Shown here: piece by piece, positions 1 through 64,000 of the stretch
How positions within the stretch are numbered: the first letter of the stretch is position 1
Layout of the letters: each line of letters opens with the position of its first letter
NCBI GenBank assembly: GCA_043797085.1
Contig: JAZDQA010000001.1
Coordinates: forward strand, 32,001-96,000
Direction: 5' to 3'
Source: Pseudomonadota bacterium
GTDB taxonomy: Bacteria > Campylobacterota > Campylobacteria > Campylobacterales > Sulfurimonadaceae
Length of the DNA stretch: 64,000 nucleotides
Translations under genes and position numbers: made by a program
Notes under the pieces: generated by a model
Seen by the model: only the letters and a program-made list of their open reading frames with translations
Databases searched by the model: none
Told to the model about the DNA's origin: nothing

Positions 1-16
1 TCGCTAAAATACAACC

Positions 17-349
17 ATGAAGCTAAGTGAAGAATTGAAAAGCGCTATTGTTGAGAGATTGATGCCATTAAAACCTGAAAAGGTAGTAGTATTTGGTAGT
101 TATGCGTATGGTGAGCCAAATGAACATAGTGACCTTGATTTATATGTGGTAACCTCTGATGAGTACACACCTCAAAATTGGCGTGAAAAAAGTGCTATTT
201 TTTTAAAGACTATTAAAACGCTTGATGATATTCAAAAGCAAATCCCGATTGATCTTATTGCTCACACAAAACCAATGTATCGGAAGTTTATTGAATTAGA
301 TGGAATGCTTAGTCGCAAAATTTTTCGTGAGGGAATTTCATTAATATGA
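17..349 (+). CDS. Minimal nucleotidyltransferase (MNT), putative antitoxin of an MNT-HEPN pair
   Basis: FGSYAYG..SDLDL Pol-beta NTase motif; 110 aa; overlaps the HEPN gene (ATGA). Confidence 0.85.
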   Translation: MKLSEELKSAIVERLMPLKPEKVVVFGSYAYGEPNEHSDLDLYVVTSDEYTPQNWREKSAIFLKTIKTLDDIQKQIPIDLIAHTKPMYRKFIELDGMLSRKIFREGISLI

Positions 350-735
350 GAACTTTGAGTGCTGAATGGCTTAAAGCAGCGCATGATGATTTAGCGGTAA
401 TTGAAAAAATCATCAGTGAAGAGTCTTTATCACACATGGTTGCTTTTCATGCACAGCAATGTATTGAAAAAAGCTTGAAGGCAATGGGTGAAGAAAAACA
501 ACTCGAAATTCCAAAAATTCATAAGTTAAAAACACTCTCAGTACGAGTTGGTATTAATTTATCACTGTTTGAGAATGCGGAAGATTATCTTCATTTGCTG
601 GACGAGCTGTATATCGAATCGCGCTATCCAGGCGATTTTGGATTATTACCTAGCGGAAAGCCAACGCAACAAGATGCACAAGAATTTTATGATTTTGCAA
701 AAAGTATTTACGAGATGGTAAATGATGAGCTTTGA
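346..735 (+). CDS. HEPN domain protein
   Basis: WL..A..DL, FHAQQCIEKSLKA, PKIHKL and YIESRYP motifs typical of HEPN proteins paired with MNTs. Confidence 0.85.
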   Translation: MRTLSAEWLKAAHDDLAVIEKIISEESLSHMVAFHAQQCIEKSLKAMGEEKQLEIPKIHKLKTLSVRVGINLSLFENAEDYLHLLDELYIESRYPGDFGLLPSGKPTQQDAQEFYDFAKSIYEMVNDEL

Positions 736-745
736 TACGATTTAA

Positions 746-1498
746 ATGCGCATAATCATTACAGGAGCCAGCAGTGGACTGGGTGAAGCGTTAGCGTTTC
801 ACTATGCTAAACCACAGAATCAATTGGTCTTGATTGCACGAAGAGAAGAAAAACTTGAAGCCGTTGCTTTAAAATGTAAAGAGCTTGGGGCGGAAGTTGA
901 AACTATTATTGCGGATGTGAGTGATTTTGATTTAATGAAGAGTATTGGAGAAAAGCTTGCAGATTATCAGATTGACCGAATCATCCTCAATGCTGGTGTT
1001 TCTGTAGGGCATTCGGGCGGGGTGACACCGTTTGAAGATTTTCATCGTCTGTTTCAAACCAATTTTTTGAGCGTTCACGCATTGCTGGAGCCGATAATTC
1101 CTAAACTAATTGCACAAAAGTCAGGTGAAGTTGTTTTTATCTCTTCGCTTGCGTCACTGCTATCCATGCCGACATCGGTTGCTTACAGTACATCTAAGCG
1201 AGCGCTTAATGCGTATGCAGAAGGATTGCGATATCAGTTGAAGCCTTACGGAGTTGATGTTATGACCATATTACCGGGATTTATTGATTCAGAGATGACT
1301 CAAAAAAATCGATTTAAGATGCCTTTTTTATTGAGTACCCAAGATGGAGTCAAGAAAATAACCGGTGCGATTGCTTCAAAAAAGCACTTTTATCCGTTTC
1401 CGTTGAGATTTTACTTAATGATTCGAATTGCATTACTACTTCCGCAGTCCTTAAGAGACAAAATTGTAAACTTCACTAATTATAAAAAGGGTAGTTAG
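746..1498 (+). CDS. SDR family NAD(P)-dependent oxidoreductase
   Basis: TGASSGLG, LNAG and YSTSK (YxxxK) motifs. Confidence 0.9.
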   Translation: MRIIITGASSGLGEALAFHYAKPQNQLVLIARREEKLEAVALKCKELGAEVETIIADVSDFDLMKSIGEKLADYQIDRIILNAGVSVGHSGGVTPFEDFHRLFQTNFLSVHALLEPIIPKLIAQKSGEVVFISSLASLLSMPTSVAYSTSKRALNAYAEGLRYQLKPYGVDVMTILPGFIDSEMTQKNRFKMPFLLSTQDGVKKITGAIASKKHFYPFPLRFYLMIRIALLLPQSLRDKIVNFTNYKKGS

Positions 1499-1515
1499 CC
1501 CCCTAAGGAAGTTTT

Positions 1516-3591
1516 ATGGTCATCGACAGCGTTTGTACCTATTGTGGCGTGGGATGCGATATTTCCGCTGAGGTCGAAGACAACAAAATTCAGAAGATTT
1601 TTGCTAAAGAAGAGGGACTGGTTTCCCAAGGACGTCTCTGTATCAAGGGAAAGCAGGGATGGGATTTTGTAACTCATCCTAAACGTCTTCGCAATGCGCG
1701 AGTACGAAAGTCATTTTTGGCAAAAAATGCTGCATTGTTTGCCGATTTGGATATGGATTACCTTGAGCCTATCGATCATGATTTTTATGAGATCAGTTAT
1801 GAGAGTGCATACGAACTTGCGGCTCGCAAACTAAAATCAATCACCGATGAGTATGGCTCACATTCGTTTGCTTCCATCGGCGGAGCACGGACAAGTTGTG
1901 AAAGTTCCTATTTGTTTCAACACTTTACCCGTCATGTTGTGGGTTCGCCTCACGTCGATAACTGTGCTCGTGTGTGCCATTCACCGTCATTAAAAGGGAT
2001 GCGTACGACCATAGGTGAGGGTGCTGCTACTAATCCGTTTGATGATATTTACGAAACAGAATTTATGATCGTCATGGGTTCCAATACCACCGAAGGGCAT
2101 CCCATCGTTGCGAACCGAATGTTGGATGTGATCAAAGACAAAGGAATTGAACTTGCCGTGCTTGATGTGCGCAGACTGCAACTTTCAAAATCTGCCACCC
2201 ATCATCTTAGTATCCCGTATGAAGCAAATTTGATGATTCTCAACATGATGACGTTTGTCATTATTTCTGAAGATTTAGTGAATGATGATTTTATTGCATC
2301 ACGAACCAAAGGATATGAAGCGTTCAAGCAGGCCATTTTAGAGGACCCGTATGCAAATCCTGAGTATTTACTTCAAATTCCAGGGTATGAATCCCTCGTT
2401 GAAGAAATAAGAGCGGTTGCTCGTAAATACGCAACGCGCAAAAGCCTCTTTTTCTGGGGACTTGGGATTACGGAACAGTTAGACGGGTCGTATGCAGTTA
2501 TGGCGATTACGCATCTTGCATTGATAACGGGAAATATCGGTAAACGTGGAGCTGGGCTGATGCCTCTTCGTGGTCAGAATAATGTTCAAGGAACGTGTGA
2601 TGTCGGTATGCTGCCGTATTATGCTCCAGATTATCAACCGCCTAAAGAAGTGGGGATGATGACTCCTGATTTGATTAATGCCATGGTTGATGGGAAAATA
2701 AAAGCCCTTTTTAACATCGGTGAAGACATTGCCCACATTCATCCCAATCAAAACAAAATCCATTCGGCGCTTAAAAATCTTGATTTATTGATTGTCAATG
2801 AACTTTTTAACAATGAAATTACCAAGTTCGCGGATATTATTTTCGGAGTCAAAAGTGCTTATGAAAAAACAGGTGTTTATGTGAATGCAGAACGCCGGCT
2901 TCATCTCTCACAACCTTTGATTCATGTTACGATGCCCGATGACTGGGAAGTAATCGCTGAAATTTCTAAACGTTACGGTACAGATTTTGGCTTTAAAAAT
3001 TCAAAAGATGTGTGGGAGAGAGTTCGAGTGGATGCCCCTATACGTTTTGGAGGGGCGAGCTATGAGAAACTTGAAGCCAATCGTTTACGCGGATTGCAAT
3101 GGCCGGTACAAGAGGAAGATACCCCGGTGTTACATCTCCATGATTTCAGAACGAAAGACGGAATTGCTTCCTTTCGTTACAAACAGTATGAGCCTCGCGG
3201 TCAAGTGGCAGAGCTTTTACGTGCTCCAAATTATGATGGTTATTACCTCACAACGGGACGTGTATTGGTTCATTATAACAACGCCGCACAAACGAATGCG
3301 TGTGAAAAGCTTAGTCGCTCTCACAGTGAAGATACATTGCTTGTGAGTGTTGATGATGAAGAATTTTTCGAATATAAAGATTTTGTGGTGCTTAAAAGCG
3401 AATACGGGCAGAGTGCCCCTTTGCGAGTAAAAGTGAGTACAACGGTTAAAAAAGGGACACTCTTTACGACGTTCCATCACGCAAAAAGTCAGATTAACTT
3501 TTTGTTCGGAGACGAGTCGGACGAGCTGATCAAAACAGCACGATTTAAATCAATCAAAGTTGAAATTATCAAACCTGATTATCTGGACTAA
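1516..3591 (+). CDS. Cytoplasmic molybdopterin oxidoreductase, formate dehydrogenase alpha (FdhF-like, Cys form)
   Basis: CTYCGVGC..LCIKG 4Fe-4S motif, NCARVCHSPS ligand motif, PLRGQNNVQG, C-terminal LTTGR; no Tat signal. Confidence 0.8.
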   Translation: MVIDSVCTYCGVGCDISAEVEDNKIQKIFAKEEGLVSQGRLCIKGKQGWDFVTHPKRLRNARVRKSFLAKNAALFADLDMDYLEPIDHDFYEISYESAYELAARKLKSITDEYGSHSFASIGGARTSCESSYLFQHFTRHVVGSPHVDNCARVCHSPSLKGMRTTIGEGAATNPFDDIYETEFMIVMGSNTTEGHPIVANRMLDVIKDKGIELAVLDVRRLQLSKSATHHLSIPYEANLMILNMMTFVIISEDLVNDDFIASRTKGYEAFKQAILEDPYANPEYLLQIPGYESLVEEIRAVARKYATRKSLFFWGLGITEQLDGSYAVMAITHLALITGNIGKRGAGLMPLRGQNNVQGTCDVGMLPYYAPDYQPPKEVGMMTPDLINAMVDGKIKALFNIGEDIAHIHPNQNKIHSALKNLDLLIVNELFNNEITKFADIIFGVKSAYEKTGVYVNAERRLHLSQPLIHVTMPDDWEVIAEISKRYGTDFGFKNSKDVWERVRVDAPIRFGGASYEKLEANRLRGLQWPVQEEDTPVLHLHDFRTKDGIASFRYKQYEPRGQVAELLRAPNYDGYYLTTGRVLVHYNNAAQTNACEKLSRSHSEDTLLVSVDDEEFFEYKDFVVLKSEYGQSAPLRVKVSTTVKKGTLFTTFHHAKSQINFLFGDESDELIKTARFKSIKVEIIKPDYLD

Positions 3592-3594
3592 TCG

Positions 3595-3927
3595 GTGCAT
3601 ACGAAAGCCAAGGGCAATTTGGCAGAGGAAAAAGGGTGTGATTATCTCAGATCACACGGATTTCGAATTATAGACCGAAATGTTTATAACAGATTTGGAG
3701 AAATCGATATTATCGCTCTTAAAGATAATGTCTTGCATTTTGTCGAAGTCAAAAGCGCTCAAAGCTACGAGCAAGCTGTCAACAATATCACCGCTTCAAA
3801 ACTCCAAAAACTAAATCGTACTATCCAAACCTACCTGCAGAAAAAAAAGTTTTCGCTTGATTATTGCATTGATGCGTTGATCGTTACGGCGGAAGAAATC
3901 GTCTGGATAGAAAATATTACACTCTGA
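3595..3927 (+). CDS. YraN family (UPF0102) endonuclease-like protein
   Basis: G..AE, GEIDIIA and FVEVK motifs; GTG start. Confidence 0.9.
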   Translation: MHTKAKGNLAEEKGCDYLRSHGFRIIDRNVYNRFGEIDIIALKDNVLHFVEVKSAQSYEQAVNNITASKLQKLNRTIQTYLQKKKFSLDYCIDALIVTAEEIVWIENITL

Positions 3928-4024
3928 ATGTTTTTGCTTAGAAAATATATGATAATTTTGTAATAAGACGTTTTAAAGAAAGGGGCGTTATAATTGCTCA
4001 TCATATAAAACTCAAGGAAACAAA

Positions 4025-4342
4025 ATGGGTAAATACATCGAATTAACAAACGCAAATTTTGCTGATACAACAAAAGAGGGCGTAGCTCTCGTAGATTTTT
4101 GGGCACCATGGTGTGGACCTTGTCGTATGATCGCTCCGGTTATTGAAGAATTGGCGAACGATTTTGATGGTATCGCAAAAATCTGTAAAGTAAATACAGA
4201 TGAAGAGCAAGATATTGCAGTAAAATACGGTATTCGTTCAATTCCTACAATCCTTTTCTTCAAAAATGGTGAAATGGTTGATCAAATGGTTGGTGCTGCT
4301 TCTAAACAAGCATTTACTGATAAAATCAACTCACTTCTATAA
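4025..4342 (+). CDS. trxA: Thioredoxin
   Basis: WCGPC active site; AAGGA RBS. Confidence 0.97.
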   Translation: MGKYIELTNANFADTTKEGVALVDFWAPWCGPCRMIAPVIEELANDFDGIAKICKVNTDEEQDIAVKYGIRSIPTILFFKNGEMVDQMVGAASKQAFTDKINSLL

Positions 4343-4345
4343 AAA

Positions 4346-4367
4346 TTTTGACCTTTTTAGGTCAGAA
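4346..4367 (+). terminator. Hairpin after trxA (possible terminator)
   Basis: TTTTGACCT-TTTT-AGGTCAGAA inverted repeat just after the stop codon. Confidence 0.45.
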
Positions 4368-4516
4368 CCTTCCCTCTTTATTTATCTATTCATAAAAATA
4401 TGTAGTCTAAAAGTTTTCTAAAACCATTTTTCTTTTTATCAATTTGTAGCGTCCTTTAACTGCAATACAGTACCATACGTCCAATTTGAAATGAATCATA
4501 CTATGAGGTGTTAACT

Positions 4517-5464
4517 ATGTTGGATTGTGCGATTATCGGAGGGGGACCTGCGGGTTTAACGGCAGGTTTGTATGCAACACGCGGTGGATTGGATAATGTT
4601 GTTATGTTTGAAAAAGGGATGCCTGGCGGTCAAATCACCATGAGTTCCGAGATTGAAAACTATCCCGGCGCAACGGCTCATAATCTCAGTGGAATGGATT
4701 TTATGTCTCCATGGCCTGAACAGTGTCAGCGTTTTGGATTGAAGCATGAGATGTCTGAAGTAACACGTGTTTCTCGCAATGAGGATGGAACATTTACGAT
4801 CCATAAATCTGACGGTAAAACGGATACGGCTAAAAGTGTGATTGTAGGGACGGGTTCAACTCCAAAACGTGCCGGATTTATCGGTGAAGATAAATATTTT
4901 GGTCGCGGTGTCAGTACGTGTGCTACGTGCGACGGCTTTTTCTATAAAGGCAAAGAGGTTGCAGTAATCGGTGGTGGTGATACGGCTCTTGAAGAGGCGC
5001 TTTATTTGGCAAAAATTTGTTCAAAAGTTTATCTCATTCACCGTCGTGATACGTTTCGATCCGCTCCTAGTACGGTTGAACGTATTAAAAATACGGCGAA
5101 TATCGAGCTTGTCCTCAATGCTTCTCCTGAAGAAGTGCTCGGTGATGCTATGGGTGTGACGGGGATTCGTGTTGCATTTAAAGACGCTTCCACTCGTCAG
5201 ATAGATGCTCCAGGTGTATTTGTATTTATTGGAAATAATGTTAATAATCAAGTATTAATCCAAGAAGACGGCAGTTTTTTATGTGATATGAGCCCCTCAG
5301 GTGAGGTCATTGTTGATTTGAGTATGAAAACATCGGTTGCGGGATTGTACGCTGCGGGCGATATGCGCATTCAGGCCCCAAAGCAAGTTGTTAGTGCTGC
5401 TGGTGATGGTGCAGTTGCTGCTTTACAGGCAATTTCGTATGTGGATGAGCATTTTCACGCGTAA
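4517..5464 (+). CDS. trxB: Thioredoxin reductase
   Basis: GGGPAG, CATCDG, GGGDTA and HRRD motifs; follows trxA; ATG 4517 has a GAGG RBS. Confidence 0.95.
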
Positions 5465-5547
5465 GCGTGAATTACGAATGCTTAGTCTTCAAAGTGGCAC
5501 TTAAACCCTAAAACGATACAATTCGTTTTTACTATTGTAAACGGGAG

Positions 5548-6327
5548 ATGACCATGATTAGAGTAGGTGTATTTGGCGCTGGTGGACGTGTTGGAAAGTT
5601 GATTATTGAAGATTTACGCCAAGAAAGTGAACTCTCTTTGGGCGCTGTCTATGTGCGTAATGAGCTTAATTTTTCGATTGATCCATCTGTTCTTGTTACC
5701 AACGATATGAATGTATTATTGAAAAGTTCTGATGTTATTATCGATTTTTCACTCCCCGAAGCAACGCAAAAACTACTGGAATGTGCAATGGAAAATCCTA
5801 AACCTCTTGTTATAGGTACTACCGGCATGGATGCTCATCAGCTTAATTTGCTAAAAAGTGCCAGTGAATTAATGCCGATTTTGTACGCAACCAATATGTC
5901 TCTTGGTGTAGCATTGTTGAATAAGCTTGTTTATGCCGCTTCGAAAACGCTCAAAGAATTTGACATCGAGATCGTAGAGCAGCATCATCGTCATAAAAAA
6001 GATGCTCCAAGCGGTACGGCATTGACACTGGCGCACTCAGCAGCGCTTGCGCGTGGTTTGGATTTGGATATGGTTCGTATCAGTGGTCGTGATGGTAATA
6101 TCGGCGAGAGAACCAAAGATGAAATCGCGGTAATGGCATTGCGCGGTGGTGATATTGTGGGACGTCATACGGTTGGTTTTTACAATGAAGGTGAGTTTGT
6201 AGAACTTCACCATACAGCAACGAGTCGTAATACATTTTCAAAAGGGTCAATCCGTGCTGCCAAATGGTTAGCCGGTCAAGAGAACGGATTGTATAATATC
6301 AGCGATTGTTTGGAATTAGGAGAATAA
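5548..6327 (+). CDS. dapB: 4-hydroxy-tetrahydrodipicolinate reductase
   Basis: IDFS, GTTG and [15 protein letters not shown] motifs. Confidence 0.96.
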
Positions 6328-6329
6328 AT

Positions 6330-7679
6330 ATGCGTAGTATGAATGAAAAATGTGCGGTTGTTGGTATCTTCGATCATCCTGAGGCTTCAAAATTAGCCTA
6401 TTTCTCGCTCCATGCTCAACAGCATCGAGGTCAAGAAGCAGCAGGAATCAGCACCAGTGATGGTGAGAAACTCTATACAATTAAAGATCGCGGATTGGTT
6501 ACGCAGGTTTTTGATAATCAAAAGTTAGCAACCCTAAAAGGTCAAATGGCAATCGGACATACACGCTATTCGACTGCCGGAGATGACTCTATTCTCGATG
6601 CACAGCCGGTATTCGCCCGCTATGATCTTGGAGAGATGGCGATTGTTCATAATGGAAATCTCACTAATGCTAAAGAAGTACGGGATGCGCTCATTAAAAA
6701 AGGGGCAATCTTCCAAACGTATATGGATACTGAAAACCTTATCCATCTGATTGCTAAAAGTGACCAGCATCATTTGACAGATCGTATCATTGATGCAGTC
6801 AAAAAGATTGAAGGGGCGTACTCCCTCGTCTTTTTGAGCCGTTCGAAGATGTTTGCAATGCGTGACCGTTTTGGATTCCGACCACTTAGCCTTGGGCGTT
6901 TGGGCGATGGTTATGTTGTAGCATCGGAGACATGCGCTTTTGATCTGATCGGGGCGGAGTACATTCGTGACGTAGAGCCGGGTGAACTTCTGATTTTCGA
7001 AAAAGGAAAAGCTCCTCAATCGATCAAAGTATTCGAGCCAACACCCAAACACTGTATTTTTGAATACGTCTATTTTGCTCGTCCTGATTCCAATGTTTAT
7101 GGACAAAATGTATACGAAATGCGTAAAGCAATGGGAAAAAAATTGGCACAAGAGCAGCCGATGATCGCTGATATGATTGTCCCTGTCCCCGATGGCGGTG
7201 TTCCTGCAGCGATTGGGTATTCTCAAGAAAGCGGTATCCCTTTCGAGATGGCAATTATGCGTAACCACTATATCGGGCGTACATTTATCGAGCCAACACA
7301 AGAGATGCGTGATTTGAAAGTCAAGATGAAACTTTCTCCGATTGAGCATCTGATCAAAGGTAAGCGTTTAATCGTCGTCGATGACTCCATCGTGCGTGGA
7401 ACAACAAGCCGTCGAATCGTCCGTATGCTCAAAGAAGCAGGAGCGCTAGAAGTTCACATGCGTATCTCAAGCCCTCCAACAACCGATCCATGTTTTTATG
7501 GCGTCGATACACCGGATAAAGATAAGCTGATTGCTGCAAACATGACCAATGCAGAGATTTGTGCGTTTATCGAAGCGGATTCGCTTGGATATTTGAGTAA
7601 TGATGGACTGTTACTGAGTGTAAACGGCAAAGAAGAAAACTATTGTACGGCGTGTTTTACCGGCAATTACATTATTTAA
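6330..7679 (+). CDS. purF: Amidophosphoribosyltransferase (propeptide- and Fe-S-containing type)
   Basis: NEK-CAVVG, QHRGQE, GHTRYST, VDDSIVRGTT and YCTACF motifs; ATG 6330 after AGGAG. Confidence 0.96.
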   Translation: MRSMNEKCAVVGIFDHPEASKLAYFSLHAQQHRGQEAAGISTSDGEKLYTIKDRGLVTQVFDNQKLATLKGQMAIGHTRYSTAGDDSILDAQPVFARYDLGEMAIVHNGNLTNAKEVRDALIKKGAIFQTYMDTENLIHLIAKSDQHHLTDRIIDAVKKIEGAYSLVFLSRSKMFAMRDRFGFRPLSLGRLGDGYVVASETCAFDLIGAEYIRDVEPGELLIFEKGKAPQSIKVFEPTPKHCIFEYVYFARPDSNVYGQNVYEMRKAMGKKLAQEQPMIADMIVPVPDGGVPAAIGYSQESGIPFEMAIMRNHYIGRTFIEPTQEMRDLKVKMKLSPIEHLIKGKRLIVVDDSIVRGTTSRRIVRMLKEAGALEVHMRISSPPTTDPCFYGVDTPDKDKLIAANMTNAEICAFIEADSLGYLSNDGLLLSVNGKEENYCTACFTGNYII

Positions 7680-7688
7680 ATTATTCAA

Positions 7689-8651
7689 ATGCGCGAACAG
7701 ATTTTTACATTCGGACAGTATTTGAGTGAAAAATTTGGGTGTAAAGTCTCTAAAGTTCCTGTCTCTATTTCAGGATTTACCTGCCCCAATATCGATGGTA
7801 ACGTTGCAAAGGGTGGGTGTACTTTTTGCGAAAATGATTCCTTTAGTCCGAGCTTGGACAAAGCTAAGCCTCTAAAAGGTTTTTTTCTCAATCTCGAATC
7901 CTCGGAAAACCCCTATCTTGAAAAACAGCTCGAACAGCTCCAATGGCAGTTTGATGCACTTTCTCAAAAACTAAGGGCCCAAAATGGGACACAAAAATAT
8001 CTTGTCTATTTTCAAAGCTTTACCAATACCTATGCTCCGCTAGAAACCCTCAAAGCGCTGTATGAAAAAGCCCTCTCGTTTGAGAATGTTGTTGGTCTGA
8101 GTATCGGAACACGCTCAGACAGTATTAGCGATGAGGTATTTGAGTATTTGTGTGAGCTTTCAAAAAAAACAGAATTGTGGATTGAGTTTGGAATTCAATC
8201 GATATTTGATGAAACATTGGAAAAAATCAATCGCGGACACAATGCTCAAAGTGTAAAAGATGCAATACTAAAAGCCAAAAAATACGGATTAAATGTATGT
8301 GGACATCTTATCTTCGGACTTCCGGGAGAAGATAAAGCAATGATGTTGCAAACTGCTCAGGCGGCATACGAGCTAGGGGTAGATTCTCTAAAATATCATC
8401 CTCTTTATGTGGTAAAGCGAACGGCATTGGCGAACGAATATGGACGGGGTGAATTTACTCCTATCACTGAAGAACTTTATTTGGAAGTATTGAGTGAAGC
8501 CTTGAAAATCAAGCCAAAGACTATTAGTGTTCAACGTCTGAGTGCAGGGATTGATGATGAATCGCTTATCGCTCCGCAGTGGTGCCGAGATAAAAATGCT
8601 CAGCTAAAAGCTATAAATAACGCTCTTAAAGAGTTTGGACTAAAATACTAA
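7689..8651 (+). CDS. TIGR01212/YhcC family radical SAM protein
   Basis: GFTCPNIDG..GGCTFC, YFQSFTNTY and LSIGTR motifs. Confidence 0.9.
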   Translation: MREQIFTFGQYLSEKFGCKVSKVPVSISGFTCPNIDGNVAKGGCTFCENDSFSPSLDKAKPLKGFFLNLESSENPYLEKQLEQLQWQFDALSQKLRAQNGTQKYLVYFQSFTNTYAPLETLKALYEKALSFENVVGLSIGTRSDSISDEVFEYLCELSKKTELWIEFGIQSIFDETLEKINRGHNAQSVKDAILKAKKYGLNVCGHLIFGLPGEDKAMMLQTAQAAYELGVDSLKYHPLYVVKRTALANEYGRGEFTPITEELYLEVLSEALKIKPKTISVQRLSAGIDDESLIAPQWCRDKNAQLKAINNALKEFGLKY

Positions 8652-8653
8652 TC

Positions 8654-9205
8654 TTACTGCCCGTACGCCCTAACATAGCTTGAATAGCCTTTAAAATAAG
8701 AGGGATGCGGCATGATAATTCGAAACTCTTTTCGCTGTCCCGGTTTTAGATCAGTTGCAACGACTTTGGTAACGATTAGATAGGAAGGCTTAGCTCTTTC
8801 ATCCCCGATAAGTTCGGCAAATGCATTCGACTGGTAAGAGGGTTTTCCTTGCAGTGAAGGGGTGTCTTTATTCACTATTTTGATTTCCACGCTCACTTCT
8901 CCAATAGTATAATCACCACTATTTCGTACTGAGCCCATAAAAAATATTTTTTCTGTGGGAAGAAAACGATGATCTTTCACATTGGATAAGGTTATTTTTT
9001 TGGTGTAATGGTCGATAACTAAAAGTACACCAAACATAAATCCGAGGATAACGAGAATATAGGTAATGATGAGGGAAGCTTTTGATGTTGATTGTGGTTT
9101 TCGAAGTGTTAAAACGATCAGAGTAATCAGCAATAAACTAAAAGCGATAACCGCACCATAGTGCCAAAAAGTAAAATAAGTATTCATTATCTGCACACTC
9201 CCCAT
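8654..9205 (-). CDS. Membrane protein, DUF2393-like
   Basis: Two N-terminal TM helices plus a beta-rich domain (G.V.N.G, LKPGQ); tandem paralogue of the next gene. Confidence 0.65.
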   Translation of the reverse strand: MGSVQIMNTYFTFWHYGAVIAFSLLLITLIVLTLRKPQSTSKASLIITYILVILGFMFGVLLVIDHYTKKITLSNVKDHRFLPTEKIFFMGSVRNSGDYTIGEVSVEIKIVNKDTPSLQGKPSYQSNAFAELIGDERAKPSYLIVTKVVATDLKPGQRKEFRIIMPHPSYFKGYSSYVRAYGQ

Positions 9206-9705
9206 GCGGTAACGCTGAATTTTTTTGAATAGTTAAACGGTTCTATCAAGAGTTTAAATGTTTCTGTCTCATTGGGTTTAATGGATTGTGTGATGGTAAG
9301 GGTTTGACGTTGAAATGGGAGATAAGGATAAATCTTATCGTTGAGTATTTTGATAGAAGATGTTTTTGATACCCCGAAATAAATTGTGCATTCTTTGAAG
9401 CTCTGTTTGGAGGTATTGTTTATATTTCCCCTTAGGAGCAGTGCTTCGGTAAACTCAAGATCTTGAACGGTAGTGAGGCTGATTGTATGTTGGTAAACGT
9501 ATTTATGCAAAAGTAAATAGCCACCTAACGGTGCGCCCAAAAGAAGAAGAAAAGCCGTTAAAATAAGGGTAATGGCAAGGGTGAGTTTATGATGAAATAA
9601 AACTGCCAAAATAAGAAAAAGAAAAAAGAAAAAAAGGATTCCACCCAAAAGGAGGTAATCGTAAAGGGCTAAAGTATCGATAAAGTGAAGCAGTTGAGTT
9701 TTCAT
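9187..9705 (-). CDS. Membrane protein, DUF2393-like
   Basis: Two TM helices plus G.I.N..C..IKPNE..F domain; downstream of hisIE. Confidence 0.65.
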   Translation of the reverse strand: MKTQLLHFIDTLALYDYLLLGGILFFFFLFLILAVLFHHKLTLAITLILTAFLLLLGAPLGGYLLLHKYVYQHTISLTTVQDLEFTEALLLRGNINNTSKQSFKECTIYFGVSKTSSIKILNDKIYPYLPFQRQTLTITQSIKPNETETFKLLIEPFNYSKKFSVTAWGVCR

Positions 9706-10376
9706 TTGTCCCTAGAATTTTTCTCGGCGATCCCGCTTACTCCTGATCGTCGGGCAAGCTCTTGTTTGATGCGATCGGGAGAGATATTTTTGTGCCCCAG
9801 TGCTACCAAGACATGATAGACTAAATCGGCACATTCGTAAATAATTTCATCCTCGTTATCATCTTTGATCGCAAAGGCAAATTCGCCTGCTTCTTCAACA
9901 ACTTTTTTGAGTATGGCATTGTCGCCGCTGCTAAGAAGTTTTGCTGTCCATGAGCTTTTTGGATCACTGTTTTTACGGCTTAAAATCGTGTGATAGAGTT
10001 CATCGATAATTCCATAGGTACTTACGGTATCAATTTGTGGCTCGCTGATAGTAGCTCCAGATTCGATGTCGGTAAAGAAACACGATTTTCGTCCTGTGTG
10101 ACACGCAACACCCTCTTGGCGTACCATGATGAGGAGGGTATCGTTATCACAGTCGAGCAAAAATCGTTCGATGTGCTGAAGATGCCCGCTGCTTTCCCCT
10201 TTTTTCCATAAACGCTGTTTTGAACGGGAAAAATAATGTGCCACTTTGGTTGAGAGGGAGAGTTCCAGCGATTCACGGTTCATGTACGCCATCATCAAGA
10301 CTTCTAAAGTTGTAGAGTCTTGGACGATGACGGGAAGAAGTACTGACTTTGCCCAGTCGATAGTATTTAGATCCAT
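9702..10376 (-). CDS. hisIE: Bifunctional phosphoribosyl-AMP cyclohydrolase / phosphoribosyl-ATP diphosphatase
   Basis: SRSKQRLWKKGESSG, DCDND, ACHTG..SCF, KKVVEEAGE and ADLVYH motifs; start set at ATG 10376. Confidence 0.96.
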   Translation of the reverse strand: MDLNTIDWAKSVLLPVIVQDSTTLEVLMMAYMNRESLELSLSTKVAHYFSRSKQRLWKKGESSGHLQHIERFLLDCDNDTLLIMVRQEGVACHTGRKSCFFTDIESGATISEPQIDTVSTYGIIDELYHTILSRKNSDPKSSWTAKLLSSGDNAILKKVVEEAGEFAFAIKDDNEDEIIYECADLVYHVLVALGHKNISPDRIKQELARRSGVSGIAEKNSRDK

Positions 10377-10404
10377 AAGAGCCCTTTTTTGAAGGTTATT
10401 TTCT

Positions 10405-10486
10405 AAAAGCGCACAAGTGCGCGTGGGCTTCACGCCGAGCGAAACTCAGCGTTAGCGTAGTCAATCGGGACGAGTTCCGATGACGT
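10405..10486 (-). repeat. Copy 1 of an ~83-nt three-hairpin intergenic element
   Basis: Reverse complement aligns with 18999-19082 at about 61/84 positions, with compensatory stem changes. Confidence 0.8.
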
Positions 10487-10487
10487 A

Positions 10488-11528
10488 TTATTTAATAGAA
10501 CTGATTTTTTGTGAATCACCCGATTTGGTATCAAGCCAGATATTAGGAGTTGAACCTCCCGGTGTGAGGAAAATTTTCGCGTCTTTGTTTTCTCTCAGAG
10601 CGTCGTTAAATTTACCTTGCACTTTGATTTGTTCAAGTTTGAGTAATCCTGGAGAGAGTGACTGAGCAATAAGATGGTTGGCTTTTGCTTGAGCGATTGC
10701 TTCGATGGTAACCGCATTTGCCGTACCTTGTGCTTCTGTCTCTTTTTTGAACGCTTCTTGTTTGGCACGCTCTACGTCTTGCTGTGCTTTTTCAACTTCT
10801 TGTTTGGCAACCTGAACGCGCTCGATTTGATCTTTTACTTTTTGAGGAAGACCAATTTCACGCAATTGGATTGATTCGAGATCGGCAGGACCATTTTTTT
10901 GACGATCAATATTTGCGCGGATACCCGATTCGATTTTTTGGGCAATCGCATTTCTCATAATCGGCAAAGTCTCTGCATCATATTGACCGATAACGTTACG
11001 AACTACATCGCGTGCCACAGGGTCGATGATTTTATCTTCCCAGCTAAAGCCCCAGTTGGAGATCGTTTGAGCAGCTAGTTGGGCATTAAGACGATATTGA
11101 ACTGTCATATCGATGGATACCGGAAGTCCCCGTTTATCCAAAACCGTGATAGCCGGTTTGAGTAAAATCCCATCCCCCGCAGTAGAGGCACGATCGATTT
11201 TATCGGCATAGTTGATGATACGTACTTTGGTATCAACAATATAGACGTTTTGGATAACAGGGATGAGAAAATGCAGCCCCGGCATTAAGGCATTATCGCT
11301 GTACTTACCGTTAGTGGAGAGAATCCCGCGTTCGCCTTCGTTGATGATAATAAAAGGTTTTGCCAAAAATAGAAGGACTAAAAATCCTCCTATCAGCCAA
11401 AGCATACCTGCTTTTTGTGGATTCATATTGAAGTCGATTTTAGGAGGTTTTGGGGGAGTAAAGCCTCCGTCACTCTTCTTTTCTTCATGTTTTTTCTTAT
11501 TAAAATAATCGTTCATATCGGTTGCCAT
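10488..11528 (-). CDS. SPFH/prohibitin (band 7) family membrane protein
   Basis: One TM helix, GERGI, PGLHF.IP, band 7 domain and coiled-coil AEA-like tail; ATG 11528 after AAGGA. Confidence 0.9.
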   Translation of the reverse strand: MATDMNDYFNKKKHEEKKSDGGFTPPKPPKIDFNMNPQKAGMLWLIGGFLVLLFLAKPFIIINEGERGILSTNGKYSDNALMPGLHFLIPVIQNVYIVDTKVRIINYADKIDRASTAGDGILLKPAITVLDKRGLPVSIDMTVQYRLNAQLAAQTISNWGFSWEDKIIDPVARDVVRNVIGQYDAETLPIMRNAIAQKIESGIRANIDRQKNGPADLESIQLREIGLPQKVKDQIERVQVAKQEVEKAQQDVERAKQEAFKKETEAQGTANAVTIEAIAQAKANHLIAQSLSPGLLKLEQIKVQGKFNDALRENKDAKIFLTPGGSTPNIWLDTKSGDSQKISSIK

Positions 11529-11551
11529 GATGTTCCTTTTTGTATCAATCT

Positions 11552-11613
11552 CCAGCATTTATGCTGGTAGCTTTAGGGGGTTGCAAGGGACAAATTGTCC
11601 CTGCCACTAAAGC
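11552..11613. repeat. Composite palindromic intergenic element (two hairpins)
   Basis: CCAGCAT-TT-ATGCTGG, then GCTTTAG..AGGGACAA-A-TTGTCCCT..CTAAAGC. Confidence 0.5.
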
Positions 11614-11626
11614 GGACTTGTTCGTT

Positions 11627-12556
11627 TTAGTGTGTATCATCAATATAAGTGAGGTAGTGATCGTAATCAGGATTACGTCCGTATACGATGTCGAAATAGC
11701 TGCTTTGCAGTTTTTCAGTGATTGGACCACGTCCGCCTGCACCCAACACGCGTGCATCTACTTCGCGAACTGGAGTGAGCTCTGCTGCTGTTCCTGTGAG
11801 GAATGCTTCATCCGCAACATAAATTTCTTCACGGGTGATTTTTCGGCGAGTTACTTTCATCCCCATTTTTTCTGCCATTTCGATGACCGTTTTTTGGGTG
11901 ATGGATGCGAGAGAGTTATCGTTTGGAGGGGTGATGATCTCACCGTCTTTTATCATGAAAAACGAAGCACCGCTGGCTTCTGCAACATAACCTTCATCAT
12001 CTAAAAGAAGTGCTTCGTCGTATCCGGCCTCTACAGCTTCAAATTTTGCCATTTGGGAGTTAAGATAGTTAGCGACTGCTTTTGCTTTACCCATGTTTGA
12101 TTTGTTGTTTGGACGGCTGAATGAAGAGATTTTAAGACGAATACCACGCTTCATCCCCTCTTCACCCAAATAAGCACCCCATTCCCATGCAGCAACGGCA
12201 ACTTCAACAGGAGCTTCTTTGTGATAAATCCCCATAACGCCATATCCGAGATAGACAATAGGACGAAGATAGATGTTTTCACCGGTAAAATCGTTGGATT
12301 TAATGAGATCAATTTGTGCTTGGTTGAGTTCTTCAAGAGTATATGGGACAGTGATGAGTGTCATCTTTGCCGATTCGATCAAACGTTTTGTGTGGTCGTT
12401 TAGACGAAAAATGGCATACCCTTTTGGAGTTTTATAGACTTTAGTCCCCTCAATGGCGCCGTTACCGTAGTGGAGCGTGTGAGAAAGGACGTGAATTTTT
12501 GCGTCATTCCAAGGTACTAGTTTTCCGTTCATCCAAATATTTTTGGCTTCGTTCAT
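11627..12556 (-). CDS. ilvE: Branched-chain amino acid aminotransferase
   Basis: LHYG...EG, YLRP, AKAVANY and FLTGTAAE motifs. Confidence 0.95.
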   Translation of the reverse strand: MNEAKNIWMNGKLVPWNDAKIHVLSHTLHYGNGAIEGTKVYKTPKGYAIFRLNDHTKRLIESAKMTLITVPYTLEELNQAQIDLIKSNDFTGENIYLRPIVYLGYGVMGIYHKEAPVEVAVAAWEWGAYLGEEGMKRGIRLKISSFSRPNNKSNMGKAKAVANYLNSQMAKFEAVEAGYDEALLLDDEGYVAEASGASFFMIKDGEIITPPNDNSLASITQKTVIEMAEKMGMKVTRRKITREEIYVADEAFLTGTAAELTPVREVDARVLGAGGRGPITEKLQSSYFDIVYGRNPDYDHYLTYIDDTH

Positions 12557-12648
12557 AGTGAAAATCTCCAAAATAAAAATTAGGTGATTCTAGCGCAGAT
12601 GCCATTTAACATTGATTAAGCGGTATATTTCTCTCAAAAAAGGTGTTG

Positions 12649-12665
12649 CACGCATGGTGCGTGCT
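12649..12665 (-). terminator. Hairpin downstream of the truncated haemoglobin gene
   Basis: GCACGCA-TGG-TGCGTGC, followed on the minus strand by a T-run. Confidence 0.5.
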
Positions 12666-12686
12666 TTCACTAATATTAAAATAAAG

Positions 12687-13133
12687 TTAGTGCGTTGGGG
12701 TATTAATCATCCAAATAGAGAAAATATCCGCATAATCCCAAAATGACTGAATGTATTCAGGACTGACTCCCTCATCTTCGAGTGCCGGAAGCAAAACCGC
12801 ATAAAACTCAAGCCATCGGCGGCGGGCTGATTCGTCAATACGAAACGGTGCATGTCGTCCAACCATTCGAGGCTCACCACGTGTTTGCGCGAAATAATCA
12901 GGACCTCCGCAAATTTGAATGAAAAAATCTGCAGCGTGTTTTTTGGCAGTGCTGAAATCTTCTTCGTCATTCACCGGAAACAAAAAAGCGATATCACTGG
13001 TACGGATCATCTCATAATGATCGTCCACCATTTTACGAAAACGCTCTTCTCCTACTTGGAAAAAAAATCCCGGATGAGGTTTGGTTACCGGAGGGCGTAC
13101 CCCTAAAACACCGTCGGTTATGGTCAAGTTCAT
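12687..13133 (-). CDS. Group II-like truncated haemoglobin (2/2 globin)
   Basis: GGP.Y....GEP.M..RHAPF.I....R..WL signature. Confidence 0.8.
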   Translation of the reverse strand: MNLTITDGVLGVRPPVTKPHPGFFFQVGEERFRKMVDDHYEMIRTSDIAFLFPVNDEEDFSTAKKHAADFFIQICGGPDYFAQTRGEPRMVGRHAPFRIDESARRRWLEFYAVLLPALEDEGVSPEYIQSFWDYADIFSIWMINTPTH

Positions 13134-13265
13134 TATTGTCCCTTTGATAAATATGGGGATATTCTAAAACATATCCAACAAAAAACGCCTTAAAGTGAGT
13201 GCGTCTTTCTCTTTTTAGGTGATGATTTGTATAATAAAAGAATAATTTACCGATGAGGCTGATGT

Positions 13266-14681
13266 ATGGATGCACATATTTGGATGGGGTCAGAAGAAAT
13301 CAAACGTGATAGCATGTTAGAACGATGCAGTCCGTACGATGGGCGCATTGTGTCACGTTCTTCGGTGTGCAGTGTGGATGATGCTCGTCAAGCACTGAAT
13401 GTCGCACAAAATGCGTCTAAAATCGCTAAAAAAGTTCCGCTTCATCAACGATGTTCGTGGTTATTGGATGTCGCAAGTAAATTGCGAGAACAGCGTGAGG
13501 AGTTTGCCCGTGTTTTGTGTGATGAGGTTGGCAAGCCCATTAGTTACGCTCGTATCGAGGTGGATCGCTGTATCGAAACCATTACTCTTTCTGCTGAAAC
13601 AATGCGTACCATACATGGTGAGACGATCAATACCGATGCAATGCCAAGCGGTCGAAAAGCCCATGCGTATTGGCAGAGAGTTCCGTGCGGTGTTGTCGTA
13701 GCGATTACTCCGTTTAATTTTCCGCTCAATCTTGTCGCGCATAAACTTGCTCCCGCATTGGTGGCCGGTAATGCAGTGGTGCTTAAACCTACTCCTGAAG
13801 CTCCTCTTTGTGCGTACAAACTAGCAAAACTTTTTATCGAAAGCCCCTATGCAACCAAAGATGCGCTGAGTGTCGTTTACGGTGATGCCGAAGTGGGAAG
13901 CACATTAGTAGGGAGTGATATTCCCAGAGTCATTAGCTTTACCGGTTCTGTTGGAGTAGGAAACATCATTACCAAAAGTGCAGGGATTAAAAAAATCTCT
14001 TTGGAGCTTGGAGGTAATGCAGCGACCTACATCGACGACAGTGCAGATTTGGATTATGCCGCATCGCGTTGTGCCATTGGAGCATTTGTCAACTCAGGGC
14101 AGGTGTGCATCTCGCTTCAGCGTATTTATGTAGATAGCTCAATTTATGATGAATTTGCAGTAAAAATGGCAGAAGCAACATCCAAGCTAATCGTCGGTTC
14201 TCCCTATGATGAAGATACTTTTCTAGGACCGCTTATCAATGATGAAGCAGCACTTCGTGCAATGAGTTGGGTAGAGAGCGCCATTACAGAGGGAGCGGGC
14301 GCATTGACCCCTCCTCGGTGTGAGGGACGCATCTTTTATCCGTGTGTGATGGCGGATGTAACGGAGAATATGAAAATCGTCTGTGAAGAGGTTTTTGCCC
14401 CCATCGTTAGTTTGGTAAAAGTGGATGGAATCGATGATGCAATTGTGAGAATGAATAACTCTCCATATGGATTGCAGTTTTCCATATTTACCAACAACCT
14501 TGCTCATGCCACTCAAGCGATAGAAGAGCTCGACGCAGGCGGGGTGGTCATCAACGATATGCCAACGCTTCGTTTTGACATTCAGCCCTATGGCGGAGTG
14601 AAACTCAGTGGTGTCGGGCGTGAAGGTCCACGTTTCGCCATCGAAGAGTTTACGGAAATTAAATCAATCGTAATTTTATAA
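13266..14681 (+). CDS. Aldehyde dehydrogenase family protein
   Basis: ITPFNFP, FTGS, LELGGN, GQVCIS and EEVFAP motifs. Confidence 0.93.
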   Translation: MDAHIWMGSEEIKRDSMLERCSPYDGRIVSRSSVCSVDDARQALNVAQNASKIAKKVPLHQRCSWLLDVASKLREQREEFARVLCDEVGKPISYARIEVDRCIETITLSAETMRTIHGETINTDAMPSGRKAHAYWQRVPCGVVVAITPFNFPLNLVAHKLAPALVAGNAVVLKPTPEAPLCAYKLAKLFIESPYATKDALSVVYGDAEVGSTLVGSDIPRVISFTGSVGVGNIITKSAGIKKISLELGGNAATYIDDSADLDYAASRCAIGAFVNSGQVCISLQRIYVDSSIYDEFAVKMAEATSKLIVGSPYDEDTFLGPLINDEAALRAMSWVESAITEGAGALTPPRCEGRIFYPCVMADVTENMKIVCEEVFAPIVSLVKVDGIDDAIVRMNNSPYGLQFSIFTNNLAHATQAIEELDAGGVVINDMPTLRFDIQPYGGVKLSGVGREGPRFAIEEFTEIKSIVIL

Positions 14682-14692
14682 TAAAGGTATTA

Positions 14693-15163
14693 ATGATGTT
14701 AGAACTAGAAAGCACCGCCCCCGATTTTTGTTTGAGTAACCAAGACGACGTAGAGATTTGTCTGCGCGATTTGCGCGGTAAATGGATTGTCCTTTATTTT
14801 TATCCGAAAGATTCAACTCCCGGTTGTACGACTGAAGCGTGTGAGTTTACGGCATCGGTGGATGAGTATGATGATATGGGAGCGATTATTTTAGGTGTGA
14901 GTGCTGACAGTACCAAAGCGCATCGTAACTTTATCGAGAAACAAAATCTCGGTATTACACTGCTTAGTGATCCAACCACGCAAATGATGCAAGCTTACGG
15001 CGTATGGGCAATGAAAAAGAACTATGGTAAAGAGTACATGGGCATTGTACGTTCAACGTACATCATCGACCCAAAAGGGGTTGTAAAAGCGGTATGGACA
15101 AACGTTAAAGTAAAAGATCATGTGATAAAAGTAAAAGAAGAGTTAGTGAAGTTGCAGGGGTAA
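14693..15163 (+). CDS. bcp: Peroxiredoxin Bcp/PrxQ
   Basis: YFYPKDSTPGCTTEAC motif. Confidence 0.93.
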   Translation: MMLELESTAPDFCLSNQDDVEICLRDLRGKWIVLYFYPKDSTPGCTTEACEFTASVDEYDDMGAIILGVSADSTKAHRNFIEKQNLGITLLSDPTTQMMQAYGVWAMKKNYGKEYMGIVRSTYIIDPKGVVKAVWTNVKVKDHVIKVKEELVKLQG

Positions 15164-15168
15164 AAATC

Positions 15169-15239
15169 GGAACCGACACTTTAGTGTCGGAAAGTAAAGG
15201 CGGGACTAATACCCAAGGGGTAGACCCAGTCCCACTTCC
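15169..15239. repeat. Inverted doublet of REP-like palindromes (GGAA-N5-ACT-TT-AGT-N5'); the right unit is interrupted by an 18-nt insert
   Basis: Left unit GGAACCGACACTTTAGTGTCGG; right unit on the minus strand GGAAGTGGGACT[insert]TTAGTCCCGC; lies between convergent genes. Confidence 0.7.
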
Positions 15240-15250
15240 AAGAATAATAT

Positions 15251-16783
15251 TTAGAATCTATAACGAATATAAGCACGAATATCTTGTGCTTTGTCGACAA
15301 TCATAGAGCTTGGTGTTGATGATATATTATAAGGTGTACCACTGGTACTTCCAAAGAATCCATTACTTCCTGCATAATCATAATTGATATAAGTATAACG
15401 AAGTTGGAATGTCAAAATATCATCGACAAGAGGCTCTGTGAAATAAATTTCATACGCATCTCCACGAGCTGCGATTTTAGATCCGATTAGAGTATCTTCA
15501 CCGTAGGTGATTGGACGCCAGTAGTTCGAACCGTGGTTAAACTCTGCTCCCCATCGTCCTTCATCGCTGATAAGAGATGGGAACTGGGTTCCGATCCAAT
15601 AGCTATAGCCTGTTTTACTTTCAAATGGATTAGCACCACCAAGCATTCCTTGTTTGCCAGTTCCATTATATGGATCTGTTTTAGACATTGCACCACTGAA
15701 AAAAAGCGTTGTATCATCCAAAAAGTCACTTAATCCATCGCCGATACCATTAACCATTGCAAAAGCAGTTGCTGTATGAAGACCACCCACAGTCTCTAAT
15801 GCACCTGTTGGAGAGATTGGATTTATATCGATCAGATTGTTAGCATAAGTATACTGGAATCCCGTGCTGTATTGCTTGTCGTCATAAGGTACAACGATAA
15901 TCCCTACCATGTCGATATTGTTAGTGACATTGTTTTGATCACTATAAGGGGCTGAGCTAAAACGTGGCTCCGCTTGACTCATCCCGCGACCGGCACAGAG
16001 TTTGAAATACGATCCATCGAGACCGATAAGCTCTTCAGTTCCGAATTTGGCACTGGCACCGTCAAACTCAACATTAACCGTATGGGCAAGAGGAGACGAA
16101 GCATGGTCATCATCACGTATATTGATGAGGTGTCCCTCGGTAGAGGGGCGACGACCGATACTGACTGTCCATGGAATATCAGTTCCCATAAACTCATCAT
16201 CAGTATAGAAAAAATAAGCAGAACGGACACGAAGGGTATCATCGTAGGCTGCTTCAGAGCTAATCCAGTCAAATCCTTCCATTCCAGCAGGTGTTAGTGT
16301 TGCGCCACGTTGTCCAAATGTTTTATTGTAGGCAAGTTGCCCTACAAAGCTGAGTTCTTTTGTTGCCGCATAGCTCATTCCCAGCCACAAACGGTTACTC
16401 AACAGCGCATCATTTTTTTGTTTGCTTCCATCTGCCATTGTATATTGAAGATTATCCAAACTGGTACGGAAATCGACATCAAATTTTAAATGGTTTCCAT
16501 TGGTTCTTTTGTTGATGCTGCTCAATTGATCTTTAATGTCATCAATCTCTTTGGCAACATCTTCGTTGGCGGCAGTTGCTTTCTTGTTACTTGTCGGAGC
16601 AGCGACAACAGCTGTTTTTTGATCCGAGTCAACTTTTTGGGCTTTCAGTGTGTTTAGCTCTGCTTTAAGAGCTGCCATCTCTTTTTCCATCTTATCGAAT
16701 CGTTGTAAAATGGTATCATCAGCGATTACAGTGGTAGAAAGAAGCGCTGCAGCGACGATCGATCCTAAAAACTTTTGTTTCAT
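15251..16783 (-). CDS. Outer-membrane beta-barrel protein with N-terminal coiled coil (DUF3373-like)
   Basis: Signal peptide, coiled coil, GRRPS.EG motif and C-terminal YIRYRF OM signature. Confidence 0.75.
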   Translation of the reverse strand: MKQKFLGSIVAAALLSTTVIADDTILQRFDKMEKEMAALKAELNTLKAQKVDSDQKTAVVAAPTSNKKATAANEDVAKEIDDIKDQLSSINKRTNGNHLKFDVDFRTSLDNLQYTMADGSKQKNDALLSNRLWLGMSYAATKELSFVGQLAYNKTFGQRGATLTPAGMEGFDWISSEAAYDDTLRVRSAYFFYTDDEFMGTDIPWTVSIGRRPSTEGHLINIRDDDHASSPLAHTVNVEFDGASAKFGTEELIGLDGSYFKLCAGRGMSQAEPRFSSAPYSDQNNVTNNIDMVGIIVVPYDDKQYSTGFQYTYANNLIDINPISPTGALETVGGLHTATAFAMVNGIGDGLSDFLDDTTLFFSGAMSKTDPYNGTGKQGMLGGANPFESKTGYSYWIGTQFPSLISDEGRWGAEFNHGSNYWRPITYGEDTLIGSKIAARGDAYEIYFTEPLVDDILTFQLRYTYINYDYAGSNGFFGSTSGTPYNISSTPSSMIVDKAQDIRAYIRYRF

Positions 16784-16961
16784 AATTTGACTCCTTAAGT
16801 CTTTGGTTTATTGTATGGTAGATTCAATGACCTTGCATTGCTTTCAATGATATTAGCAAAAATTATATAAAAGCAATTTGAAAGCATCATTGTTTAGTGA
16901 TAAAAGTGTGACGAAAGTAACTAATAACAATTAATACAGCTAATATTAAGAGGATTCCAAG

Positions 16962-17108
16962 TAAAATTCGCCCGATTTTCTCTCCTCTTATGACGTGAGT
17001 AAAAATTCGCAAGCGAATAAATTGTTCTCGTGCATCCGATGTTTCGTCGGCTCTGTTGATAATCGCCCAAGTAAACGAAGAGCAAATACTTTAATACAGG
17101 AGTTACTC
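16962..17108 (+). promoter_or_regulatory. rpsB promoter (-10 TAAAAT) and long structured 5' leader, possibly an S2 autoregulatory leader
   Basis: TAAAAT at 16962; hairpins CCGAT-GTTTC-GTCGG and GCTCT..AGAGC; rpsB leaders are autoregulatory in other bacteria. Confidence 0.35.
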
Positions 17109-17882
17109 ATGGTAACTATGAAAGATTTACTAGAGTGCGGTGTACATTTCGGTCACCAAACACGTCGTTGGAATCCAAAAATGAAAAAATACATTTTTGG
17201 CGTTCGTAAAAACATTTACATCATCGATCTACAAAAAACATTGCGTTTTTTCCGTAGCGCATATCAGCAAGTTCTTGACGCTGCAGCTGAGGGACAAACG
17301 GTTCTTTTCGTAGGAACTAAAAAACAAGCTCGTGTTGCTATCCGTGATGCAGCTATTTCATGTGGTATGCCATACGTTGACAACCGCTGGTTGGGTGGAA
17401 TGTTGACAAACTTCCCAACAATCCAAAAATCAATCCGTAAACTTGAAATCATCGAAGAGATGCAAGCAAACGGTCAAATGGGTCTTCTAACTAAAAAAGA
17501 AGCGTTGATGATGGGTCGCCAAAAAGATAAATTGATCGCATATCTTGGTGGTATCCGTAACATGAAAACTTTGCCTGACATGATGTTCGTTATCGATGCA
17601 GTAAAAGAAAACATTGCAGTTCTTGAAGCGCGTCACCTCGGTATCCGTGTTGTTGCACCTCTTGATACTAACTGTGATCCAGACGTAATCGACATTCCAA
17701 TCCCTGGAAATGACGATGCTATCCGTTCAATTCAACTTTTCTGTAAAGAAATGGCAGAAGCGATCAACGAAGGTAAAGCACTTCGTAACGGTGGAAACGA
17801 AGAAGAAGTAACTGAAGAAGAAATGGCTCCGGAAGCAGCAGCTGTTGAAGCACCTGTTGCAGCAGTAGCAGAAGAAGCGTAA
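17109..17882 (+). CDS. rpsB: 30S ribosomal protein S2
   Basis: [24 protein letters not shown] and PGNDDAIRS motifs; ATG 17109 after AGGAG. Confidence 0.98.
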
Positions 17883-17884
17883 TC

Positions 17885-18952
17885 ATGGCAGACGTAACAG
17901 CAGCAATGGTCAAAGACCTTCGTACGGCGACTGATGCGCCTATGATGGATTGTAAAAAAGCACTCACTGAGTGTGATGGCGACATGGAAAAAGCAAAAGA
18001 ATTTTTGCGTGACCGTGGTATGGCTCAAACTGCTAAAAAAGCGGATCGTGTTGCAGCTGAAGGACTTTTGGGTCTTAAAGTTTCTGAAACATTTACCTCT
18101 GCTTCTTTGGTAGAAATTAACTCTGAAACGGATTTTGTTGCAAAAAATGACGGCTTTATCGCTCTTGTTGGCAACACTGCAGCACACGTATTTACTACAG
18201 GTGTCAGTTCAGTAGAAGAGTTGAATGAAACGTCATACGAAACAGGAACTTTTTCAGAATACTTTACGTCTCAAGTAGCTCGTATCGGTGAAAAAATTGT
18301 AACTCGTCGTTTTGTAACACTAAATGCAGCTGAAAACGGATGTGTAAACGGTTATGTTCACACAAACGGCCGTGTTGGTGTTTTGGTAGCAATCACATGT
18401 GATTCTCAAAAAACAGCAGCAGCATTGGCTCCAATGGTACGTAACATCGCAATGCACGCATCTGCAATGAAACCTACTACTATGAGTTACAATGATTTCG
18501 ATCCTGTATACGTTCAAGAAGAAACAATCGGTCGTATCGAAGCGATCAAAACTGAGAACGAAGAACTTGCACGTTTGAAAAAACCTCTCAAAAATGTTCC
18601 TCAGTATATTTCTATGTCTCAGTTAACTCCTGAAGTTATGGCTGCGGCAGAAGAAGCGATCAAAGCTAAATTGCTAGCTGATGGCAAACCTGAAAAAATT
18701 TGGGCAAACATCATCCCTGGACAATTGGCTCGTTTCGTAGCAGACAATACAACTTTGGATAAAGAACTTGCATTGTTGGATCAAAACTACGTTATGGATG
18801 ATTCTATGACTGTAGCGCAAGCACTGACAAAAGAAGCTGCCGCTCACGGTGGAACAGCAAGCATCGTTGAATTCGTGAAATACGAAGTCGGCGAAGGCTT
18901 AGAGAAAAAAGTAGACAACTTCGCAGAAGAAGTCGCTGCTCAAATGGCGTAA
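17885..18952 (+). CDS. tsf: Elongation factor Ts
   Basis: [17 protein letters not shown] and FAEEVAAQM motifs; follows rpsB. Confidence 0.98.
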
Positions 18953-18981
18953 ATCAAACCAAAGGTTTGTTTACGCCATTT
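18942..18981. repeat. 18-bp-arm inverted repeat overlapping the tsf stop codon
   Basis: AAATGGCGTAAA(T)CAAACC-AAA-GGTTTGTTTACGCCATTT. Confidence 0.75.
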
Positions 18982-18998
18982 TCGCTTTTCATTATTTA

Positions 18999-19087
18999 AC
19001 GCTAATCGGAACACGTCCCGAATAGCTACGTTAACACTGGGTTCTCTTCGGCAGAGAGCCCAAGCGCAGTTACCGCGCTTTTTTTTT
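18999..19087 (+). repeat. Copy 2 of the three-hairpin element; the last hairpin plus T9 resembles an intrinsic terminator
   Basis: Homologous to the reverse complement of 10405-10486; ends AGCGC-AGTTACC-GCGC followed by a T-run. Confidence 0.8.
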
Positions 19088-19122
19088 ACTCTCCTTAAAC
19101 ATTTTTCTCCTATAATTCCCCC

Positions 19123-19767
19123 ATGATACTTTTAAAAGCAACCTCACTCTCTCATCGTTTTGATTATCCCCTCTTTAATGATATTTCATTGGAATTGCAT
19201 GCCCGTGAATCGATAGCCATTGTTGGTGTCAGCGGCAGCGGAAAATCGACGCTTTTGCACATCCTTTCTTCACTTTTAAAACCCAACAGCGGTAATGTCG
19301 AACTTTTTGGAAAAGATATTTATACTTTGGATGATAAGCAGTTGGTACAGCTTCGTCGTCATGATTTGGGATTGATTTATCAAAGCCACTATCTTTTTAA
19401 AGGGTTTAGTGCCTATGAAAATCTCGAAGTTGCGGCAATTTTAGCGGGAGAAACCATCGACCCTGCCTTGTTAGTAAACCTTGGAATCGCTCAAGTGATA
19501 GGACAAAAGGTGACGGAACTCTCAGGCGGTCAGCAACAGCGTGTCTCGATTGCCCGAATTCTCTCCAAGAAACCGCGTCTTATTTTCGCCGATGAACCGA
19601 CGGGCAATCTCGATCACGCTACGGCTTCGGAAGTGATGGATCTTTTTATGGATTATTTGATTTCGCATGATGCAGGATTACTTCTCGTTACACACGATGA
19701 AGCGTTAGCCGCACGGTGTGACCATATTTACCGTATGGTCGATGGCTCTTTGGTGCGAGGTAAGTAG
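19123..19767 (+). CDS. ABC transporter ATP-binding protein (LolD-like)
   Basis: GVSGSGKST, LSGGQQQRV, ADEPTGNLD and VTHD motifs. Confidence 0.9.
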   Translation: MILLKATSLSHRFDYPLFNDISLELHARESIAIVGVSGSGKSTLLHILSSLLKPNSGNVELFGKDIYTLDDKQLVQLRRHDLGLIYQSHYLFKGFSAYENLEVAAILAGETIDPALLVNLGIAQVIGQKVTELSGGQQQRVSIARILSKKPRLIFADEPTGNLDHATASEVMDLFMDYLISHDAGLLLVTHDEALAARCDHIYRMVDGSLVRGK

Positions 19768-19770
19768 AGC

Positions 19771-20535
19771 GTGGAATGGGCTGAGATTTTTAGTGAAGGA
19801 AGGACAGCTGCATTTATTCTGTTGTTCGTCCGTTTTAGCGCACTTTTTATGGCAGTCCCCATTTTCTCTCATGCGAATATTCCAATGTCGGTGAAAGCCG
19901 CTATGGCATTCTTTTTTACCGTTTTCTTTTTTGGTGCGCTTCCGCCGTTGCAAATTCATTTGGATGCTGCCAGTTTAACCGTGGCAATTTTGGGGGAGAT
20001 GCTCTTTGGATTAACCGTTGGGATCATTTTACAGCTCGCGTATCATGTTATAACGTTTGCAGGAGGGCAAATATCCTTTATGATGGGATTTTCGCTTGCT
20101 TCGGCTATTGATCCGCAGTCAGGTGTTTCAATGCCGATTATCGGACAGTTTTTGGCATTGATTTCACTCATGGTACTTTTGACCCTTGATATGCACCATT
20201 GGATATTATTGTTTGCTTCTGAATCTATTGCGTCTGTCCCATTAGGCGGTTTTATGGTAACGCCTGAGCTTTTTAAATACATTATGCATGGTATGCTCAA
20301 TATGTTTGTGGTGGGCTTTATGATTGCCTTTCCCATCACGGCACTTTCGATGCTTGCCGATGTTATTTTTGGAATGCTTATGAAGACAATGCCTCAATTT
20401 AACTTATTGGTTATTGGTATGCCGATTAAAATCGGTGTGGCATTTGTAGTGTTGATGGCAACACTTGCTGCAACGATGATGATTGTCAGTTCCCAGATGC
20501 AAAGTGCGTTTGCGGTTTTGGGAAAATTATTTTAA
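19771..20535 (+). CDS. fliR: Flagellar export protein FliR
   Basis: Hydrophobic; AGGQISFMMG..IDP and PQFNLLVIGMPIK motifs. Confidence 0.93.
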   Translation: MEWAEIFSEGRTAAFILLFVRFSALFMAVPIFSHANIPMSVKAAMAFFFTVFFFGALPPLQIHLDAASLTVAILGEMLFGLTVGIILQLAYHVITFAGGQISFMMGFSLASAIDPQSGVSMPIIGQFLALISLMVLLTLDMHHWILLFASESIASVPLGGFMVTPELFKYIMHGMLNMFVVGFMIAFPITALSMLADVIFGMLMKTMPQFNLLVIGMPIKIGVAFVVLMATLAATMMIVSSQMQSAFAVLGKLF

Positions 20536-21009
20536 ATAGAGTTTTGAGCGCGTTAAAATTCGGTTCGTATTTTGGTGCATCGCATCAATGAAATCACGCT
20601 CATCATTGCACAGGGCAATTTGACTGTTTCGTGAAAGTTCCTCTCCGCTTAATCCGCCTGACACATGACATACAACCCTCTCGTCTATTAAAATCACGGT
20701 ATCATTGAGAGGGCGTGCACGGTAAAGATAAAGATCAACACCGTTGTACGCAACGAGTTGCAATGGGTCATTCGATGAATTTTGAGTAATCAAGGTGAGT
20801 TTAACTCCCTTGGAAACGGATTGAATAAGTTGGCGACGTAATGCAGGATGATTGAGTGATGGGGTAAGTAAAACAATGTGGGTATGCGCTTTTTTGAGAT
20901 AGTTCATCAGTTCATATTCAAAAATGCTCTTTTCATCCGGGAGAAGATACGGAAGTGTTTGTGCGTTCGTAACACTTAATGTCAAAAATAAGAGGAGAAG
21001 TTTTATCAT
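20527..21009 (-). CDS. Exported PLD/Nuc (NucT-like) fold protein with a degenerate HKD motif
   Basis: Signal peptide; KGVKLTLI; LNDTVILIDE lies where HxKxxxxD is expected. Confidence 0.55.
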   Translation of the reverse strand: MIKLLLLFLTLSVTNAQTLPYLLPDEKSIFEYELMNYLKKAHTHIVLLTPSLNHPALRRQLIQSVSKGVKLTLITQNSSNDPLQLVAYNGVDLYLYRARPLNDTVILIDERVVCHVSGGLSGEELSRNSQIALCNDERDFIDAMHQNTNRILTRSKLYLK

Positions 21010-21074
21010 TTTATTCTTTTTTGGTTACAATGATACCATTTAGCTGACACAACATCAAGAAGGCAGTATTTGTT

Positions 21075-22445
21075 ATGAGAATCTTATTATTAAATGATAA
21101 TCCAGTTGTACGAAAATTGGTTGCCTTAAGTGCACAAAAAACAAAAGATGATTTGAATGTTATTTGGTCTGTTGATGAGATAGAGCATGATGCGTACGAC
21201 TTGCTGATTGTGGATGATGCGTATTATAGTGATGAGATAATGACTGCATTAGGTGAGCGAATCACCTACAAAACAAGCCTTCTTATGGCAACTCGCGGAA
21301 ATGCAGTTCCTGCGGGCTTTGATAAAGTGATTAACAAACCTTTTTTACCCACCGATTTGGTTGAGCTTTTTGCTAATATTGAAAAATCATTACTATCTAC
21401 GACGGTAAAAGAAGAAGAAAAATCGATCATTTTACCGACGATTGAATTGGATTCAATCTCAGATACTTTTGATGATGAGTTATTGGATTTTGACGATGAA
21501 GCAGATTTCGGTGAAGATAAAATCGAAGATTTGGTTGATATTGAAGCATTAGAAAGTTTTGATGATGACGATTTGCTTGGAGATATGAAAACTAATATTC
21601 TCGATCATGAAGAGGTGCAAGAGCTCCAAGATCTTTTGGATGATGATGAATTGGATGAACTGGATGAACTGGATGATGAAAGCGAGCTTAAAGTTGAAGC
21701 GCTAACGTTTGATGATGAAGAAACAGACGCCAAAGGCGATACGTTTGATGAAGATGAATTCGATGATATTCTCAATGGATTGGGAATGGATGAGAGTGAG
21801 GATGCGCTTAAGCTAGAAGATGATGAGCTTGACGAGGCATTGTTTGACGATTTAATGTTGGATGAGATGGATGTACCTGAAGCAACAGAAATACCAGAAG
21901 AAATACCAGAGAATCTTGAAGATTTATCTTTTATCGATGAGAAAGATGATGTCGAAGAGATCACGAGCGATTTGTTAAGTGATGATGAATTTGATGATCT
22001 TGAACAGCAGATTCAAGATGCGGTGGGTGAATTGGATTTAGAGGATTTGAATTCTACACTGGATGATACCGGCTTAGAGGATTTTGGACTGGATGATTTG
22101 AGCTCTTTTGATGAAATTTATGACCTAGACGGTATTGATGAACGTGAGATAAAGCTCGCGATCGGAGAGAGTGTCGAAGAAGAGTTAAGCGTTCGAGTAG
22201 GTGCGGGAGAACATTCTTCATTAGATGCTGAAGCCCTCAGTGAAGCTATGGGCAAACCATCAAAAAGCATGGAGGTCAACAGTTCCGCTTTGTCAACTGC
22301 TTGCGAAACAGAGAAAAAAAGCTCTTCGTCTGAAGGGATGGAAGCGTTACAAGCTCTTTTAAAAGCACTTTCTAATGATGATGTTGCTGCATCGCTCAAA
22401 GGGCTTAATATTAGCATCAATATCAATTTCGGGAATGAGAAGTGA
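21075..22445 (+). CDS. Highly acidic protein with an N-terminal receiver-like domain (positional equivalent of the Campylobacter acidic protein between fliR and gmk)
   Basis: MRILLLND..YDLLIVDD..NKPF REC-like N-terminus, long D/E-rich region and conserved-looking ISININF C-terminus. Confidence 0.75.
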   Translation: MRILLLNDNPVVRKLVALSAQKTKDDLNVIWSVDEIEHDAYDLLIVDDAYYSDEIMTALGERITYKTSLLMATRGNAVPAGFDKVINKPFLPTDLVELFANIEKSLLSTTVKEEEKSIILPTIELDSISDTFDDELLDFDDEADFGEDKIEDLVDIEALESFDDDDLLGDMKTNILDHEEVQELQDLLDDDELDELDELDDESELKVEALTFDDEETDAKGDTFDEDEFDDILNGLGMDESEDALKLEDDELDEALFDDLMLDEMDVPEATEIPEEIPENLEDLSFIDEKDDVEEITSDLLSDDEFDDLEQQIQDAVGELDLEDLNSTLDDTGLEDFGLDDLSSFDEIYDLDGIDEREIKLAIGESVEEELSVRVGAGEHSSLDAEALSEAMGKPSKSMEVNSSALSTACETEKKSSSSEGMEALQALLKALSNDDVAASLKGLNISININFGNEK

Positions 22446-23059
22446 ATCAAAAAAGTGGCGCAATTTTAGTCCTTTCCGGTCCTAGTGGGGCAGGAAAGAG
22501 TTCATTAATCAATAAAATATTTGATGATATTGGTTCTACTTATTTTTCCATATCTACGACGACGCGTGCTAAACGAGAAGGGGAAATGGATGGTGTTCAT
22601 TATCATTTTGTCTCCCAAGAAGAATTTAAACGAGAAATAGACGAAGAGATGTTTTTAGAATACGCACTGGTACATGGAAACTATTATGGAACGTCGTTAG
22701 GACCTGTCAAAAAAGCTCTTAAAGAGGGGAAGTTAGTCATTTTTGACATTGATGTTCAAGGGCATGATGCGGTACAAAATCGTTTGGCTGATATTACGAC
22801 ATCGGTATTTATTACAACGCCTACTTTGGAAGAGCTCAAAAAACGCCTTTTAAACCGTTCTACAGACAGTGCGGAAATTATTGCCAAACGTCTTGATATG
22901 GCGACGCGTGAAGTACAGCGGATCAGTGAATATGATTTTTTAATTGTCAATGATGATTTGGATGCAGCGGCTGAGGTACTCATCTCGATTGCTAAAGCGG
23001 CACGAATGAAAATCCCGACACAGCAAATAAATGAATTTGTCCAAATGTGGACATTATAA
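22442..23059 (+). CDS. gmk: Guanylate kinase
   Basis: GPSGAGKS, STTTR, NYYGT and DIDVQG motifs. Confidence 0.96.
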   Translation: MNQKSGAILVLSGPSGAGKSSLINKIFDDIGSTYFSISTTTRAKREGEMDGVHYHFVSQEEFKREIDEEMFLEYALVHGNYYGTSLGPVKKALKEGKLVIFDIDVQGHDAVQNRLADITTSVFITTPTLEELKKRLLNRSTDSAEIIAKRLDMATREVQRISEYDFLIVNDDLDAAAEVLISIAKAARMKIPTQQINEFVQMWTL

Positions 23060-23140
23060 GACTCAAAAAAGTATAAGGGTCATTACAGCAATGAGCCGTT
23101 ATACTATCTCATTAAATTTTCTAAAAAAGGAATTCATAAT

Positions 23141-23383
23141 ATGGGCATGCCTAGCGGAACTGAATTATTATTAATTTTCGGAATTATTGTTTTACTTTTC
23201 GGTGCGAAAAAGATACCGGATTTAGCTAAAGGGTTGGGACAAGGGATCCGTAATTTCAAAAAAGAGATGAAAGAAGACAAAGTCGAAGAAGCAGAAGCTA
23301 CTATCGTAGAAGCTCCAAAACAAGTTCAAACGCCTACAGCTACTATCGTAGAAGCTCCAAGCGAAACTACAAAACAAGCGTAA
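23141..23383 (+). CDS. tatA: Twin-arginine translocase TatA/E
   Basis: [31 protein letters not shown]. Confidence 0.95.
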
Positions 23384-23386
23384 GTT

Positions 23387-24967
23387 TTGAAACAAAGAGT
23401 CAGCGCGCTTTTGCGCGATAAATTTAATTGTGATGTAATCCTCGAAAAACCGAAAGATCGTTCTTTCGGACATTTTTCTACTCCCATTGCCTTTTCACTT
23501 TCTAAAGAATTACGAAAATCACCTATGATTATTGCTGAAGAGATTGCTAATTCTTTTGGAGAGCATGAGATGTTTAGTGCGGTCGAATCGGTCAAGGGAT
23601 ACATTAATTTTCGTCTCTCTGAGGCGTTTTTAGATGAGTATGCTTCTTGGGCGCTTTCGCATGATAAACAATTTGGCAGTGATGATAAAAAAGGGACAAT
23701 TCTGCTCGAATTTGTAAGTGCAAATCCGACAGGACCTCTTCATATCGGGCATGCACGCGGTGCGGTGTACGGCGATACACTGCTTCGTCTCGGTCGCCAT
23801 TTGGGTTACGATATTACGGCTGAATATTACGTTAATGATGCCGGAAATCAGATCGATTTGCTAGGGGTTTCGCTTCAGCTCGAAGGGCGCAACGCGTTAC
23901 TGGGCGAAGAGGTCGAATGGCCTGAAAAATACTATCGAGGCGACTATCTCAGTGATCTTGCCCGTGAAGTATTGGAACAGTTCGGCGAAGAAGCTTTGCG
24001 GGATGAAAGTCGTCAAAAAGAGCTTGCGTTGTGGGCAAAAGATAAAATCTTAGCCCTTATTGTCAATGATTTAAAGACGATTAACGTCCATTTCGATACG
24101 TTTGTCGGTGAAGCATCCTTGTACGGCGAATGGGATCGTGTTATGGCAAAAATGGGAGATGGCGTTTATCAAAATGAGGGTAAAACCTTTATCCACTCTT
24201 CCGATTTCGGTGATGATCATGACCGTGTTGTCGTACGCGATGACGGTCGTCCTACCTATTTGGCAGGGGACATTATCTACCATAATCAAAAATTTGAGCG
24301 TGGTTATGAGGACTATATCAATATTTGGGGAGCCGATCACCACGGTTATATCGCGCGTGTCAAAGCGGCGGTGAGCTTTTTAGGGTATGATCCTGAAAAA
24401 CTCGAAGTACAGCTTTCCCAAATGGTCAGTCTCCTCAAAGACGGTGAACCGTTCAAGATGTCCAAGCGTGCAGGAACCGTTATTCAAATGAATGATGTAG
24501 TCGAAGAAATCGGTGCGGATGCCTTGCGTTTTATGTTTGCAAGCAAAAAATGCGATACCGCGTTAGAGTTTGACATTGAAGAGCTCAAGCGCACAGACAG
24601 TTCAAATCCTGTTTATTACGTTCAATACGCCCATGCCCGTATCCAAACACTTGTTGCCAAAAGTGAGATGAGTTTAGACGATATTATGAATTCTCGTCTT
24701 ATTGGATTAAGTGCGGATGCGGATGGACTGTTGTTCGAAGCACTGTTGTTGCCGGAAATTATCGAGGATGCCTTCGAATCGCGTCAAGCGCAAAAACTTC
24801 CCGATTACCTCAAAGCTCTTGCTGCAAAATTGCATAAATTTTATTATGATACCCGCGTGATTGGCACTGAAGACGAAGCGAAATTGCTTAAACTTCTTCT
24901 CGTTGTTGCCCTTTCTCTCAAAACAGGACTTTCCCTTCTAGGAATCGAAGCCAAAGACCGGATGTAG
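23387..24967 (+). CDS. argS: Arginine--tRNA ligase
   Basis: SANPTGPLHIGH, GADHHGY, KMSKR and YVQYAHAR motifs; TTG start. Confidence 0.96.
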   Translation: MKQRVSALLRDKFNCDVILEKPKDRSFGHFSTPIAFSLSKELRKSPMIIAEEIANSFGEHEMFSAVESVKGYINFRLSEAFLDEYASWALSHDKQFGSDDKKGTILLEFVSANPTGPLHIGHARGAVYGDTLLRLGRHLGYDITAEYYVNDAGNQIDLLGVSLQLEGRNALLGEEVEWPEKYYRGDYLSDLAREVLEQFGEEALRDESRQKELALWAKDKILALIVNDLKTINVHFDTFVGEASLYGEWDRVMAKMGDGVYQNEGKTFIHSSDFGDDHDRVVVRDDGRPTYLAGDIIYHNQKFERGYEDYINIWGADHHGYIARVKAAVSFLGYDPEKLEVQLSQMVSLLKDGEPFKMSKRAGTVIQMNDVVEEIGADALRFMFASKKCDTALEFDIEELKRTDSSNPVYYVQYAHARIQTLVAKSEMSLDDIMNSRLIGLSADADGLLFEALLLPEIIEDAFESRQAQKLPDYLKALAAKLHKFYYDTRVIGTEDEAKLLKLLLVVALSLKTGLSLLGIEAKDRM

Positions 24968-24969
24968 TT

Positions 24970-24998
24970 TTGCCATATCCTATCGGGTATGACGAGAA
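24970..24998. terminator. Hairpin between convergent argS and the flagellin-like gene
   Basis: Imperfect inverted repeat TTTGCCATATCC-TATC-GGGTATGACGAGA. Confidence 0.35.
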
Positions 24999-25001
24999 AA
25001 A

Positions 25002-25736
25002 TTACCCCAATAATTGTGCAATATTTTGACGTAATACGTCATTTTGATGGGCAATACTAATTTGGGAAACATCCAGTTTTAGGGTGCTTTGCTGAAATTC
25101 TTGGATTGCTTTTGCCATATCGGTATCGGCAATTTGACTGCGTGCGGCAGAAGCTGCGGTAATCTGAGCAAGCAATGTATTGGTTGTGCTGATAAGCCCA
25201 TTACTCATAGAACCTACATCGCTTTGTGTCTGAGATACACTTTGAGCATATTTGGAAATACTCTCTTGATTATCAATAGCAAGTGTATTGGTTGACATAT
25301 CTCCCAATGAAATACTGGATGAACCAAAGGTATGGGTTGTATTAAATAAGCCTTGACCATTGTAACTCGTACTTTGAATGGATTGGTTCATCGATTCTAA
25401 GGTTCGATTGAATTCTCCGGCGAGTCCTTGCTTTTGACTTTCGTTGAGTGAAGCGCTGTTGTAACGAACGCTTAAATCGCTGAGTGTCTGAGTTTGTTCG
25501 CTGAGAGAGTTTAATGTGCCGTCGGCAACTTGCATCATCGAGATAGAATCATTGGTGTTTATAAGCTCTTGAGAAAAAGTACTAATATCGCTTTGCATCA
25601 GGGAAGCAATGACAGCTAAAGCGCTATCATCAATCTTAACTTCAGCACCAGTTGCAATTTTTTCGAGAGTTTTATCCCGCTTATTGATTTCCGTACTCAT
25701 TTGAGAGAACGATTGGTATTGTGAATTGAGTTGCAT
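25002..25736 (-). CDS. Short flagellin-like protein (FlaC-like; D0/D1 domains only)
   Basis: LEKIATG..DDSA, N.ND.ISM.QVADG.L, A.SQIADTDMA and QLLG motifs; about 244 aa with no variable domain. Confidence 0.85.
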   Translation of the reverse strand: MQLNSQYQSFSQMSTEINKRDKTLEKIATGAEVKIDDSALAVIASLMQSDISTFSQELINTNDSISMMQVADGTLNSLSEQTQTLSDLSVRYNSASLNESQKQGLAGEFNRTLESMNQSIQSTSYNGQGLFNTTHTFGSSSISLGDMSTNTLAIDNQESISKYAQSVSQTQSDVGSMSNGLISTTNTLLAQITAASAARSQIADTDMAKAIQEFQQSTLKLDVSQISIAHQNDVLRQNIAQLLG

Positions 25737-25846
25737 AGGTAACTCCTTTTCTGACACAGCTATATCTACAATAGAATACCACGTAATGTTTTAATAATTT
25801 ATAAGTGCTGCGTTATAATTTTAGTATGAAGTAACAGGAGTTGACA

Positions 25847-26725
25847 ATGGTTAAAGTAGCCGCAATACAAATGCAAATGGGTGAAGATAAAACAGCTAAT
25901 ATTGTTAAAGCCGAAAGAATGGTTCGAGAAGCTTTTAAAAATGGTGCACAGATTATTTTATTACCGGAATTATTTGAAGGGTATTATTTTTGCAAAGATA
26001 TGGACAAAAAGTATTTTTCGTGGGCGCAGGAGCGTGAAGGACATCCAATGATCGCACGTTTTAGTGCATTGGCTCGCGAGCTTGGTGTCGTGTTACCCGT
26101 TAGCTATTTTGAACGTGACGGTGAGCGTTATTTTAATTCACTGGTGATGATCGATGCAGATGGAACAGTGATGGAAAATTATCGTAAAACCCATATTCCT
26201 GATGGTCCGGGATACGAGGAAAAATTTTATTTTGAACCCGGTGATACGGGATTTAAAGTGTGGGAAACTCGTTACGGCAATGTTGGTGTGGGAATCTGCT
26301 GGGATCAATGGTTTCCCGAAACGGCGCGTTCTCTTACTCTCATGGGTGCGGATATGATTTTCTATCCAACGGCAATCGGAAGCGAGCCTGAAATCGGGGT
26401 TGATTCGGCATCGCATTGGCAGAGAGTACAGATGGGACACTCTGCTGCGAATATTATCCCCGTTATAGCCGCTAACCGCATCGGTGAGGAGGTCGGCGAG
26501 AGTTGTACTCTGACTTTTTACGGCAGTTCGTTTATCACCGATCACACGGGAGAAAAAATAGCAGAAGCATCCCGCAATAAAGAAGAGATTTTGTACAGCG
26601 ATTTTGACCCCGTATCCATCCGCGAACACCGTCACTATTGGGGACTGATTCGTGATCGCCAACCTGAGTGTTATGGAGAAATCATAAAAAATAGTGAAAA
26701 TTTATATAAAAACAATATTAGTTAA
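25847..26725 (+). CDS. aguB: N-carbamoylputrescine amidase
   Basis: Nitrilase triad motifs PELF, YRKTHIPDGPGYEEKFYF and ICWDQWFPE; YPTAIGSEP. Confidence 0.92.
   Translation: MVKVAAIQMQMGEDKTANIVKAERMVREAFKNGAQIILLPELFEGYYFCKDMDKKYFSWAQEREGHPMIARFSALARELGVVLPVSYFERDGERYFNSLVMIDADGTVMENYRKTHIPDGPGYEEKFYFEPGDTGFKVWETRYGNVGVGICWDQWFPETARSLTLMGADMIFYPTAIGSEPEIGVDSASHWQRVQMGHSAANIIPVIAANRIGEEVGESCTLTFYGSSFITDHTGEKIAEASRNKEEILYSDFDPVSIREHRHYWGLIRDRQPECYGEIIKNSENLYKNNIS
26587..26689 (+). repeat. Left copy of a 103-bp direct repeat (aguB 3' end)
   Basis: 93/103 identical to 28539-28641, no gaps. Confidence 0.92.
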
Positions 26726-26799
26726 AAATAATGTTTAATTTAATATTATTTTAACTTTATTGTGAAATAATAACATGAAAATATCCAAAAGGATTTCTC

Positions 26800-27300
26800 A
26801 TGAAAAAAATACTTACGGTGTTGCTGATCAGTTTTTCAGTTGCTTTCTTACTTTCAGGCTGTCGTGTTACTACGATTGAACAGGCAATTATGGCGGCAGA
26901 GTCGAACGGAAGTATCCCAAAACTCAATCATGATAACACGATAACGGGACCTGATAAAGATAATAACGGTATCCGTGATGACATCGATGCGTATATCGCT
27001 ACACTTCCATATACCGAAGTGCAAAAGAAAGCGGTGAAACAACATGCAAAAGCTTTATCTACGTCACTCACGGTAGATACGACAGATAAGACGGCATTGC
27101 TAAAAGTAGCTGATGACATGTCGCGTGCCTCTGAGTGTGTATATAAAAAACTTACAGACAGCACGCCTTCAAAGATAAAAAGTGATAACGAGAAGATGAT
27201 TGTAAATACAAAAAATCGTTTTTTACAATATGAGAAATTTAATTCGGCACTTAGCGGAGGCGTTTTTGCTTCTCCAGTAGGAGACGGCTGTGACAATTAA
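26800..27300 (+). CDS. Hypothetical lipoprotein with a Ca-binding-like GPDKDNNGIRDDID motif
   Basis: Lipobox LLSGC; DxDxNG loop; AAGGA RBS. Confidence 0.75.
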   Translation: MKKILTVLLISFSVAFLLSGCRVTTIEQAIMAAESNGSIPKLNHDNTITGPDKDNNGIRDDIDAYIATLPYTEVQKKAVKQHAKALSTSLTVDTTDKTALLKVADDMSRASECVYKKLTDSTPSKIKSDNEKMIVNTKNRFLQYEKFNSALSGGVFASPVGDGCDN

Positions 27301-28522
27301 AACATTATTGATTTTACTCATTGTAATTTTTATACAGCTACCAGCCTATGCTATCTGTAGTAAAAGTTATACAGTTGGATTTTTTAACGGTGTGTGGAAC
27401 ACCTATGATCAAGCAACAACTGGACGTAGTGAGTTAAAAAAACTCATTGGAGACACTTACAACAACGAACCCGTAAAATACGAAGCATTCTACAACCATA
27501 CAGGTGATAGTGTGGGCTCAAATGGGCTACAAGACCTCGCCGAAACGTTTATCCAGCGTGCCAATGAGATTGATAAATCAGGACAGATGGGAAAACGGTT
27601 TGAGTATTTTTGGGAGTTTTTGGGTTCATCTGAACCGACGTTTCTCGATAAACTCGCAGGATTTCTCCCGAATGCTGCCAGTTTGTTTGATTCGGTTTAT
27701 ACAGCAATGACCACTAAACTGGTTTCTATCATCTCATTTTTTCTAAGTAATCCTCCGACCGAAGCCGATTATGCCGCTCATAATGCTAGACTCGATGCTC
27801 TTGCTACGGATGGAGAAAAACTGATGCTGGTTGGTCATTCACAGGGAAATCTGTTTATGAATCATGCGTACGATCATATTCTGCCGATTGTAACCAAAGA
27901 GCGTGTTGTGGCAGCGCATATCGCTCCTGCTTCTCCGACACTGCGCGGAGATTATGTGTTGGCTAATATTGATGCAGTCATCAATCTCATGCGCGTTCAA
28001 GGGATTACTTCAGTGCCGGAAAATAATCTACCTATTCCTTTTTCCAGCACCGATGTAACTGGGCATACCCTTATCGGTACTTATCTCGATGGAACACGTG
28101 CGGGACGAGCGACCATTAAGACAATGATTGAATCGGCAATGGAGAAGTTGAGATGTACTGCCAAGTATTTTAGATGGATAGGATATATGTGTCCATCAAC
28201 AAGCGATACTGACTTAGAAGTGTATATTTATGGATCACAAGCTAATGGAAATGGTGTAATACAGACTGAATTGGTTGCGAGTGATTCAAAAATTCGTATA
28301 CCTCTAAACGTACAAGGACAATGTCCAATACAAGGATGGGATTATCGTACAAACGTTAGCAGCTATGATAAAAATGGTTGTTCAGCGTATACATTTGATG
28401 ATACATCAGGAGGTTACCATACACTTGATTATATTGCAGGACAGACGTATGAGAATGGGGCTACCTGTACACAGTATAAGCTCTCTGCAGGCGTTTATAG
28501 TACCTTAAAAGCTTTAGAATAA
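27290..28522 (+). CDS. Secreted alpha/beta-hydrolase-like protein with a Cys-rich C-terminal domain
   Basis: Signal peptide ending AYA; FFNGV, VGHSQGN nucleophile elbow, candidate Asp (IDAVI) and His (GHTL); GTG start overlapping the upstream gene. Confidence 0.7.
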   Translation: MTIKTLLILLIVIFIQLPAYAICSKSYTVGFFNGVWNTYDQATTGRSELKKLIGDTYNNEPVKYEAFYNHTGDSVGSNGLQDLAETFIQRANEIDKSGQMGKRFEYFWEFLGSSEPTFLDKLAGFLPNAASLFDSVYTAMTTKLVSIISFFLSNPPTEADYAAHNARLDALATDGEKLMLVGHSQGNLFMNHAYDHILPIVTKERVVAAHIAPASPTLRGDYVLANIDAVINLMRVQGITSVPENNLPIPFSSTDVTGHTLIGTYLDGTRAGRATIKTMIESAMEKLRCTAKYFRWIGYMCPSTSDTDLEVYIYGSQANGNGVIQTELVASDSKIRIPLNVQGQCPIQGWDYRTNVSSYDKNGCSAYTFDDTSGGYHTLDYIAGQTYENGATCTQYKLSAGVYSTLKALE

Positions 28523-28538
28523 AGAAAGAGGCAAGACC

Positions 28539-28647
28539 GATTTTACACAGCGATTTTGACCTCGTATCCATCCGCGAACACCGTCACTATTGGGGACTGG
28601 TTCGCGATCGCCGTCCTGAGTGTTATGGAGAGATAGTAAAACAGTAA
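28539..28647 (+). pseudogene. Displaced copy of the aguB 3' end (right direct repeat)
   Basis: Translates as ILHSDFDLVSIREHRHYWGLVRDRRPECYGEIVKQ*. Confidence 0.88.
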
Positions 28648-28648
28648 A

Positions 28649-28665
28649 TGGAACTCTTTTTGCTT
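28649..28665 (+). promoter_or_regulatory. Candidate sigma-54 (RpoN) promoter
   Basis: TGGAAC-TCTTT-TTGCTT with exact GG-N10-GC spacing, 33 nt upstream of the GTG at 28699. Confidence 0.6.
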
Positions 28666-28698
28666 AGTTAATGTAATACTATCGCAACGGGGGTATCC

Positions 28699-29487
28699 GT
28701 GAGAGTCGTTTTACGCAACAATGCTATTTTCGTTCACGGGAGTTCCAATACCCTCGAAGAGCCGTGGATGGAAGAGTTTTTTGATCATCACATACACAAT
28801 ACCCTCTTTTTAGACAATGGGATTTTGGTTCTTAATAATGAAAACTCATCCGAACAAAAAAAAGATTTTCTCGATTCTTTAACCGATCGTTATACCACTG
28901 CTAATGACCTTTCCAGTCCATTTTATCGTCGATCACTTCGTAAATGTAAAAGTGCCGCAGTTCGCATCGAAATACCCTACAAAAAAGCTGAAAGAGTGGA
29001 TGTAGAGCTTTATGCGTTTGGTCCAAGTCGAGTAAAAATAACGTTTTTGAGTGATAATCGCTGGGTGATGCGCTATCTCAAGCAGCAGCTTTCTTCTTTG
29101 GTTATGAGCAGCACTTCCAACCAAATTTACATTGATGTCTCAACTCTAAGTGCTAAATCACGTTTAGAAAAAGCGCTTAACCGACGCGAAGTTCTCCATT
29201 ATGTGATCAATTACCGGTATGATGATGGATTTATGAGTAAGCTTTACGGACACTATACCCCTTGGGGATTTGGGAATGATGATATTGACAAGATGATTCG
29301 TTATCATGCGATTTTTGAACTTCCTATGGGAAGCAAGCCTGATGATTTAAAACAGCGTTATCGGCAGTTAGCAAAGCGATATCATCCCGACCGTGTCCAC
29401 ACAAAAAGCCCTGAAGTGATTAACAAGTATACGGAAAAATTTAAACTTCTTCAAGAAGCGTATGATGCATTAAAGGCAGCGAGTTAG
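28699..29487 (+). CDS. Protein with a C-terminal DnaJ (J) domain
   Basis: LKQRYRQLAKRYHPD..FKLLQEAYDAL. Confidence 0.85.
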   Translation: MRVVLRNNAIFVHGSSNTLEEPWMEEFFDHHIHNTLFLDNGILVLNNENSSEQKKDFLDSLTDRYTTANDLSSPFYRRSLRKCKSAAVRIEIPYKKAERVDVELYAFGPSRVKITFLSDNRWVMRYLKQQLSSLVMSSTSNQIYIDVSTLSAKSRLEKALNRREVLHYVINYRYDDGFMSKLYGHYTPWGFGNDDIDKMIRYHAIFELPMGSKPDDLKQRYRQLAKRYHPDRVHTKSPEVINKYTEKFKLLQEAYDALKAAS

Positions 29488-29493
29488 CCTTGC

Positions 29494-29826
29494 TTAAAGA
29501 GAAGCAAGTGCTGCTGATATTTTGGGAAGCGTTGAATTAACCATAGTTGCGTAGTTCGTTAATTTCTCACGATAATCAGCTGTCATGGGAGCTCCATTTT
29601 CCAATTCTTCCACAACAGTGATCATACTCTGTAAAAAATCGCGATGTTCAGCACACTCATGACATACAGTTGTATTGACACACATTCCTTCATTCATCGC
29701 AATATACGCAGCTTGAGTCGCATCGTTTAGTTGCGTAAAATACGCATTTCCAGACGCGTTTGTATCGTTTAAAAGTGAATGAACCTCTTGAAATTTCGAG
29801 TACGTATCATTGATAACATCCAACAT
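29494..29826 (-). CDS. Hypothetical helical protein with a C-x5-C-x2-C-x2-H cluster
   Basis: ATG 29826 after AGGAG; MCVNTTVCHECAEH. Confidence 0.6.
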   Translation of the reverse strand: MLDVINDTYSKFQEVHSLLNDTNASGNAYFTQLNDATQAAYIAMNEGMCVNTTVCHECAEHRDFLQSMITVVEELENGAPMTADYREKLTNYATMVNSTLPKISAALASL

Positions 29827-29931
29827 TGTGTTCTCCTGTTTGAACAATTTAATTTTATTATTGTAGCTCAAAAACAGTAGAATACAATAAAATACAATTA
29901 CAATAAGATTACAAGAATGAAAAGAGAAAGA

Positions 29932-30948
29932 ATGGAATACCGCTATATCGGACGCAGTGGTTTACGCGTATCCCCGATTTGTTTGGGAACGATGACGTTT
30001 GGCAGTCAATGCGATGAGAAAAATGCATTTGCTATTATGGACAAAGCATACGATGCAGGGGTAAATTTTTTCGATACCGCCGAACTTTATCCCGTTCCTC
30101 CAAGCTTTGAACTCTCAGGACTTACGGAGGAGATGGTGGGGCGTTGGCTGAAAACAAAACCGCGTGACAGTCTCATTTTAGCCACCAAAGTTGCCGGTGC
30201 CGCTTCAGGATGGTTCGTTCCTCCGATTCGTCATGGATATACGGCATGTGATCGATTTCATATCGAGCGTGCGATAGAGGGTTCCCTCAAACGTCTTGGG
30301 ACGGATTATATCGATTTGTATCAGATGCATTGGCCAGATCCTATCGTCCCCATCGAAGAGACATTACGAGCATTTGATTCACTGGTGCAAAGCGGAAAAG
30401 TGCGTTACATCGGAACTTCCAATGACAGTGCTTCAGGGGTGATGAAAGCCACAATGACTTCAAAATATGAGAAATTAGCCCGCTTTGAATCGGTACAAAA
30501 TAATTTTTCTCTCCTCAATCGTCGTGATTTGGACGGGATTAGTGCCATGTGTAAAAGTGAAAATATCTCTTTATTGCCTTATTCTCCTCTTGGCGGTGGG
30601 GTGTTGAGTGGAAAATACAATCAATCCAGCGTTGCACAGGGACGTTTTAGTGATTATGTAAACTCAACGAATAAGCGTCAAAGATTGATGGCAGCACGTT
30701 TCTTGAATGATAAAACATTGGCTTCCACGCAAGAATATTTACGTATTGCTCATGACGCAGGAATGGACATTGTCACGATGGCGATTGCGTGGAGTAAACA
30801 GTTCGACTTTGTCGCTTCCACCATCATCGGAGCAACCTCGCCTCAACAGCTCGATGCGAGTTTGGCAGCGATGAACGTCACCCTCTCACCTGAACTAAAT
30901 CACGCATTGGACGCGGTACATGCAAAAATACTTTATCCTATGGGTTAG
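29932..30948 (+). CDS. Aldo/keto reductase (Tas-like)
   Basis: LGTMTFG, DTAELYP, SLKRLGTDYIDLYQMHWP and YSPLGGG motifs. Confidence 0.93.
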   Translation: MEYRYIGRSGLRVSPICLGTMTFGSQCDEKNAFAIMDKAYDAGVNFFDTAELYPVPPSFELSGLTEEMVGRWLKTKPRDSLILATKVAGAASGWFVPPIRHGYTACDRFHIERAIEGSLKRLGTDYIDLYQMHWPDPIVPIEETLRAFDSLVQSGKVRYIGTSNDSASGVMKATMTSKYEKLARFESVQNNFSLLNRRDLDGISAMCKSENISLLPYSPLGGGVLSGKYNQSSVAQGRFSDYVNSTNKRQRLMAARFLNDKTLASTQEYLRIAHDAGMDIVTMAIAWSKQFDFVASTIIGATSPQQLDASLAAMNVTLSPELNHALDAVHAKILYPMG

Positions 30949-31414
30949 TGCGTTCGCTCTCCTAATCGGAGGATGCGCAACGAAACACTACTCTATCAGC
31001 ACCCCAAAAATGATTGTGATCAAAAGTCCCAAGCTGAAATACGCGGATATGGGATACCTTCGCTATGAAGGCGATGCAGTTGAGATGGAACTTTTTACCG
31101 CAGGCGTAGCGGTTGAGAAAATATCCATCGATAAACAAGTATGCGTGAGTGCCGGATGTATGAGTGAAGAGGCGTTTGTACACGAATATCTCTATAAGGA
31201 TTATCCGCGTGACACGATGCGCCGTGTGTTGCAAAGTGAACCTATTTTCGATGGAAATGGAACGAGCGAGTCATGTGGAGGGGTAAAAATCCAAAACATA
31301 CGAAATGATGAGATGGACATAGTCTATCGACGCTCAGCAAAAGAGACCTATTTTAAAGATAGATTGAACGGATTGATGATTAAGATTAGTGATGTTTTGG
31401 AGAGTTCAAAATGA
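30920..31414 (+). CDS. Hypothetical lipoprotein
   Basis: Lipobox LIGGC; intact 164-aa ORF. Confidence 0.7.
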   Translation: MQKYFILWVSAFALLIGGCATKHYSISTPKMIVIKSPKLKYADMGYLRYEGDAVEMELFTAGVAVEKISIDKQVCVSAGCMSEEAFVHEYLYKDYPRDTMRRVLQSEPIFDGNGTSESCGGVKIQNIRNDEMDIVYRRSAKETYFKDRLNGLMIKISDVLESSK

Positions 31415-31481
31415 TGCGGCATAGAGAATTCGGCGACTGTGATATAATAATAAGAGTTGTTGAAAGAAGAGGGCTAGGGAA

Positions 31482-31760
31482 TTGAATTTTGTTTACAGAG
31501 TTCATGCGATCGAGAGAATGTTTCAACGAGATGTAAATGAAGCGGATGTTGAACGTGTTGTCAGATCGGGTGAAATCATAGAGAACTATCCCGATGATCA
31601 ACCTTATCCTTCATTTTTGGTATTGGGGTATATAGATAAAAGAGCACTTCATGTCGTCTATGCAAAAGATGAGAATGAAACTATTATTGTAATCACAGTA
31701 TATGAACCGACGCTTGAAAAATGGTTAGAAGATTTAAAAACGAGGAGAAAACTATCATGA
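31482..31760 (+). CDS. DUF4258 family protein (putative RelE-like toxin)
   Basis: HAIERMFQR, GEIIE.YPDD.PYPS.L.LG, HVV and ITVYEP motifs; TTG start. Confidence 0.85.
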   Translation: MNFVYRVHAIERMFQRDVNEADVERVVRSGEIIENYPDDQPYPSFLVLGYIDKRALHVVYAKDENETIIVITVYEPTLEKWLEDLKTRRKLS

Positions 31761-31987
31761 AATGTTTGATTTGTAAACACGGTGAGACTCAATTGGGAGA
31801 TACAACGGTAACGCTTGAAAAAAATGGTTCTACGATTGTGTTCAAACACGTTCCGGCACACGTTTGTGATAACTGCGGAGAAAAATACGTTGATGACACC
31901 GTAACCGCTGAACTTTTGAAAAAAGCACAAGAGATTATTAAAAACGGTGTCGAAGTTGATATCCGTGAGTATCAAAGCGCGGCGTAA
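31757..31987 (+). CDS. YgiT-type zinc-finger protein (MqsA N-terminal-like, putative antitoxin)
   Basis: MKCLICKHG..VPAHVCDNCGE.Y; translationally coupled to the DUF4258 gene. Confidence 0.87.
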   Translation: MKCLICKHGETQLGDTTVTLEKNGSTIVFKHVPAHVCDNCGEKYVDDTVTAELLKKAQEIIKNGVEVDIREYQSAA

Positions 31988-32036
31988 CTCTTCTCGTCAT
32001 TTAGAGGGAGTTACAAGTAAACAATTTCTCTCTTAA

Positions 32037-32189
32037 AGACTCTCTGAATTTTTCGATGAAGATTCACTAAGTGCAAAAACTGCACATACTGCCAAAGATG
32101 GAAAAAACTATCAAACAAAATTTTATAATCTCGATGTGATTTTCGATAGAGAAATCAAAAAACTTTTAAAAAATACACAAGGAAATTAA
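32037..32189 (+). pseudogene. Internally deleted remnant of a RhuM-family gene
   Basis: Start-less frame ..[30 protein letters not shown], matching RhuM-family motifs as recalled. Confidence 0.6.
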
Positions 32190-32190
32190 T

Positions 32191-33036
32191 ATGTCTAAAT
32201 ACGTAGGAGCTCATGTCTCAGCCTCAGGCGGAGTCTTTAATGCCCCCCTTAATGCAATGAAAATAGGGGCGAAAGCATTTGCTCTTTTTACTAAAAACCA
32301 AAAACAGTGGGCGGCAAAACCGCTTGAGGATGAGACGATTGGATTGTTTAAAGACAATCTCGCCAAAAGCGGCATCCTTCCAAAACACATTCTCCCGCAC
32401 GATTCGTATTTGATCAATCTCGGTCATCCCGAAGAGGATAAACGGCAAAAATCACTCGAAGCGTTTATCGATGAGTTGCAACGCTGTTCACAGTTGGGGC
32501 TTGATCGGTTGAATTTTCATCCGGGAAGTCATCTCAAACAAATCAGCGAAGAAGAGTGTATCGACCGCATCGCCATGAGTATGAATGAAGCGATTAAAAC
32601 GGTTGATGGTGTCAATCTCACCATTGAAAATACTGCAGGGCAGGGGTCTAATCTCGGATGGAGATTTGAACATATTGCCGCAATTATCGAGCGTATTGAA
32701 GATAAATCACGTGTTGGAGTATGCATCGATACGTGCCATATGTTCACCGCAGGATATGATATTCGTACTCGTGAGGCATATGATGCAACTTGGAAAGAAT
32801 TTGATACAATCATAGGGTTTAAGTATCTCAAAGGGATGCATATTAATGATTCGAAACCTGATTTAGGCTCTCATGTTGACCGACATGACTCGCTTGGTAA
32901 GGGAAAAATTGGATTGGATGCGTTTCGTTTTCTCATGAACGATCCTCGAATGGATGATATTCCACTCGTTTTAGAGACGATTGATGAGACGATTTGGGCA
33001 CAAGAGATAGCACTTTTATATTCAATGCAGGAGTAA
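32191..33036 (+). CDS. nfo: Endonuclease IV
   Basis: GAHVS, H.SYLINL, FHPG, ENTAGQG, DTCH and DRH motifs. Confidence 0.96.
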
Positions 33037-33039
33037 AGT

Positions 33040-34245
33040 ATGAAAATCATCGTAATTTCAGCAGTTGCAGCAGCGACACTTATGGCAGGGGGATATGCAA
33101 TCCCTGAGAGCTCGATCAATGCAACAGCACTGAGTGCGGCGTATGTTGCTAATGCGCACGGAGCGGATGCCACGTATTATAATCCTGCGGCGATGGTCTA
33201 TAACGACGATGCCAATTTACTCGAAGTGGATATGACTTATATTGGACTTTCGAAAATTCATTACGCATCAACGAGTGGAGCAACAAATATCGATTCTGAA
33301 TCTGAAAAGTTTTTAGTTCCAAGTATCCATTATACGTCTAAAAAGTTAGGGGATAATGGAGCTCGTGTCGGGTTAAGTATTGTTGTTCCGGCTGGATTGT
33401 CGAAGCGATGGAAAAGTGCTCCGGCAGTTTATAGTGCTGAAGAGTTTACACTGGAAACGGTAGAGTTTAATCCTTCTGTGGCAATACCGCTTAGCGATAC
33501 CGTGAGTATGGGTGTTGGTTTTCGAGTAATTTCTAGTAGTGGAGTTGTTAAAAGTACGGCGCCTAACCCTGCATCAAGAGATTTGACGGGCGACTCGCTC
33601 GATTACGGGTATAACTTGGCACTAAATTATCGACCTATTAGTAATCTTTCATTAGCGGCAACGTATCGTTCAAAAATTAATTTAAATGTGGAGGGAAGTG
33701 CAAATCTGCGCTATTTAACTACTCCACCATACAGCGGTCCAGCCAGCGTAACGATTCCGCTTCCGGCAGCATTGAATCTTGCAGTTGCCTATACCTTTGA
33801 TACGGGAACTACGGTTGAGGCTGTTTATCAGAGAACCTATTGGTCGGCATACAAAAATTTAGATTTTGATTACAGTGGAACACCGAATACAGCAACGGTT
33901 GTCTTTGGTACACCAGTTTCAAAAAATTATGATAATACTAATACCTACCGTCTTGGACTTACCCAAAAATACGATAAATGGACAGCGATGGCAGGGGTCG
34001 CATACGATGAGACGCCAGTACCGGAATCAACATTAGGCTATGAACTACCCGATTCGGATGCATGGATTGTTTCGTTGGGTGGACGCTACCAGCTTGATTC
34101 GCATTGGAATATTGGCTTGGCGGGTTTGGTGGATATGAAAGAGTCGCGTGAAGTACATCAGGCTAGTGGTAGTAACCCAGTTAACGGCGAATTCTCCAAT
34201 GCCCGAGCCTATCTCGTTACTGCAGGAATCGAGTATCGCTTTTGA
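33040..34245 (+). CDS. OmpP1/FadL family outer-membrane transporter
   Basis: Signal peptide, ADATYYNPAAM, LPDSD and C-terminal YRF. Confidence 0.88.
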   Translation: MKIIVISAVAAATLMAGGYAIPESSINATALSAAYVANAHGADATYYNPAAMVYNDDANLLEVDMTYIGLSKIHYASTSGATNIDSESEKFLVPSIHYTSKKLGDNGARVGLSIVVPAGLSKRWKSAPAVYSAEEFTLETVEFNPSVAIPLSDTVSMGVGFRVISSSGVVKSTAPNPASRDLTGDSLDYGYNLALNYRPISNLSLAATYRSKINLNVEGSANLRYLTTPPYSGPASVTIPLPAALNLAVAYTFDTGTTVEAVYQRTYWSAYKNLDFDYSGTPNTATVVFGTPVSKNYDNTNTYRLGLTQKYDKWTAMAGVAYDETPVPESTLGYELPDSDAWIVSLGGRYQLDSHWNIGLAGLVDMKESREVHQASGSNPVNGEFSNARAYLVTAGIEYRF

Positions 34246-35783
34246 TTCAGTACCCGTTTGAAAATTTCTATGAGATGCTCAAATCGGTCACTCAGACGAA
34301 TGCGAGTAAAAAAGCAATTTTTATTGCTAATGAGAGCTATAGTTACAGCCAATTACTCAATAAAGTAGATGATCTTGCGCAATCGCTTCGTGCTTTGAGC
34401 GTAGGGCGTGGAGATCGCATTGCGTTGATTTGTCCTAACAGTATAGAGTTTGTCGTGAGTATTTTTGCTGCCAATAAAATCGGAGCTGTGGTCGTTCCCA
34501 TCAATACAATGCTTAAAAATGAAGAGTATCGCTATATTCTCCAAGACTGTTGTGCCAAAGTGTTGATTACGGGATACAAGCTAAAAGCCGAAACGCAAAG
34601 CCTGGAAAAAGATGTTCCAAGTCTCAAAGCTACCATTTGGATAGATCAGTCCCCCCTTAATGCTTCGAACCATTACGAAATGAATGCACTTCCTCAAAAT
34701 GATGAAATCCGAGAAACTGAGTCGCTTGGTATAGACGATACGGCCGTTATTTTTTACACCTCAGGGACGACGGGTAATCCCAAAGGTGCGATGATTAGCC
34801 ATCGTAATTTATTTTCCAATCTTATTGGGGCGCAAGAACGATTTGATTTGAATCACCGTGATCGTTTTATCATCTATCTTCCGATGTTTCACTCTTTTAC
34901 GTTTTCGATAATGGTGATGCTGCCATTGTTTTTGCAAGCCTCTTCCGTGATCGTCCCATCAATCTTGCCTTTTAGTAATATTCTAAAACAAACACTGCTC
35001 AAGCAAGTGACGGTATTTATGGGGGTTCCCGATATTTACAACGCATTGCTTCGAGCAAAACTTCCATGGTATTTTTTGTGGTTCAATCGTATTCGCTGTT
35101 TTATCTCCGGTGGTTCAGCGCTGAGCGAAGATACCATAAACCGTTTTCATGCTACATTTAAACGCGCCACGATGCTCGAAGGATATGGACTGAGTGAATG
35201 TTCTCCTGCGGTTGCGATTAATCCCATTGAAAAACAAAAGCTTCTTTCCGTCGGATTGCCGCTGGCAGGATATGACGTGAAGATTGTGGATGAAGAGATG
35301 CTTGAGTTGCCGTATGGTGAGGTGGGTGAACTGATTGTTCGTGGTGATTGTGTGATGAGCGGATATCTAAATGATCCGGTTGAGAGTGATAAAGCGATTC
35401 AAAATGGCTGGCTTCGCACCGGTGATATGGCAAAAGTCGATGAGGAAGGGTACATTTACATCGTTGATCGGATCAAAGATTTGATTATCTCTAAAGGGCT
35501 GAACATCTATCCGCGTCAGATCGAAGAGTGCCTTATGTTGTTGCCAAGTGTAAAGCTAGCTGCTGTTGTCGCCCAAAGTGATCCGCACAGTGGCGAAGTT
35601 CCCATAGCATTTATTGAACTGGAAGAAGGCTTCGAACACATCAGCCCCTCTCAGCTTAAATCTGAACTTAAAGAGCATCTCGCTGCATTTAAAATCCCTA
35701 AAACGATAACTGTGGTAAAATCCCTACCGAAAACCGCTACAGGCAAAGTACTCAAACGGGTACTAAAAGAAGGAAGTTATTGA
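34242..35783 (+). CDS. Long-chain fatty acid--CoA ligase
   Basis: YTSGTTGNPKG, EGYGLSE, TGD, DRIKD and TATGK motifs. Confidence 0.9.
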   Translation: MIQYPFENFYEMLKSVTQTNASKKAIFIANESYSYSQLLNKVDDLAQSLRALSVGRGDRIALICPNSIEFVVSIFAANKIGAVVVPINTMLKNEEYRYILQDCCAKVLITGYKLKAETQSLEKDVPSLKATIWIDQSPLNASNHYEMNALPQNDEIRETESLGIDDTAVIFYTSGTTGNPKGAMISHRNLFSNLIGAQERFDLNHRDRFIIYLPMFHSFTFSIMVMLPLFLQASSVIVPSILPFSNILKQTLLKQVTVFMGVPDIYNALLRAKLPWYFLWFNRIRCFISGGSALSEDTINRFHATFKRATMLEGYGLSECSPAVAINPIEKQKLLSVGLPLAGYDVKIVDEEMLELPYGEVGELIVRGDCVMSGYLNDPVESDKAIQNGWLRTGDMAKVDEEGYIYIVDRIKDLIISKGLNIYPRQIEECLMLLPSVKLAAVVAQSDPHSGEVPIAFIELEEGFEHISPSQLKSELKEHLAAFKIPKTITVVKSLPKTATGKVLKRVLKEGSY

Positions 35784-37516
35784 AATATTTAATCGATTTT
35801 TTAGAAAATGAAACCATAGAAAATAGTCATATTTTTGCGCAGCTAAAATGTACCGTTGAAGAGGCAAAAATTTTACAGCTTTTAACTCAAAAATTTTTGC
35901 AGTCCCAAGAAGATGTTCCTGTTTTTGAATTGCTGCAAGAGATTTATGGAGCAGAAAATTATGAGTATTTGACCCATTTCGGAGAAGTGAAAACCCTTTT
36001 GGAGCTTGGATGGATTACTCACCACTCCTTTACTCCGATCAAAATCAGTGAACTCTCTGTATTGGAGCTTTTTAATACCCCTGTCGCATTGACGTCGATT
36101 TTTATGAAACTTCTCGAAGAGGGGTCGTTAGAGATGACGCTTCCTGAGATCAAGCCGTATGCCGATCATTTGGAATACTTGCAAGACCAATTTTTTCGCA
36201 TTGAGTTGTACCAAAAAATGTCGATTGTTCGCAACAGCGGGAACGATCATTCGTTGGGGATAAATCGGATTCAAAACAAGCTTGATTTGTTGGAAAAACG
36301 AATTGATGAACGGATTGCTCAAACTTCTCAAGATGTTGTACTGGATCGTTTTTTCAAGCAAAAAAAGTTAGAGCCAAAAGAACAGGTGATTTTTTTAGCA
36401 TTGTTAAAAGAAGAATACAGTGCGACTGAGGGAAATCTGCGTGAGATGAATACTCTGATCGATCTTATCAGTTTTGATGATTACGAACGGATCAAAAATC
36501 GTGCACTTCTCGAAGACGGCGCACGTCTTATTAACGATGATGTCATCGATTATGAAGAGATGCTCAACCCTTTTGGAGGGATAAGCCGTGCTTTTTACAT
36601 CGTTGATGAGGTGCTTCAAAGCATTATGCACCCGCAAAAAAAGAAAAAAGCAAGTAAGCTCAAGCTCGATATGCTCATCAAAGAGCAAGAGATTTTTGAG
36701 CTGATCGAACCGGTTACCTCTTTAGAAAATGTTATTCTCAATACCTCTACGGAAAAAACGCTCCAAAACCTCATGCGTCAACTGGATAAAGAGGTCATTG
36801 CACGTTTGCATCAGTGGGGGGTGAAAGATAAAAAAGCGGGAATCGACGCACGAATTATTTTCTACGGCCCTCCGGGGACAGGGAAAACTCTTACAGCTCA
36901 TTCACTCTCACGTTCACTAAAACGTCAAGTGCTGAGTTTTGATTGTTCGAAGATTCTCTCAATGTACATCGGGGAGTCGGAAAAAAATGTTCGTAAAATC
37001 TTCGATACCTATGCAGATTTGACCAAGCAGACGAAAACGGAACCGATTTTACTGCTCAATGAAGCCGATCAGTTTTTGGCATCACGTTCAAGCGGTGTCG
37101 GTTCATCCGCCGATCAAATGCACAATCAGATGCAAAATATCTTTTTAGAGCAAATCGAAAAATTTCAAGGGATTTTGATCGCCACGACAAACTTGCTTGA
37201 AAATATTGACAAAGCTTTCTCTCGCCGATTCAACTATAAAATTGAGTTCAAAAAACCGGATCAGGCACAGCGGTTGGATCTTTGGAAGATGATGCTTCCT
37301 AAACATGCTCCATTCGAAGAGGGTTTTAACATTGAAAAGCTTATTCATCACCCATTAACTGGGGGACAGATTAATCTGATCGTAAAAAATACCGCCTATA
37401 ATGTCGCAGCTCGTGATAATGCTGTTTTCATGCTGAGTGATTTTGAAGATGAAATCCTCAAGGAGAAGCAAGGTAGTTTTGACAGTGAAAAATCGGTAGG
37501 ATTTTTAAATCGTTAA
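35780..37516 (+). CDS. AAA+ family ATPase (Campylobacterota-type)
   Basis: GPPGTGKT, YIGESEK, LLNEAD (variant Walker B) and DKAFSRRF motifs. Confidence 0.88.
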   Translation: MKYLIDFLENETIENSHIFAQLKCTVEEAKILQLLTQKFLQSQEDVPVFELLQEIYGAENYEYLTHFGEVKTLLELGWITHHSFTPIKISELSVLELFNTPVALTSIFMKLLEEGSLEMTLPEIKPYADHLEYLQDQFFRIELYQKMSIVRNSGNDHSLGINRIQNKLDLLEKRIDERIAQTSQDVVLDRFFKQKKLEPKEQVIFLALLKEEYSATEGNLREMNTLIDLISFDDYERIKNRALLEDGARLINDDVIDYEEMLNPFGGISRAFYIVDEVLQSIMHPQKKKKASKLKLDMLIKEQEIFELIEPVTSLENVILNTSTEKTLQNLMRQLDKEVIARLHQWGVKDKKAGIDARIIFYGPPGTGKTLTAHSLSRSLKRQVLSFDCSKILSMYIGESEKNVRKIFDTYADLTKQTKTEPILLLNEADQFLASRSSGVGSSADQMHNQMQNIFLEQIEKFQGILIATTNLLENIDKAFSRRFNYKIEFKKPDQAQRLDLWKMMLPKHAPFEEGFNIEKLIHHPLTGGQINLIVKNTAYNVAARDNAVFMLSDFEDEILKEKQGSFDSEKSVGFLNR

Positions 37517-37547
37517 AAGAAAGGAGCATTTCCTTTCTTATTTTTTT
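37517..37547 (+). terminator. Intrinsic terminator-like hairpin
   Basis: AAGAAAGGA-GCATT-TCCTTTCTT followed by A and T7. Confidence 0.55.
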
Positions 37548-37624
37548 GCGCTTTTAGCTCAGATGGATAGAGCATCGGCTTCCTAAGCTGAGGGTCACAG
37601 GTTCGAGTCCTGTAAGGCGCACCA
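37548..37624 (+). tRNA. tRNA-Arg(CCT)
   Basis: Cloverleaf: acceptor GCGCTTT/AAGGCGC, anticodon loop TT-CCT-AA, GTTCGAG T-loop, encoded CCA; 77 nt. Confidence 0.95.
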
Positions 37625-37640
37625 CCATCGTTGTTTTAAA

Positions 37641-37821
37641 GTTACTATTTGTAACATAATCTTTATTCTTCTCGCCCTCTACTTGATAACACCACTGACT
37701 TTTTCTTATTATCCCTTGGATATGTATCAAAACTAGTATAAAAAGCAAAAATAAATATATTTTTGTTACAAAATATAACAATTTGCTGTTGCTATAAAAC
37801 GTATGTGTTTATAAAAGTAAC
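37641..37821. promoter_or_regulatory. Three GTTAC-N5-GTAAC-like palindromes upstream of nuoA
   Basis: 37641-55 perfect, 37765-79 one mismatch, 37807-21 two mismatches. Confidence 0.35.
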
Positions 37822-37943
37822 AGAGTCAAAATAAGTTCTTTTGTATAAGGGTTTGTTTAATTCACTTTTGGTTATAGTGCAATAATTGTTTATTTCAGGC
37901 ATGTAAAAATGCAGGTATACCATAATACAAAAAGGTCGGACTC

Positions 37944-38333
37944 ATGGAGCACTACAACGTAGCAAATCCTTATTTTGGGGTATTTGTGCTGTTTGTACTT
38001 ACGTTTGGGGCATTTTATGCGACAACGGTACTTGCACGCTTAGCCAGTCGCGCGTTAGCGGCTAAAGACACGGAAAAAATAAAACTCTCTCCGTACGAAT
38101 GCGGACCAGAGGTAAGTAAACAGCCAAACCGTATTTCAACGCAGTTTTATCTGTTTGCGTTGTTGTTTTTACTGTTTGATGTCGAAATCGTTTTTATGTT
38201 TCCGTGGGCGATTGATTTTAAATTGCTTGGCTGGTTTGGTTTTGTTGAGATGATGTTGTTTATTCTTCTCTTAACAATCGGATTTGTTTATGCGTGGAAG
38301 AAAGGAGCCCTCGAATGGCACAACATCAAGTAA
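37944..38333 (+). CDS. nuoA: NADH-quinone oxidoreductase subunit A
   Basis: PYECG, FLLFDVE and KGALEW motifs. Confidence 0.96.
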
Positions 38334-38824
38334 ATTATTTAAAAGACGGCGGTCTTCCCGTTGCACTGACCACAATTGATAAAGTCGTTAACTGGGGTCG
38401 CTCCAACTCGTTGTGGGCATTGACGTACGGATTGGCGTGTTGCGGTATCGAGATGATGGCTTCAGGTGCATCTCGTTATGACTTTGACCGTTTTGGTACG
38501 ATTTTTCGTGCTTCTCCGCGTCAAGCAGAGTTGATGGTAGTTGCTGGGACATTGACCAAAAAGCATGCGGAATTTATTCGCCGTTTGTACGACCAAATGA
38601 CAGAGCCAAAATGGGTTATTTCTATGGGTTCATGCGCGAATACGGGCGGAATGTTCAACACGTATGCAACCGTACAGGGTGTGGATCGTGTTATTCCTGT
38701 TGATTTGTATCTTCCGGGGTGTGCACCGCGTCCTGAGACGTTGCAATACGGCGTTATGATGCTTCAACAAAAAATTCGTCGTGAGAGTGCATCTCGTGCT
38801 CAAAAGCCAAAAAGGTTGATGTAA
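38315..38824 (+). CDS. nuoB: NADH-quinone oxidoreductase subunit B
   Basis: [19 protein letters not shown] and PGCAPRPE motifs. Confidence 0.97.
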
Positions 38825-39630
38825 TGAGAGCGTATACTCCAAAAGACAACGTACAAAAGAAACCGTATTACACGGATCGTTATTGGGTCGCTCCACAAGT
38901 TGCGAAACATGACGTGAGCAGTGATGACGTATTTAGTGCAGATCTTGATGCGATTAAAGCAAAATTCGAGGTTTTGGATGCGTATATCCAAGTTGAGCAA
39001 ATGGTGGTCATCATCAATGCGCACGATAATTTCGCTGTCATTGAAATGCTCAAAAATGAGCGTGAATACAATCAGCTTTCCGAAATGAGCGCGATTGATT
39101 GGCTTGCAACTGAAGGAAAATTTGAGATTTTTTATCAAATGTTGAGTATGAGTAAACGTAAACGTCTCCGTATCAAATGTAAAATCGATGAAAAAGAGTC
39201 ACTCCAAAGCGTTGAAAAACTTTTCCGCAGTGCTGACTGGTCTGAGCGTGAGATGTACGATATGTTTGGTGTGGTCGTTAATAACCATCCGTTTATGAAA
39301 CGTATTTTGATGCCTGATGATTGGGAAGGATTCCCATTGCGTAAAACTTATCCGCTTCAAGGCGATGAGTTCGCAGCATGGTACGAAGTTGATAAAATAT
39401 TCGGTAAAGAAGCACGTGAGATTATCGGACCTGAAAACCGTGATCCTGCACGTATCGACCGTTATGATACCGAGCGTTTTTCACGTTTAGGACATGAAGT
39501 GCCACGCGGTACAGATATTACCAATGGTGAGCCGGATACTCCACTTGTGTATCAAGAGCCAGAAGGTGTATTTTTAATCGAAAAATTTGATGCAGAGCAA
39601 TCCGTTGTGATCTCTGATCGCCACCGTTAA
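38824..39630 (+). CDS. nuoC: NADH-quinone oxidoreductase subunit C
   Basis: [11 protein letters not shown] and [16 protein letters not shown] motifs. Confidence 0.95.
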
Positions 39631-39640
39631 GGAGCTATGA

Positions 39641-40867
39641 ATGCAACAATCCAATCGCCTTAGACCCTTTTTTGAAAACATTACGTTTGATCGAGTCGAT
39701 AATGAGATGATCCTTAACTTCGGTCCTCAACATCCATCGGCACACGGACAGTTACGTCTGATGTTGCACATGCAGCAAGAACAGATTACCAAAGCGCATC
39801 CGGACATCGGATACCTTCACCGTGGTATGGAGAAGATGGCGGAGAACATGATCTACAATGAGTTCATGCCGACGACTGACCGTATGGACTATATTGCATC
39901 AAGCTCGAATAACTATGGCTTTGCTCTTGCTGTTGAACGTTTGATCGGTCTTGAAGTTCCGCGCCGTGCGAAAGTCATTCGTATGATGCTGCTTGAAACC
40001 AACCGTCTTATGTCCCACCTTTTTTGGTTGGCAACGACGGCTTTGGATATTGGAGCGATGACCGTATTTTTGTTCGCCTTCCGTGAGCGCGAATATTTGA
40101 TGGATTTGATCGAAGATTATTGTGGTGCGCGTTTGACCCATTCTGCTGTTCGTATTGGTGGGGTGCCATTGGATTTGCCGGATAATTTTATCGGTGATTT
40201 ACGCAAGTTTTTGGATAAATTACCTGAAAATATCAAAGATTACGAAGACTTACTCGATACGAATCGTATTTGGTTGATGCGTATGGAAAATGTGGGTGTT
40301 ATTTCTAAAGAGATGGCGCTTAGCTGGGGCTGTTCTGGTGTAATGTTACGTGCATCGGGCGTTGAGTGGGATATTCGTAAAGAAGAGCCGTACGAATTAT
40401 ACGATGAAGTAGAGTTTAACGTTCCTGTTTCCGACAAAGGGGACAACTATGCCCGTTATAAACTTTACATGGCAGAGATGAAAGAATCAGCAAAAATCTT
40501 GTATCAAGTCCTGGATATGTATTCGGAAACTGAGCCTGCATTAATGGCACACGCACCGCAGTATATTTCTGCACCAAAACTGGATATTATGACTCAAAAC
40601 TACTCGTTGATGCAACACTTTGTCCTCGTGACACAGGGAATGCGCCCACCGGTAGGGGAAGTTTATATTCCAACAGAATCACCAAAAGGAGAACTTGGAT
40701 ATTACATCAATAGCCAAGGTGGAGCCTATCCGTACCGTCTAAAACTTCGTGCTCCATCGTTTTGGCACACAGGTATTTTGACCGATTTGTTACCTGGGCA
40801 CTATATCCCAGACGTAGTATCCATCATCGGGACGACCAATATCGTCTTCGGTGAAGTTGACCGTTAA
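39641..40867 (+). CDS. nuoD: NADH-quinone oxidoreductase subunit D
   Basis: [25 protein letters not shown] and GEVDR motifs. Confidence 0.97.
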
Positions 40868-40878
40868 AAAGGACCTTT

Positions 40879-41109
40879 ATGAAACGTTATGACCTTCGTC
40901 ACCTCAAAGGTGCTTTTGAAAACCGTATGGTTGAAATTATGAAAGAAGAGCAAGACCCGAAAGAAGTTTTGATTTTCTTGTTTGAGATTGGTGATTTTTC
41001 ACCCATACAGCGCAGTGCTGACGTCGTTAAAGAAAGCGGATATGAGATGACAAATTCATTGAAATTTAATGAAGCGGACTGGACCATCGTGGTCAAGCGT
41101 AAGGACTAA
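40879..41109 (+). CDS. Small epsilonproteobacterial complex I subunit at the nuoE position (Cj1575c/HP1264-like)
   Basis: 76 aa; R.DLR, IFLFEIGDF and NSLKFN..DWTIV motifs; no Fe-S cysteines. Confidence 0.8.
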   Translation: MKRYDLRHLKGAFENRMVEIMKEEQDPKEVLIFLFEIGDFSPIQRSADVVKESGYEMTNSLKFNEADWTIVVKRKD

Positions 41110-41111
41110 AA

Positions 41112-43148
41112 GTGAGTAAAGTCTATTTCTCCACATGGCGCGGAGAGCAGATCAACAACATCGGTAAGCCAGAAGAAGAATGGGAAGTATCCGCGTACAA
41201 TCTGCCTGAGCAGTACAACGAGCATGCCCATTCTAAAGCGTTTATCGGTTGGGATGGTTTGGCGCTTTTTAATTCTGATGTTGATGTCGTTCGTTTGGCT
41301 ACGGAATATGCCGCGCAATATCAAGTCTATTCCGAAGCGTGTGGTCGCTGTGCACCGGGGCGATGGGGCGGACGTATTTTATACGATTTGCTTGACAAGA
41401 TTGCTCGTGGTGAAGGCGCACTGAGTGATATGGAACATCTAAAAGAAGTTTCCCGCACGATGCAAGAGACATCAAAATGTGAGATTGGCAAAACCGTTCC
41501 AACTCCATTGCTGGATTTGATGAACCATTTCGAAGCGGAATTTGTAGCATGTATCGAGAGTCAAAAGCCTTCCAAGCACTATCACATGGAAGATACCAAT
41601 TACATTGCCAAAATTACAGCGCCATGTATGGATGCATGTCCTGCGCATGTCGATATTCCGGCTTACATAGAGGGCGTTCGCGATTTACGTTTTGATGATT
41701 CTCTGATGGCAACGCGTCAAACCATGCCGCTGGCTCATACGTGTGGACGGGTTTGTCCTCATCCATGTGAAACCGAGTGCCGTCGTAGTAATCTTGACGA
41801 GCCTATTTCAATCATGGAACTTAAACGTTTAGGTGCTGATTATGAAACCGATCACGGTTTTGGATTTTTTCATCCGTATGCGCAGAAACCTTCAACGGGT
41901 AAAAAAGTTGCGATCATCGGATCAGGACCTGCTGGACTTACGGGTGCATATTACCTTGCCCTTGATGGTGTAGAGGTTGATGTATACGAAGAACTTCCGG
42001 TTCTAGGCGGTGAAGTCGCTGTTGGAGTACCTGAATACCGGATGCCTGTGGATAAATACAATCAAGACATCGAAGCAGTACGTGATTTAGGGGTGAATTT
42101 TATCACCAATACCAAAGTAACTGCAGAGATGATGCGTCAATATGAAAATGATTATGATGGTATTTTGATCGCAACAGGAACGCGTATCTCGAAAAAAGTG
42201 TATTGTGAAAATGAACGTGCTGAGATACAAGGTTATTGGGGAGCGATTGATTTTCTGGATAAAGTAAATCTCGAAGTGAAATACGGCATTATGGTCCCCC
42301 AAGCCGATCAAAAACAACACATGTTAGAGAAAGATTACGTGGATTTGACAGGTAAAACCGTTGTTTGTGTCGGTGGCGGATTTACCTCTATGGACGTTGT
42401 TCGCTGTTCGATTCGTGCCAACGCGGCAAAAGTCGTGATGATCTATCGTCGCGATGAGAGAACGATCATCAATAACACGACATATGAAGAGTATCACGAA
42501 GCGGTCGAAGAGGGTGTTGAGTTTATTTTCCACTCGGCGGTTGCTGAGATGCGCGATGAAAACAACGTTTTAAAATCGTTATTGATTGACCGTTTTGAAC
42601 TAGTTCCTGATCCAAATGGCGGTCGGGCCACCTTAGAAAAAATCGAGGGTGCATCGTTTGAAATGGCATGTGATTATCTCATCCCTGCGGTTTCTCAAAG
42701 TGCCGATTTAAAACTTATACCGCAAGAATGGGAAATTGAACGAACCTCATGGGGAACGATCAAAACCAACGGTAAAGATTACATGACCTCACGCAAAGGG
42801 ATCTTTGCCGCTGGTGACTGCGAATACGGACCGATGACGATTGTCAATGCGGTTGGTCAAGCTAAACGTGCCGCATCCGTTATGTCACGTTATGTAATCA
42901 ATGGTGAAATCACTCTTGCAGATGATGAGATTATGGAAGATCACCTCCGTAAGCTTAAAGTCTATGACAAAAAAGAGAAGATTCAGGGCTGGCTTCCGGG
43001 ACTACCTCGCCAGCACAGTGAAGTTCTCAGTGTAGAAGAACGCCGCGATAATAATCGTGAAGTAAAATATGCATTGACACAAGAAGAAGCGATGTCTGAA
43101 GCGGATCGTTGTATGCGCTGTTATTACATTGCCATGGTGGCACACTAA
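41112..43148 (+). CDS. SfrB/GltD-like Fe-S flavoprotein (NADP(H)-type oxidoreductase) with a NuoF-like Fe-S domain
   Basis: EACGRCAPGR..SKC; APCMDACPAH, CGRVCPHPCETEC; GSGPAG (FAD); GGGFTSMD..YRR (NADP); AAGD; C-terminal EADRCMRC; GTG start. Confidence 0.85.
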   Translation: MSKVYFSTWRGEQINNIGKPEEEWEVSAYNLPEQYNEHAHSKAFIGWDGLALFNSDVDVVRLATEYAAQYQVYSEACGRCAPGRWGGRILYDLLDKIARGEGALSDMEHLKEVSRTMQETSKCEIGKTVPTPLLDLMNHFEAEFVACIESQKPSKHYHMEDTNYIAKITAPCMDACPAHVDIPAYIEGVRDLRFDDSLMATRQTMPLAHTCGRVCPHPCETECRRSNLDEPISIMELKRLGADYETDHGFGFFHPYAQKPSTGKKVAIIGSGPAGLTGAYYLALDGVEVDVYEELPVLGGEVAVGVPEYRMPVDKYNQDIEAVRDLGVNFITNTKVTAEMMRQYENDYDGILIATGTRISKKVYCENERAEIQGYWGAIDFLDKVNLEVKYGIMVPQADQKQHMLEKDYVDLTGKTVVCVGGGFTSMDVVRCSIRANAAKVVMIYRRDERTIINNTTYEEYHEAVEEGVEFIFHSAVAEMRDENNVLKSLLIDRFELVPDPNGGRATLEKIEGASFEMACDYLIPAVSQSADLKLIPQEWEIERTSWGTIKTNGKDYMTSRKGIFAAGDCEYGPMTIVNAVGQAKRAASVMSRYVINGEITLADDEIMEDHLRKLKVYDKKEKIQGWLPGLPRQHSEVLSVEERRDNNREVKYALTQEEAMSEADRCMRCYYIAMVAH

Positions 43149-43159
43149 TGGAGGTCGGG

Positions 43160-45403
43160 ATGATTAATTTTACAATAAACAACCAACCTGTAACGGCGCT
43201 CAAGGGGGAAACCATTCTCCAAGCGGCACGCAAAGCAGGGTTTTATATCCCAACCATGTGTTATTTGGAAAAAACGACACCGTGTGCCTCATGCCGTTTA
43301 TGTGTGGTTGAAACGGATAAAACGGATGGATTGATTTTAAGCTGTCAAACTCCTCCGACACAAGGGCTTGCCGTGACCATCGATTCTGCAAGGTTGCAAG
43401 CAGAGCGGACGAATATTATGCGAATGTACGATGTCAATCACCCATTAGAATGCGGTGTGTGCGACAAATCAGGTGCGTGCGATCTTCAAAACAAGACATT
43501 GGAATTTGGGATATCAAGCCAACATTTCAGTGCAAAAGAACAAAATCGAAAGATTGAACATTGGGGACTGATTAATTACGATCCTTCTTTATGTATTTTG
43601 TGTGAAAAATGCGTACACGTTTGTAATGAAATTATCGGAGATGATGCTATAACTCTTCAGTTTGGCGGATACAAATCAGCTGTTATTCCTAAAAATAGTG
43701 ATGTCCTTGATTGTACTTTCTGTGGCGAGTGTATTGCCGTGTGCCCTGTGGGTGCATTGGTGAGTTCGAAATTTCAGTACAGCGCTAATGCATGGGAATT
43801 GACACAAATTCCTGCTACGTGTGCTCATTGTTCTGCCGGATGTTCACTGACGTATGAAGTGCGTCATACCTCGAATTCTCTTGGAGCAAAGCCGAAAATT
43901 TATCGTGTTACGAATAATTTTGAAGTAGCGACTCTCTGCGGTGCGGGACGTTTTGGATTTGATTTTGACATTCAAGCAGCTAAAGATGAAGTATTATTCG
44001 AAAAAGCGGTTTTGGCATTTCAAAACGCGAAAGCAATCCGATTTAGCTCACTGATTACGAATGAAGAGGCATTGATTTTACAGCGTCTCAAAGAAAAACT
44101 GGGTGTTAAACTCTTTAATGAAGAGGTCAGAGCCTATCAATCCTTTATGAAGGCATACAGCTCAATAAGCGGAAAAAGTGCCTTTAGCGGTTCACTTGAC
44201 GCTATTACACAAAGTGATGCGATTATCGTAATGGGCGGACGTGTGAGTACGGATAATCCTGCCGTTCGTTACGCAATGACCACTGCCGCACGTCATAATG
44301 GAGCAAAAATTGTTTACATGCATCCACTCGAAGATGCCCTTTTACAAAATGTTGTAACGCAGAATATTCGCTATGAAGCTGGTTCTGAAGAGGGTGTTAT
44401 TGCAATGCTCGCACAAACTCTTTTAGAAGGGTGCGATGTAGACGATGCAATAAAAGCCTTTTTGGAAAGTTTGGATGAGGGTTATTTATGCGCTGAATCC
44501 AATGTTGGGGATGAAGAGTTCGCTCAAATTTCAAAATTATTACGACGTGCAAAGTGTAAAACGCTCATTGTCGGTTCGGATGTTTTGAGTCATAATCGCG
44601 CAAGTAACATAGCACGTTTGTGTGCTTTAATTGAAACACATACCGATTTTTCACTCATCATTCTTCCTCTTACTGTCAATACGGTGGGGGTATCCCTTAT
44701 TTGTGATTTGGATAAAGATGAAAAAATGGATAATGTTGTCGGGTATAATTCACAGGGAGATTTCGTTATCGGTTCCATGGGTGAATATACTTTAGCAATG
44801 CCAGCATTAAATAGTCAAGAAGGGACGTTCGTCAGTCTAAACTATCAACTTTTGGCGACGAATGTTGCGGTTGCTTTTGAGGGATATTGTCTGAACGATA
44901 TTGCGCAAGCTTTAGGACTAAAAGCACTGAATACCATTGATTATACGGCACAATTACCAGTAGAAAAAGGGTTTAAAGCGGTAGAATTTGATTTGTTAGG
45001 TAACTTTTATGGAGCACTGGGTGAAGATTATCGCGGATACCAATTGGAGACGATGGATGTTGCCGTAGAGGGTGCGTTGGAAGCCATTGATGATTTGCCG
45101 GAGTTTAACGGAACCGTTATTTATCAGTGCAATCCCGTCAATCAATTCAATGCATATACCGCACGAACATCTCAGCTGGAAGCGGATACATCCCTTCGCG
45201 GTTCAGTGCAGTTTGCTACTGCAGCTCGTATTAGCGATGGAGAGAGTGTCACTATAGAGGGACGTGAGGGAGTTCGAGTGTTTGTCGTTGATGAAACACT
45301 CAAAGGAACCATTGCGCTTTTGCCTACTTATGACACTGCCTTTGGCGGAGTGCATGAGGGTTACCGATTTGACAAAATTAAACTTAAAAGGATGGGGAGT
45401 TAA
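43160..45403 (+). CDS. nuoG: NuoG-like subunit, paralogue 1
   Basis: 2Fe-2S motif (IPTMC..CRLC..SC), HPLECGVCDKSGAC, two CxxCxxCxxxC motifs and CAHCSAGC; GGAGG RBS before 43160 (alternative start 43148). Confidence 0.88.
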   Translation: MINFTINNQPVTALKGETILQAARKAGFYIPTMCYLEKTTPCASCRLCVVETDKTDGLILSCQTPPTQGLAVTIDSARLQAERTNIMRMYDVNHPLECGVCDKSGACDLQNKTLEFGISSQHFSAKEQNRKIEHWGLINYDPSLCILCEKCVHVCNEIIGDDAITLQFGGYKSAVIPKNSDVLDCTFCGECIAVCPVGALVSSKFQYSANAWELTQIPATCAHCSAGCSLTYEVRHTSNSLGAKPKIYRVTNNFEVATLCGAGRFGFDFDIQAAKDEVLFEKAVLAFQNAKAIRFSSLITNEEALILQRLKEKLGVKLFNEEVRAYQSFMKAYSSISGKSAFSGSLDAITQSDAIIVMGGRVSTDNPAVRYAMTTAARHNGAKIVYMHPLEDALLQNVVTQNIRYEAGSEEGVIAMLAQTLLEGCDVDDAIKAFLESLDEGYLCAESNVGDEEFAQISKLLRRAKCKTLIVGSDVLSHNRASNIARLCALIETHTDFSLIILPLTVNTVGVSLICDLDKDEKMDNVVGYNSQGDFVIGSMGEYTLAMPALNSQEGTFVSLNYQLLATNVAVAFEGYCLNDIAQALGLKALNTIDYTAQLPVEKGFKAVEFDLLGNFYGALGEDYRGYQLETMDVAVEGALEAIDDLPEFNGTVIYQCNPVNQFNAYTARTSQLEADTSLRGSVQFATAARISDGESVTIEGREGVRVFVVDETLKGTIALLPTYDTAFGGVHEGYRFDKIKLKRMGS

Positions 45404-45406
45404 ATC

Positions 45407-47893
45407 ATGAATGAAATAACGATAACCATAGACGGCAAAGAGGTACGGACGCAAGAGGGTGAATACATTCTCAATGCGGCGCGTGCCAATGGGATATTTA
45501 TCCCTGCCATTTGTTATCTAACACGCTGTTCACCAACCTTGGCATGTCGTATTTGTTTGGTAGAAGCGGATGGAAAACAAGTTTATGCGTGTAATGCAAA
45601 AGCTAAGATGGGAATGGACATCAACACAAAAACTCCCGTTATTGAAGAAGAAAAACGTGCCATAATGGAAGTGTATGATGTCAATCATCCTTTAGAATGT
45701 GGCGTATGTGATCAATCGGGGGAGTGTGAGCTTCAAAACTACACACTAGAAATCGGGGTCGATTCACAAAGCTATTCGATCAAAGACACCCATAAGCCGG
45801 CACAAGATTGGGGTCTTATCCATTACGATCCTGCCTTGTGTATCATGTGTGAACGTTGTATTACTGTCTGCAAAGATATGATTGGTGATGCGGCACTTTC
45901 TACTGTTGCACGTGGTGGTGAACCTCTTGATGCGGCGTTCAAAGAGTCAATGCCAAAAGATGCTTATGCAATGTGGAACAAACTCAACAAATCGTTGATC
46001 GCTCCAAACGGAGGCGATACGCTTGATTGTACCGACTGTGGTGAGTGTACGTCAGTTTGTCCCGTAGGAGCATTGGTCAGCAGTGATTATCAGTACAGCT
46101 CGAATGCATGGGAACACCAGCAAATTCCGGCAACGTGTGCCCATTGTTCGGCAGGTTGTCAGCTTAGCTACGACATTAAACACACCGATATTGCAAATCC
46201 TGAGGCTAAAATCTACCGTGTCAAAAATGAGTGGAACTATGTCTCTCTTTGCGGCGCAGGACGTTATGGCTACGATTTCCAAAATTCCAATGTCACTAAA
46301 AATCCAGTTGCCTTTGATGCAGCAATCGAAGCATTAAAAAAAGCGGATACCATCGCCTTTACTTCAACGATTACGAATGAAGAGGCGATGATCTTACAAC
46401 GTCTTAAAGAGAAACTTGGGCTTAAGCTCATCAACAACGAAGCACGAGTGTTTAAAAATTTCCTCGACAGTTACAGCGCTGTCAGCGGGCAATCACTTTA
46501 CAGCGGTAATCTCAAAGAAGTTCATGAATCTGATTTTGTTGTTTCCATTGGGACGGCATTGAAGACTGATAATCCTAATGCCCGTTTTGCTATGAACAAT
46601 GCATTATCGATGAATAAAGGCGCTGGATTGTATTTTCATCCGATAAATGATCCGGTTATCGAAGATATGTCAAAAAATCTAACGCAGTTTAACCATGCTC
46701 CAATGATGGAAGAAGCAGCGTTATATTTGATGCTCGACCTTTTTGGCGATAAAACAGCAATGCCTTCAAGCACTGTCGATTATCTCAAAAGTTTTCATTC
46801 TCTTAAAACGGTGACGGTCGAAGAGACGGTCGATGAAAAAGTGACTGAAACGGTCATTAAAAAAGTTCTTAATGAAGAAACAGGCGTTGAAGAAGAAGTA
46901 AGTGAAGAAGTAACGAAAATAGTGAAGAAAAAAGTTTCAAAAGAGATAGAAGTGGATGATAATCGGCTTTTAGCTCTTTTAAATGCACCCGCTGGATTTG
47001 CTGAAACACTGACGAAATATTTAGCGAAAAAAGAGAAATTTTCACTCATGGTCGGACCAGATTTGTATACCCATCCGAATTCAGACAATTGTGCGAGACT
47101 TGTTGCTTTAATTGAAAAATATACAGCGTTCAATGTAACCATGATACCCAATCTTGCTAATACACTAGGGGTTGCACTAATTTGTGACCTTGATGAGAAG
47201 GCTGGTGAATACACAATTGGTTATAATACAGCAGGAGATTTTACGTTAAGTGCATTAGGAAATGGTGATTTGGATATGCCATCACTTAATCAGCAAGAAG
47301 GGACATTGACGAGCATTGATAAGCGCGTTAACCCAACCAATGTGGCACTTCCTTTTGGCGGCTATACCCTAAACAATGTTGCTTCTGCTCTTGGAGTATC
47401 TGCGGCATTGAGTATTGATTATACTGTGCAACTTCCTGTTAGTGCAGGATTTAAAGCGGTAGAATTTGATACGCTGCCAAATCATTACACCAATGCAGGC
47501 GAAGAAGTACGCGGATACGTCCTTGATACTTTAAAAGTACCTTGTGGCAAAGATGAAAATGTTCAAGCTTTCGATGAAAAAGATGCTATGACAACATCTA
47601 TTGTTTATCTCGCCAATCCGGTGTTGCAGTTTACGCCGTTTACTGCACGCGCGCATCAGTTGAATGAAGAGGGCGGTTTGTACGCATCCAGTGAGTTTAT
47701 GAGCAGTAATGGTTTGAACTTAGGTGATAACGTGCGGGTCAAGACTCCTAAGGGTGAGATCGTGGTTTCTGTCATTAATGATTCAAAAATCAACGGAGAT
47801 ATAACGTATCTTCCGACGTTTGACTCAAAAATTAACTCACAAGCATTGTTTGGCGATTATCGCTTTAGCAATGTAACGATTGAAAAGGTGTAG
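45407..47893 (+). CDS. nuoG: NuoG-like subunit, paralogue 2
   Basis: Same five Fe-S motifs, plus MPKDAYAMW and E/K/V-rich insertions. Confidence 0.9.
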   Translation: MNEITITIDGKEVRTQEGEYILNAARANGIFIPAICYLTRCSPTLACRICLVEADGKQVYACNAKAKMGMDINTKTPVIEEEKRAIMEVYDVNHPLECGVCDQSGECELQNYTLEIGVDSQSYSIKDTHKPAQDWGLIHYDPALCIMCERCITVCKDMIGDAALSTVARGGEPLDAAFKESMPKDAYAMWNKLNKSLIAPNGGDTLDCTDCGECTSVCPVGALVSSDYQYSSNAWEHQQIPATCAHCSAGCQLSYDIKHTDIANPEAKIYRVKNEWNYVSLCGAGRYGYDFQNSNVTKNPVAFDAAIEALKKADTIAFTSTITNEEAMILQRLKEKLGLKLINNEARVFKNFLDSYSAVSGQSLYSGNLKEVHESDFVVSIGTALKTDNPNARFAMNNALSMNKGAGLYFHPINDPVIEDMSKNLTQFNHAPMMEEAALYLMLDLFGDKTAMPSSTVDYLKSFHSLKTVTVEETVDEKVTETVIKKVLNEETGVEEEVSEEVTKIVKKKVSKEIEVDDNRLLALLNAPAGFAETLTKYLAKKEKFSLMVGPDLYTHPNSDNCARLVALIEKYTAFNVTMIPNLANTLGVALICDLDEKAGEYTIGYNTAGDFTLSALGNGDLDMPSLNQQEGTLTSIDKRVNPTNVALPFGGYTLNNVASALGVSAALSIDYTVQLPVSAGFKAVEFDTLPNHYTNAGEEVRGYVLDTLKVPCGKDENVQAFDEKDAMTTSIVYLANPVLQFTPFTARAHQLNEEGGLYASSEFMSSNGLNLGDNVRVKTPKGEIVVSVINDSKINGDITYLPTFDSKINSQALFGDYRFSNVTIEKV

Positions 47894-47896
47894 CAG

Positions 47897-48886
47897 ATGG
47901 ATATGGCATTTATCATCGAAACGATTGTTAAAATCGTCGTCATTTTATTAGTGTTCTCGGCTCTTGCCGGGTTAGGTACCTATTTTGAGCGTAAAGTATT
48001 GGCATTCATGCAACGCCGTCTTGGACCGATGCACGTTGGACCTTTTGGATTGCTCCAAGTAGCTGCCGATGGGATAAAGCTTTTTACTAAAGAAGATATC
48101 ATTCCTCAAAACGTAGTGAAACCTATCTTTAAAATTGCCCCTGTCATTACGGCAGCAACAGCTTTTATGGCGGCAGCAGCTATCCCGTTTTGGCCTCAAT
48201 TTACCGTATTTGGTTATACGGTTCATCCTATTGTTGCAGATGTCAATATTGGTATTTTGTACGTACTGGCTGTGATGGCAATTGGTCTTTACGGTCCATT
48301 GCTAGGGGGTATGGCGTCGGCAAATAAGTTTTCATTGATCTCTGCTGCACGAAGTGCTGCCGTATTTATTTCCTACGAAGTGATTAGCGGACTTTCGTTG
48401 CTTGCACCTCTTATGATGGTAGGATCATTGTCTCTCATCGACATTAATAACTACCAAGCAGGCGGAATTGGTAACTGGATCGTTTGGTCACAGCCGGTTG
48501 CGTTTATCCTTTTTTGGATTGCGGCATTTGCTGAAACGGGGCGTACTCCGTTTCACTTGGTTGCCAATGACCACGAGATCATTGACGGATTCGGAACGGA
48601 ATACTCGGGTATGAGATGGGGTCTTTTCTTTATCGGTGAATACGCGAACATGTTCTTTATTTCGTTTGTTATCGCCATCATTTTCTTGGGTGGTTTTGGT
48701 GATGGGACGATTGCCGGAGCATTTCAATTGCTTCTAAAAGTCGCATTTTTCTTTTTCTTTTTCCTCTGGACACGCGCTGCATGGCCAGATGTACGACCGG
48801 ATCAGTTGATGTGGTTATGCTGGAAAGTGTTAATGCCAATAGCTGTGGTCAATGTCGTGATCACCGGCTTTGTGATGATGTTTTAA
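47897..48886 (+). CDS. nuoH: NADH-quinone oxidoreductase subunit H
   Basis: ERKVLAFMQRRLGP, ADGIKLFTKE, ETGRTPF and RPDQLM motifs. Confidence 0.96.
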   Translation: MDMAFIIETIVKIVVILLVFSALAGLGTYFERKVLAFMQRRLGPMHVGPFGLLQVAADGIKLFTKEDIIPQNVVKPIFKIAPVITAATAFMAAAAIPFWPQFTVFGYTVHPIVADVNIGILYVLAVMAIGLYGPLLGGMASANKFSLISAARSAAVFISYEVISGLSLLAPLMMVGSLSLIDINNYQAGGIGNWIVWSQPVAFILFWIAAFAETGRTPFHLVANDHEIIDGFGTEYSGMRWGLFFIGEYANMFFISFVIAIIFLGGFGDGTIAGAFQLLLKVAFFFFFFLWTRAAWPDVRPDQLMWLCWKVLMPIAVVNVVITGFVMMF

Positions 48887-48896
48887 GGAGGGATGG

Positions 48897-49511
48897 ATGC
48901 ATAGTGAACCATTGAACGATCGTAATGTAAGTGAGCATAGCGCTTACTATTACGTCGATATTGAAGAGTATCCAACCACTGGATGGGATAAGTTTAAACA
49001 AGTAGTCAAACGTACCTTTAGAGGTGAATTGTTTGTCGGTTTATGGGTCGTCATGCGTGAGATGATTAAATTTGACATTCATACCGTCAAATATCCACTG
49101 GAAAAGCTTCCAATCGGACCTCGTTATCGTGCAGTACACAAACTATTGCGTTTGTGGGAATCAGGATATGAGCGTTGTATCGGATGCGGATTGTGTGAAA
49201 AAATCTGTATCTCCGATTGTATCCGTATGGACACAAAAATCGATGAAAACAGCCGTAAAGAAGTGACAGAATACAGTATCAATCTCGGTCGTTGTATTTT
49301 CTGCGGTTATTGTGCGGAAGTGTGTCCTGAACTTGCCATCGTTCACGGACAACGTTATGAGAACGGTTCTGAACAGCGTGCTCACTTTGTGATCAAAGAC
49401 GATATGCTCACTCCGCTTGATTTCCTGACATCAGGTCAGCAAGCCGAGTATCCAGGTTTTGGTTCCATCACCCCTAACGAGAGCGTTACCAAAACGCCTC
49501 TTGCGTATTAA
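48897..49511 (+). CDS. nuoI: NADH-quinone oxidoreductase subunit I
   Basis: CIGCGLCEKIC and CIFCGYCAEVCP motifs. Confidence 0.96.
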   Translation: MHSEPLNDRNVSEHSAYYYVDIEEYPTTGWDKFKQVVKRTFRGELFVGLWVVMREMIKFDIHTVKYPLEKLPIGPRYRAVHKLLRLWESGYERCIGCGLCEKICISDCIRMDTKIDENSRKEVTEYSINLGRCIFCGYCAEVCPELAIVHGQRYENGSEQRAHFVIKDDMLTPLDFLTSGQQAEYPGFGSITPNESVTKTPLAY

Positions 49512-49520
49512 GGAGAATAA

Positions 49521-50108
49521 ATGTTTGAAGCAATCGCTTTTTATCTGTTTGCGGCGCTTACCATTGTGATGTTTACCATTACCGTGATGACCTCTCAGGC
49601 ATTGTATGCCCTGACTGCAATGGCAGCAGGGATGATTTTCATTTCAGCCTTTTTCTTTATTTTGGGTGCTGACTTTTTAGGCGCAATTCAAATTATTGTT
49701 TACACCGGTGCGGTGATGGCATTGTATGCATTTGGTATGATGTTTTTCGATACGACACGAAATGTGATCGAAAAACGTTCCAATCCGCGTTTTGTAGTCG
49801 TTCTTGGCGGACTTGCAGCTGTTTTGGTTGTTTTTATCGTCCTTGCCCCTATTGTTACGACGAATTTAAATGCCAATTATCCGATTGATTTGGCGGTAGG
49901 AAACTCACAAGCTATCGGTATGGTACTGTTTACAAAATATTTAGTCCCTTTTGAACTGGCAGCGGTTATGTTGCTGGTTGCGATGATTGCAGGTATTGTT
50001 TTGGCCGGTAAAAAGATGGATAAATCATTGACACTTATGGCAGAAGAAGACATTGCATTGATGCATGCATCATCAGCCGCTGAAATCACACAAGAAGAGG
50101 CGCACTAA
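49521..50108 (+). CDS. nuoJ: NADH-quinone oxidoreductase subunit J
   Basis: QIIVYTGAV and YLVPFE motifs; operon position. Confidence 0.94.
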   Translation: MFEAIAFYLFAALTIVMFTITVMTSQALYALTAMAAGMIFISAFFFILGADFLGAIQIIVYTGAVMALYAFGMMFFDTTRNVIEKRSNPRFVVVLGGLAAVLVVFIVLAPIVTTNLNANYPIDLAVGNSQAIGMVLFTKYLVPFELAAVMLLVAMIAGIVLAGKKMDKSLTLMAEEDIALMHASSAAEITQEEAH

Positions 50109-50413
50109 TGGAAATTACATTAACGCACTATTTAGTGCTATCAACCGTATTATTTGCTATTGGTTTGATTGGGGTTATGCGCCGTAAGAATTTGTTAATG
50201 CTTTTTTTTGCAACGGAAATTTTGTTGAACGCTGTCAATATCGGCATGGCAGCAATTTCTCACTATCGCGGAGATTATACAGGACAGATGTTTGCATTTT
50301 TTATTATTGCAATCGCGGCGTCCGAAGTAGCTGTAGGTCTGGGTCTTCTTATTGTATGGTACAAACGTACCGGTAAGATTGATCTTGATCAAATGACATC
50401 GATGAGAGGATAG
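50108..50413 (+). CDS. nuoK: NADH-quinone oxidoreductase subunit K
   Basis: EILLNAVN and AASEVAVGL motifs. Confidence 0.95.
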   Translation: MEITLTHYLVLSTVLFAIGLIGVMRRKNLLMLFFATEILLNAVNIGMAAISHYRGDYTGQMFAFFIIAIAASEVAVGLGLLIVWYKRTGKIDLDQMTSMRG

Positions 50414-50418
50414 GACAG

Positions 50419-52308
50419 ATGGAAGTTTATTTATACATTGCATTGTTTGCTCCGTTGGTGGGTTCACTCTTTGCGGGATTGTTTGGTGCATATCCAAAAA
50501 TGCTCTTTACGGGGGTAATAGCTTCAGGATTGCTTTTTGCATCTTTTGTAAGCAGTGCCATTTTGCTCAATTATGTTCTAGCCGGACACACCGTACATGT
50601 TGAAATGATGACATGGATCGCGGCTGGAGACCTTTATATTCCTTTTGGTTTTGTGGTTGACCAAGTGAGTGTGACGATGATGATGGTTGTCTCTGTCGTC
50701 TCTACTGTTGTTCACGTCTACTCTATTGGTTATATGGCGCACGACAAAGGGTTTAACCGTTTCTTCTCGTACCTATCGGCTTTCGTTTTCTCGATGATGG
50801 TTTTGGTTATGAGTGATAATTTTTTAGGTCTCTTTATCGGATGGGAAGGTGTGGGCTTGTGTTCATGGCTTCTTATTGGTTTTTGGTATCATAAAGAATC
50901 TGCTACATGGGCAGCAAATGAAGCCTTTATTATGAACCGCATTGCCGACTTGGCGATGTTGATCGGTATCTTTATGATGTACTGGAATCTGGGTTCTCTT
51001 CAATACGATGTTGTTTTCGCTAACATTGGAAATCTTCCGATGCACGTCATCACATGGATTGGTATTTTCCTCTTTATCGGTGCGATGGGTAAATCGGCAC
51101 AATTTCCGCTCCATACATGGCTTGCGGATGCGATGGAAGGTCCTACTCCTGTCTCGGCACTGATTCACGCTGCAACCATGGTTACAGCCGGTGTCTATCT
51201 TGTTGTCCGTGCAAACCCTATCTACAGTGAAATTCCTGATGTAGGAATCGCGATTGCATCACTGGGAGCATTTGTTGCAATGTTTGCAGCAACCATGGCA
51301 TTAGTCAATCGCGATATGAAGCGTATCATTGCGTATTCGACTCTTTCACAGCTTGGCTATATGTTTGTAGCAGCTGGTTTGGGAGCGTATTGGGTAGCAT
51401 TGTTTCACCTTATGGCACACGCATTTTTCAAAGCATTATTATTCTTGGGAGCAGGTAATGTTATGCACGCAATGCACGATGAACTTGATCCGTTTAAGAT
51501 GGGTGGTTTGAAAAAATCAATGAAAGGCACATGGATATTCATGACACTTGCTTCCGTTGCACTTGCGGGTATTTATCCTCTTGCCGGATTCTTTTCGAAA
51601 GATTTGATTTTGGAAGTTGCATTTGTTGAACAGCATTATATTCTTTACACCGTATTATTACTGACAGCTGGATTGACCGCATTTTACTCATTCCGTCTTG
51701 TTGCATTGATTTTCCATGGTAATGAGAGACATTTAGAACACGGTATTCATCCACATGAAGCGTATAGCTTTATGTTGTATGCCATGGCTCCGTTGGCTGT
51801 TTTGGCAGTTATCGCCGGTATGGTATTTAAAACCCCATATTATTTGATGGTAACGAATCTTTTGCCATCTATGACGTATCATATCCATAATCACACGACA
51901 TTTTGGATTATGACAATCGGTACTCAATTGTTTGTGATTGCAGCAATTACGTATGCATACAAAAAATACGCAAAAGCCGTTAAAGTGGATAAAAAAGTGG
52001 AATCAGGGCTGTTGTATCAGTTGCTTTACAATCAATACTACATCCCTAAAATTTACGATGAAGTCTTTTCAAAACCGTATTTGAAGCTCTCTAAACTTGC
52101 ATGGAAAGAGATTGACTTAAAAATCGTTGATGCAACGGTAGACGGAATTGCAAATGTAATTTACCGTACGGGCGAAAAGACACACACAATGCAAAACGGC
52201 AATCTTTCCAGTATGTTACGCTGGATGGTTATTGGTTTAGTGGTTTTATTGGTACTTGCTGTGGCGTTTACTGCGGGTTATAACGCAGTCAACCTGCAGG
52301 CAATGTAA
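50419..52308 (+). CDS. nuoL: NADH-quinone oxidoreductase subunit L
   Basis: GKSAQFPLHTWLADAMEGPTPVSALIHAATMV. Confidence 0.97.
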   Translation: MEVYLYIALFAPLVGSLFAGLFGAYPKMLFTGVIASGLLFASFVSSAILLNYVLAGHTVHVEMMTWIAAGDLYIPFGFVVDQVSVTMMMVVSVVSTVVHVYSIGYMAHDKGFNRFFSYLSAFVFSMMVLVMSDNFLGLFIGWEGVGLCSWLLIGFWYHKESATWAANEAFIMNRIADLAMLIGIFMMYWNLGSLQYDVVFANIGNLPMHVITWIGIFLFIGAMGKSAQFPLHTWLADAMEGPTPVSALIHAATMVTAGVYLVVRANPIYSEIPDVGIAIASLGAFVAMFAATMALVNRDMKRIIAYSTLSQLGYMFVAAGLGAYWVALFHLMAHAFFKALLFLGAGNVMHAMHDELDPFKMGGLKKSMKGTWIFMTLASVALAGIYPLAGFFSKDLILEVAFVEQHYILYTVLLLTAGLTAFYSFRLVALIFHGNERHLEHGIHPHEAYSFMLYAMAPLAVLAVIAGMVFKTPYYLMVTNLLPSMTYHIHNHTTFWIMTIGTQLFVIAAITYAYKKYAKAVKVDKKVESGLLYQLLYNQYYIPKIYDEVFSKPYLKLSKLAWKEIDLKIVDATVDGIANVIYRTGEKTHTMQNGNLSSMLRWMVIGLVVLLVLAVAFTAGYNAVNLQAM

Positions 52309-52318
52309 GGAGAATTTG

Positions 52319-53866
52319 ATGCAAGAACATATTTTATCGATTTTGATTTTTTTCCCGGCATTGGCAGCAATGTTTGGATTTGTGGTTCATAAGGACAGCG
52401 TTCGTGCCTACGGAATCACCGTAGCAGCAATCGAATTTTTCCTCTCATTGTGGTTGTGGAATTTGTATGACCCTATGACGTCGGGAATGCAATTTATGGA
52501 GATGGCACCTCTTGTGTCGGCATTTGGTATTAGTTATCTGGTTGGTGTTGATGGTATTTCACTCTTTATTATCATTTTATCGACGTTCTTTACCTTAATC
52601 GGTATCGCTTCTCTGACTGAGAAACGTCGCGTAAAAGATTTAATTATTACGTTGCTTTTTTTAGAGATGACGATGGTCGGGGTATTTGCGGCACTTGATG
52701 CGATTGTCTTTTATGTTTTTTGGGAATTGTCGCTTATACCAATGTTGTACATCATCGGTGCATGGGGCGGACCGCTTCGTATTTATGCGTCGATTAAATT
52801 TTTCCTTTACACTTTTACGGGATCATTAGTGATGCTTGTTGGTATGCTGTTTATGGCATATTTTTATTATCAAGCAACCGGTCAATGGAGTTTCTCACTT
52901 CTCGAATGGTATCGTTTGATTCTACCGGTTAATATACAACTATGGCTATTTGCTGCATTTTTCTTGGGCTTTGCGATTAAAGTCCCGATGTTTCCATTTC
53001 ACACATGGCTGCCGTATGCACACGGGCAGGCACCGACTATCGGTTCTGTAATTCTTGCGGCAATTTTGCTCAAAATGGGAACGTACGCATTTGTCCGTTT
53101 TTCACTCCCATTGTTTCCGGATGCATCGGTTGTCTTTATGTTCCCAATCGCGATACTTGCGATTATTATGATTGTCTATGCGGCGATGGTAGCATACGCC
53201 CAAGAGGATATTAAACAAGTTGTAGCGTATAGTTCTATATCGCACATGGGTGTTATTATTCTAGGGATTTTCGCACTCAATGTAGAGGGAATTACCGGTT
53301 CCGTCTTTTTAATGATTGCGCATGGGGTTGTATCGGGAGCATTGTTCTTGTTGGTCGGGGTTATTTATGATCGCCGCCATACAAAACTTATGTCTGAATT
53401 TGGAGGATTAGCGTCCGTCATGCCTCGCTATGCAACCATTTTTGGAATTATGATGATGGCATCGGTCGGTTTACCGCTTACCATCAACTTTGTGGGTGAA
53501 TTTTTGAGCTTGCTTGGTTTTTATAAACAGTCTCACTCGTATACGCTCGTAGCAGGTACCGCAATTATCGTAGGTGCTATTTATATGCTCAGTGCGTATA
53601 AGAAAGCATTTTTTGGAACCGTAACGAAAGAAGAGAATAAAAATCTCAAAGATGTCAATCGTACAGAATTACTCGGTCTTGTTCCGTTGGTTGTGGTTGC
53701 AATATGGCTGGGTGTGTACCCAAAACCGCTTCTTGAACCAATTAACAACAGTGTTGAATCGATTGTGCAATTGATGCATGATAAAGCACAAACAACGGAA
53801 GCTAAACAACGCATCCCTGATCTTGCCCATTCGGCAGGATTGAATTCAATGCAGGAGGCACACTAA
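52319..53866 (+). CDS. nuoM: NADH-quinone oxidoreductase subunit M
   Basis: [25 protein letters not shown] and FVGEF motifs; ATG 52319 after AGGAG. Confidence 0.96.
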
Positions 53867-55371
53867 TGTTAGAGCCAATTTCGATTTCGTTAGCCTCACT
53901 CAACATTACGACGATGGCTCCTATGTTGATTGCCATTGTCGGAGCATTGGCTATTTTGTGTATTGATTTAGTGAAAGAGGGTCTCCACAAATCTTTCTAT
54001 GTCATGGTAAGTTTACTTTTCTTATTGCTTGATTTGGGAGCGGTTGTTGATTTTGGAAATGTTTTCCTTAAAAACGGTACCGTTCTTGGTATGTTTGATA
54101 TGATGCTTATTGATGGTCTTGCTATTCTTTCACAGATCATTATTGTGGCGGGCTCCATGCTCTTTATCCCTTTGGCGCTCACGTCTAAGCGATTTCATGA
54201 GTATAACTATCCGGAGTATTTTGCCCTTTTCTTGTTTATGATTGCAGGTTTTCAATTTATGGTTGCCAGTGATAATCTTATCTTGATTTTTGTGGGACTT
54301 GAAACCGCTTCTTTGGCATTGTATACCCTTATTGCTCTTCATAACCGATCTAAATCGTTTGAAGCAGCAGTCAAATACTTTACCATGGGAGCACTAGCAG
54401 CAGGCTTTTTTGCTTTTGGTTCGATGATTTTTTACGCGATCACTGGGTCCGTTGAAATCAACCAAATAGCAGTAGCCCTTGCAAAAGACGAGTACGTCAA
54501 TATCGGTTTTGTCCTTGTTGCTGTTGTTTTCTTGTTGGCTGCTATCGGATTTAAACTCTCCATGGTTCCTTTCCATACATGGACTCCAGACGTTTATGAA
54601 GGTTCTTCTGCCGCATTAGCCGGATATATGTCGATTGTTCCTAAAATCGCGGGTTTCGTTGTTGCGATGCGCTTATTTGAATTCCTTGTCCACAGCGGAG
54701 TTGTATGGTTACAAGTTGTCCTTTATGTAGCAGTTGTAGTGACGATGACGGCATCCAATATCTGGGCATTGGTTCAAAACGATGTTAAGCGAATGTTGGC
54801 ATACAGTTCTATTTCCCATGCGGGTTTTGTTATGGCTGCAATTTTGATTGGAACAACTCAAGCCAATACCGCACTTTTCTTGTATTGGGCACTGTTTAGC
54901 TTCACGAATTTGGGTGCATTCTCAATGTTGTGGGTCAGTCGTCAGAAAAATCTAATTCCGGGACAAAGTTCGGATCATCCGTATGAAAAATTTGCAGGAC
55001 TTGTACATACCATGCCAATGGCTGCCATTATGATCGGCTTGTTTATGCTATCTCTTGCCGGAATTCCTCCCTTTGGTCTTTTTTGGGGTAAAATCTATAT
55101 GATTGGATCTGCGGTGAGCGCCGGATATACAATTCTTGCGTTAATTATGGCATTGAACTCTGCGATTGCAGCATATTACTATCTAAAACTCATCGTCTTT
55201 ATGTTTATGAAAGAGCCGATTCCTGAATATAAAAAATATTATTTGATGAATGCATCTCTGTCTCTTAAAACGATTATCGGGATTGCAGCGATTGGAACGA
55301 TCTTCGCCGTATTTGCCGTCAATCCACTTTTAAAAGTCATTACATTATTTGTGTATAATAGCGGATATTAA
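53866..55371 (+). CDS. nuoN: NADH-quinone oxidoreductase subunit N
   Basis: [34 protein letters not shown] and SLAGIPP motifs. Confidence 0.96.
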
Positions 55372-55390
55372 ACATTACCTGGGAGCACCA

Positions 55391-57736
55391 ATGATACGAT
55401 GGCTTTTACTGCTGCCCTTCATTTGGCTTCCATTAAATGCATTAGAACTCTCTATCCAAAGCGGTAGAGAAGCATCCCAAAATTACAGTGTTTTACATTT
55501 AAGAGATTCTTTGCCGTTTCGCTGTATTTCGAATCGGAATGATTTTGAGGAAGTTATTGCCATTGAGTGCAACAGCACGAAAATGCGTTCACTTCCTCCC
55601 CTTCTAAACGCTCACTTTACCATCACACAAACACCCACTTCGATTATTATCAAACCTAAAACGAAAATAGCCCTTTTCCCAGTTGGATTTGATTTGCTGC
55701 ATGATTCTCAAATCTATTCTTCGGATCTAAAAAGAGTCAATCACTGGACGATTGTAGGATATACCAAAGAATTACCAATGCTAGGAAAGGAAAAATCCAA
55801 TCCTGATGCCATTAATATTCCGATGAAGCTGTCTAAAGAGAGTTTTCCTTTTGTAGGAGGGCTGGATCTTAAAGGCAATCCAATAAAGATGAAAAGCGTT
55901 CAAGACGTTAATGACTACATGGATCTCAAAAAAGCGTATAAGGTAAAAGATTATTCCAAAGTACTCTTTTTAGCGCGCGATGCACTTAAAAAACATCCTA
56001 CGACTATCTTTGCAAATGAGCTGATGCTTTATCAGCTGCGTGCATTACATTATTTAGGGCAATATGAGCCATTATTAACCCTCTCAAAGCAGTTTGTACG
56101 CCAGTATTCAAGTGACCAAAATATTGCCGAGGTGTTAGCATACACCGCGCATGCTCATGGTGAATTGGGGCAAAATATTGATTCGGATTATTTTTATGAC
56201 CGACTATTTACGGAACACGAAGAAGATCCTTTTTCGGAAAAAGGGATGTATTTTAAAGCAAAACAATTAGGAGTTCAAGGGAGTCCTAACAAAGCTGCAA
56301 AATATTACCGTGAGGCATTGTATCGGACCAAAGATGTGAATTTAGCCTCCGCATGTGCGTTTGAATTAGCACGTATAGAGATGGGTGGAGCAAATCCGGA
56401 AAAAGCAAAAGAGTACATTGACAAAATAACACGGGTGAATCCTGAATATTTTACCGAAGTACGTCCTGAAGCTGAAAAAATGATAGATGTTTTGGAAGGT
56501 CACAAGGATCCTCTTACGGCTGCAAAAATCATACAAAGCCTCATTAAAGGTGTTCTTCCCAAATCGCCAGATCATGAAGCCCTCCTTAAAAAATTAGGTG
56601 AATTGTATGCTCAAGGGAATAAAAAAGCTCAAGCTCTTGAAGCTTTTAATGAGTACATAAAACTTTTCCCGTACGGTGATGGGATTGCAGAAGTACGACG
56701 CTCTAAAGATGGTTTATTTTTTGAAAAAGAGGAAGTAAACGCAGAGAAAGAGATAAAAAAATACGACGATCTTATTGAGCGCTATGGAAATGATTCTATT
56801 GGGCGAAAAGCGTTGTATAAAAAAGCTCAACTCTTATTCAAAGAGGGAAAATTCGAAGCAATACTTGAGATGGAAAATGAACTTTATAAGCTGGATACAA
56901 CAGCATATCCTGAGAGTAATACTCTTATTTCTAAAAGCGCTATTGAAACTACCAAGAAAAAACTCCAAAACGGTAAATGTGCTGAAGCGCTTTCAATGCA
57001 AAAAATGTATCGCATTAAACTTTTGCCGCAGTGGGATGGGTTAACCTTTGAATGTGCCCTTAAAATGGGAAATTTTCCGGTAGCCAAGTCTTTAGCCCAA
57101 ACGCACAGTAAATCTAAAAATATAAAAGAGAAACAGGTGTGGCTAAATCGTTTGGCGAAAACGCATTTTGCATTGGGTGAATACGCTCAGGCTTTGCGTG
57201 TAGGAAAAGATGTTATTGCCTTGTTGGAAATAGAAAAAAATCCACCTCTCAATGAGATCTATCGCACAATGTTTGACAGTGCGCAGCGCAGTTCGGATGA
57301 TGTAGGAATGATAAACTATATAAAAGGGTGTGAGGGTGCTTTTGGAATTGCTTTTAATGACATAGAACGGTATTCGCAGATGGTCTCACTGGGATTAAAG
57401 AGAAAAGATGAGGCAATGGTACAAAGTTATTCCAGCAAGGTTATGGCATTGCAAAAGCGAACCGCAACGCGTACGCAGTCTCCGTTCATTGAGTTTACTC
57501 TCGCGCAATCGTTGATGAATCAAGAAAAAAATAAAGAGGCTTTGGCAGTTTTGAAAGGGTTGAATACACTTAAAATGAATTCTGAAAAGAAGTCGCGTCA
57601 ACAGTATCTTATTGGCTCATTGGCGATGAAAATGGGAAATAAAACCGAAGCAAAAGCAGCATTTAACAGCAGTATGAAAGCAGATAAAACATCGGCATGG
57701 GGAAAACTGGCTAAGGATGCGTTAGGATTGTTGTAG
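55391..57736 (+). CDS. pflA: Periplasmic TPR protein, PflA-like flagellar motor scaffold
   Basis: Signal peptide, beta-rich N-terminus and TPR-like helices; pflA follows nuoN in Campylobacter. Confidence 0.65.
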   Translation: MIRWLLLLPFIWLPLNALELSIQSGREASQNYSVLHLRDSLPFRCISNRNDFEEVIAIECNSTKMRSLPPLLNAHFTITQTPTSIIIKPKTKIALFPVGFDLLHDSQIYSSDLKRVNHWTIVGYTKELPMLGKEKSNPDAINIPMKLSKESFPFVGGLDLKGNPIKMKSVQDVNDYMDLKKAYKVKDYSKVLFLARDALKKHPTTIFANELMLYQLRALHYLGQYEPLLTLSKQFVRQYSSDQNIAEVLAYTAHAHGELGQNIDSDYFYDRLFTEHEEDPFSEKGMYFKAKQLGVQGSPNKAAKYYREALYRTKDVNLASACAFELARIEMGGANPEKAKEYIDKITRVNPEYFTEVRPEAEKMIDVLEGHKDPLTAAKIIQSLIKGVLPKSPDHEALLKKLGELYAQGNKKAQALEAFNEYIKLFPYGDGIAEVRRSKDGLFFEKEEVNAEKEIKKYDDLIERYGNDSIGRKALYKKAQLLFKEGKFEAILEMENELYKLDTTAYPESNTLISKSAIETTKKKLQNGKCAEALSMQKMYRIKLLPQWDGLTFECALKMGNFPVAKSLAQTHSKSKNIKEKQVWLNRLAKTHFALGEYAQALRVGKDVIALLEIEKNPPLNEIYRTMFDSAQRSSDDVGMINYIKGCEGAFGIAFNDIERYSQMVSLGLKRKDEAMVQSYSSKVMALQKRTATRTQSPFIEFTLAQSLMNQEKNKEALAVLKGLNTLKMNSEKKSRQQYLIGSLAMKMGNKTEAKAAFNSSMKADKTSAWGKLAKDALGLL

Positions 57737-58610
57737 CCACTGCATACAACTCTTTGACTGATCCATTAGTAACATGCTCGAATTGATTTGCATTAAAAGT
57801 TTGTTGACGTTTTGCGAGTTGCGAGGTGTGGGTTGAAATCTCTTCGATAAGTGTTTGTTTATCAATCTTTCCATCCAAAAACTCTAATGTTTCGAGTATT
57901 CCGATTGCTTTCATGCTGTTGGGTGCTCTTCCATAAAGCCGCTCAAGTTCTGCCACTTCATCAATCAAACCTGAGCGCACCATTTTTTGTGTCCGCATCG
58001 CTATGCGTTCTCGTAAAAGCGGACGCTCAATCTCGATGTTAAGAATAGGGCAATGGGTGATAATGCTCTTGGGCGGATGTGCCGCAAACCATTGCGAAGG
58101 CGGCGTTGAGGTTTGGAGATAGAGATGGAGCATTTTTTCGATCCGATACGAATCATTAGGGGTAATCTTGATCATGGTAATCGGATCAACTTCGGATAAA
58201 AAACGGTGTGCCATCTCAAGATCACGCAACATTTCAGCAGCAACGCATTTGGTTTCATCGGTAATTTCAGGGACGTACGACAATCCATCAATCATACTTT
58301 TGAGATAAAAGCTGCTTCCTCCGACAAGTATAAGGTTTTTCCCTTGCAACGTTGCAGCTTCATACGCACGGTGATATTCGTCTATAAAGGTAAAAACCGT
58401 TGCGGTTTCATTGGGAGCAAGACAATTAATCCCAAAATGCTCAACACTTGCAAGCTCATCATGAGAGGGTTTTGCGGAAGCTATGTCAATTTCTTTGTAG
58501 ATACTCAAGGAGTCAATGGAGAGGATGAGAGCGTTATGCTCCTGTGCAAGCTGTAGAGCAAGAGCACTTTTTCCTGAGGCAGTAGAGCCGATGAGTGCGA
58601 GTTGTTTCAT
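57711..58610 (-). CDS. miaA: tRNA dimethylallyltransferase
   Basis: GSTASGKS, DSLSIYK.IDIASAKP, VGGSSFY and LAKRQ.T motifs. Confidence 0.95.
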   Translation of the reverse strand: MKQLALIGSTASGKSALALQLAQEHNALILSIDSLSIYKEIDIASAKPSHDELASVEHFGINCLAPNETATVFTFIDEYHRAYEAATLQGKNLILVGGSSFYLKSMIDGLSYVPEITDETKCVAAEMLRDLEMAHRFLSEVDPITMIKITPNDSYRIEKMLHLYLQTSTPPSQWFAAHPPKSIITHCPILNIEIERPLLRERIAMRTQKMVRSGLIDEVAELERLYGRAPNSMKAIGILETLEFLDGKIDKQTLIEEISTHTSQLAKRQQTFNANQFEHVTNGSVKELYAVATTILTHP

Positions 58611-58656
58611 GAGAGACATTATATCTCAAAGTGAATTTACGATAAAATAAAAAAAA

Positions 58657-58745
58657 CGTCATTCCCGCTAAGGCAGGAATCAAGCTATCTTTTAAGATGG
58701 ATCCCCGGATCTACCCTAAAGGGCACGTGAAGTCCGAGGATGACG
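58657..58745. repeat. GTCAT-headed inverted palindromic doublet; the right unit is interrupted by an 18-nt insert
   Basis: Left unit CGTCATTCCCGCTAAGGCAGGAATC; right unit TGGATCCCCGGATC[insert]AAGTCCGAGGATGACG. Confidence 0.72.
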
Positions 58746-58763
58746 AAGATTTAAAGGGTATGA

Positions 58764-59624
58764 GTGAAGAGAATCGCCAAACGTTTACGAGATTTTAATG
58801 AACTGGTGATGTTTCAGCACTCCGTTTTCTCTCTCCCTTTTATTTTTATTGCAATGGTAGTATCTGCGGATGGATGGTTTGGATTTAAACTTCTTATTTT
58901 AGGGGCATTAGCGGCAATCAGTGCTCGTAATACTGCCATGGGATTTAACCGTTACGTAGACAGAGCGTATGATATGCACAACCCTCGTACTGCCAACCGC
59001 CCCAGTGTTGATGGGAGACTAAGGGGTAGCTCTATCGCTATTTTTACCCTCATTAACGCACTGATATTTATCGGCGTTACGTATATGGTGAATGATTTGG
59101 CATTTATGGTCAGCGTTCCGGTTCTTATAATTTTGTTGAGCTACTCCTATTTTAAACGTTTTAGCTCCATGGCACATATCGTATTGGGAATCTCCTTGGG
59201 ACTTGCACCGATGGCAGGAGCCATTGCTGTGAGTGCATCCGTACCGTTATGGTCGATTTATCTCAGTCTTGGAGTAATGTTTTGGGTAGCAGGATTTGAT
59301 TTATTGTACTCATTGCAGGATATGGAATTCGATATTACCAACAATCTTCATTCGATTCCTTCCCGTTATGGGAGCAGTGTAACACTCAATCTCTCTCTGG
59401 TGTTTCATTTTTTAACCATTATTTTCTGGGGATTATTTGTGGCAGCTGCCAATTTGGGAAGTGTTGCCCAATTGGGCATCTTTTTGTCGATTCTTATGTT
59501 AGGATATGAACATTATTTGGTTCGTAAAGATTTTACCAAAATTGACCGAGCCTTTTTTACGATTAACGGGTATTTAGGGTTTGTATTTTTTGGATGTGTA
59601 ATTTTAGATAAGGTGATACGATGA
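58764..59624 (+). CDS. mqnP: UbiA-family prenyltransferase of the futalosine menaquinone pathway
   Basis: NRYVD..YD..NPRTANRP, YSYFKRF and GFDLLYSLQD motifs. Confidence 0.85.
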   Translation: MKRIAKRLRDFNELVMFQHSVFSLPFIFIAMVVSADGWFGFKLLILGALAAISARNTAMGFNRYVDRAYDMHNPRTANRPSVDGRLRGSSIAIFTLINALIFIGVTYMVNDLAFMVSVPVLIILLSYSYFKRFSSMAHIVLGISLGLAPMAGAIAVSASVPLWSIYLSLGVMFWVAGFDLLYSLQDMEFDITNNLHSIPSRYGSSVTLNLSLVFHFLTIIFWGLFVAAANLGSVAQLGIFLSILMLGYEHYLVRKDFTKIDRAFFTINGYLGFVFFGCVILDKVIR

Positions 59625-60142
59625 GCAATGTACGATTAGTAGAAGCCTCTTTAGAGATAACCTACGATCTCCTAGAAGGAAACGAAGATACGTTTGAAAA
59701 AGAGTTCAATCGTAATGATGATCACAATGATGATGCAATAGGGCAATGGCTCAGAAGTGCGAAAGTTAAAGGAGATACCAGTGAAAGTGATCCTCTAGTA
59801 TTAAATTTAATGGTTGAGTTATTTCGAAAAATGGATCGTCTGGAAAATCTTATTTTAGGAAAGACATCTAATCGTATTGCACTTAAAATAAACGGAACAA
59901 TTGAAAAAATTGGTTTGGAGCATTTTGAGCTCTCTCAACCCATTTTGGAAACGTCTAAGCTCTATTATGGACGGGTTGAATTACCGAATTTGCTGCATCG
60001 GGAAACCCCGATGTATTTTGAAGCACTTTCTCCGACGTTAGCAAAAATCACCCGAATGCACGTCAAAGACAGCAATGAATGGGCGATTTACATGACGGCA
60101 CGTGAACGAAGTATGATCCGCCATTTAAAAGGACTTGAATGA
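59621..60142 (+). CDS. Conserved hypothetical protein
   Basis: Translationally coupled ORF in the mqnP operon. Confidence 0.7.
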   Translation: MSNVRLVEASLEITYDLLEGNEDTFEKEFNRNDDHNDDAIGQWLRSAKVKGDTSESDPLVLNLMVELFRKMDRLENLILGKTSNRIALKINGTIEKIGLEHFELSQPILETSKLYYGRVELPNLLHRETPMYFEALSPTLAKITRMHVKDSNEWAIYMTARERSMIRHLKGLE

Positions 60143-60654
60143 CATTGGGGATCGAATTAGTCCTAATTGCGCTGGCTGCTTTGGTTCTTGGGCTTATTTA
60201 TTATTCGGTGACCAAAGAAAACGAGACCAGTAGCCGTCTTCGTGCCATTGTACACGCCGTCGAAGAGTTGCACCGAGAAGTATATAAAATAGATAAACGC
60301 CTCACTGCGGAGATGGAGATTCTCACATCCCTACAAGAAAGTGCGCCCGAAACATCCCAAAGAGCATACGAGCAGCGCGGTCATGATATGAATGAGCTCT
60401 CCGTACCGATTATGGAGTCATTAGGACACATCGAGGGGGCATTTGGAGCCTACAAAGAGAAAACAGAAAACCGTCTGCGCTATTTGGAAGAGCGTATTCG
60501 TAACTTATCACTGCCAACATCCATAAGCGGTTTGGATGATGAAAAAGTGATTAGCCGTTATAACCAAGGGTTAGAAGTAGATATGATTGCAAAAGAGTTG
60601 CGATTGTCAAAAGCAGAAGTAGAATTTGTACTAAAGATAAATCAACTGAGATAG
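60139..60654 (+). CDS. Membrane-anchored coiled-coil protein with a C-terminal HTH-like motif (DUF6115-like)
   Basis: N-terminal TM helix; IAKELRLSKAEVEFVLK. Confidence 0.7.
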   Translation: MTLGIELVLIALAALVLGLIYYSVTKENETSSRLRAIVHAVEELHREVYKIDKRLTAEMEILTSLQESAPETSQRAYEQRGHDMNELSVPIMESLGHIEGAFGAYKEKTENRLRYLEERIRNLSLPTSISGLDDEKVISRYNQGLEVDMIAKELRLSKAEVEFVLKINQLR

Positions 60655-60712
60655 TATTTTATTGAATTTGATTTATTAAATTGAAAGTAAGTTGTGAGGA
60701 GAATCTATAAAA

Positions 60713-60789
60713 TGGTGCGCCCGAAGGAATTCGAATCCCTGACCGCCGGTACCGCAAACCGGTGCTCTATCCAGCTGAGCTACGGACGC
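60713..60789 (-). tRNA. tRNA-Arg(GCG)
   Basis: Minus strand GCGTCCG..CCGGT-TTGCGGT-ACCGG..TTCGAAT..CGGGCGC-ACCA; 77 nt. Confidence 0.93.
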
Positions 60790-60845
60790 ACATTAAAGAG
60801 AACGAAATTATAGCCCATAAAGCTTAAAGGCTATTTAAACGCACT

Positions 60846-61175
60846 TTAGTCTTTATTCTTTCGTGCGGCAACGTCTTTTAAGAAGCTTTCCAAGTCGTAT
60901 TTAAGACGGTATTGTGGAGTTAAAATATGGATAAGAATATCACCCAAATCAATAGCAACCCAATCGCCGCTTTCGTCAACGTACAAAAACTGTTCTTCAG
61001 GTTTAAGTCCTCTTTTGAGGTGATCAAGTAACGCGATGGTATGACGCTCCCCTAATGATGATGCAAGGACAACATAGTCAGCGAAATAGTCACTGCCGAT
61101 GAGTTCAAATACTTCGATGTTTTCTGCTTTGTTCATATCGAGAATAGAACTGATTTTTTCAATTCGTGGGTTCAT
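60846..61175 (-). CDS. rsfS: Ribosome silencing factor (Iojap)
   Basis: KAENI, W..IDLGDI.IHI and R..YDLE motifs; follows nadD. Confidence 0.92.
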   Translation of the reverse strand: MNPRIEKISSILDMNKAENIEVFELIGSDYFADYVVLASSLGERHTIALLDHLKRGLKPEEQFLYVDESGDWVAIDLGDILIHILTPQYRLKYDLESFLKDVAARKNKD

Positions 61176-61704
61176 AATGTTCCTTATAGTATGTTGTAAT
61201 GTCATTTTCGATTTCCTCATCCAGTCCAAGAGAACCAAACGAGTGGCGAAAATCGGTTGAACTAACCCCCTCATTTACAGGGAGGGTGATCATTTCGTTG
61301 GGAATGGGTATTCCGTCTCGAGAGGCTACGACAAACGTCACCATCGTGCGCAGTGTGTCAATATCGCGCCACTCTTGGAGCGTTACTAAATTATCGGCTC
61401 CGATGATTACATAGAGCTTGTCACATGTTTTCGCGTAATGACGTACGGTTTCAATCGTATAAACGCTTCTGTGTTGGTCAATCTCAAATGAGCTTATCTC
61501 AATTTTTGGAGTTGATACAAATATCTTTTGTAACCAACGTAACCGCTGTATACCATCGGCACTCACGGAGGGCTTAAACGGGTTTTTAAATGCCGGAACG
61601 ATAATAAGCTTATCAATCTCCAGTATTTCAAGTGCTTTAAGTGCTACACGTACATGCCCGATATGAGGTGGATCGAAACTACCGCCATACAGAGCAATGT
61701 TCAT
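61159..61704 (-). CDS. nadD: Nicotinate-nucleotide adenylyltransferase
   Basis: GGSFDPPHIGH, NPFK, IIGADN and SST motifs. Confidence 0.95.
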   Translation of the reverse strand: MNIALYGGSFDPPHIGHVRVALKALEILEIDKLIIVPAFKNPFKPSVSADGIQRLRWLQKIFVSTPKIEISSFEIDQHRSVYTIETVRHYAKTCDKLYVIIGADNLVTLQEWRDIDTLRTMVTFVVASRDGIPIPNEMITLPVNEGVSSTDFRHSFGSLGLDEEIENDITTYYKEHYEPTN

Positions 61705-61781
61705 CTATAACTTCTTTTAAACGAAATTATAACCGATTTTTGGTAAAATCCTCTTATTATGATAACAAGGGAAATAGTTTT

Positions 61782-62795
61782 ATGGCGTTAAAAATCGCTA
61801 TCAATGGATTCGGTCGAATAGGACGCTGTGTAACTCGCCTTATTGCCGGACGTGAGGATGTGGAATTGGTTGCCATTAATGACATGGCATCCATAGAAAT
61901 GATGTGCTATCTTTTACAAAATGATTCCGTGCATGGGCAATTTAATGCAGTTTCTGTCATCGACACACAGTATCTCAAAATTGGTTCGGATAAGGTTCGT
62001 GTATTTTGTGAAAAAAATCCGGAAAATCTTGATTTTGGAGCATGCGGTGCTGATGTGGTTTTGGAGTGCAGCGGATTATTTTTGACGGGTGAAGCAACGC
62101 GTCATCATTTGGGCAAAGGGGTCAAAAAAGTGATTCTCTCTGCCCCTACTCAAGATGCGCAAATCCCCACGTTTGTATTGGGTGTAAACGAACATTTGTA
62201 CCAAGGTGAGGATATAATTTCCAATGCTTCGTGTACAACGAACTGTTTAGGACCGATTGCTCGGATTTTAGACGAAGAGCTGGGCATTGAAAAAGGGTTG
62301 ATGACGACGATTCATGCGTATACAAACGGACAAGCGATCATCGATACGGCACACGCGCAAGACAAGCGCCGTTCTCGCGCAGCAGGGGTCAATATGGTTC
62401 CCACAACGACGGGTGCGGCAAAAGCGATTAGTTTGGTTCTCCCAAATTTAGAAGGAAAACTGCACGGTCAAAGTGTTCGTGTTCCTACGCCGGATGTGTC
62501 GATGGTGGATTTGAATGTAGTTGTTTCAAAAAAAACGACGAAAGAAGAGATCAGTGCTCTTTTCAAATCGTATGCCAACGGTTCAATGCGCGGGATTTTA
62601 GAAATTGATGAGCGGTATCGTGTGTCGCAGGATTTTGTAGGATCATCTTTTAGTGCTACAGTTGCAGATGATTTGATCCAAGTCATCGACGGAGATTTGA
62701 TCAAGATTATGGCATGGTACGATAACGAATGGGGATATTCGAATCGATTGATTGATATGGCATTGTATATTACCAACACCAAAGGAGTAAAATGA
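61782..62795 (+). CDS. gap: Glyceraldehyde-3-phosphate dehydrogenase, type I
   Basis: [19 protein letters not shown] and WYDNEWGY motifs; ATG 61782. Confidence 0.97.
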
Positions 62796-63985
62796 AACTG
62801 TTAAGCATAAAAGAGTGTGACGTATTTCAGAAAAAAGTATTTATTCGTTGTGATTTTAACGTCCCTATGGACGATTTTGGCAATATTACGGACGATCGCC
62901 GTATCCGTTCAGCGGTTTCAACGATCAAATATTGTCTCGATCAAGAGTGCGCGATTATTTTAGCGTCCCATTTTGGTCGTCCAAAAGCGGGTGTGTTTAG
63001 TCCGGAAGATTCTCTCTCGCCTGTAGCACGAAGACTTCATCAATTGCTGAAAGTGGATGTTGTATTAGCATCTGATGTCATTGGAGAGGATGCAAAAACA
63101 CGTGCTTCCAATCTCGCTTGCGGAGAAGTATTATTACTTGAAAATCTTCGATTTGAAGCAGGAGAAACCAAAAATGATCCTGAGTTGAGTGCTTCATTGG
63201 CTGCATTAGCTGAGGTATATATCAATGATGCCTTTGGTGTCAGTCATCGTGCTCATGCTTCAGTGGCAGGAATAACGGAGCATTTTGACAATGCGCACAA
63301 AGCAGCAGGATTTTTACTTCTCAAAGAAATTGAATTTTTTGATACGTTGCTAGAGCATCCGGTTCGTCCTTTTGCCGCTATAGTGGGAGGTTCTAAGGTT
63401 TCGGGAAAACTTGAAGCATTAGTCAATCTTTTACCGCGTGTGGATAAAATTTTGATCGGCGGCGGGATGGCGTTTACCTTTTTAAAAGCCTTGGGATACA
63501 ACATCGGGAATTCTCTGGTCGAAGATGATTTGCTCGGTGAAGCAGAAAAAATCATGCTTGAAGCAAAACGTTTGGGTGTTAAGTTTTATTTGCCGGTTGA
63601 CGTTTTGGCGGCAGAAAAGTTCAGTGCGGATTCTCATGTACGGATGGTAAGTGCGCAAGAAATTCCAGATGGCTGGATGGGGCTTGATATCGGGTATGCT
63701 ACGGTAGAGTTGTACCGTGTCGTGCTTGAAGATGTTGAAACCGTATTGTGGAATGGTCCTATGGGCGTATTCGAGATCGAAAAATTTGCCAAGGGATCGA
63801 ATCGCATAGCGCATATCGTAGCAGAAATGAACGCAACGACCGTCGTTGGCGGTGGAGATACAGCGGATCTGGTACAGCGTGTGGGCGTGGATGAAGAGAT
63901 GAGTTTTATCTCGACAGGCGGCGGTGCGTCACTGGAACTATTAGAGGGTAAAGTGCTCCCGGGCGTAAAACCTTTGATGAAATAA
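62792..63985 (+). CDS. pgk: Phosphoglycerate kinase
   Basis: DFNVP, SHFGRP, LLENLRF, NDAFG..HRAH and STGGGASLE motifs. Confidence 0.97.
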
Positions 63986-64000
63986 AAGGATAGTGTCATG

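Follow-up and report, generated by a model that had tools for sequence, protein, structure and literature searches.

A repeat present twice in the window, meaning the whole stretch of 64,000 nucleotides analysed here, has a predicted strand-specific fold, in which covariation preserves two crossing-helix pairs, termed PK1 and PK2, with GTAG and a hairpin after them. The repeat is gained and lost at orthologous sites between close relatives. On balance, we lean towards regarding it as a REP/PATE-like ssDNA element, strand-specific and non-autonomous, that would depend for its mobility on an enzyme acting in trans, because of its copy number, intergenic position, presence and absence among relatives, lack of a fixed orientation, and strand-specific fold. 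The lagging-strand-template bias of the type I copies, the GTAG at the hairpin foot, the Y-NN(N)-R loops, and the covariation of the crossing helices also point to such an element. Against it we count that no mobiliser gene was found among the gene classes searched, and that the junctions are less clean than those of IS200/IS605.

The window copies and their folding strand

The sequence-only reading of this DNA had aligned the two copies at 61 of 84 positions. Both sequences lie where it had placed them, with 62 identical columns over a core of about 84 columns, and its six double swaps are all present, two in stem 1 and four in stem 2, although one of the latter, a G·T on the strand read at that time, is an A·C mismatch on the folding strand. 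Both copies (Table 1) fold better than all shuffled sequences (n = 200 each; z -3.66 and -4.98), and the view that the structure is under selection is borne out by the covariation described below. Copy A begins 1 nt past the stop codon of the SPFH/HflK-like gene and copy B 46 nt past that of tsf, as expected from the claim that the copies sit just downstream of these stops, but the sense orientation claimed for them did not hold. In the 3' hairpin, wobble counts (G·T versus A·C) favour the opposite strand by 364:25, and those of stem 3 (29:10) favour the same strand. The fold is therefore assigned to the strand opposite to the one read before. Since each of the two copies thus runs antisense to its mRNA, the repeat does not represent a sense 3'-UTR element.

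As a role of the family, an action on the sense strand as 3'-UTR element, attenuator, or terminator, which had been one of the earlier options, is thus largely refuted and in our opinion very improbable. The single-sequence energies, which are similar on the two strands, would be compatible with it, as would stem 3 and the T-run of copy B, but the family-wide wobble counts, the orientation counts, and the absence of the element from most orthologous sites all argue against it, and "sense just past a stop codon" on the strand read earlier is a minority arrangement for type I. Stem 3 with the T-run that had been noticed behind it is, in copy B, a terminator-like site after tsf, which would most simply be a local reuse.

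Table 1. Positions of the repeat copies, their modules, and neighbouring genes in the window.
Feature	Positions	Strand	Remarks
Copy A, type I element	10405..10486	+ (folding strand)	antisense relative to SPFH->hisIE transcription
Copy A, variable 5' hairpin (stem 3 of the sequence-only reading)	10409..10422	+	sequence differs between copies, pairing kept
Copy A, module PK1	10426..10442	+	helix 10426-10428:10434-10436 crosses 10430-10433:10439-10442; one A·C here
Copy A, module PK2	10443..10456	+	helix 10443-10445:10451-10453 crosses 2-bp helix 10449-10450:10455-10456
Copy A, GTAG, 3' hairpin (10460-10484), and terminal GT	10457..10486	+	hairpin module common to types I-III; hairpin with conserved G·T and Y..R loop of 4-5 nt
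Copy B, type I element	18999..19082	- (folding strand)	antisense to rpsB-tsf
Copy B, module PK1	19044..19060	-	
Copy B, module PK2	19030..19043	-	covarying pair present as T-A
Copy B, GTAG, 3' hairpin, and terminal GT	18999..19029	-	
Copy B, stem 3 and T-run, sense-strand reading	19062..19090	+	terminator-like after tsf, consensus match only
Type III sister element	11549..11635	+	ilvE stop codon inside its 3' hairpin arm
SPFH/HflK-like gene	10488..11528	-	final codons not the same in filled and empty alleles
hisIE	9702..10376	-	downstream neighbour of copy A
tsf (EF-Ts)	17885..18952	+	upstream neighbour of copy B

Crossing helices in the conserved core

Three simple hairpins, as originally proposed, do not describe the alignment. 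When stem 2 is read as a 9-bp hairpin, 80.2% of the cells are paired, compared to 98.3% in the crossing-helix model, and the outer pairs fail, with two positions unpaired in 84/90 and 37/90 rows. Covariation, which was tested against shuffle controls that ignore relatedness, rejects the outer half of stem 2 and supports two tandem crossing helices (mini-pseudoknots), and the key crossing pair is kept in 86/86 independent metagenome cores. The TACG-y-TAAC-r-CTG stretch, formerly taken for a linker, is itself a structured module. The conserved core of 36 nt, which is part of a composite element of 80-110 nt, appears to form two tiny pseudoknots; the crossing helices could form together (pseudoknots) or in alternation (a switch), and the covariation is compatible with either without deciding between them. 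GTAG was present in 44 of the 52 parsed copies of the source genome, with the hairpin following directly. Its last G is able to pair with the hairpin foot in 54/54 rows, which had been selected by pattern and contain no double change, and among distinct unselected type II cores, GTAG occurs in 17/28, with variation of the second letter in seven. The hairpin loops are mostly Y-NN(N)-R, which corresponds to the preference of DNA mini-loops.

The main rival to a mobile repeat is a structured RNA, in which case a compact double pseudoknot would process or stabilise polycistronic mRNA, as a nuclease roadblock or small ribozyme, and would have spread by an RNA intermediate or recombination. Pseudoknot-type covariation is typical of RNA and speaks in favour of this possible but rather unlikely explanation. 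The geometry is mixed: the 1-nt first loop of PK1 suits RNA better than the linker of PK2, which has 1 nt to span a 3-bp helix and is tight for A-form RNA, a point against the RNA. Rfam contained no family above the gathering threshold (ribozymes, riboswitches, leaders), and none even at E<=5 on nine loci, which also weighs against a structured RNA and confirms the initial impression that the repeat belongs to no named family. Pistol, twister, hammerhead, and HDV-like ribozymes were rejected in a comparison of consensus features by eye, and Rfam agrees. The sole reverse transcriptase of the source genome sits among phage genes and looks DGR-like, which does not favour an RNA intermediate.

Where the partner enzyme of a bacterial intergenic repeat is known (REP/RAYT, NTS/Ssn), the repeat is a simple hairpin. 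Here, by contrast, covariation backs crossing helices in a fast-turnover repeat at the boundaries of housekeeping genes, and for a mobile repeat a double-pseudoknot core would be unusual. A DNA fold would represent a rare case of a natural ssDNA pseudoknot and point to an uncharacterised ssDNA enzyme, and an RNA fold would be a very compact new motif. A more far-reaching and unlikely, tentative proposal sees in the core a natural device made of single-stranded nucleic acid, most likely DNA, with two mini-pseudoknots in tandem, by which the 90-nt element would spread without a linked transposase, be it through a new ssDNA-processing enzyme, host priming or recombination, or the fold's own catalysis. 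If true, this would be a new class of structured mobile element. The natural compensatory pairs in the 36-nt core make the alternatives of DNA versus RNA and pseudoknot versus switch directly testable with oligonucleotides.

Distribution, turnover, and orientation of the family

Where two copies had been assumed, an HMM search found 61 in the source genome (completeness 95.9%), namely 27 of type I, to which the window pair belongs, and 34 of type II, with a best E of 0.12 in the reversed-genome control. A covariance model, which had been suggested as a check, indeed gave further copies, with 27 matches genome-wide, and in the window it detected exactly copies A and B (E ~1e-19), both of which were in its training set. 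One element in the window represents a third sister type (type III). The family is modular: types I, II, and III have the 3' hairpin and YGT module in common, the 5' module of type III is common with type II, modules are swapped in place, and direct tandem arrays occur. Most copies are singlets, adjacent pairs are mostly direct tandems of up to eight units, and a few pairs are inverted. The rarity of REP-type inverted dimers counts against a mobile repeat, as does the identity of paralogues, which reaches at most 82-87% and argues against a recent burst. The copy number and intergenic position of this non-coding family count for it. The family is present in Sulfuricurvum, Sulfurimonas, Sulfurovum, Sulfurospirillum, and kin, which are free-living Campylobacterota, and spans at least four families of this phylum. 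Its neighbours are housekeeping genes, and no description of the repeat was found in literature searches.

In accordance with the non-autonomous mobile repeat that had been offered as the other option, the source genome lacks the element at 48 of the 84 syntenic sites where a relative carries it. The element is present in 3/30 SPFH-hisIE loci and 3/30 tsf loci, and other repeat families occupy the same slots. The junctions are untidy: 7-8 bp direct repeats were seen in 3/37 printed filled/empty alignments and imperfect ones in a few more, whereas most had none, and the flanks of filled and empty sites are 5-20% diverged, which blurs the junctions. Across these variable junctions, there was neither a fixed target tetranucleotide nor a uniform target duplication, and the ends are not inverted copies of each other; a TIR-type MITE was rejected on the latter two grounds. 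The variable direct repeats together with A-rich flanks resemble retroposition, as a structured RNA might produce it. Orthologous copies diverge by 8.4%, compared to 31% at four-fold sites; this conservation could reflect a host function and is a point for the RNA and against a mobile repeat. Four-fold divergence is also lower within 150 nt of shared copies (24%, versus 31-32% farther away), but as empty sites dip as well (31% versus 33-36%), this is a weak signal. The flanking genes of copy A are no closer to the relative G061 than to other relatives, so that a long tract transferred from the G061 lineage was rejected as its source, and a short tract or ancestral presence would account for this copy.

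With respect to transcription, the folding strand of type I is mRNA-sense in 94 of 121 co-directional sites (94:27), and its sites include operon interiors, such as grpE-dnaK, and gaps between tRNA genes, all of which fits a structured RNA. Type II is more often antisense (60 versus 39), and this, together with the antisense position of both window copies, does not. Across the family, there is no fixed orientation to transcription, which counts for a mobile repeat. Based on local skew calls, which were correct in 262/299 calibration cases, the lagging-strand template carries the folding strand of type I at 22/27 sites in the source genome, 45/71 GTDB loci, and 38/58 loci of three relatives, whereas type II (14/34, 36/66, and 19/27) has no consistent replication bias. 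That the mRNA-strand preference of type I is stronger than its replication bias counts against a mobile repeat, as does the inconsistent bias of type II.

Candidate enzymes and related systems

For the mobile ssDNA element that we favour, the folded strand would be ssDNA that becomes accessible at replication forks or when DNA is taken up, and a nuclease or transposase encoded elsewhere (HUH or Ssn-like) could recognise the compact core, cut, and re-join it, with copies inserted at AT-rich gene boundaries and their junctions left untidy. The fold would then be selected mainly because it allows mobilisation. Filled alleles may spread also by homologous recombination, and host roles, such as a terminator after tsf, mRNA hairpins in operons, or the supply of stop codons, would be secondary. 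Our search for a mobiliser covered Y1, integrase, GIY-YIG, Y2, reverse transcriptase, and neighbouring ORFs. PF01797 (Y1 transposase) had no match in the source genome, and in relatives, no element lay within 1.5 kb of 30 Y1 loci, a sample of 42 matches in 61 genomes. The same was true for the eight loci checked of the 11 integrase-family loci of the source genome; together with the housekeeping neighbours, this led us to reject integron attC/CALIN sites (RYYYAAC...GTTRRRY ends, cassette arrays, intI). No Y2 transposase was matched, but control genomes were without a match too, and clustering of 1541 neighbouring ORFs revealed no mobile-gene (transposase) cluster.

TnpA-REP/IS200 enzymes act strand-specifically on ssDNA (PMC8266576). 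Like our repeat, GTAG-tagged REP/BIME/REPIN sequences with TnpA-REP (RAYT) are short, multicopy, intergenic, strand-specific, and turn over between relatives (PMC3733652, PMC8266576, PMC6006769, PMC4690160), and in both cases GTAG is directly 5' of an imperfect hairpin (0-2 nt). Unlike REP, however, the repeat is a composite of 80-110 nt in which two crossing-helix modules precede GTAG. The G of this tag is able to pair with the foot of the hairpin, its second letter varies, and singlets and direct tandems take the place of inverted dimers (BIME/REPIN). In the loci sampled, the repeat does not lie beside RAYT genes, whose flanks in these genomes carry other repeats, and the Sulfurovum REP printed in PMC4690160 differs in sequence. 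Non-autonomous IS200/IS605 derivatives (PATEs) are likewise gene-less hairpin elements with a strand-specific fold. The partial lagging-strand-template bias and the TTCA(A) at the end of many type II copies (IS608 model, PMC8266576) add to this likeness, but no autonomous tnpA/tnpB parent was found among the 30 Y1 loci and their neighbours, and the lack of a fixed target tetranucleotide and the untidy junctions with occasional direct repeats set the repeat apart.

Ssn (GIY-YIG) nucleases are strand-specific on ssDNA and are associated with CGTC/NTS repeats (PMC11893778). That our repeat is an Ssn substrate of this kind is hardly probable. CGTC-type repeats are oriented hairpins that occur in these genomes too and occupy the same intergenic slots, with similar loop letters and a common inserted mini-hairpin, but the folding strand of our repeat lacks a CGTC tag, and our repeat is not associated with small GIY-YIG genes. 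It was near 2/38 GIY-YIG loci at a distance of 600-800 nt, about the chance rate, and in three element-rich genomes of the Sulfurospirillum family, the sole GIY-YIG frame has ~610 aa.

Similarly improbable, if marginally less so, is a priming signal like a single-strand origin, which on ssDNA (lagging-strand template or transforming DNA) would recruit RNA polymerase or primase and favour its own integration without a transposase. The folding strand carries look-alikes of the RSB and CS-6 motifs printed for ssoA (PMC4598088, PMC6395029), with order and strand preserved, the best covariance-model match in an ssoA-type plasmid starts at its RSB (E 0.31), and the type I lagging-template bias, the lack of a mobiliser gene, and the untidy junctions would fit. 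This similarity is not significant, however, and a profile built from the 36-nt core fails to pick out RSB. In ssoA origins of rolling-circle plasmids (PMC4598088, PMC6395029, PMC8860593), RSB forms the foot of a long palindrome that has CS-6 in its loop at a distance of 50-67 nt, whereas in our repeat 3 nt separate the two motifs, which lie in short crossing helices, their matching letters vary, and the repeat is chromosomal and multicopy.

The TwoAYGGAY repeats of Pseudomonas (bioRxiv 10.64898/2026.09.22.753630) are also multicopy, intergenic, and multi-hairpin, with a predicted pseudoknot and an association with REP; our repeat differs from that description in taxa, size, and the lack of an Rfam match.

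Among viruses, 2/72 pattern matches were full elements, with no phage match. No small rolling-circle plasmid with the element was found, a further point against the priming signal, and the only plasmids with it are two large ones of Campylobacterota, in which it lies beside metabolic genes. A plasmid of Sulfuricurvum kujiense carries a type III match, and culturable, non-pathogenic hosts of the family thus exist.

Copy number, types and distribution

The two similar stretches reported by the sequence-only reading lie where it placed them and share 62 identical columns over a core of about 84. All six double swaps between copy A and copy B are present, and the fold of each copy beats 200 shuffles. 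They are not a lone pair, as had been supposed: the genome carrying the window (2.40 Mb, 14 contigs, 40.8% GC, 95.9% complete) contains 61 copies, namely 27 of type I, the type of the window pair, and 34 of the sister type II (two profile HMMs, E<=0.01; one type II match is marginal at E 0.007, the best reversed-genome control reaching E 0.12). A covariance model independently returned 27 type I copies. The copies are intergenic, with 4 of the 61 overlapping an ORF call of a simple gene finder. Another sister, type III, occurs at at least 117 GTDB loci. The types are modular: II and III have a common 5' module, I and II a common middle module (PK2), and all three the same terminal hairpin with YGT. 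Compared with Rfam, the window gave two tRNAs only, and nine loci gave nothing credible at E<=5.

Exact-pattern scans had Sulfuricurvum, Sulfurimonas, Sulfurovum, Sulfurospirillum, Nitratifractor and Hydrogenimonas records among the matches listed. A loose 13-letter pattern matched 35 of 36 congeners, a few of them at background level, and a strict one matched 29 of 301 genomes of the phylum (16/23, 7/11, 3/12 and 2/4 in families f1, f23, f6 and f4); the two largest families searched gave no match (0/90 and 0/124). The genome carrying the window probably belongs to the Sulfuricurvum group, judging by nearly identical flanks found in named records.

Elements and other features in the window and elsewhere (C, contigs of the genome carrying the window; L, fetched loci)
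Feature	Position	Strand	Context
Type I, copy A	window 10405-10486	+ (folding)	HflK-like SPFH gene; hisIE
Type III element	window 11549-11635	+	between ilvE and SPFH
Composite hairpin repeat	window 15164-15250		between convergent genes; CTTTAG-loop hairpin plus mini-hairpin variant
tsf-end hairpin	window 18945-18980		tsf end, then an inverted copy of itself
Type I, copy B	window 18999-19082	- (folding)	tsf; ABC ATPase gene
GC-rich structured spacer	window 28523-28698		between co-directional genes; no Rfam match
Direct tandem array	L073:2000-2930		8 units, some complete, some truncated to PK2 + hairpin; Campylobacteraceae-labelled contig
Mini-hairpin GTGCCC-loop-GGGTA	e.g. C13:86231, C7:52730, C12:188808; also L198		
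Same, in CGTC-type repeats	C1, C5, C7, C8, C13		
Reverse transcriptase locus	L520 (C11:90819-94412)		111-aa ORF upstream, tail-sheath-like gene beside; looks like a putative prophage DGR

Gain and loss between relatives

The element moves, being gained and lost between close relatives. Of 90 element loci in three such relatives, 84 were placed in the genome carrying the window (6 were dropped, their flanks missing or distant); 48 of these sites are empty there, 34 are filled alike and 2 are filled in opposite orientation, and counted as distinct sites 40 of 66 are empty. The SPFH-hisIE spacer holds the element in 3 of 30 loci, in two different variants, measures at most 9 nt in 19 and carries other repeats in 8; the tsf locus likewise has it in 3 of 30, two loci not being syntenic. 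Junctions between filled and empty sites are untidy, with extra AT-rich bases, some 7-8 bp direct repeats and altered gene ends.

Identity between paralogues does not exceed 82% (type I) or 87% (type II). Orthologous copies differ by 8.4% versus 31% at four-fold sites; divergence in the neighbouring 15 nt is just 7%, so that constraint cannot be told apart from transfer of short tracts. In some orthologous copies, a single module has been replaced in place.

The loop of the tsf-end hairpin is flipped between this genome and genome G002, and similar inverted duplications of host sequence adjoin other filled sites (L266, L298).

Folding strand and crossing-helix core

The element folds on the strand opposite to that of the sequence-only reading. 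Non-Watson-Crick positions of the 3' hairpin on this strand are G·T in 364 cases and A·C in 25 (303 distinct hairpins), in a scoring that favoured neither strand, one conserved G·T supplying much of the 364; the variable 5' hairpin (stem 3) gave 29 versus 10 for the same strand. Both window copies, which had been read as sense, are therefore antisense to their mRNAs. At co-directional sites, the type I fold lies on the mRNA strand in 94 cases and opposite in 27, and type II in 39 and 60, these counts including orthologues and so being non-independent. For type I, the strand that folds coincides with the G-rich strand of the replichore, which is the template of lagging-strand synthesis, in 22 of 27 copies in this genome, 45 of 71 loci from GTDB and 38 of 58 from three relatives; type II has no consistent replication-strand bias. 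That the element acts as a structured RNA, the main rival explanation, seems rather improbable to us; arguments from loop preference and groove geometry for DNA versus RNA are mixed.

The surprising part of the family is its double crossing-helix core. Mutual information over 91 distinct cores ranked pairs 35-45, 34-46, 30-40, 54-59 and 37-43 highest (columns as in alignment A3). PK1 consists of helices 30-32:38-40 and 34-37:43-46, the latter crossed by pair 30-40, and PK2 of helix 47-49:55-57, crossed by pair 54-59 and by the invariant 53-60, which shows no covariation. The claim that structure is under selection held up: in 90 distinct cores, pre-selected for three of four pairs in 34-37:43-46 plus a pattern over PK2, 98.3% of cells are paired, with 146 double changes, under a model built from the same sequences that scored it. 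None of 500 shuffles, which ignore relatedness, came up to the model in paired cells, changed cells or covariation score; in the count of pairs showing a double change, 26 of 500 did. Slid controls paired 20-44% of cells, and stem 2 drawn as a 9-bp hairpin paired 80.2%, its outer pairs failing.

Cores were never chosen by position 30, and each state of pair 30-40 is found on numerous backgrounds (22 for one, 15 for the other). In 86 metagenome cores that had no part in training, pair 30-40 was A-T in 53, G-C in 32 and G·T in 1, without a mismatch, and pair 54-59 was C-G in 44, T-A in 31, T·G in 10 and mismatched in one; the competing pair 30-50 did not hold in 38 of these cores. Type I shows hardly any variation in helix 47-49:55-57 (solely one-sided changes in the 90-core set, one double change in the 91-core set), so that support for this helix comes from type II, in which 28 distinct cores found without a type II pattern have double changes at two of the three positions. 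The covariation supports two crossing-helix modules and fits simultaneous pseudoknots and alternating folds alike. An insert of about 20 nt breaks PK1 in a minority of copies and some array units are PK2 and hairpin alone, which makes PK2, GTAG and hairpin the minimal type I/II core.

Judged by eye, types I, II and III have in common a short helix junction (CT:AG stacked on GC(C):(G)GC, one unpaired base) in three strand connectivities, nested in II and III and crossing in I, which may be the recognised feature.

Mobilisation, known systems and neighbouring repeats

On balance, we lean slightly towards a non-autonomous single-stranded DNA element, whose compact core would be recognised by an enzyme acting in trans. 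The analysis demonstrates the copy number, the mobility, the modular make-up, the strand that folds and the covariation; DNA as the folding polymer, the enzyme and the route are what we infer. Host use would be secondary, the terminator-like site in copy B after tsf being a presumable example. Searches covering 30 Y1 transposase loci, 8 of the 11 integrase loci of this genome, 38 GIY-YIG loci and its one RT locus found no linked mobiliser gene, and RAYT-like genes in the genomes examined are flanked by repeats of other families. In L232-L236, two inverted copies of another repeat (TCGTTCCC...GGGAATGCATA) enclose such Y1 genes; this repeat also follows tsf in two relatives.

In its working mode, the element most resembles GTAG REPs and PATEs; unlike these, it has no flanked transposase in the loci sampled, no inverted-dimer habit and no clean target. 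A likeness to the RSB and CS-6 motifs of single-strand origins (ssoA), compared with PMC4598088 and PMC6395029 and with one plasmid, was not significant. The family is real and undescribed as far as the literature was searched, in the accessible portions of PMC4690160, PMC6006769, PMC8266576, PMC11893778, PMC11109978, PMC8632094, PMC5737381, PMC6429828, PMC4598088, PMC6395029, PMC8860593, PMC10378824, PMC3733652 (apart from its GTAG-1 to -24 consensus figure) and bioRxiv 10.64898/2026.09.22.753630; the candidate lists of PMC11109978, PMC8632094, PMC6429828 and the bioRxiv supplement could contain the motif.

Other repeats occupy similar places. In six relatives (L163, L167, L168, L170, L172, L174), the SPFH-hisIE spacer holds an unrelated two-hairpin repeat of 70-75 nt, and a related contig has a CGTC-type repeat in place of the composite hairpin repeat. 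Hairpins of several repeat families without relation to one another, namely types I-III, CGTC repeats and another hairpin family, carry the mini-hairpin (about 16-20 nt) as an insert of constant orientation; it is possibly a second-level parasite of repeats.

Follow-up and report, generated by a model that had tools for sequence, protein, structure and literature searches.

A complex I operon with an SfrB-like flavoprotein and two NuoG copies in a Sulfurimonadaceae bacterium

In the canonical 14-subunit NADH:quinone oxidoreductase (complex I) electrons enter through NuoF, which carries FMN and the NADH site, and NuoE, which carries a 2Fe-2S cluster. A complex I operon with a different input module was described in Sulfurimonas by McNichol and Sievert (bioRxiv 10.1101/717884), who credit Weerakoon and Olson 2008 and who propose reverse electron transport reducing NAD(P)+ and ferredoxin. 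In this long-head layout nuoA-D are followed by a small subunit, a GltD/NfnB-like flavoprotein, a short and a long NuoG and nuoH-N, and NuoE and NuoF are lacking; all of these elements were found in the operon analysed here. No biochemical or structural work on any long-head complex I was found in the literature. Related components have been described elsewhere. SfrAB is presented as a soluble reductase in NADP regeneration. The FAD of StnC is reported as non-bifurcating, and its proximal cluster has a Lys. HP1264, the NuoX orthologue of Helicobacter pylori, has a TusA-like fold and reported FMN binding according to a review.

Both the gene arrangement and the proposal of NADP(H)-linked reverse electron transport have already been published, and one more genome with the long-head layout adds little by itself. 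The operon is the leading candidate for supplying NADPH and reduced ferredoxin to the reductive TCA (rTCA) cycle in sulfur-oxidising Campylobacterota, and the comparison presented below makes it easier to test by pointing to the SfrB-family flavoprotein as the likely NADP(H) subunit, to NuoG1 (G1) as its partner and to NuoG2 (G2) as the docking copy. In addition, NuoY, described as a lineage-specific NuoF replacement, gains a fold and an origin. The proposed origin of NuoY from G1 is not seen in the available portion of McNichol and Sievert.

Operon layout and transcription

All coordinates are positions in the window, the whole 64,000-nt stretch of DNA that was analysed; gene calls were taken from open reading frames and all features lie on the forward strand. 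The upstream half of the operon, nuoA, nuoB, nuoC and nuoD (37944..40867), was assigned from reading frames and NCBIfam matches above cut-off, as were the genes for the membrane arm and NuoI, nuoH, I, J, K, L, M and N (47897..55371), from NCBIfam matches. The four genes predicted between nuoD and nuoH, with gaps of at most 11 nt, were confirmed from reading frames, Pfam and NCBIfam. The first (40879..41109) encodes a 76-aa, Cys-free subunit that by its matches to PF16514 (E 3e-37) and PDB 2LXR (E 5.5e-24) is identified as NuoX/HP1264. It is followed by a gene with a GTG start for a 678-aa flavoprotein (41112..43148; Pfam/NCBIfam, PDB sequence and fold matches), by G1, the short NuoG copy (43148..45403; Pfam/NCBIfam, motifs), and by G2, the long copy of 828 aa (45407..47893). 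The gaps are 11 nt between nuoD and nuoX, 2 nt between nuoX and the flavoprotein gene, -1 nt (or 11) between the latter and G1, and 3 nt on either side of G2. The start of G1 was placed at TTG 43109 in the reading frame listing, and most analyses took it from ATG 43148 (751 aa); ATG 43160, which stands behind GGAGG and gives 747 aa, is most likely the true start. In agreement with the predicted absence of NuoE and NuoF, tblastn with the E. coli subunits (E 1e-4) gave no match across the 95.9%-complete genome, where the operon is the sole NuoD-type complex I found.

Promoter and terminator scans performed at chance (38 versus 45.5 expected and 17 versus 16.5, respectively). Contigs from RNA libraries of a strain with 99%+ identity covered 30 of 30 bins and bridged the nuoC-D-X-flavoprotein, G1-G2 and G2-H junctions, while the flavoprotein-G1 junction was bridged by an RNA contig of a relative. 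These are assembled contigs, from which no strand, start or level can be read; they are compatible with one transcript for the operon but are not proof of it. The RNA runs X2-X7 had a small word share and are uninformative on habitat.

The flavoprotein and the two NuoG copies

The flavoprotein carries the Pfam domains PF10589 (73-146), PF14691 and PF07992. A NuoF-like Fe-S segment is present at its N-terminus as predicted, yet this N3-like domain has three Cys only (C77, C80, C123) with Gly83 in place of the third, a replacement found in 70/70 flavoproteins and in 24/24 SfrB. It is joined to a GltD-type two-cluster domain (C172, C176, C211, C215, C219, C223, K238, C667, C670), an FAD fold (G270-G275, R310, D569) and a pyridine-nucleotide fold (G421-S426, Y445-R447). 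The structure model (pLDDT 91.5) and the sequence found StnC, NfnA(BC) and NfnB in the PDB. The predicted resemblance to SfrB held up: the nearest outside cluster (50% identity) contains a protein labelled NADPH-Fe(3+) oxidoreductase in UniRef, and in a quick tree the flavoprotein was sister to the SfrB-type group (SH-aLRT 82). By these criteria it is assigned to the SfrB family, a family name taken from that single, truncated UniRef label.

The cofactor preference requires more caution. The GGGFTS loop, originally read as the family signature of NADP(H) use, turned out to be a lineage-specific departure, as the family has GGGN[TV]A and only YRR is common. The latter motif, whose residues are named for NfnB as those binding the 2'-phosphate by McNichol and Sievert (bioRxiv 10.1101/717884), is kept in 125/125 sequences of the family census. 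The SfrB-type loop reads GGGNTA...YRR[TS]R, with T/S and then R after YRR in 24/24 SfrB; the flavoproteins have GGGFTS in 70/70 and D448 and E449 in 68/70 and 69/70, so that they differ at GGGFTS and YRRDE in 68-70/70, and the EMPA segment has been lost lineage-wide. An NADP(H) preference is still suggested but, owing to this remodelled loop, is less secure than had been stated. As for the flavin, R310, the Arg adjoining it, is conserved, and K238 aligns with K170 of StnC and with Glu in NfnB/NfnL, being Lys in 70/70. E236 had been considered as an NfnB-type Glu ligand and was rejected since the ligand position is K238. A search of the 95.9%-complete genome for the NfnA domain PF10418 gave no match (control matches 6/14). 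As a StnC-type Lys replaces the NfnB Glu and no NfnA was found, the comparison argues against flavin bifurcation.

Both NuoG copies exceeded the PRK08493 cut-off of 591, G1 with 874 bits and G2 with 1176 bits. G1 has the N1b, N5, N4, extra [4Fe-4S] and N7 motifs and a molybdopterin-fold C-terminal part, and the five cluster motifs are found in each NuoG of this genome. The copies are 44% identical by pairwise alignment, G2 having two inserts missing in G1, and in a tree with sparse outgroups they form one Campylobacterota clade (99), of which SfrA was not placed as the sister. They are thus in-paralogues. The single NuoG of short-type operons, which lack the flavoprotein, falls within the G2 clade (100), making G2 its orthologue. 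Part of the predicted grafting of an SfrAB-like module into the nuo operon is accordingly retained, namely an SfrB-like flavoprotein, whereas for G1 a plain import of SfrA does not suffice as an account. The G1 gene lies directly behind the flavoprotein gene in all surveyed loci; outside the phylum, SfrB-type genes are followed by a NuoG-like SfrA in 24/26 loci, the other 2 ending at a contig edge, and 23/24 of these SfrA proteins give a better score against G1 than against G2.

The ligands of N1b, N5 and N4 are invariant in both copies, with N5 in 25/25 G1. In 3/23 long-type operons G2 has lost its N7 ligands, in one (L017) both copies have, and in 2/25 G1 those of the extra cluster are gone, which indicates that N7 and the extra cluster are dispensable. 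N7 of G2 was rejected as the link from G1 to G2 because of these 3/23 losses in long-type operons and its retention in 7/23 short-type G2.

Origin of NuoY, distribution and link to autotrophy

Short-type operons carry NuoY beside G2 in 23/24 loci. NuoY matched the G1 profile in 23/23 cases, at 73-217 bits versus 3-83 for G2. Two segments of G1 are retained in it: residues ~345-505 (44180..44665), detected by profile matches and containing a conserved acidic D-x-G-Y-L segment (alignment A4 invariants), and residues ~635-751 (45050..45400), a double-psi barrel (DPBB) detected by profile and fold matches, NuoY residues 147-221 giving a fold match to DPBB domains. When the acidic motif was written as a strict regular expression, 0/45 G2 matched but just 13/23 NuoY and 13/24 G1, and profiles were therefore preferred. 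Pfam placed the NuoY query in no family and found Molybdopterin in only 7/41 alignment rows, 18 rows being G1 fragments. From these matches NuoY is best described as an Fe-S-less remnant of G1, the trimming having apparently happened about three times independently. Complex prediction of NuoY with G2 of one short-type locus, from alignments A4 and A5 with 41 rows apiece, gave no answer: the runs scored 0.68, 0.25 and 0.32 (median 0.32) and the controls 0.00, 0.00 and 0.17.

A survey of 251 genomes bore out the expected recurrence of the gene order in related genera, which proved to be wide. Two or more NuoG matches were found in 42/48 flavoprotein genomes, and in 5 of the 6 remaining ones the loci themselves contain both copies. 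Each of the 155 genomes with an epsilon-type NuoG and no flavoprotein has exactly one NuoG. G1 alone was found in no sampled genome. The module lies between nuoD and G2/nuoH in 24/24 labelled loci and in 45 more, as far as the contigs reach, with the exception of one genome in which the operon is split between G1 and G2; named Sulfurimonas, Sulfuricurvum and Sulfurovum loci have the layout. The presumed continuation of a broken contig (L040) had no nuo genes. No suitable outgroup was found to root the concatenated NuoB/C/D/H/I tree (FastTree, deep branches weak), as family f5 has a different 11-subunit enzyme with 33% NuoD identity.

The suggested link to autotrophy was upheld in that ATP citrate lyase occurs in 38/48 flavoprotein genomes; it is absent from the other 10/48, and nine genomes have it without the flavoprotein. 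The distribution of the module follows autotrophy without being limited to autotrophs. This genome encodes ATP citrate lyase, a flavodoxin and at least 5 ferredoxin-like reading frames, and PntB was looked for in it and not found. It also encodes a CxxC-less protein of thioredoxin-reductase fold that is probably FqrB, an alternative NADPH-flavodoxin route. The idea that an FqrB-like enzyme substitutes for the flavoprotein in short types was unsupported, as a CxxC-less homologue is present in 5/5 genomes of long and short type, the present one among them.

Proposed mechanism, alternatives and known systems

Starting from the genes, motifs, family, co-occurrence, G1/G2 paralogy and NuoY homology observed above, we infer how the proteins of the long-head complex are in contact, how its clusters are ordered, its preference for NADP(H) and its direction as follows. 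The operon would encode a proton-translocating complex I linking NADP(H) to menaquinone with both NuoG copies in series in one assembly, a reading that we consider somewhat probable. Electrons would pass between NADP(H), FAD, the two GltD-type [4Fe-4S] clusters and the three-Cys N3-like cluster of the flavoprotein, on to N1b-N4-N5 of G1 and N1b-N4-N5 of G2, and finally to NuoI/NuoB and menaquinone. By analogy with SfrB on SfrA, the flavoprotein would sit on G1. The latter may be held in the assembly via the C-terminal domains that persist elsewhere as NuoY, and G2 would be the copy docking on NuoCDI; NuoG of C. jejuni co-migrates with NuoC and NuoD (PMC7717971). The invariance of N5 in G1 fits equally with G1 docking directly on NuoI. 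NuoX and the G1 C-terminal region are the likely flavodoxin/ferredoxin port, and the FAD would act as a plain two-to-one-electron converter, not as a bifurcating site. In this rTCA autotroph the main use would probably be NADP+ reduction from menaquinol driven by the proton motive force (pmf), and in relatives without rTCA NADPH oxidation. The NADP(H)-linked complex I originally predicted thereby remains the best reading, with a preference made less secure by a loop that differs from that of SfrB. If the serial model is true, the enzyme would be a complex I that combines a direct NADP(H) site with a pair of NuoG subunits. Only tentatively do we extend this to an ancestral epsilon-type complex I having serial NuoG copies, a non-bifurcating SfrB-type port on G1, a flavodoxin/ferredoxin port at NuoX and the G1 C-terminus and pmf-driven NADP+ reductase activity in rTCA autotrophs, from which at least 3 convergent losses of the flavoprotein, with G1 cut back to the same two domains, would have produced the flavodoxin-fed Campylobacter/Helicobacter enzyme and NuoY.

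Since each NuoG copy has a complete N1b-N4-N5 wire, with N5 ligands in every G1 and substantial identity between the copies, flavoprotein plus G1 and NuoX plus G2 could alternate on one NuoCDI site to give NADPH and flavodoxin/ferredoxin forms, as was originally suggested. Such swappable heads are unlikely because loss of the flavoprotein left G1 trimmed, apparently several times, to an Fe-S-free NuoY that persists beside G2; a cluster-free alternative head would serve no purpose, and G1 never occurs alone in the sampled genomes. We give as little credence to flavoprotein and G1, perhaps with NuoX, making up a soluble NADP(H):flavodoxin/ferredoxin oxidoreductase of the SfrAB kind, which would merely share its regulation with complex I and be linked to it by a diffusible carrier. 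No nuo operon was found within 8 kb of the 26 SfrAB loci outside the phylum, and as these stand alone the pair can work without complex I; SfrAB is itself described as soluble, and one operon is split after G1. Moreover, nuoX (Cj1575c) is an essential gene of C. jejuni and C. coli, which hints at a role outside the membrane complex, and NuoX and NuoY are absent from the subunits listed with NuoCDG on C. jejuni blue-native gels (PMC7717971). Against this stand the position of the genes between nuoD and G2/nuoH in all but one of the surveyed loci, the apparent descent of G1 from duplication of the docking NuoG and not from SfrA import, and an FqrB-like candidate for a soluble route already in the genome.

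Less likely again is the bifurcating complex I of McNichol and Sievert, in which menaquinol would reduce NAD(P)+ and ferredoxin at a fixed 1:1 ratio, the split occurring at an NfnB-like flavin or at N4/N7 of NuoG. Homology to NfnB, the conserved R310, the strong rTCA association and the five cluster motifs per NuoG speak for it; the proximal-cluster ligand is however Lys as in the non-bifurcating StnC and not Glu, neither an NfnA domain nor a NuoE/NuoF-like HydBC module was found in the genome, and N7 and the extra cluster are lost in the operons listed above. Uncoupled branching to both carriers is possible. The changes F424, S426, D448 and E449 and the lost EMPA segment, being lineage-wide, might also mean that the flavoprotein has switched to NADH or relaxed its specificity, leaving a functionally ordinary NADH:menaquinone complex I. 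This is very improbable given that YRR is fully kept and that the closest relatives are NADPH enzymes; NAD-specific folds usually carry an acid at the first Arg position.

Compared with known systems, the operon differs from canonical complex I in that neither NuoE nor NuoF was found. With NfnB/NfnL of NfnAB (PDB 4YLF, 5JCA) the flavoprotein shares the GltD core (~32% identity), YRR and the flavin-adjacent Arg, while it has Lys for the Glu ligand, an extra N3-like domain at the N-terminus plus a CxxC at the C-terminus. Its best PDB matches by sequence and fold are StnC and NfnA of StnABC/NfnABC (PDB 8OH5, 9BOV, 9N5U), likewise GltD-type NADPH/FAD units that have a Lys ligand at their proximal cluster and are wired to a NuoG-like Fe-S chain. 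In those systems the unit forms one polypeptide with the NuoG-like part and supplies a soluble bifurcating module of HydBC type, whereas here it stands as a subunit apart, has an N3-like domain and is encoded within a membrane complex I operon without HydBC; for the NuoE-/NuoF-like bifurcating subunits of this Bfu family, tblastn with E. coli NuoE and NuoF gave no match in this genome. The NuoXY-type complex I of Campylobacter jejuni and Helicobacter pylori shares NuoX (HP1264), a G2-type NuoG, the operon frame and the lack of NuoEF; it has neither the flavoprotein nor the part of G1 that bears the Fe-S clusters, with a stand-alone NuoY of 230-340 aa, the trimmed G1, and a single NuoG, where here the NuoY segments lie within full-length G1. 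The likeness to SfrAB of Geobacteraceae/Desulfuromonadales, judged from SfrB-type relatives, extends to full-length architecture (38-41% identity), Gly83, Lys238 and the order of flavoprotein then NuoG-like gene. SfrAB is free-standing with one NuoG-like partner, whereas the flavoprotein here, with its remodelled nucleotide loop, lies within nuo beside two in-paralogous NuoG. Finally, complex I of Sulfurimonas denitrificans (Suden_1824 flavoprotein, Suden_1823 short NuoG, Suden_1822 long NuoG) has the identical gene set and order and the same two indels between its NuoG copies. In the available portion of their preprint McNichol and Sievert use the same YRR argument, compare the flavoprotein with NfnB ('SfrB' having 0 occurrences there), propose bifurcation and restrict their claim to autotrophs; the Lys ligand and dispensable N7 found here argue against bifurcation, and the module occurs also in genomes without ATP citrate lyase.

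The nuo operon and its distribution

A complete nuo operon was found on the forward strand of the window (37944–55371; ORFs and NCBIfam matches), in which four genes with intergenic gaps of 11 nt or less lie between nuoD and nuoH. These are nuoX (40879–41109, 76 aa, Cys-free), a flavoprotein of 678 aa (41112–43148), a short NuoG copy (NuoG1 or G1; likely start ATG 43160, end 45403) and a long copy (NuoG2 or G2; 45407–47893). NuoX was identified by PF16514 and by PDB 2LXR (E 5.5e-24), which is H. pylori HP1264, described as an FMN-binding, TusA-like protein (PMC6269979). The flavoprotein combines PF10589 at residues 73–146 with a GltD-type Fe-S domain and a two-dinucleotide fold, in that order (Pfam), and both NuoG copies, 44% identical in pairwise comparison, pass the cut-off of PRK08493, the model for epsilon (Campylobacterota) type NuoG. 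In the genome (2.40 Mb, 95.9% complete) NuoD occurs once and E. coli NuoE and NuoF queries had no match. The original prediction had thus read both the layout and the absence of nuoE and nuoF accurately. Close homologues that carry names are mostly labelled Sulfuricurvum or Sulfurimonas. The last bases of nuoN are shared with a 795-aa ORF on the same strand (55349–57736) that appears TPR-rich by eye.

The feature belongs to a kind already described, the function of which has been proposed in print on sequence grounds, and the novelty implied by the original prediction is lost. The long-type layout (nuoD-nuoX-flavoprotein-G1-G2-nuoH) was reported for Sulfurimonas denitrificans by McNichol and Sievert (bioRxiv 10.1101/717884), who see in Suden_1824 an NfnB-like protein that takes the place of NuoF and has Tyr-Arg-Arg as its NADP-phosphate residues. 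They find that a short and a long NuoG are conserved across Sulfurimonas and Sulfurovum, propose that NAD(P)+ and ferredoxin are reduced by reverse electron transport via bifurcation, and credit the first notice of the layout to Weerakoon and Olson 2008 (known here through that preprint, PMC6682613, PMC4178425 and PMC10077673; PMC4453560 gave general context only). In a literature search thin on subscription journals, no biochemical study of the long-head enzyme was found, as the original prediction had remarked, nor any publication linking the flavoprotein to SfrB or NuoY, the gene behind nuoX in short-type operons, to NuoG. New in the present analysis are the placement of the flavoprotein in the SfrB family, the evidence that speaks against flavin bifurcation and an origin for NuoY.

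A groundwater metatranscriptome contains a strain at 99%+ identity, with contig depth in 30 of 30 bins across 36500–56400. Contigs bridge nuoC-D-X-flavoprotein (39396–41573), G1-G2 (44608–45957) and G2-H (46465–48502), and a relative's contig bridges the flavoprotein-G1 junction; a single transcript is not demonstrable from such contigs and DNA carry-over is possible.

In an even draw of 251 Campylobacterota genomes, each at least 90% complete, the flavoprotein N-terminus was matched in 50, comprising 48 full-length orthologues and two weak matches, one of which proved to be a canonical NuoF. Epsilon-type NuoG was present in 203 genomes. At least two NuoG matches were obtained in 42 of the 48 flavoprotein genomes, both copies are visible in the loci of five more, one is cut by a contig end, and all 155 flavoprotein-free genomes with epsilon-type NuoG have exactly one. 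The anticipated recurrence of the gene order was confirmed, as D-X-flavoprotein-G1 was found in 24 of 24 long-type loci, followed by G2-H in 22 and by a contig edge in two. ATP citrate lyase (PF16114), the rTCA marker, was detected in 47 of the 251 genomes; 38 have both lyase and flavoprotein and 194 neither. With the lyase in 38 of 48 flavoprotein genomes, 10 flavoprotein genomes without it (eight in f2, two in f6) and nine with the lyase only (six in f5, three in f11), the flavoprotein is strongly but not exclusively linked to autotrophy, among genomes that include kin and are not independent. Judging by size and layout, we infer that families f2, f3, f7, f11 and f5 correspond roughly to Helicobacteraceae, Campylobacteraceae, Arcobacteraceae, Sulfurospirillaceae and Nautiliaceae, respectively.

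At one locus (L074, 8001–12292) the operon breaks off behind G1. Unrelated genes, which we take to be fabZ-, lpxA-, clpX- and mreB-like, come next, and G2 is on another contig of the same genome. Three f5 loci (L130–L132) hold an 11-subunit complex I-like operon with C and D fused, NuoD 32–33% identical and no E, F or G, in genomes with ATP citrate lyase and no flavoprotein match. Canonical nuoEFG operons with a short NuoG (459–478 aa), not of epsilon type, occur in some f7 and f3 genomes (L127–L129), and no NuoD match was obtained in the three f2 genomes checked (genera g6, g17 and g26).

The flavoprotein as an SfrB-family protein

By sequence comparison the flavoprotein is an SfrB-family protein, in agreement with the original prediction. 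When 1.84 billion cluster representatives were searched, P0122 (40%, E 1.5e-140) was the best full-length match from outside the cluster of the phylum itself. It ranked below P0121, a protein of 962 aa that matches flavoprotein residues 42–155 and 136–675 as two separate pieces with about 270 residues between them (45–50% identity). The P0122 group holds Desulfuromonadales proteins, and P0402, 77% identical to P0122, carries the UniRef label 'NADPH-Fe(3+)...'; the assignment was made via this group and its one labelled member. Epsilon flavoproteins and SfrB were sisters in a quick tree (support 82, modest). Both have Gly83 where the third N3 cysteine would stand (n=70, many of them close kin, and n=24); among other homologues, 18 of 22 and 9 of 9 have Cys at this position. 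The N3-like motif (residues 77–83, window 41340–41360) holds three cysteines in 70/70 epsilon and 24/24 SfrB proteins, which points to either a [3Fe-4S] cluster or a ligand other than Cys. Texts citing Coppi 2007 give SfrB a role in NADP regeneration (PMC13186404, PMC2825233, PMC3543383, PMC7894505, PMC7483475).

Two NuoG copies and the origin of NuoY

A tree built from the NuoG Fe-S region (65 rows, sparse outgroups) placed G1 and G2 in one Campylobacterota clade (support 99), to which SfrA was not resolved as sister. G2 was monophyletic (100) and included the single NuoG of all ten short-type operons (nuoX-NuoY-single NuoG, as in Campylobacter and Helicobacter) in the tree. Raw scores place SfrA nearer to G1 than to G2 in 23 of 24 comparisons. 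In blue-native gels the NuoG of C. jejuni runs together with NuoC and NuoD (PMC7717971), so G2 is likely the docking copy. In f3, f7, f10 and f11, G2 has other residues at all four N7 cysteine positions, whatever the head type (L013, L014, L017, L021–L032, L037–L039, L126). A third NuoG-like match (E below 1e-40) in 11 long-type genomes (G011, G152, G213, G219, G014, G032, G034, G040, G067, G072, G121) is perhaps a formate dehydrogenase or hydrogenase subunit. In the one-contig genome G216 (L001, 10181–12550) a long-type G2 is split into 309- and 537-aa frames beside an intact flavoprotein and G1, reflecting either a frameshift or a sequencing error.

In 23 of 24 short-type loci nuoX and nuoG are separated by a gene of 231–350 aa, which occupies the position of cj1574c (PMC4178425) and is named NuoY here on the ground of that position. 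In the exception (L123 in G039, 3816–6444) two frames of a split NuoG (305 and 510 aa) come directly behind nuoX; neither NuoY nor flavoprotein is present, and the head is either decaying or mis-sequenced. Judged by profiles and fold, NuoY is a trimmed G1. A NuoY profile (19 genes only) scored G1 at 56–212 bits against 5–64 for G2, and the G1 profile matched NuoY in 23 of 23 at 73–217 bits against 3–83 for the G2 profile, the matches always falling in two segments, G1 residues ~345–505 and 635–750. The NuoY model (pLDDT 96.6, from an alignment that contained G1 fragments) matched molybdopterin-fold proteins over its whole length (Z 16.3, rmsd 2.9 Å over 214 residues) and NuoG chains at Z 8.7–9.1. 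In a 235-column tree f2 NuoY grouped with f2 G1 (98) and f7 NuoY with an f7 G1 (83), f3 and f11 NuoY standing apart (97); a single NuoY clade was modestly rejected (AU p 0.032; quick tree, long branches). Long and short types were intermixed within f2 and f7 in a NuoB/C/D/H/I tree of 40 operons. The simplest reading, on unrooted trees, would be an ancestral long head that was cut down about three times independently, each time to the same pair of domains.

Electron path and alternative readings

On balance we lean towards one complex I assembly, its contacts and direction being our inference, in which NADP(H) would exchange hydride with FAD in the flavoprotein and electrons would leave FAD by way of two GltD clusters, enter G1 through the N3-like cluster and move on through G2, NuoI and NuoB to menaquinone, coupled to proton translocation. 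Since flavodoxin input is ascribed in reviews to Cj1574c, with Cj1575c as its probable partner (PMC4178425), NuoX and the NuoY-homologous region of G1 may form a second port. ATP citrate lyase and flavodoxin genes are present in the genome, in which (95.9% complete) PntB was not found. A CxxC-less thioredoxin-reductase-fold protein of 318 aa (L167, G000:C9:4008–4877), 41–49% identical to homologues in four relatives, is probably FqrB. We assume a proton motive force of 150–180 mV and menaquinol at about −75 mV. At four protons per two electrons (PMC7717971), menaquinol electrons would be lifted by 300–360 mV, which would reach physiological NADPH (−380 mV) and hardly ferredoxins (−440 to −580 mV; PMC13147460).

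An arrangement in which flavoprotein and G1 serve as an alternative, swappable head to G2 is unlikely because the cluster-free domains of G1 are retained as NuoY in G2-bearing operons, our main argument for a role of G1 within the G2-bearing complex. We also think it improbable that the flavoprotein belongs to a soluble unit resembling SfrAB, the NADPH oxidoreductase of Desulfuromonadales.

A GTDB genome scan with the P0122 group, from which 80 of 598 confirmed loci were kept, yielded 26 SfrB-type loci outside the phylum, mostly in Desulfuromonadia; a NuoG-like gene lies directly behind the SfrB-type gene in 24, the other two end at a contig edge, and none of the 26 has a nuo operon in its flanks. 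The 45 Campylobacterota-type loci kept all have nuoX directly upstream. Long fusions in other phyla account for nine. In Chloroflexota, Planctomycetota and Desulfobacterales, proteins of ~1,010–1,060 aa (L078, L085, L086, L095, L097, L103, L110, L114, L120) have a long N-terminal part ahead of the N3+GltD unit, with NuoG/Fdh-like genes adjoining.

The preferred single assembly would use NADP(H), which is favoured by YRR in all 125 epsilon flavoproteins and homologues. The other half of the predicted signature is a departure, GGGFTS occurring in 70/70 epsilon flavoproteins where the last residue is Ala in all 55 others, and D448/E449 stand where SfrB has T/S and R. With these departures the NADP(H) preference is likely but not secure. 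Specificity for NADH seems highly improbable. Coupled bifurcation, as published, is very doubtful. Of 23 long-type operons, three have a G2 that lacks N7 ligands, in L017 neither copy retains them, and two of 25 G1 copies have lost the extra cluster, so both are dispensable in some operons, while N1b, N5 and N4 ligands are invariant in G1 and G2; no NfnA domain was found in the 95.9%-complete genome. Together with Lys238 of the flavoprotein, these losses argue against the published bifurcation sites. The AlphaFold model of the flavoprotein (pLDDT 91.5) best matched the folds of NfnA(BC) and StnC, then NfnB. Lys238, found in 70/70, aligns with Lys170 at the proximal cluster of StnC, the FAD of which is non-bifurcating, whereas NfnB has Glu at this position (PMC10482914).
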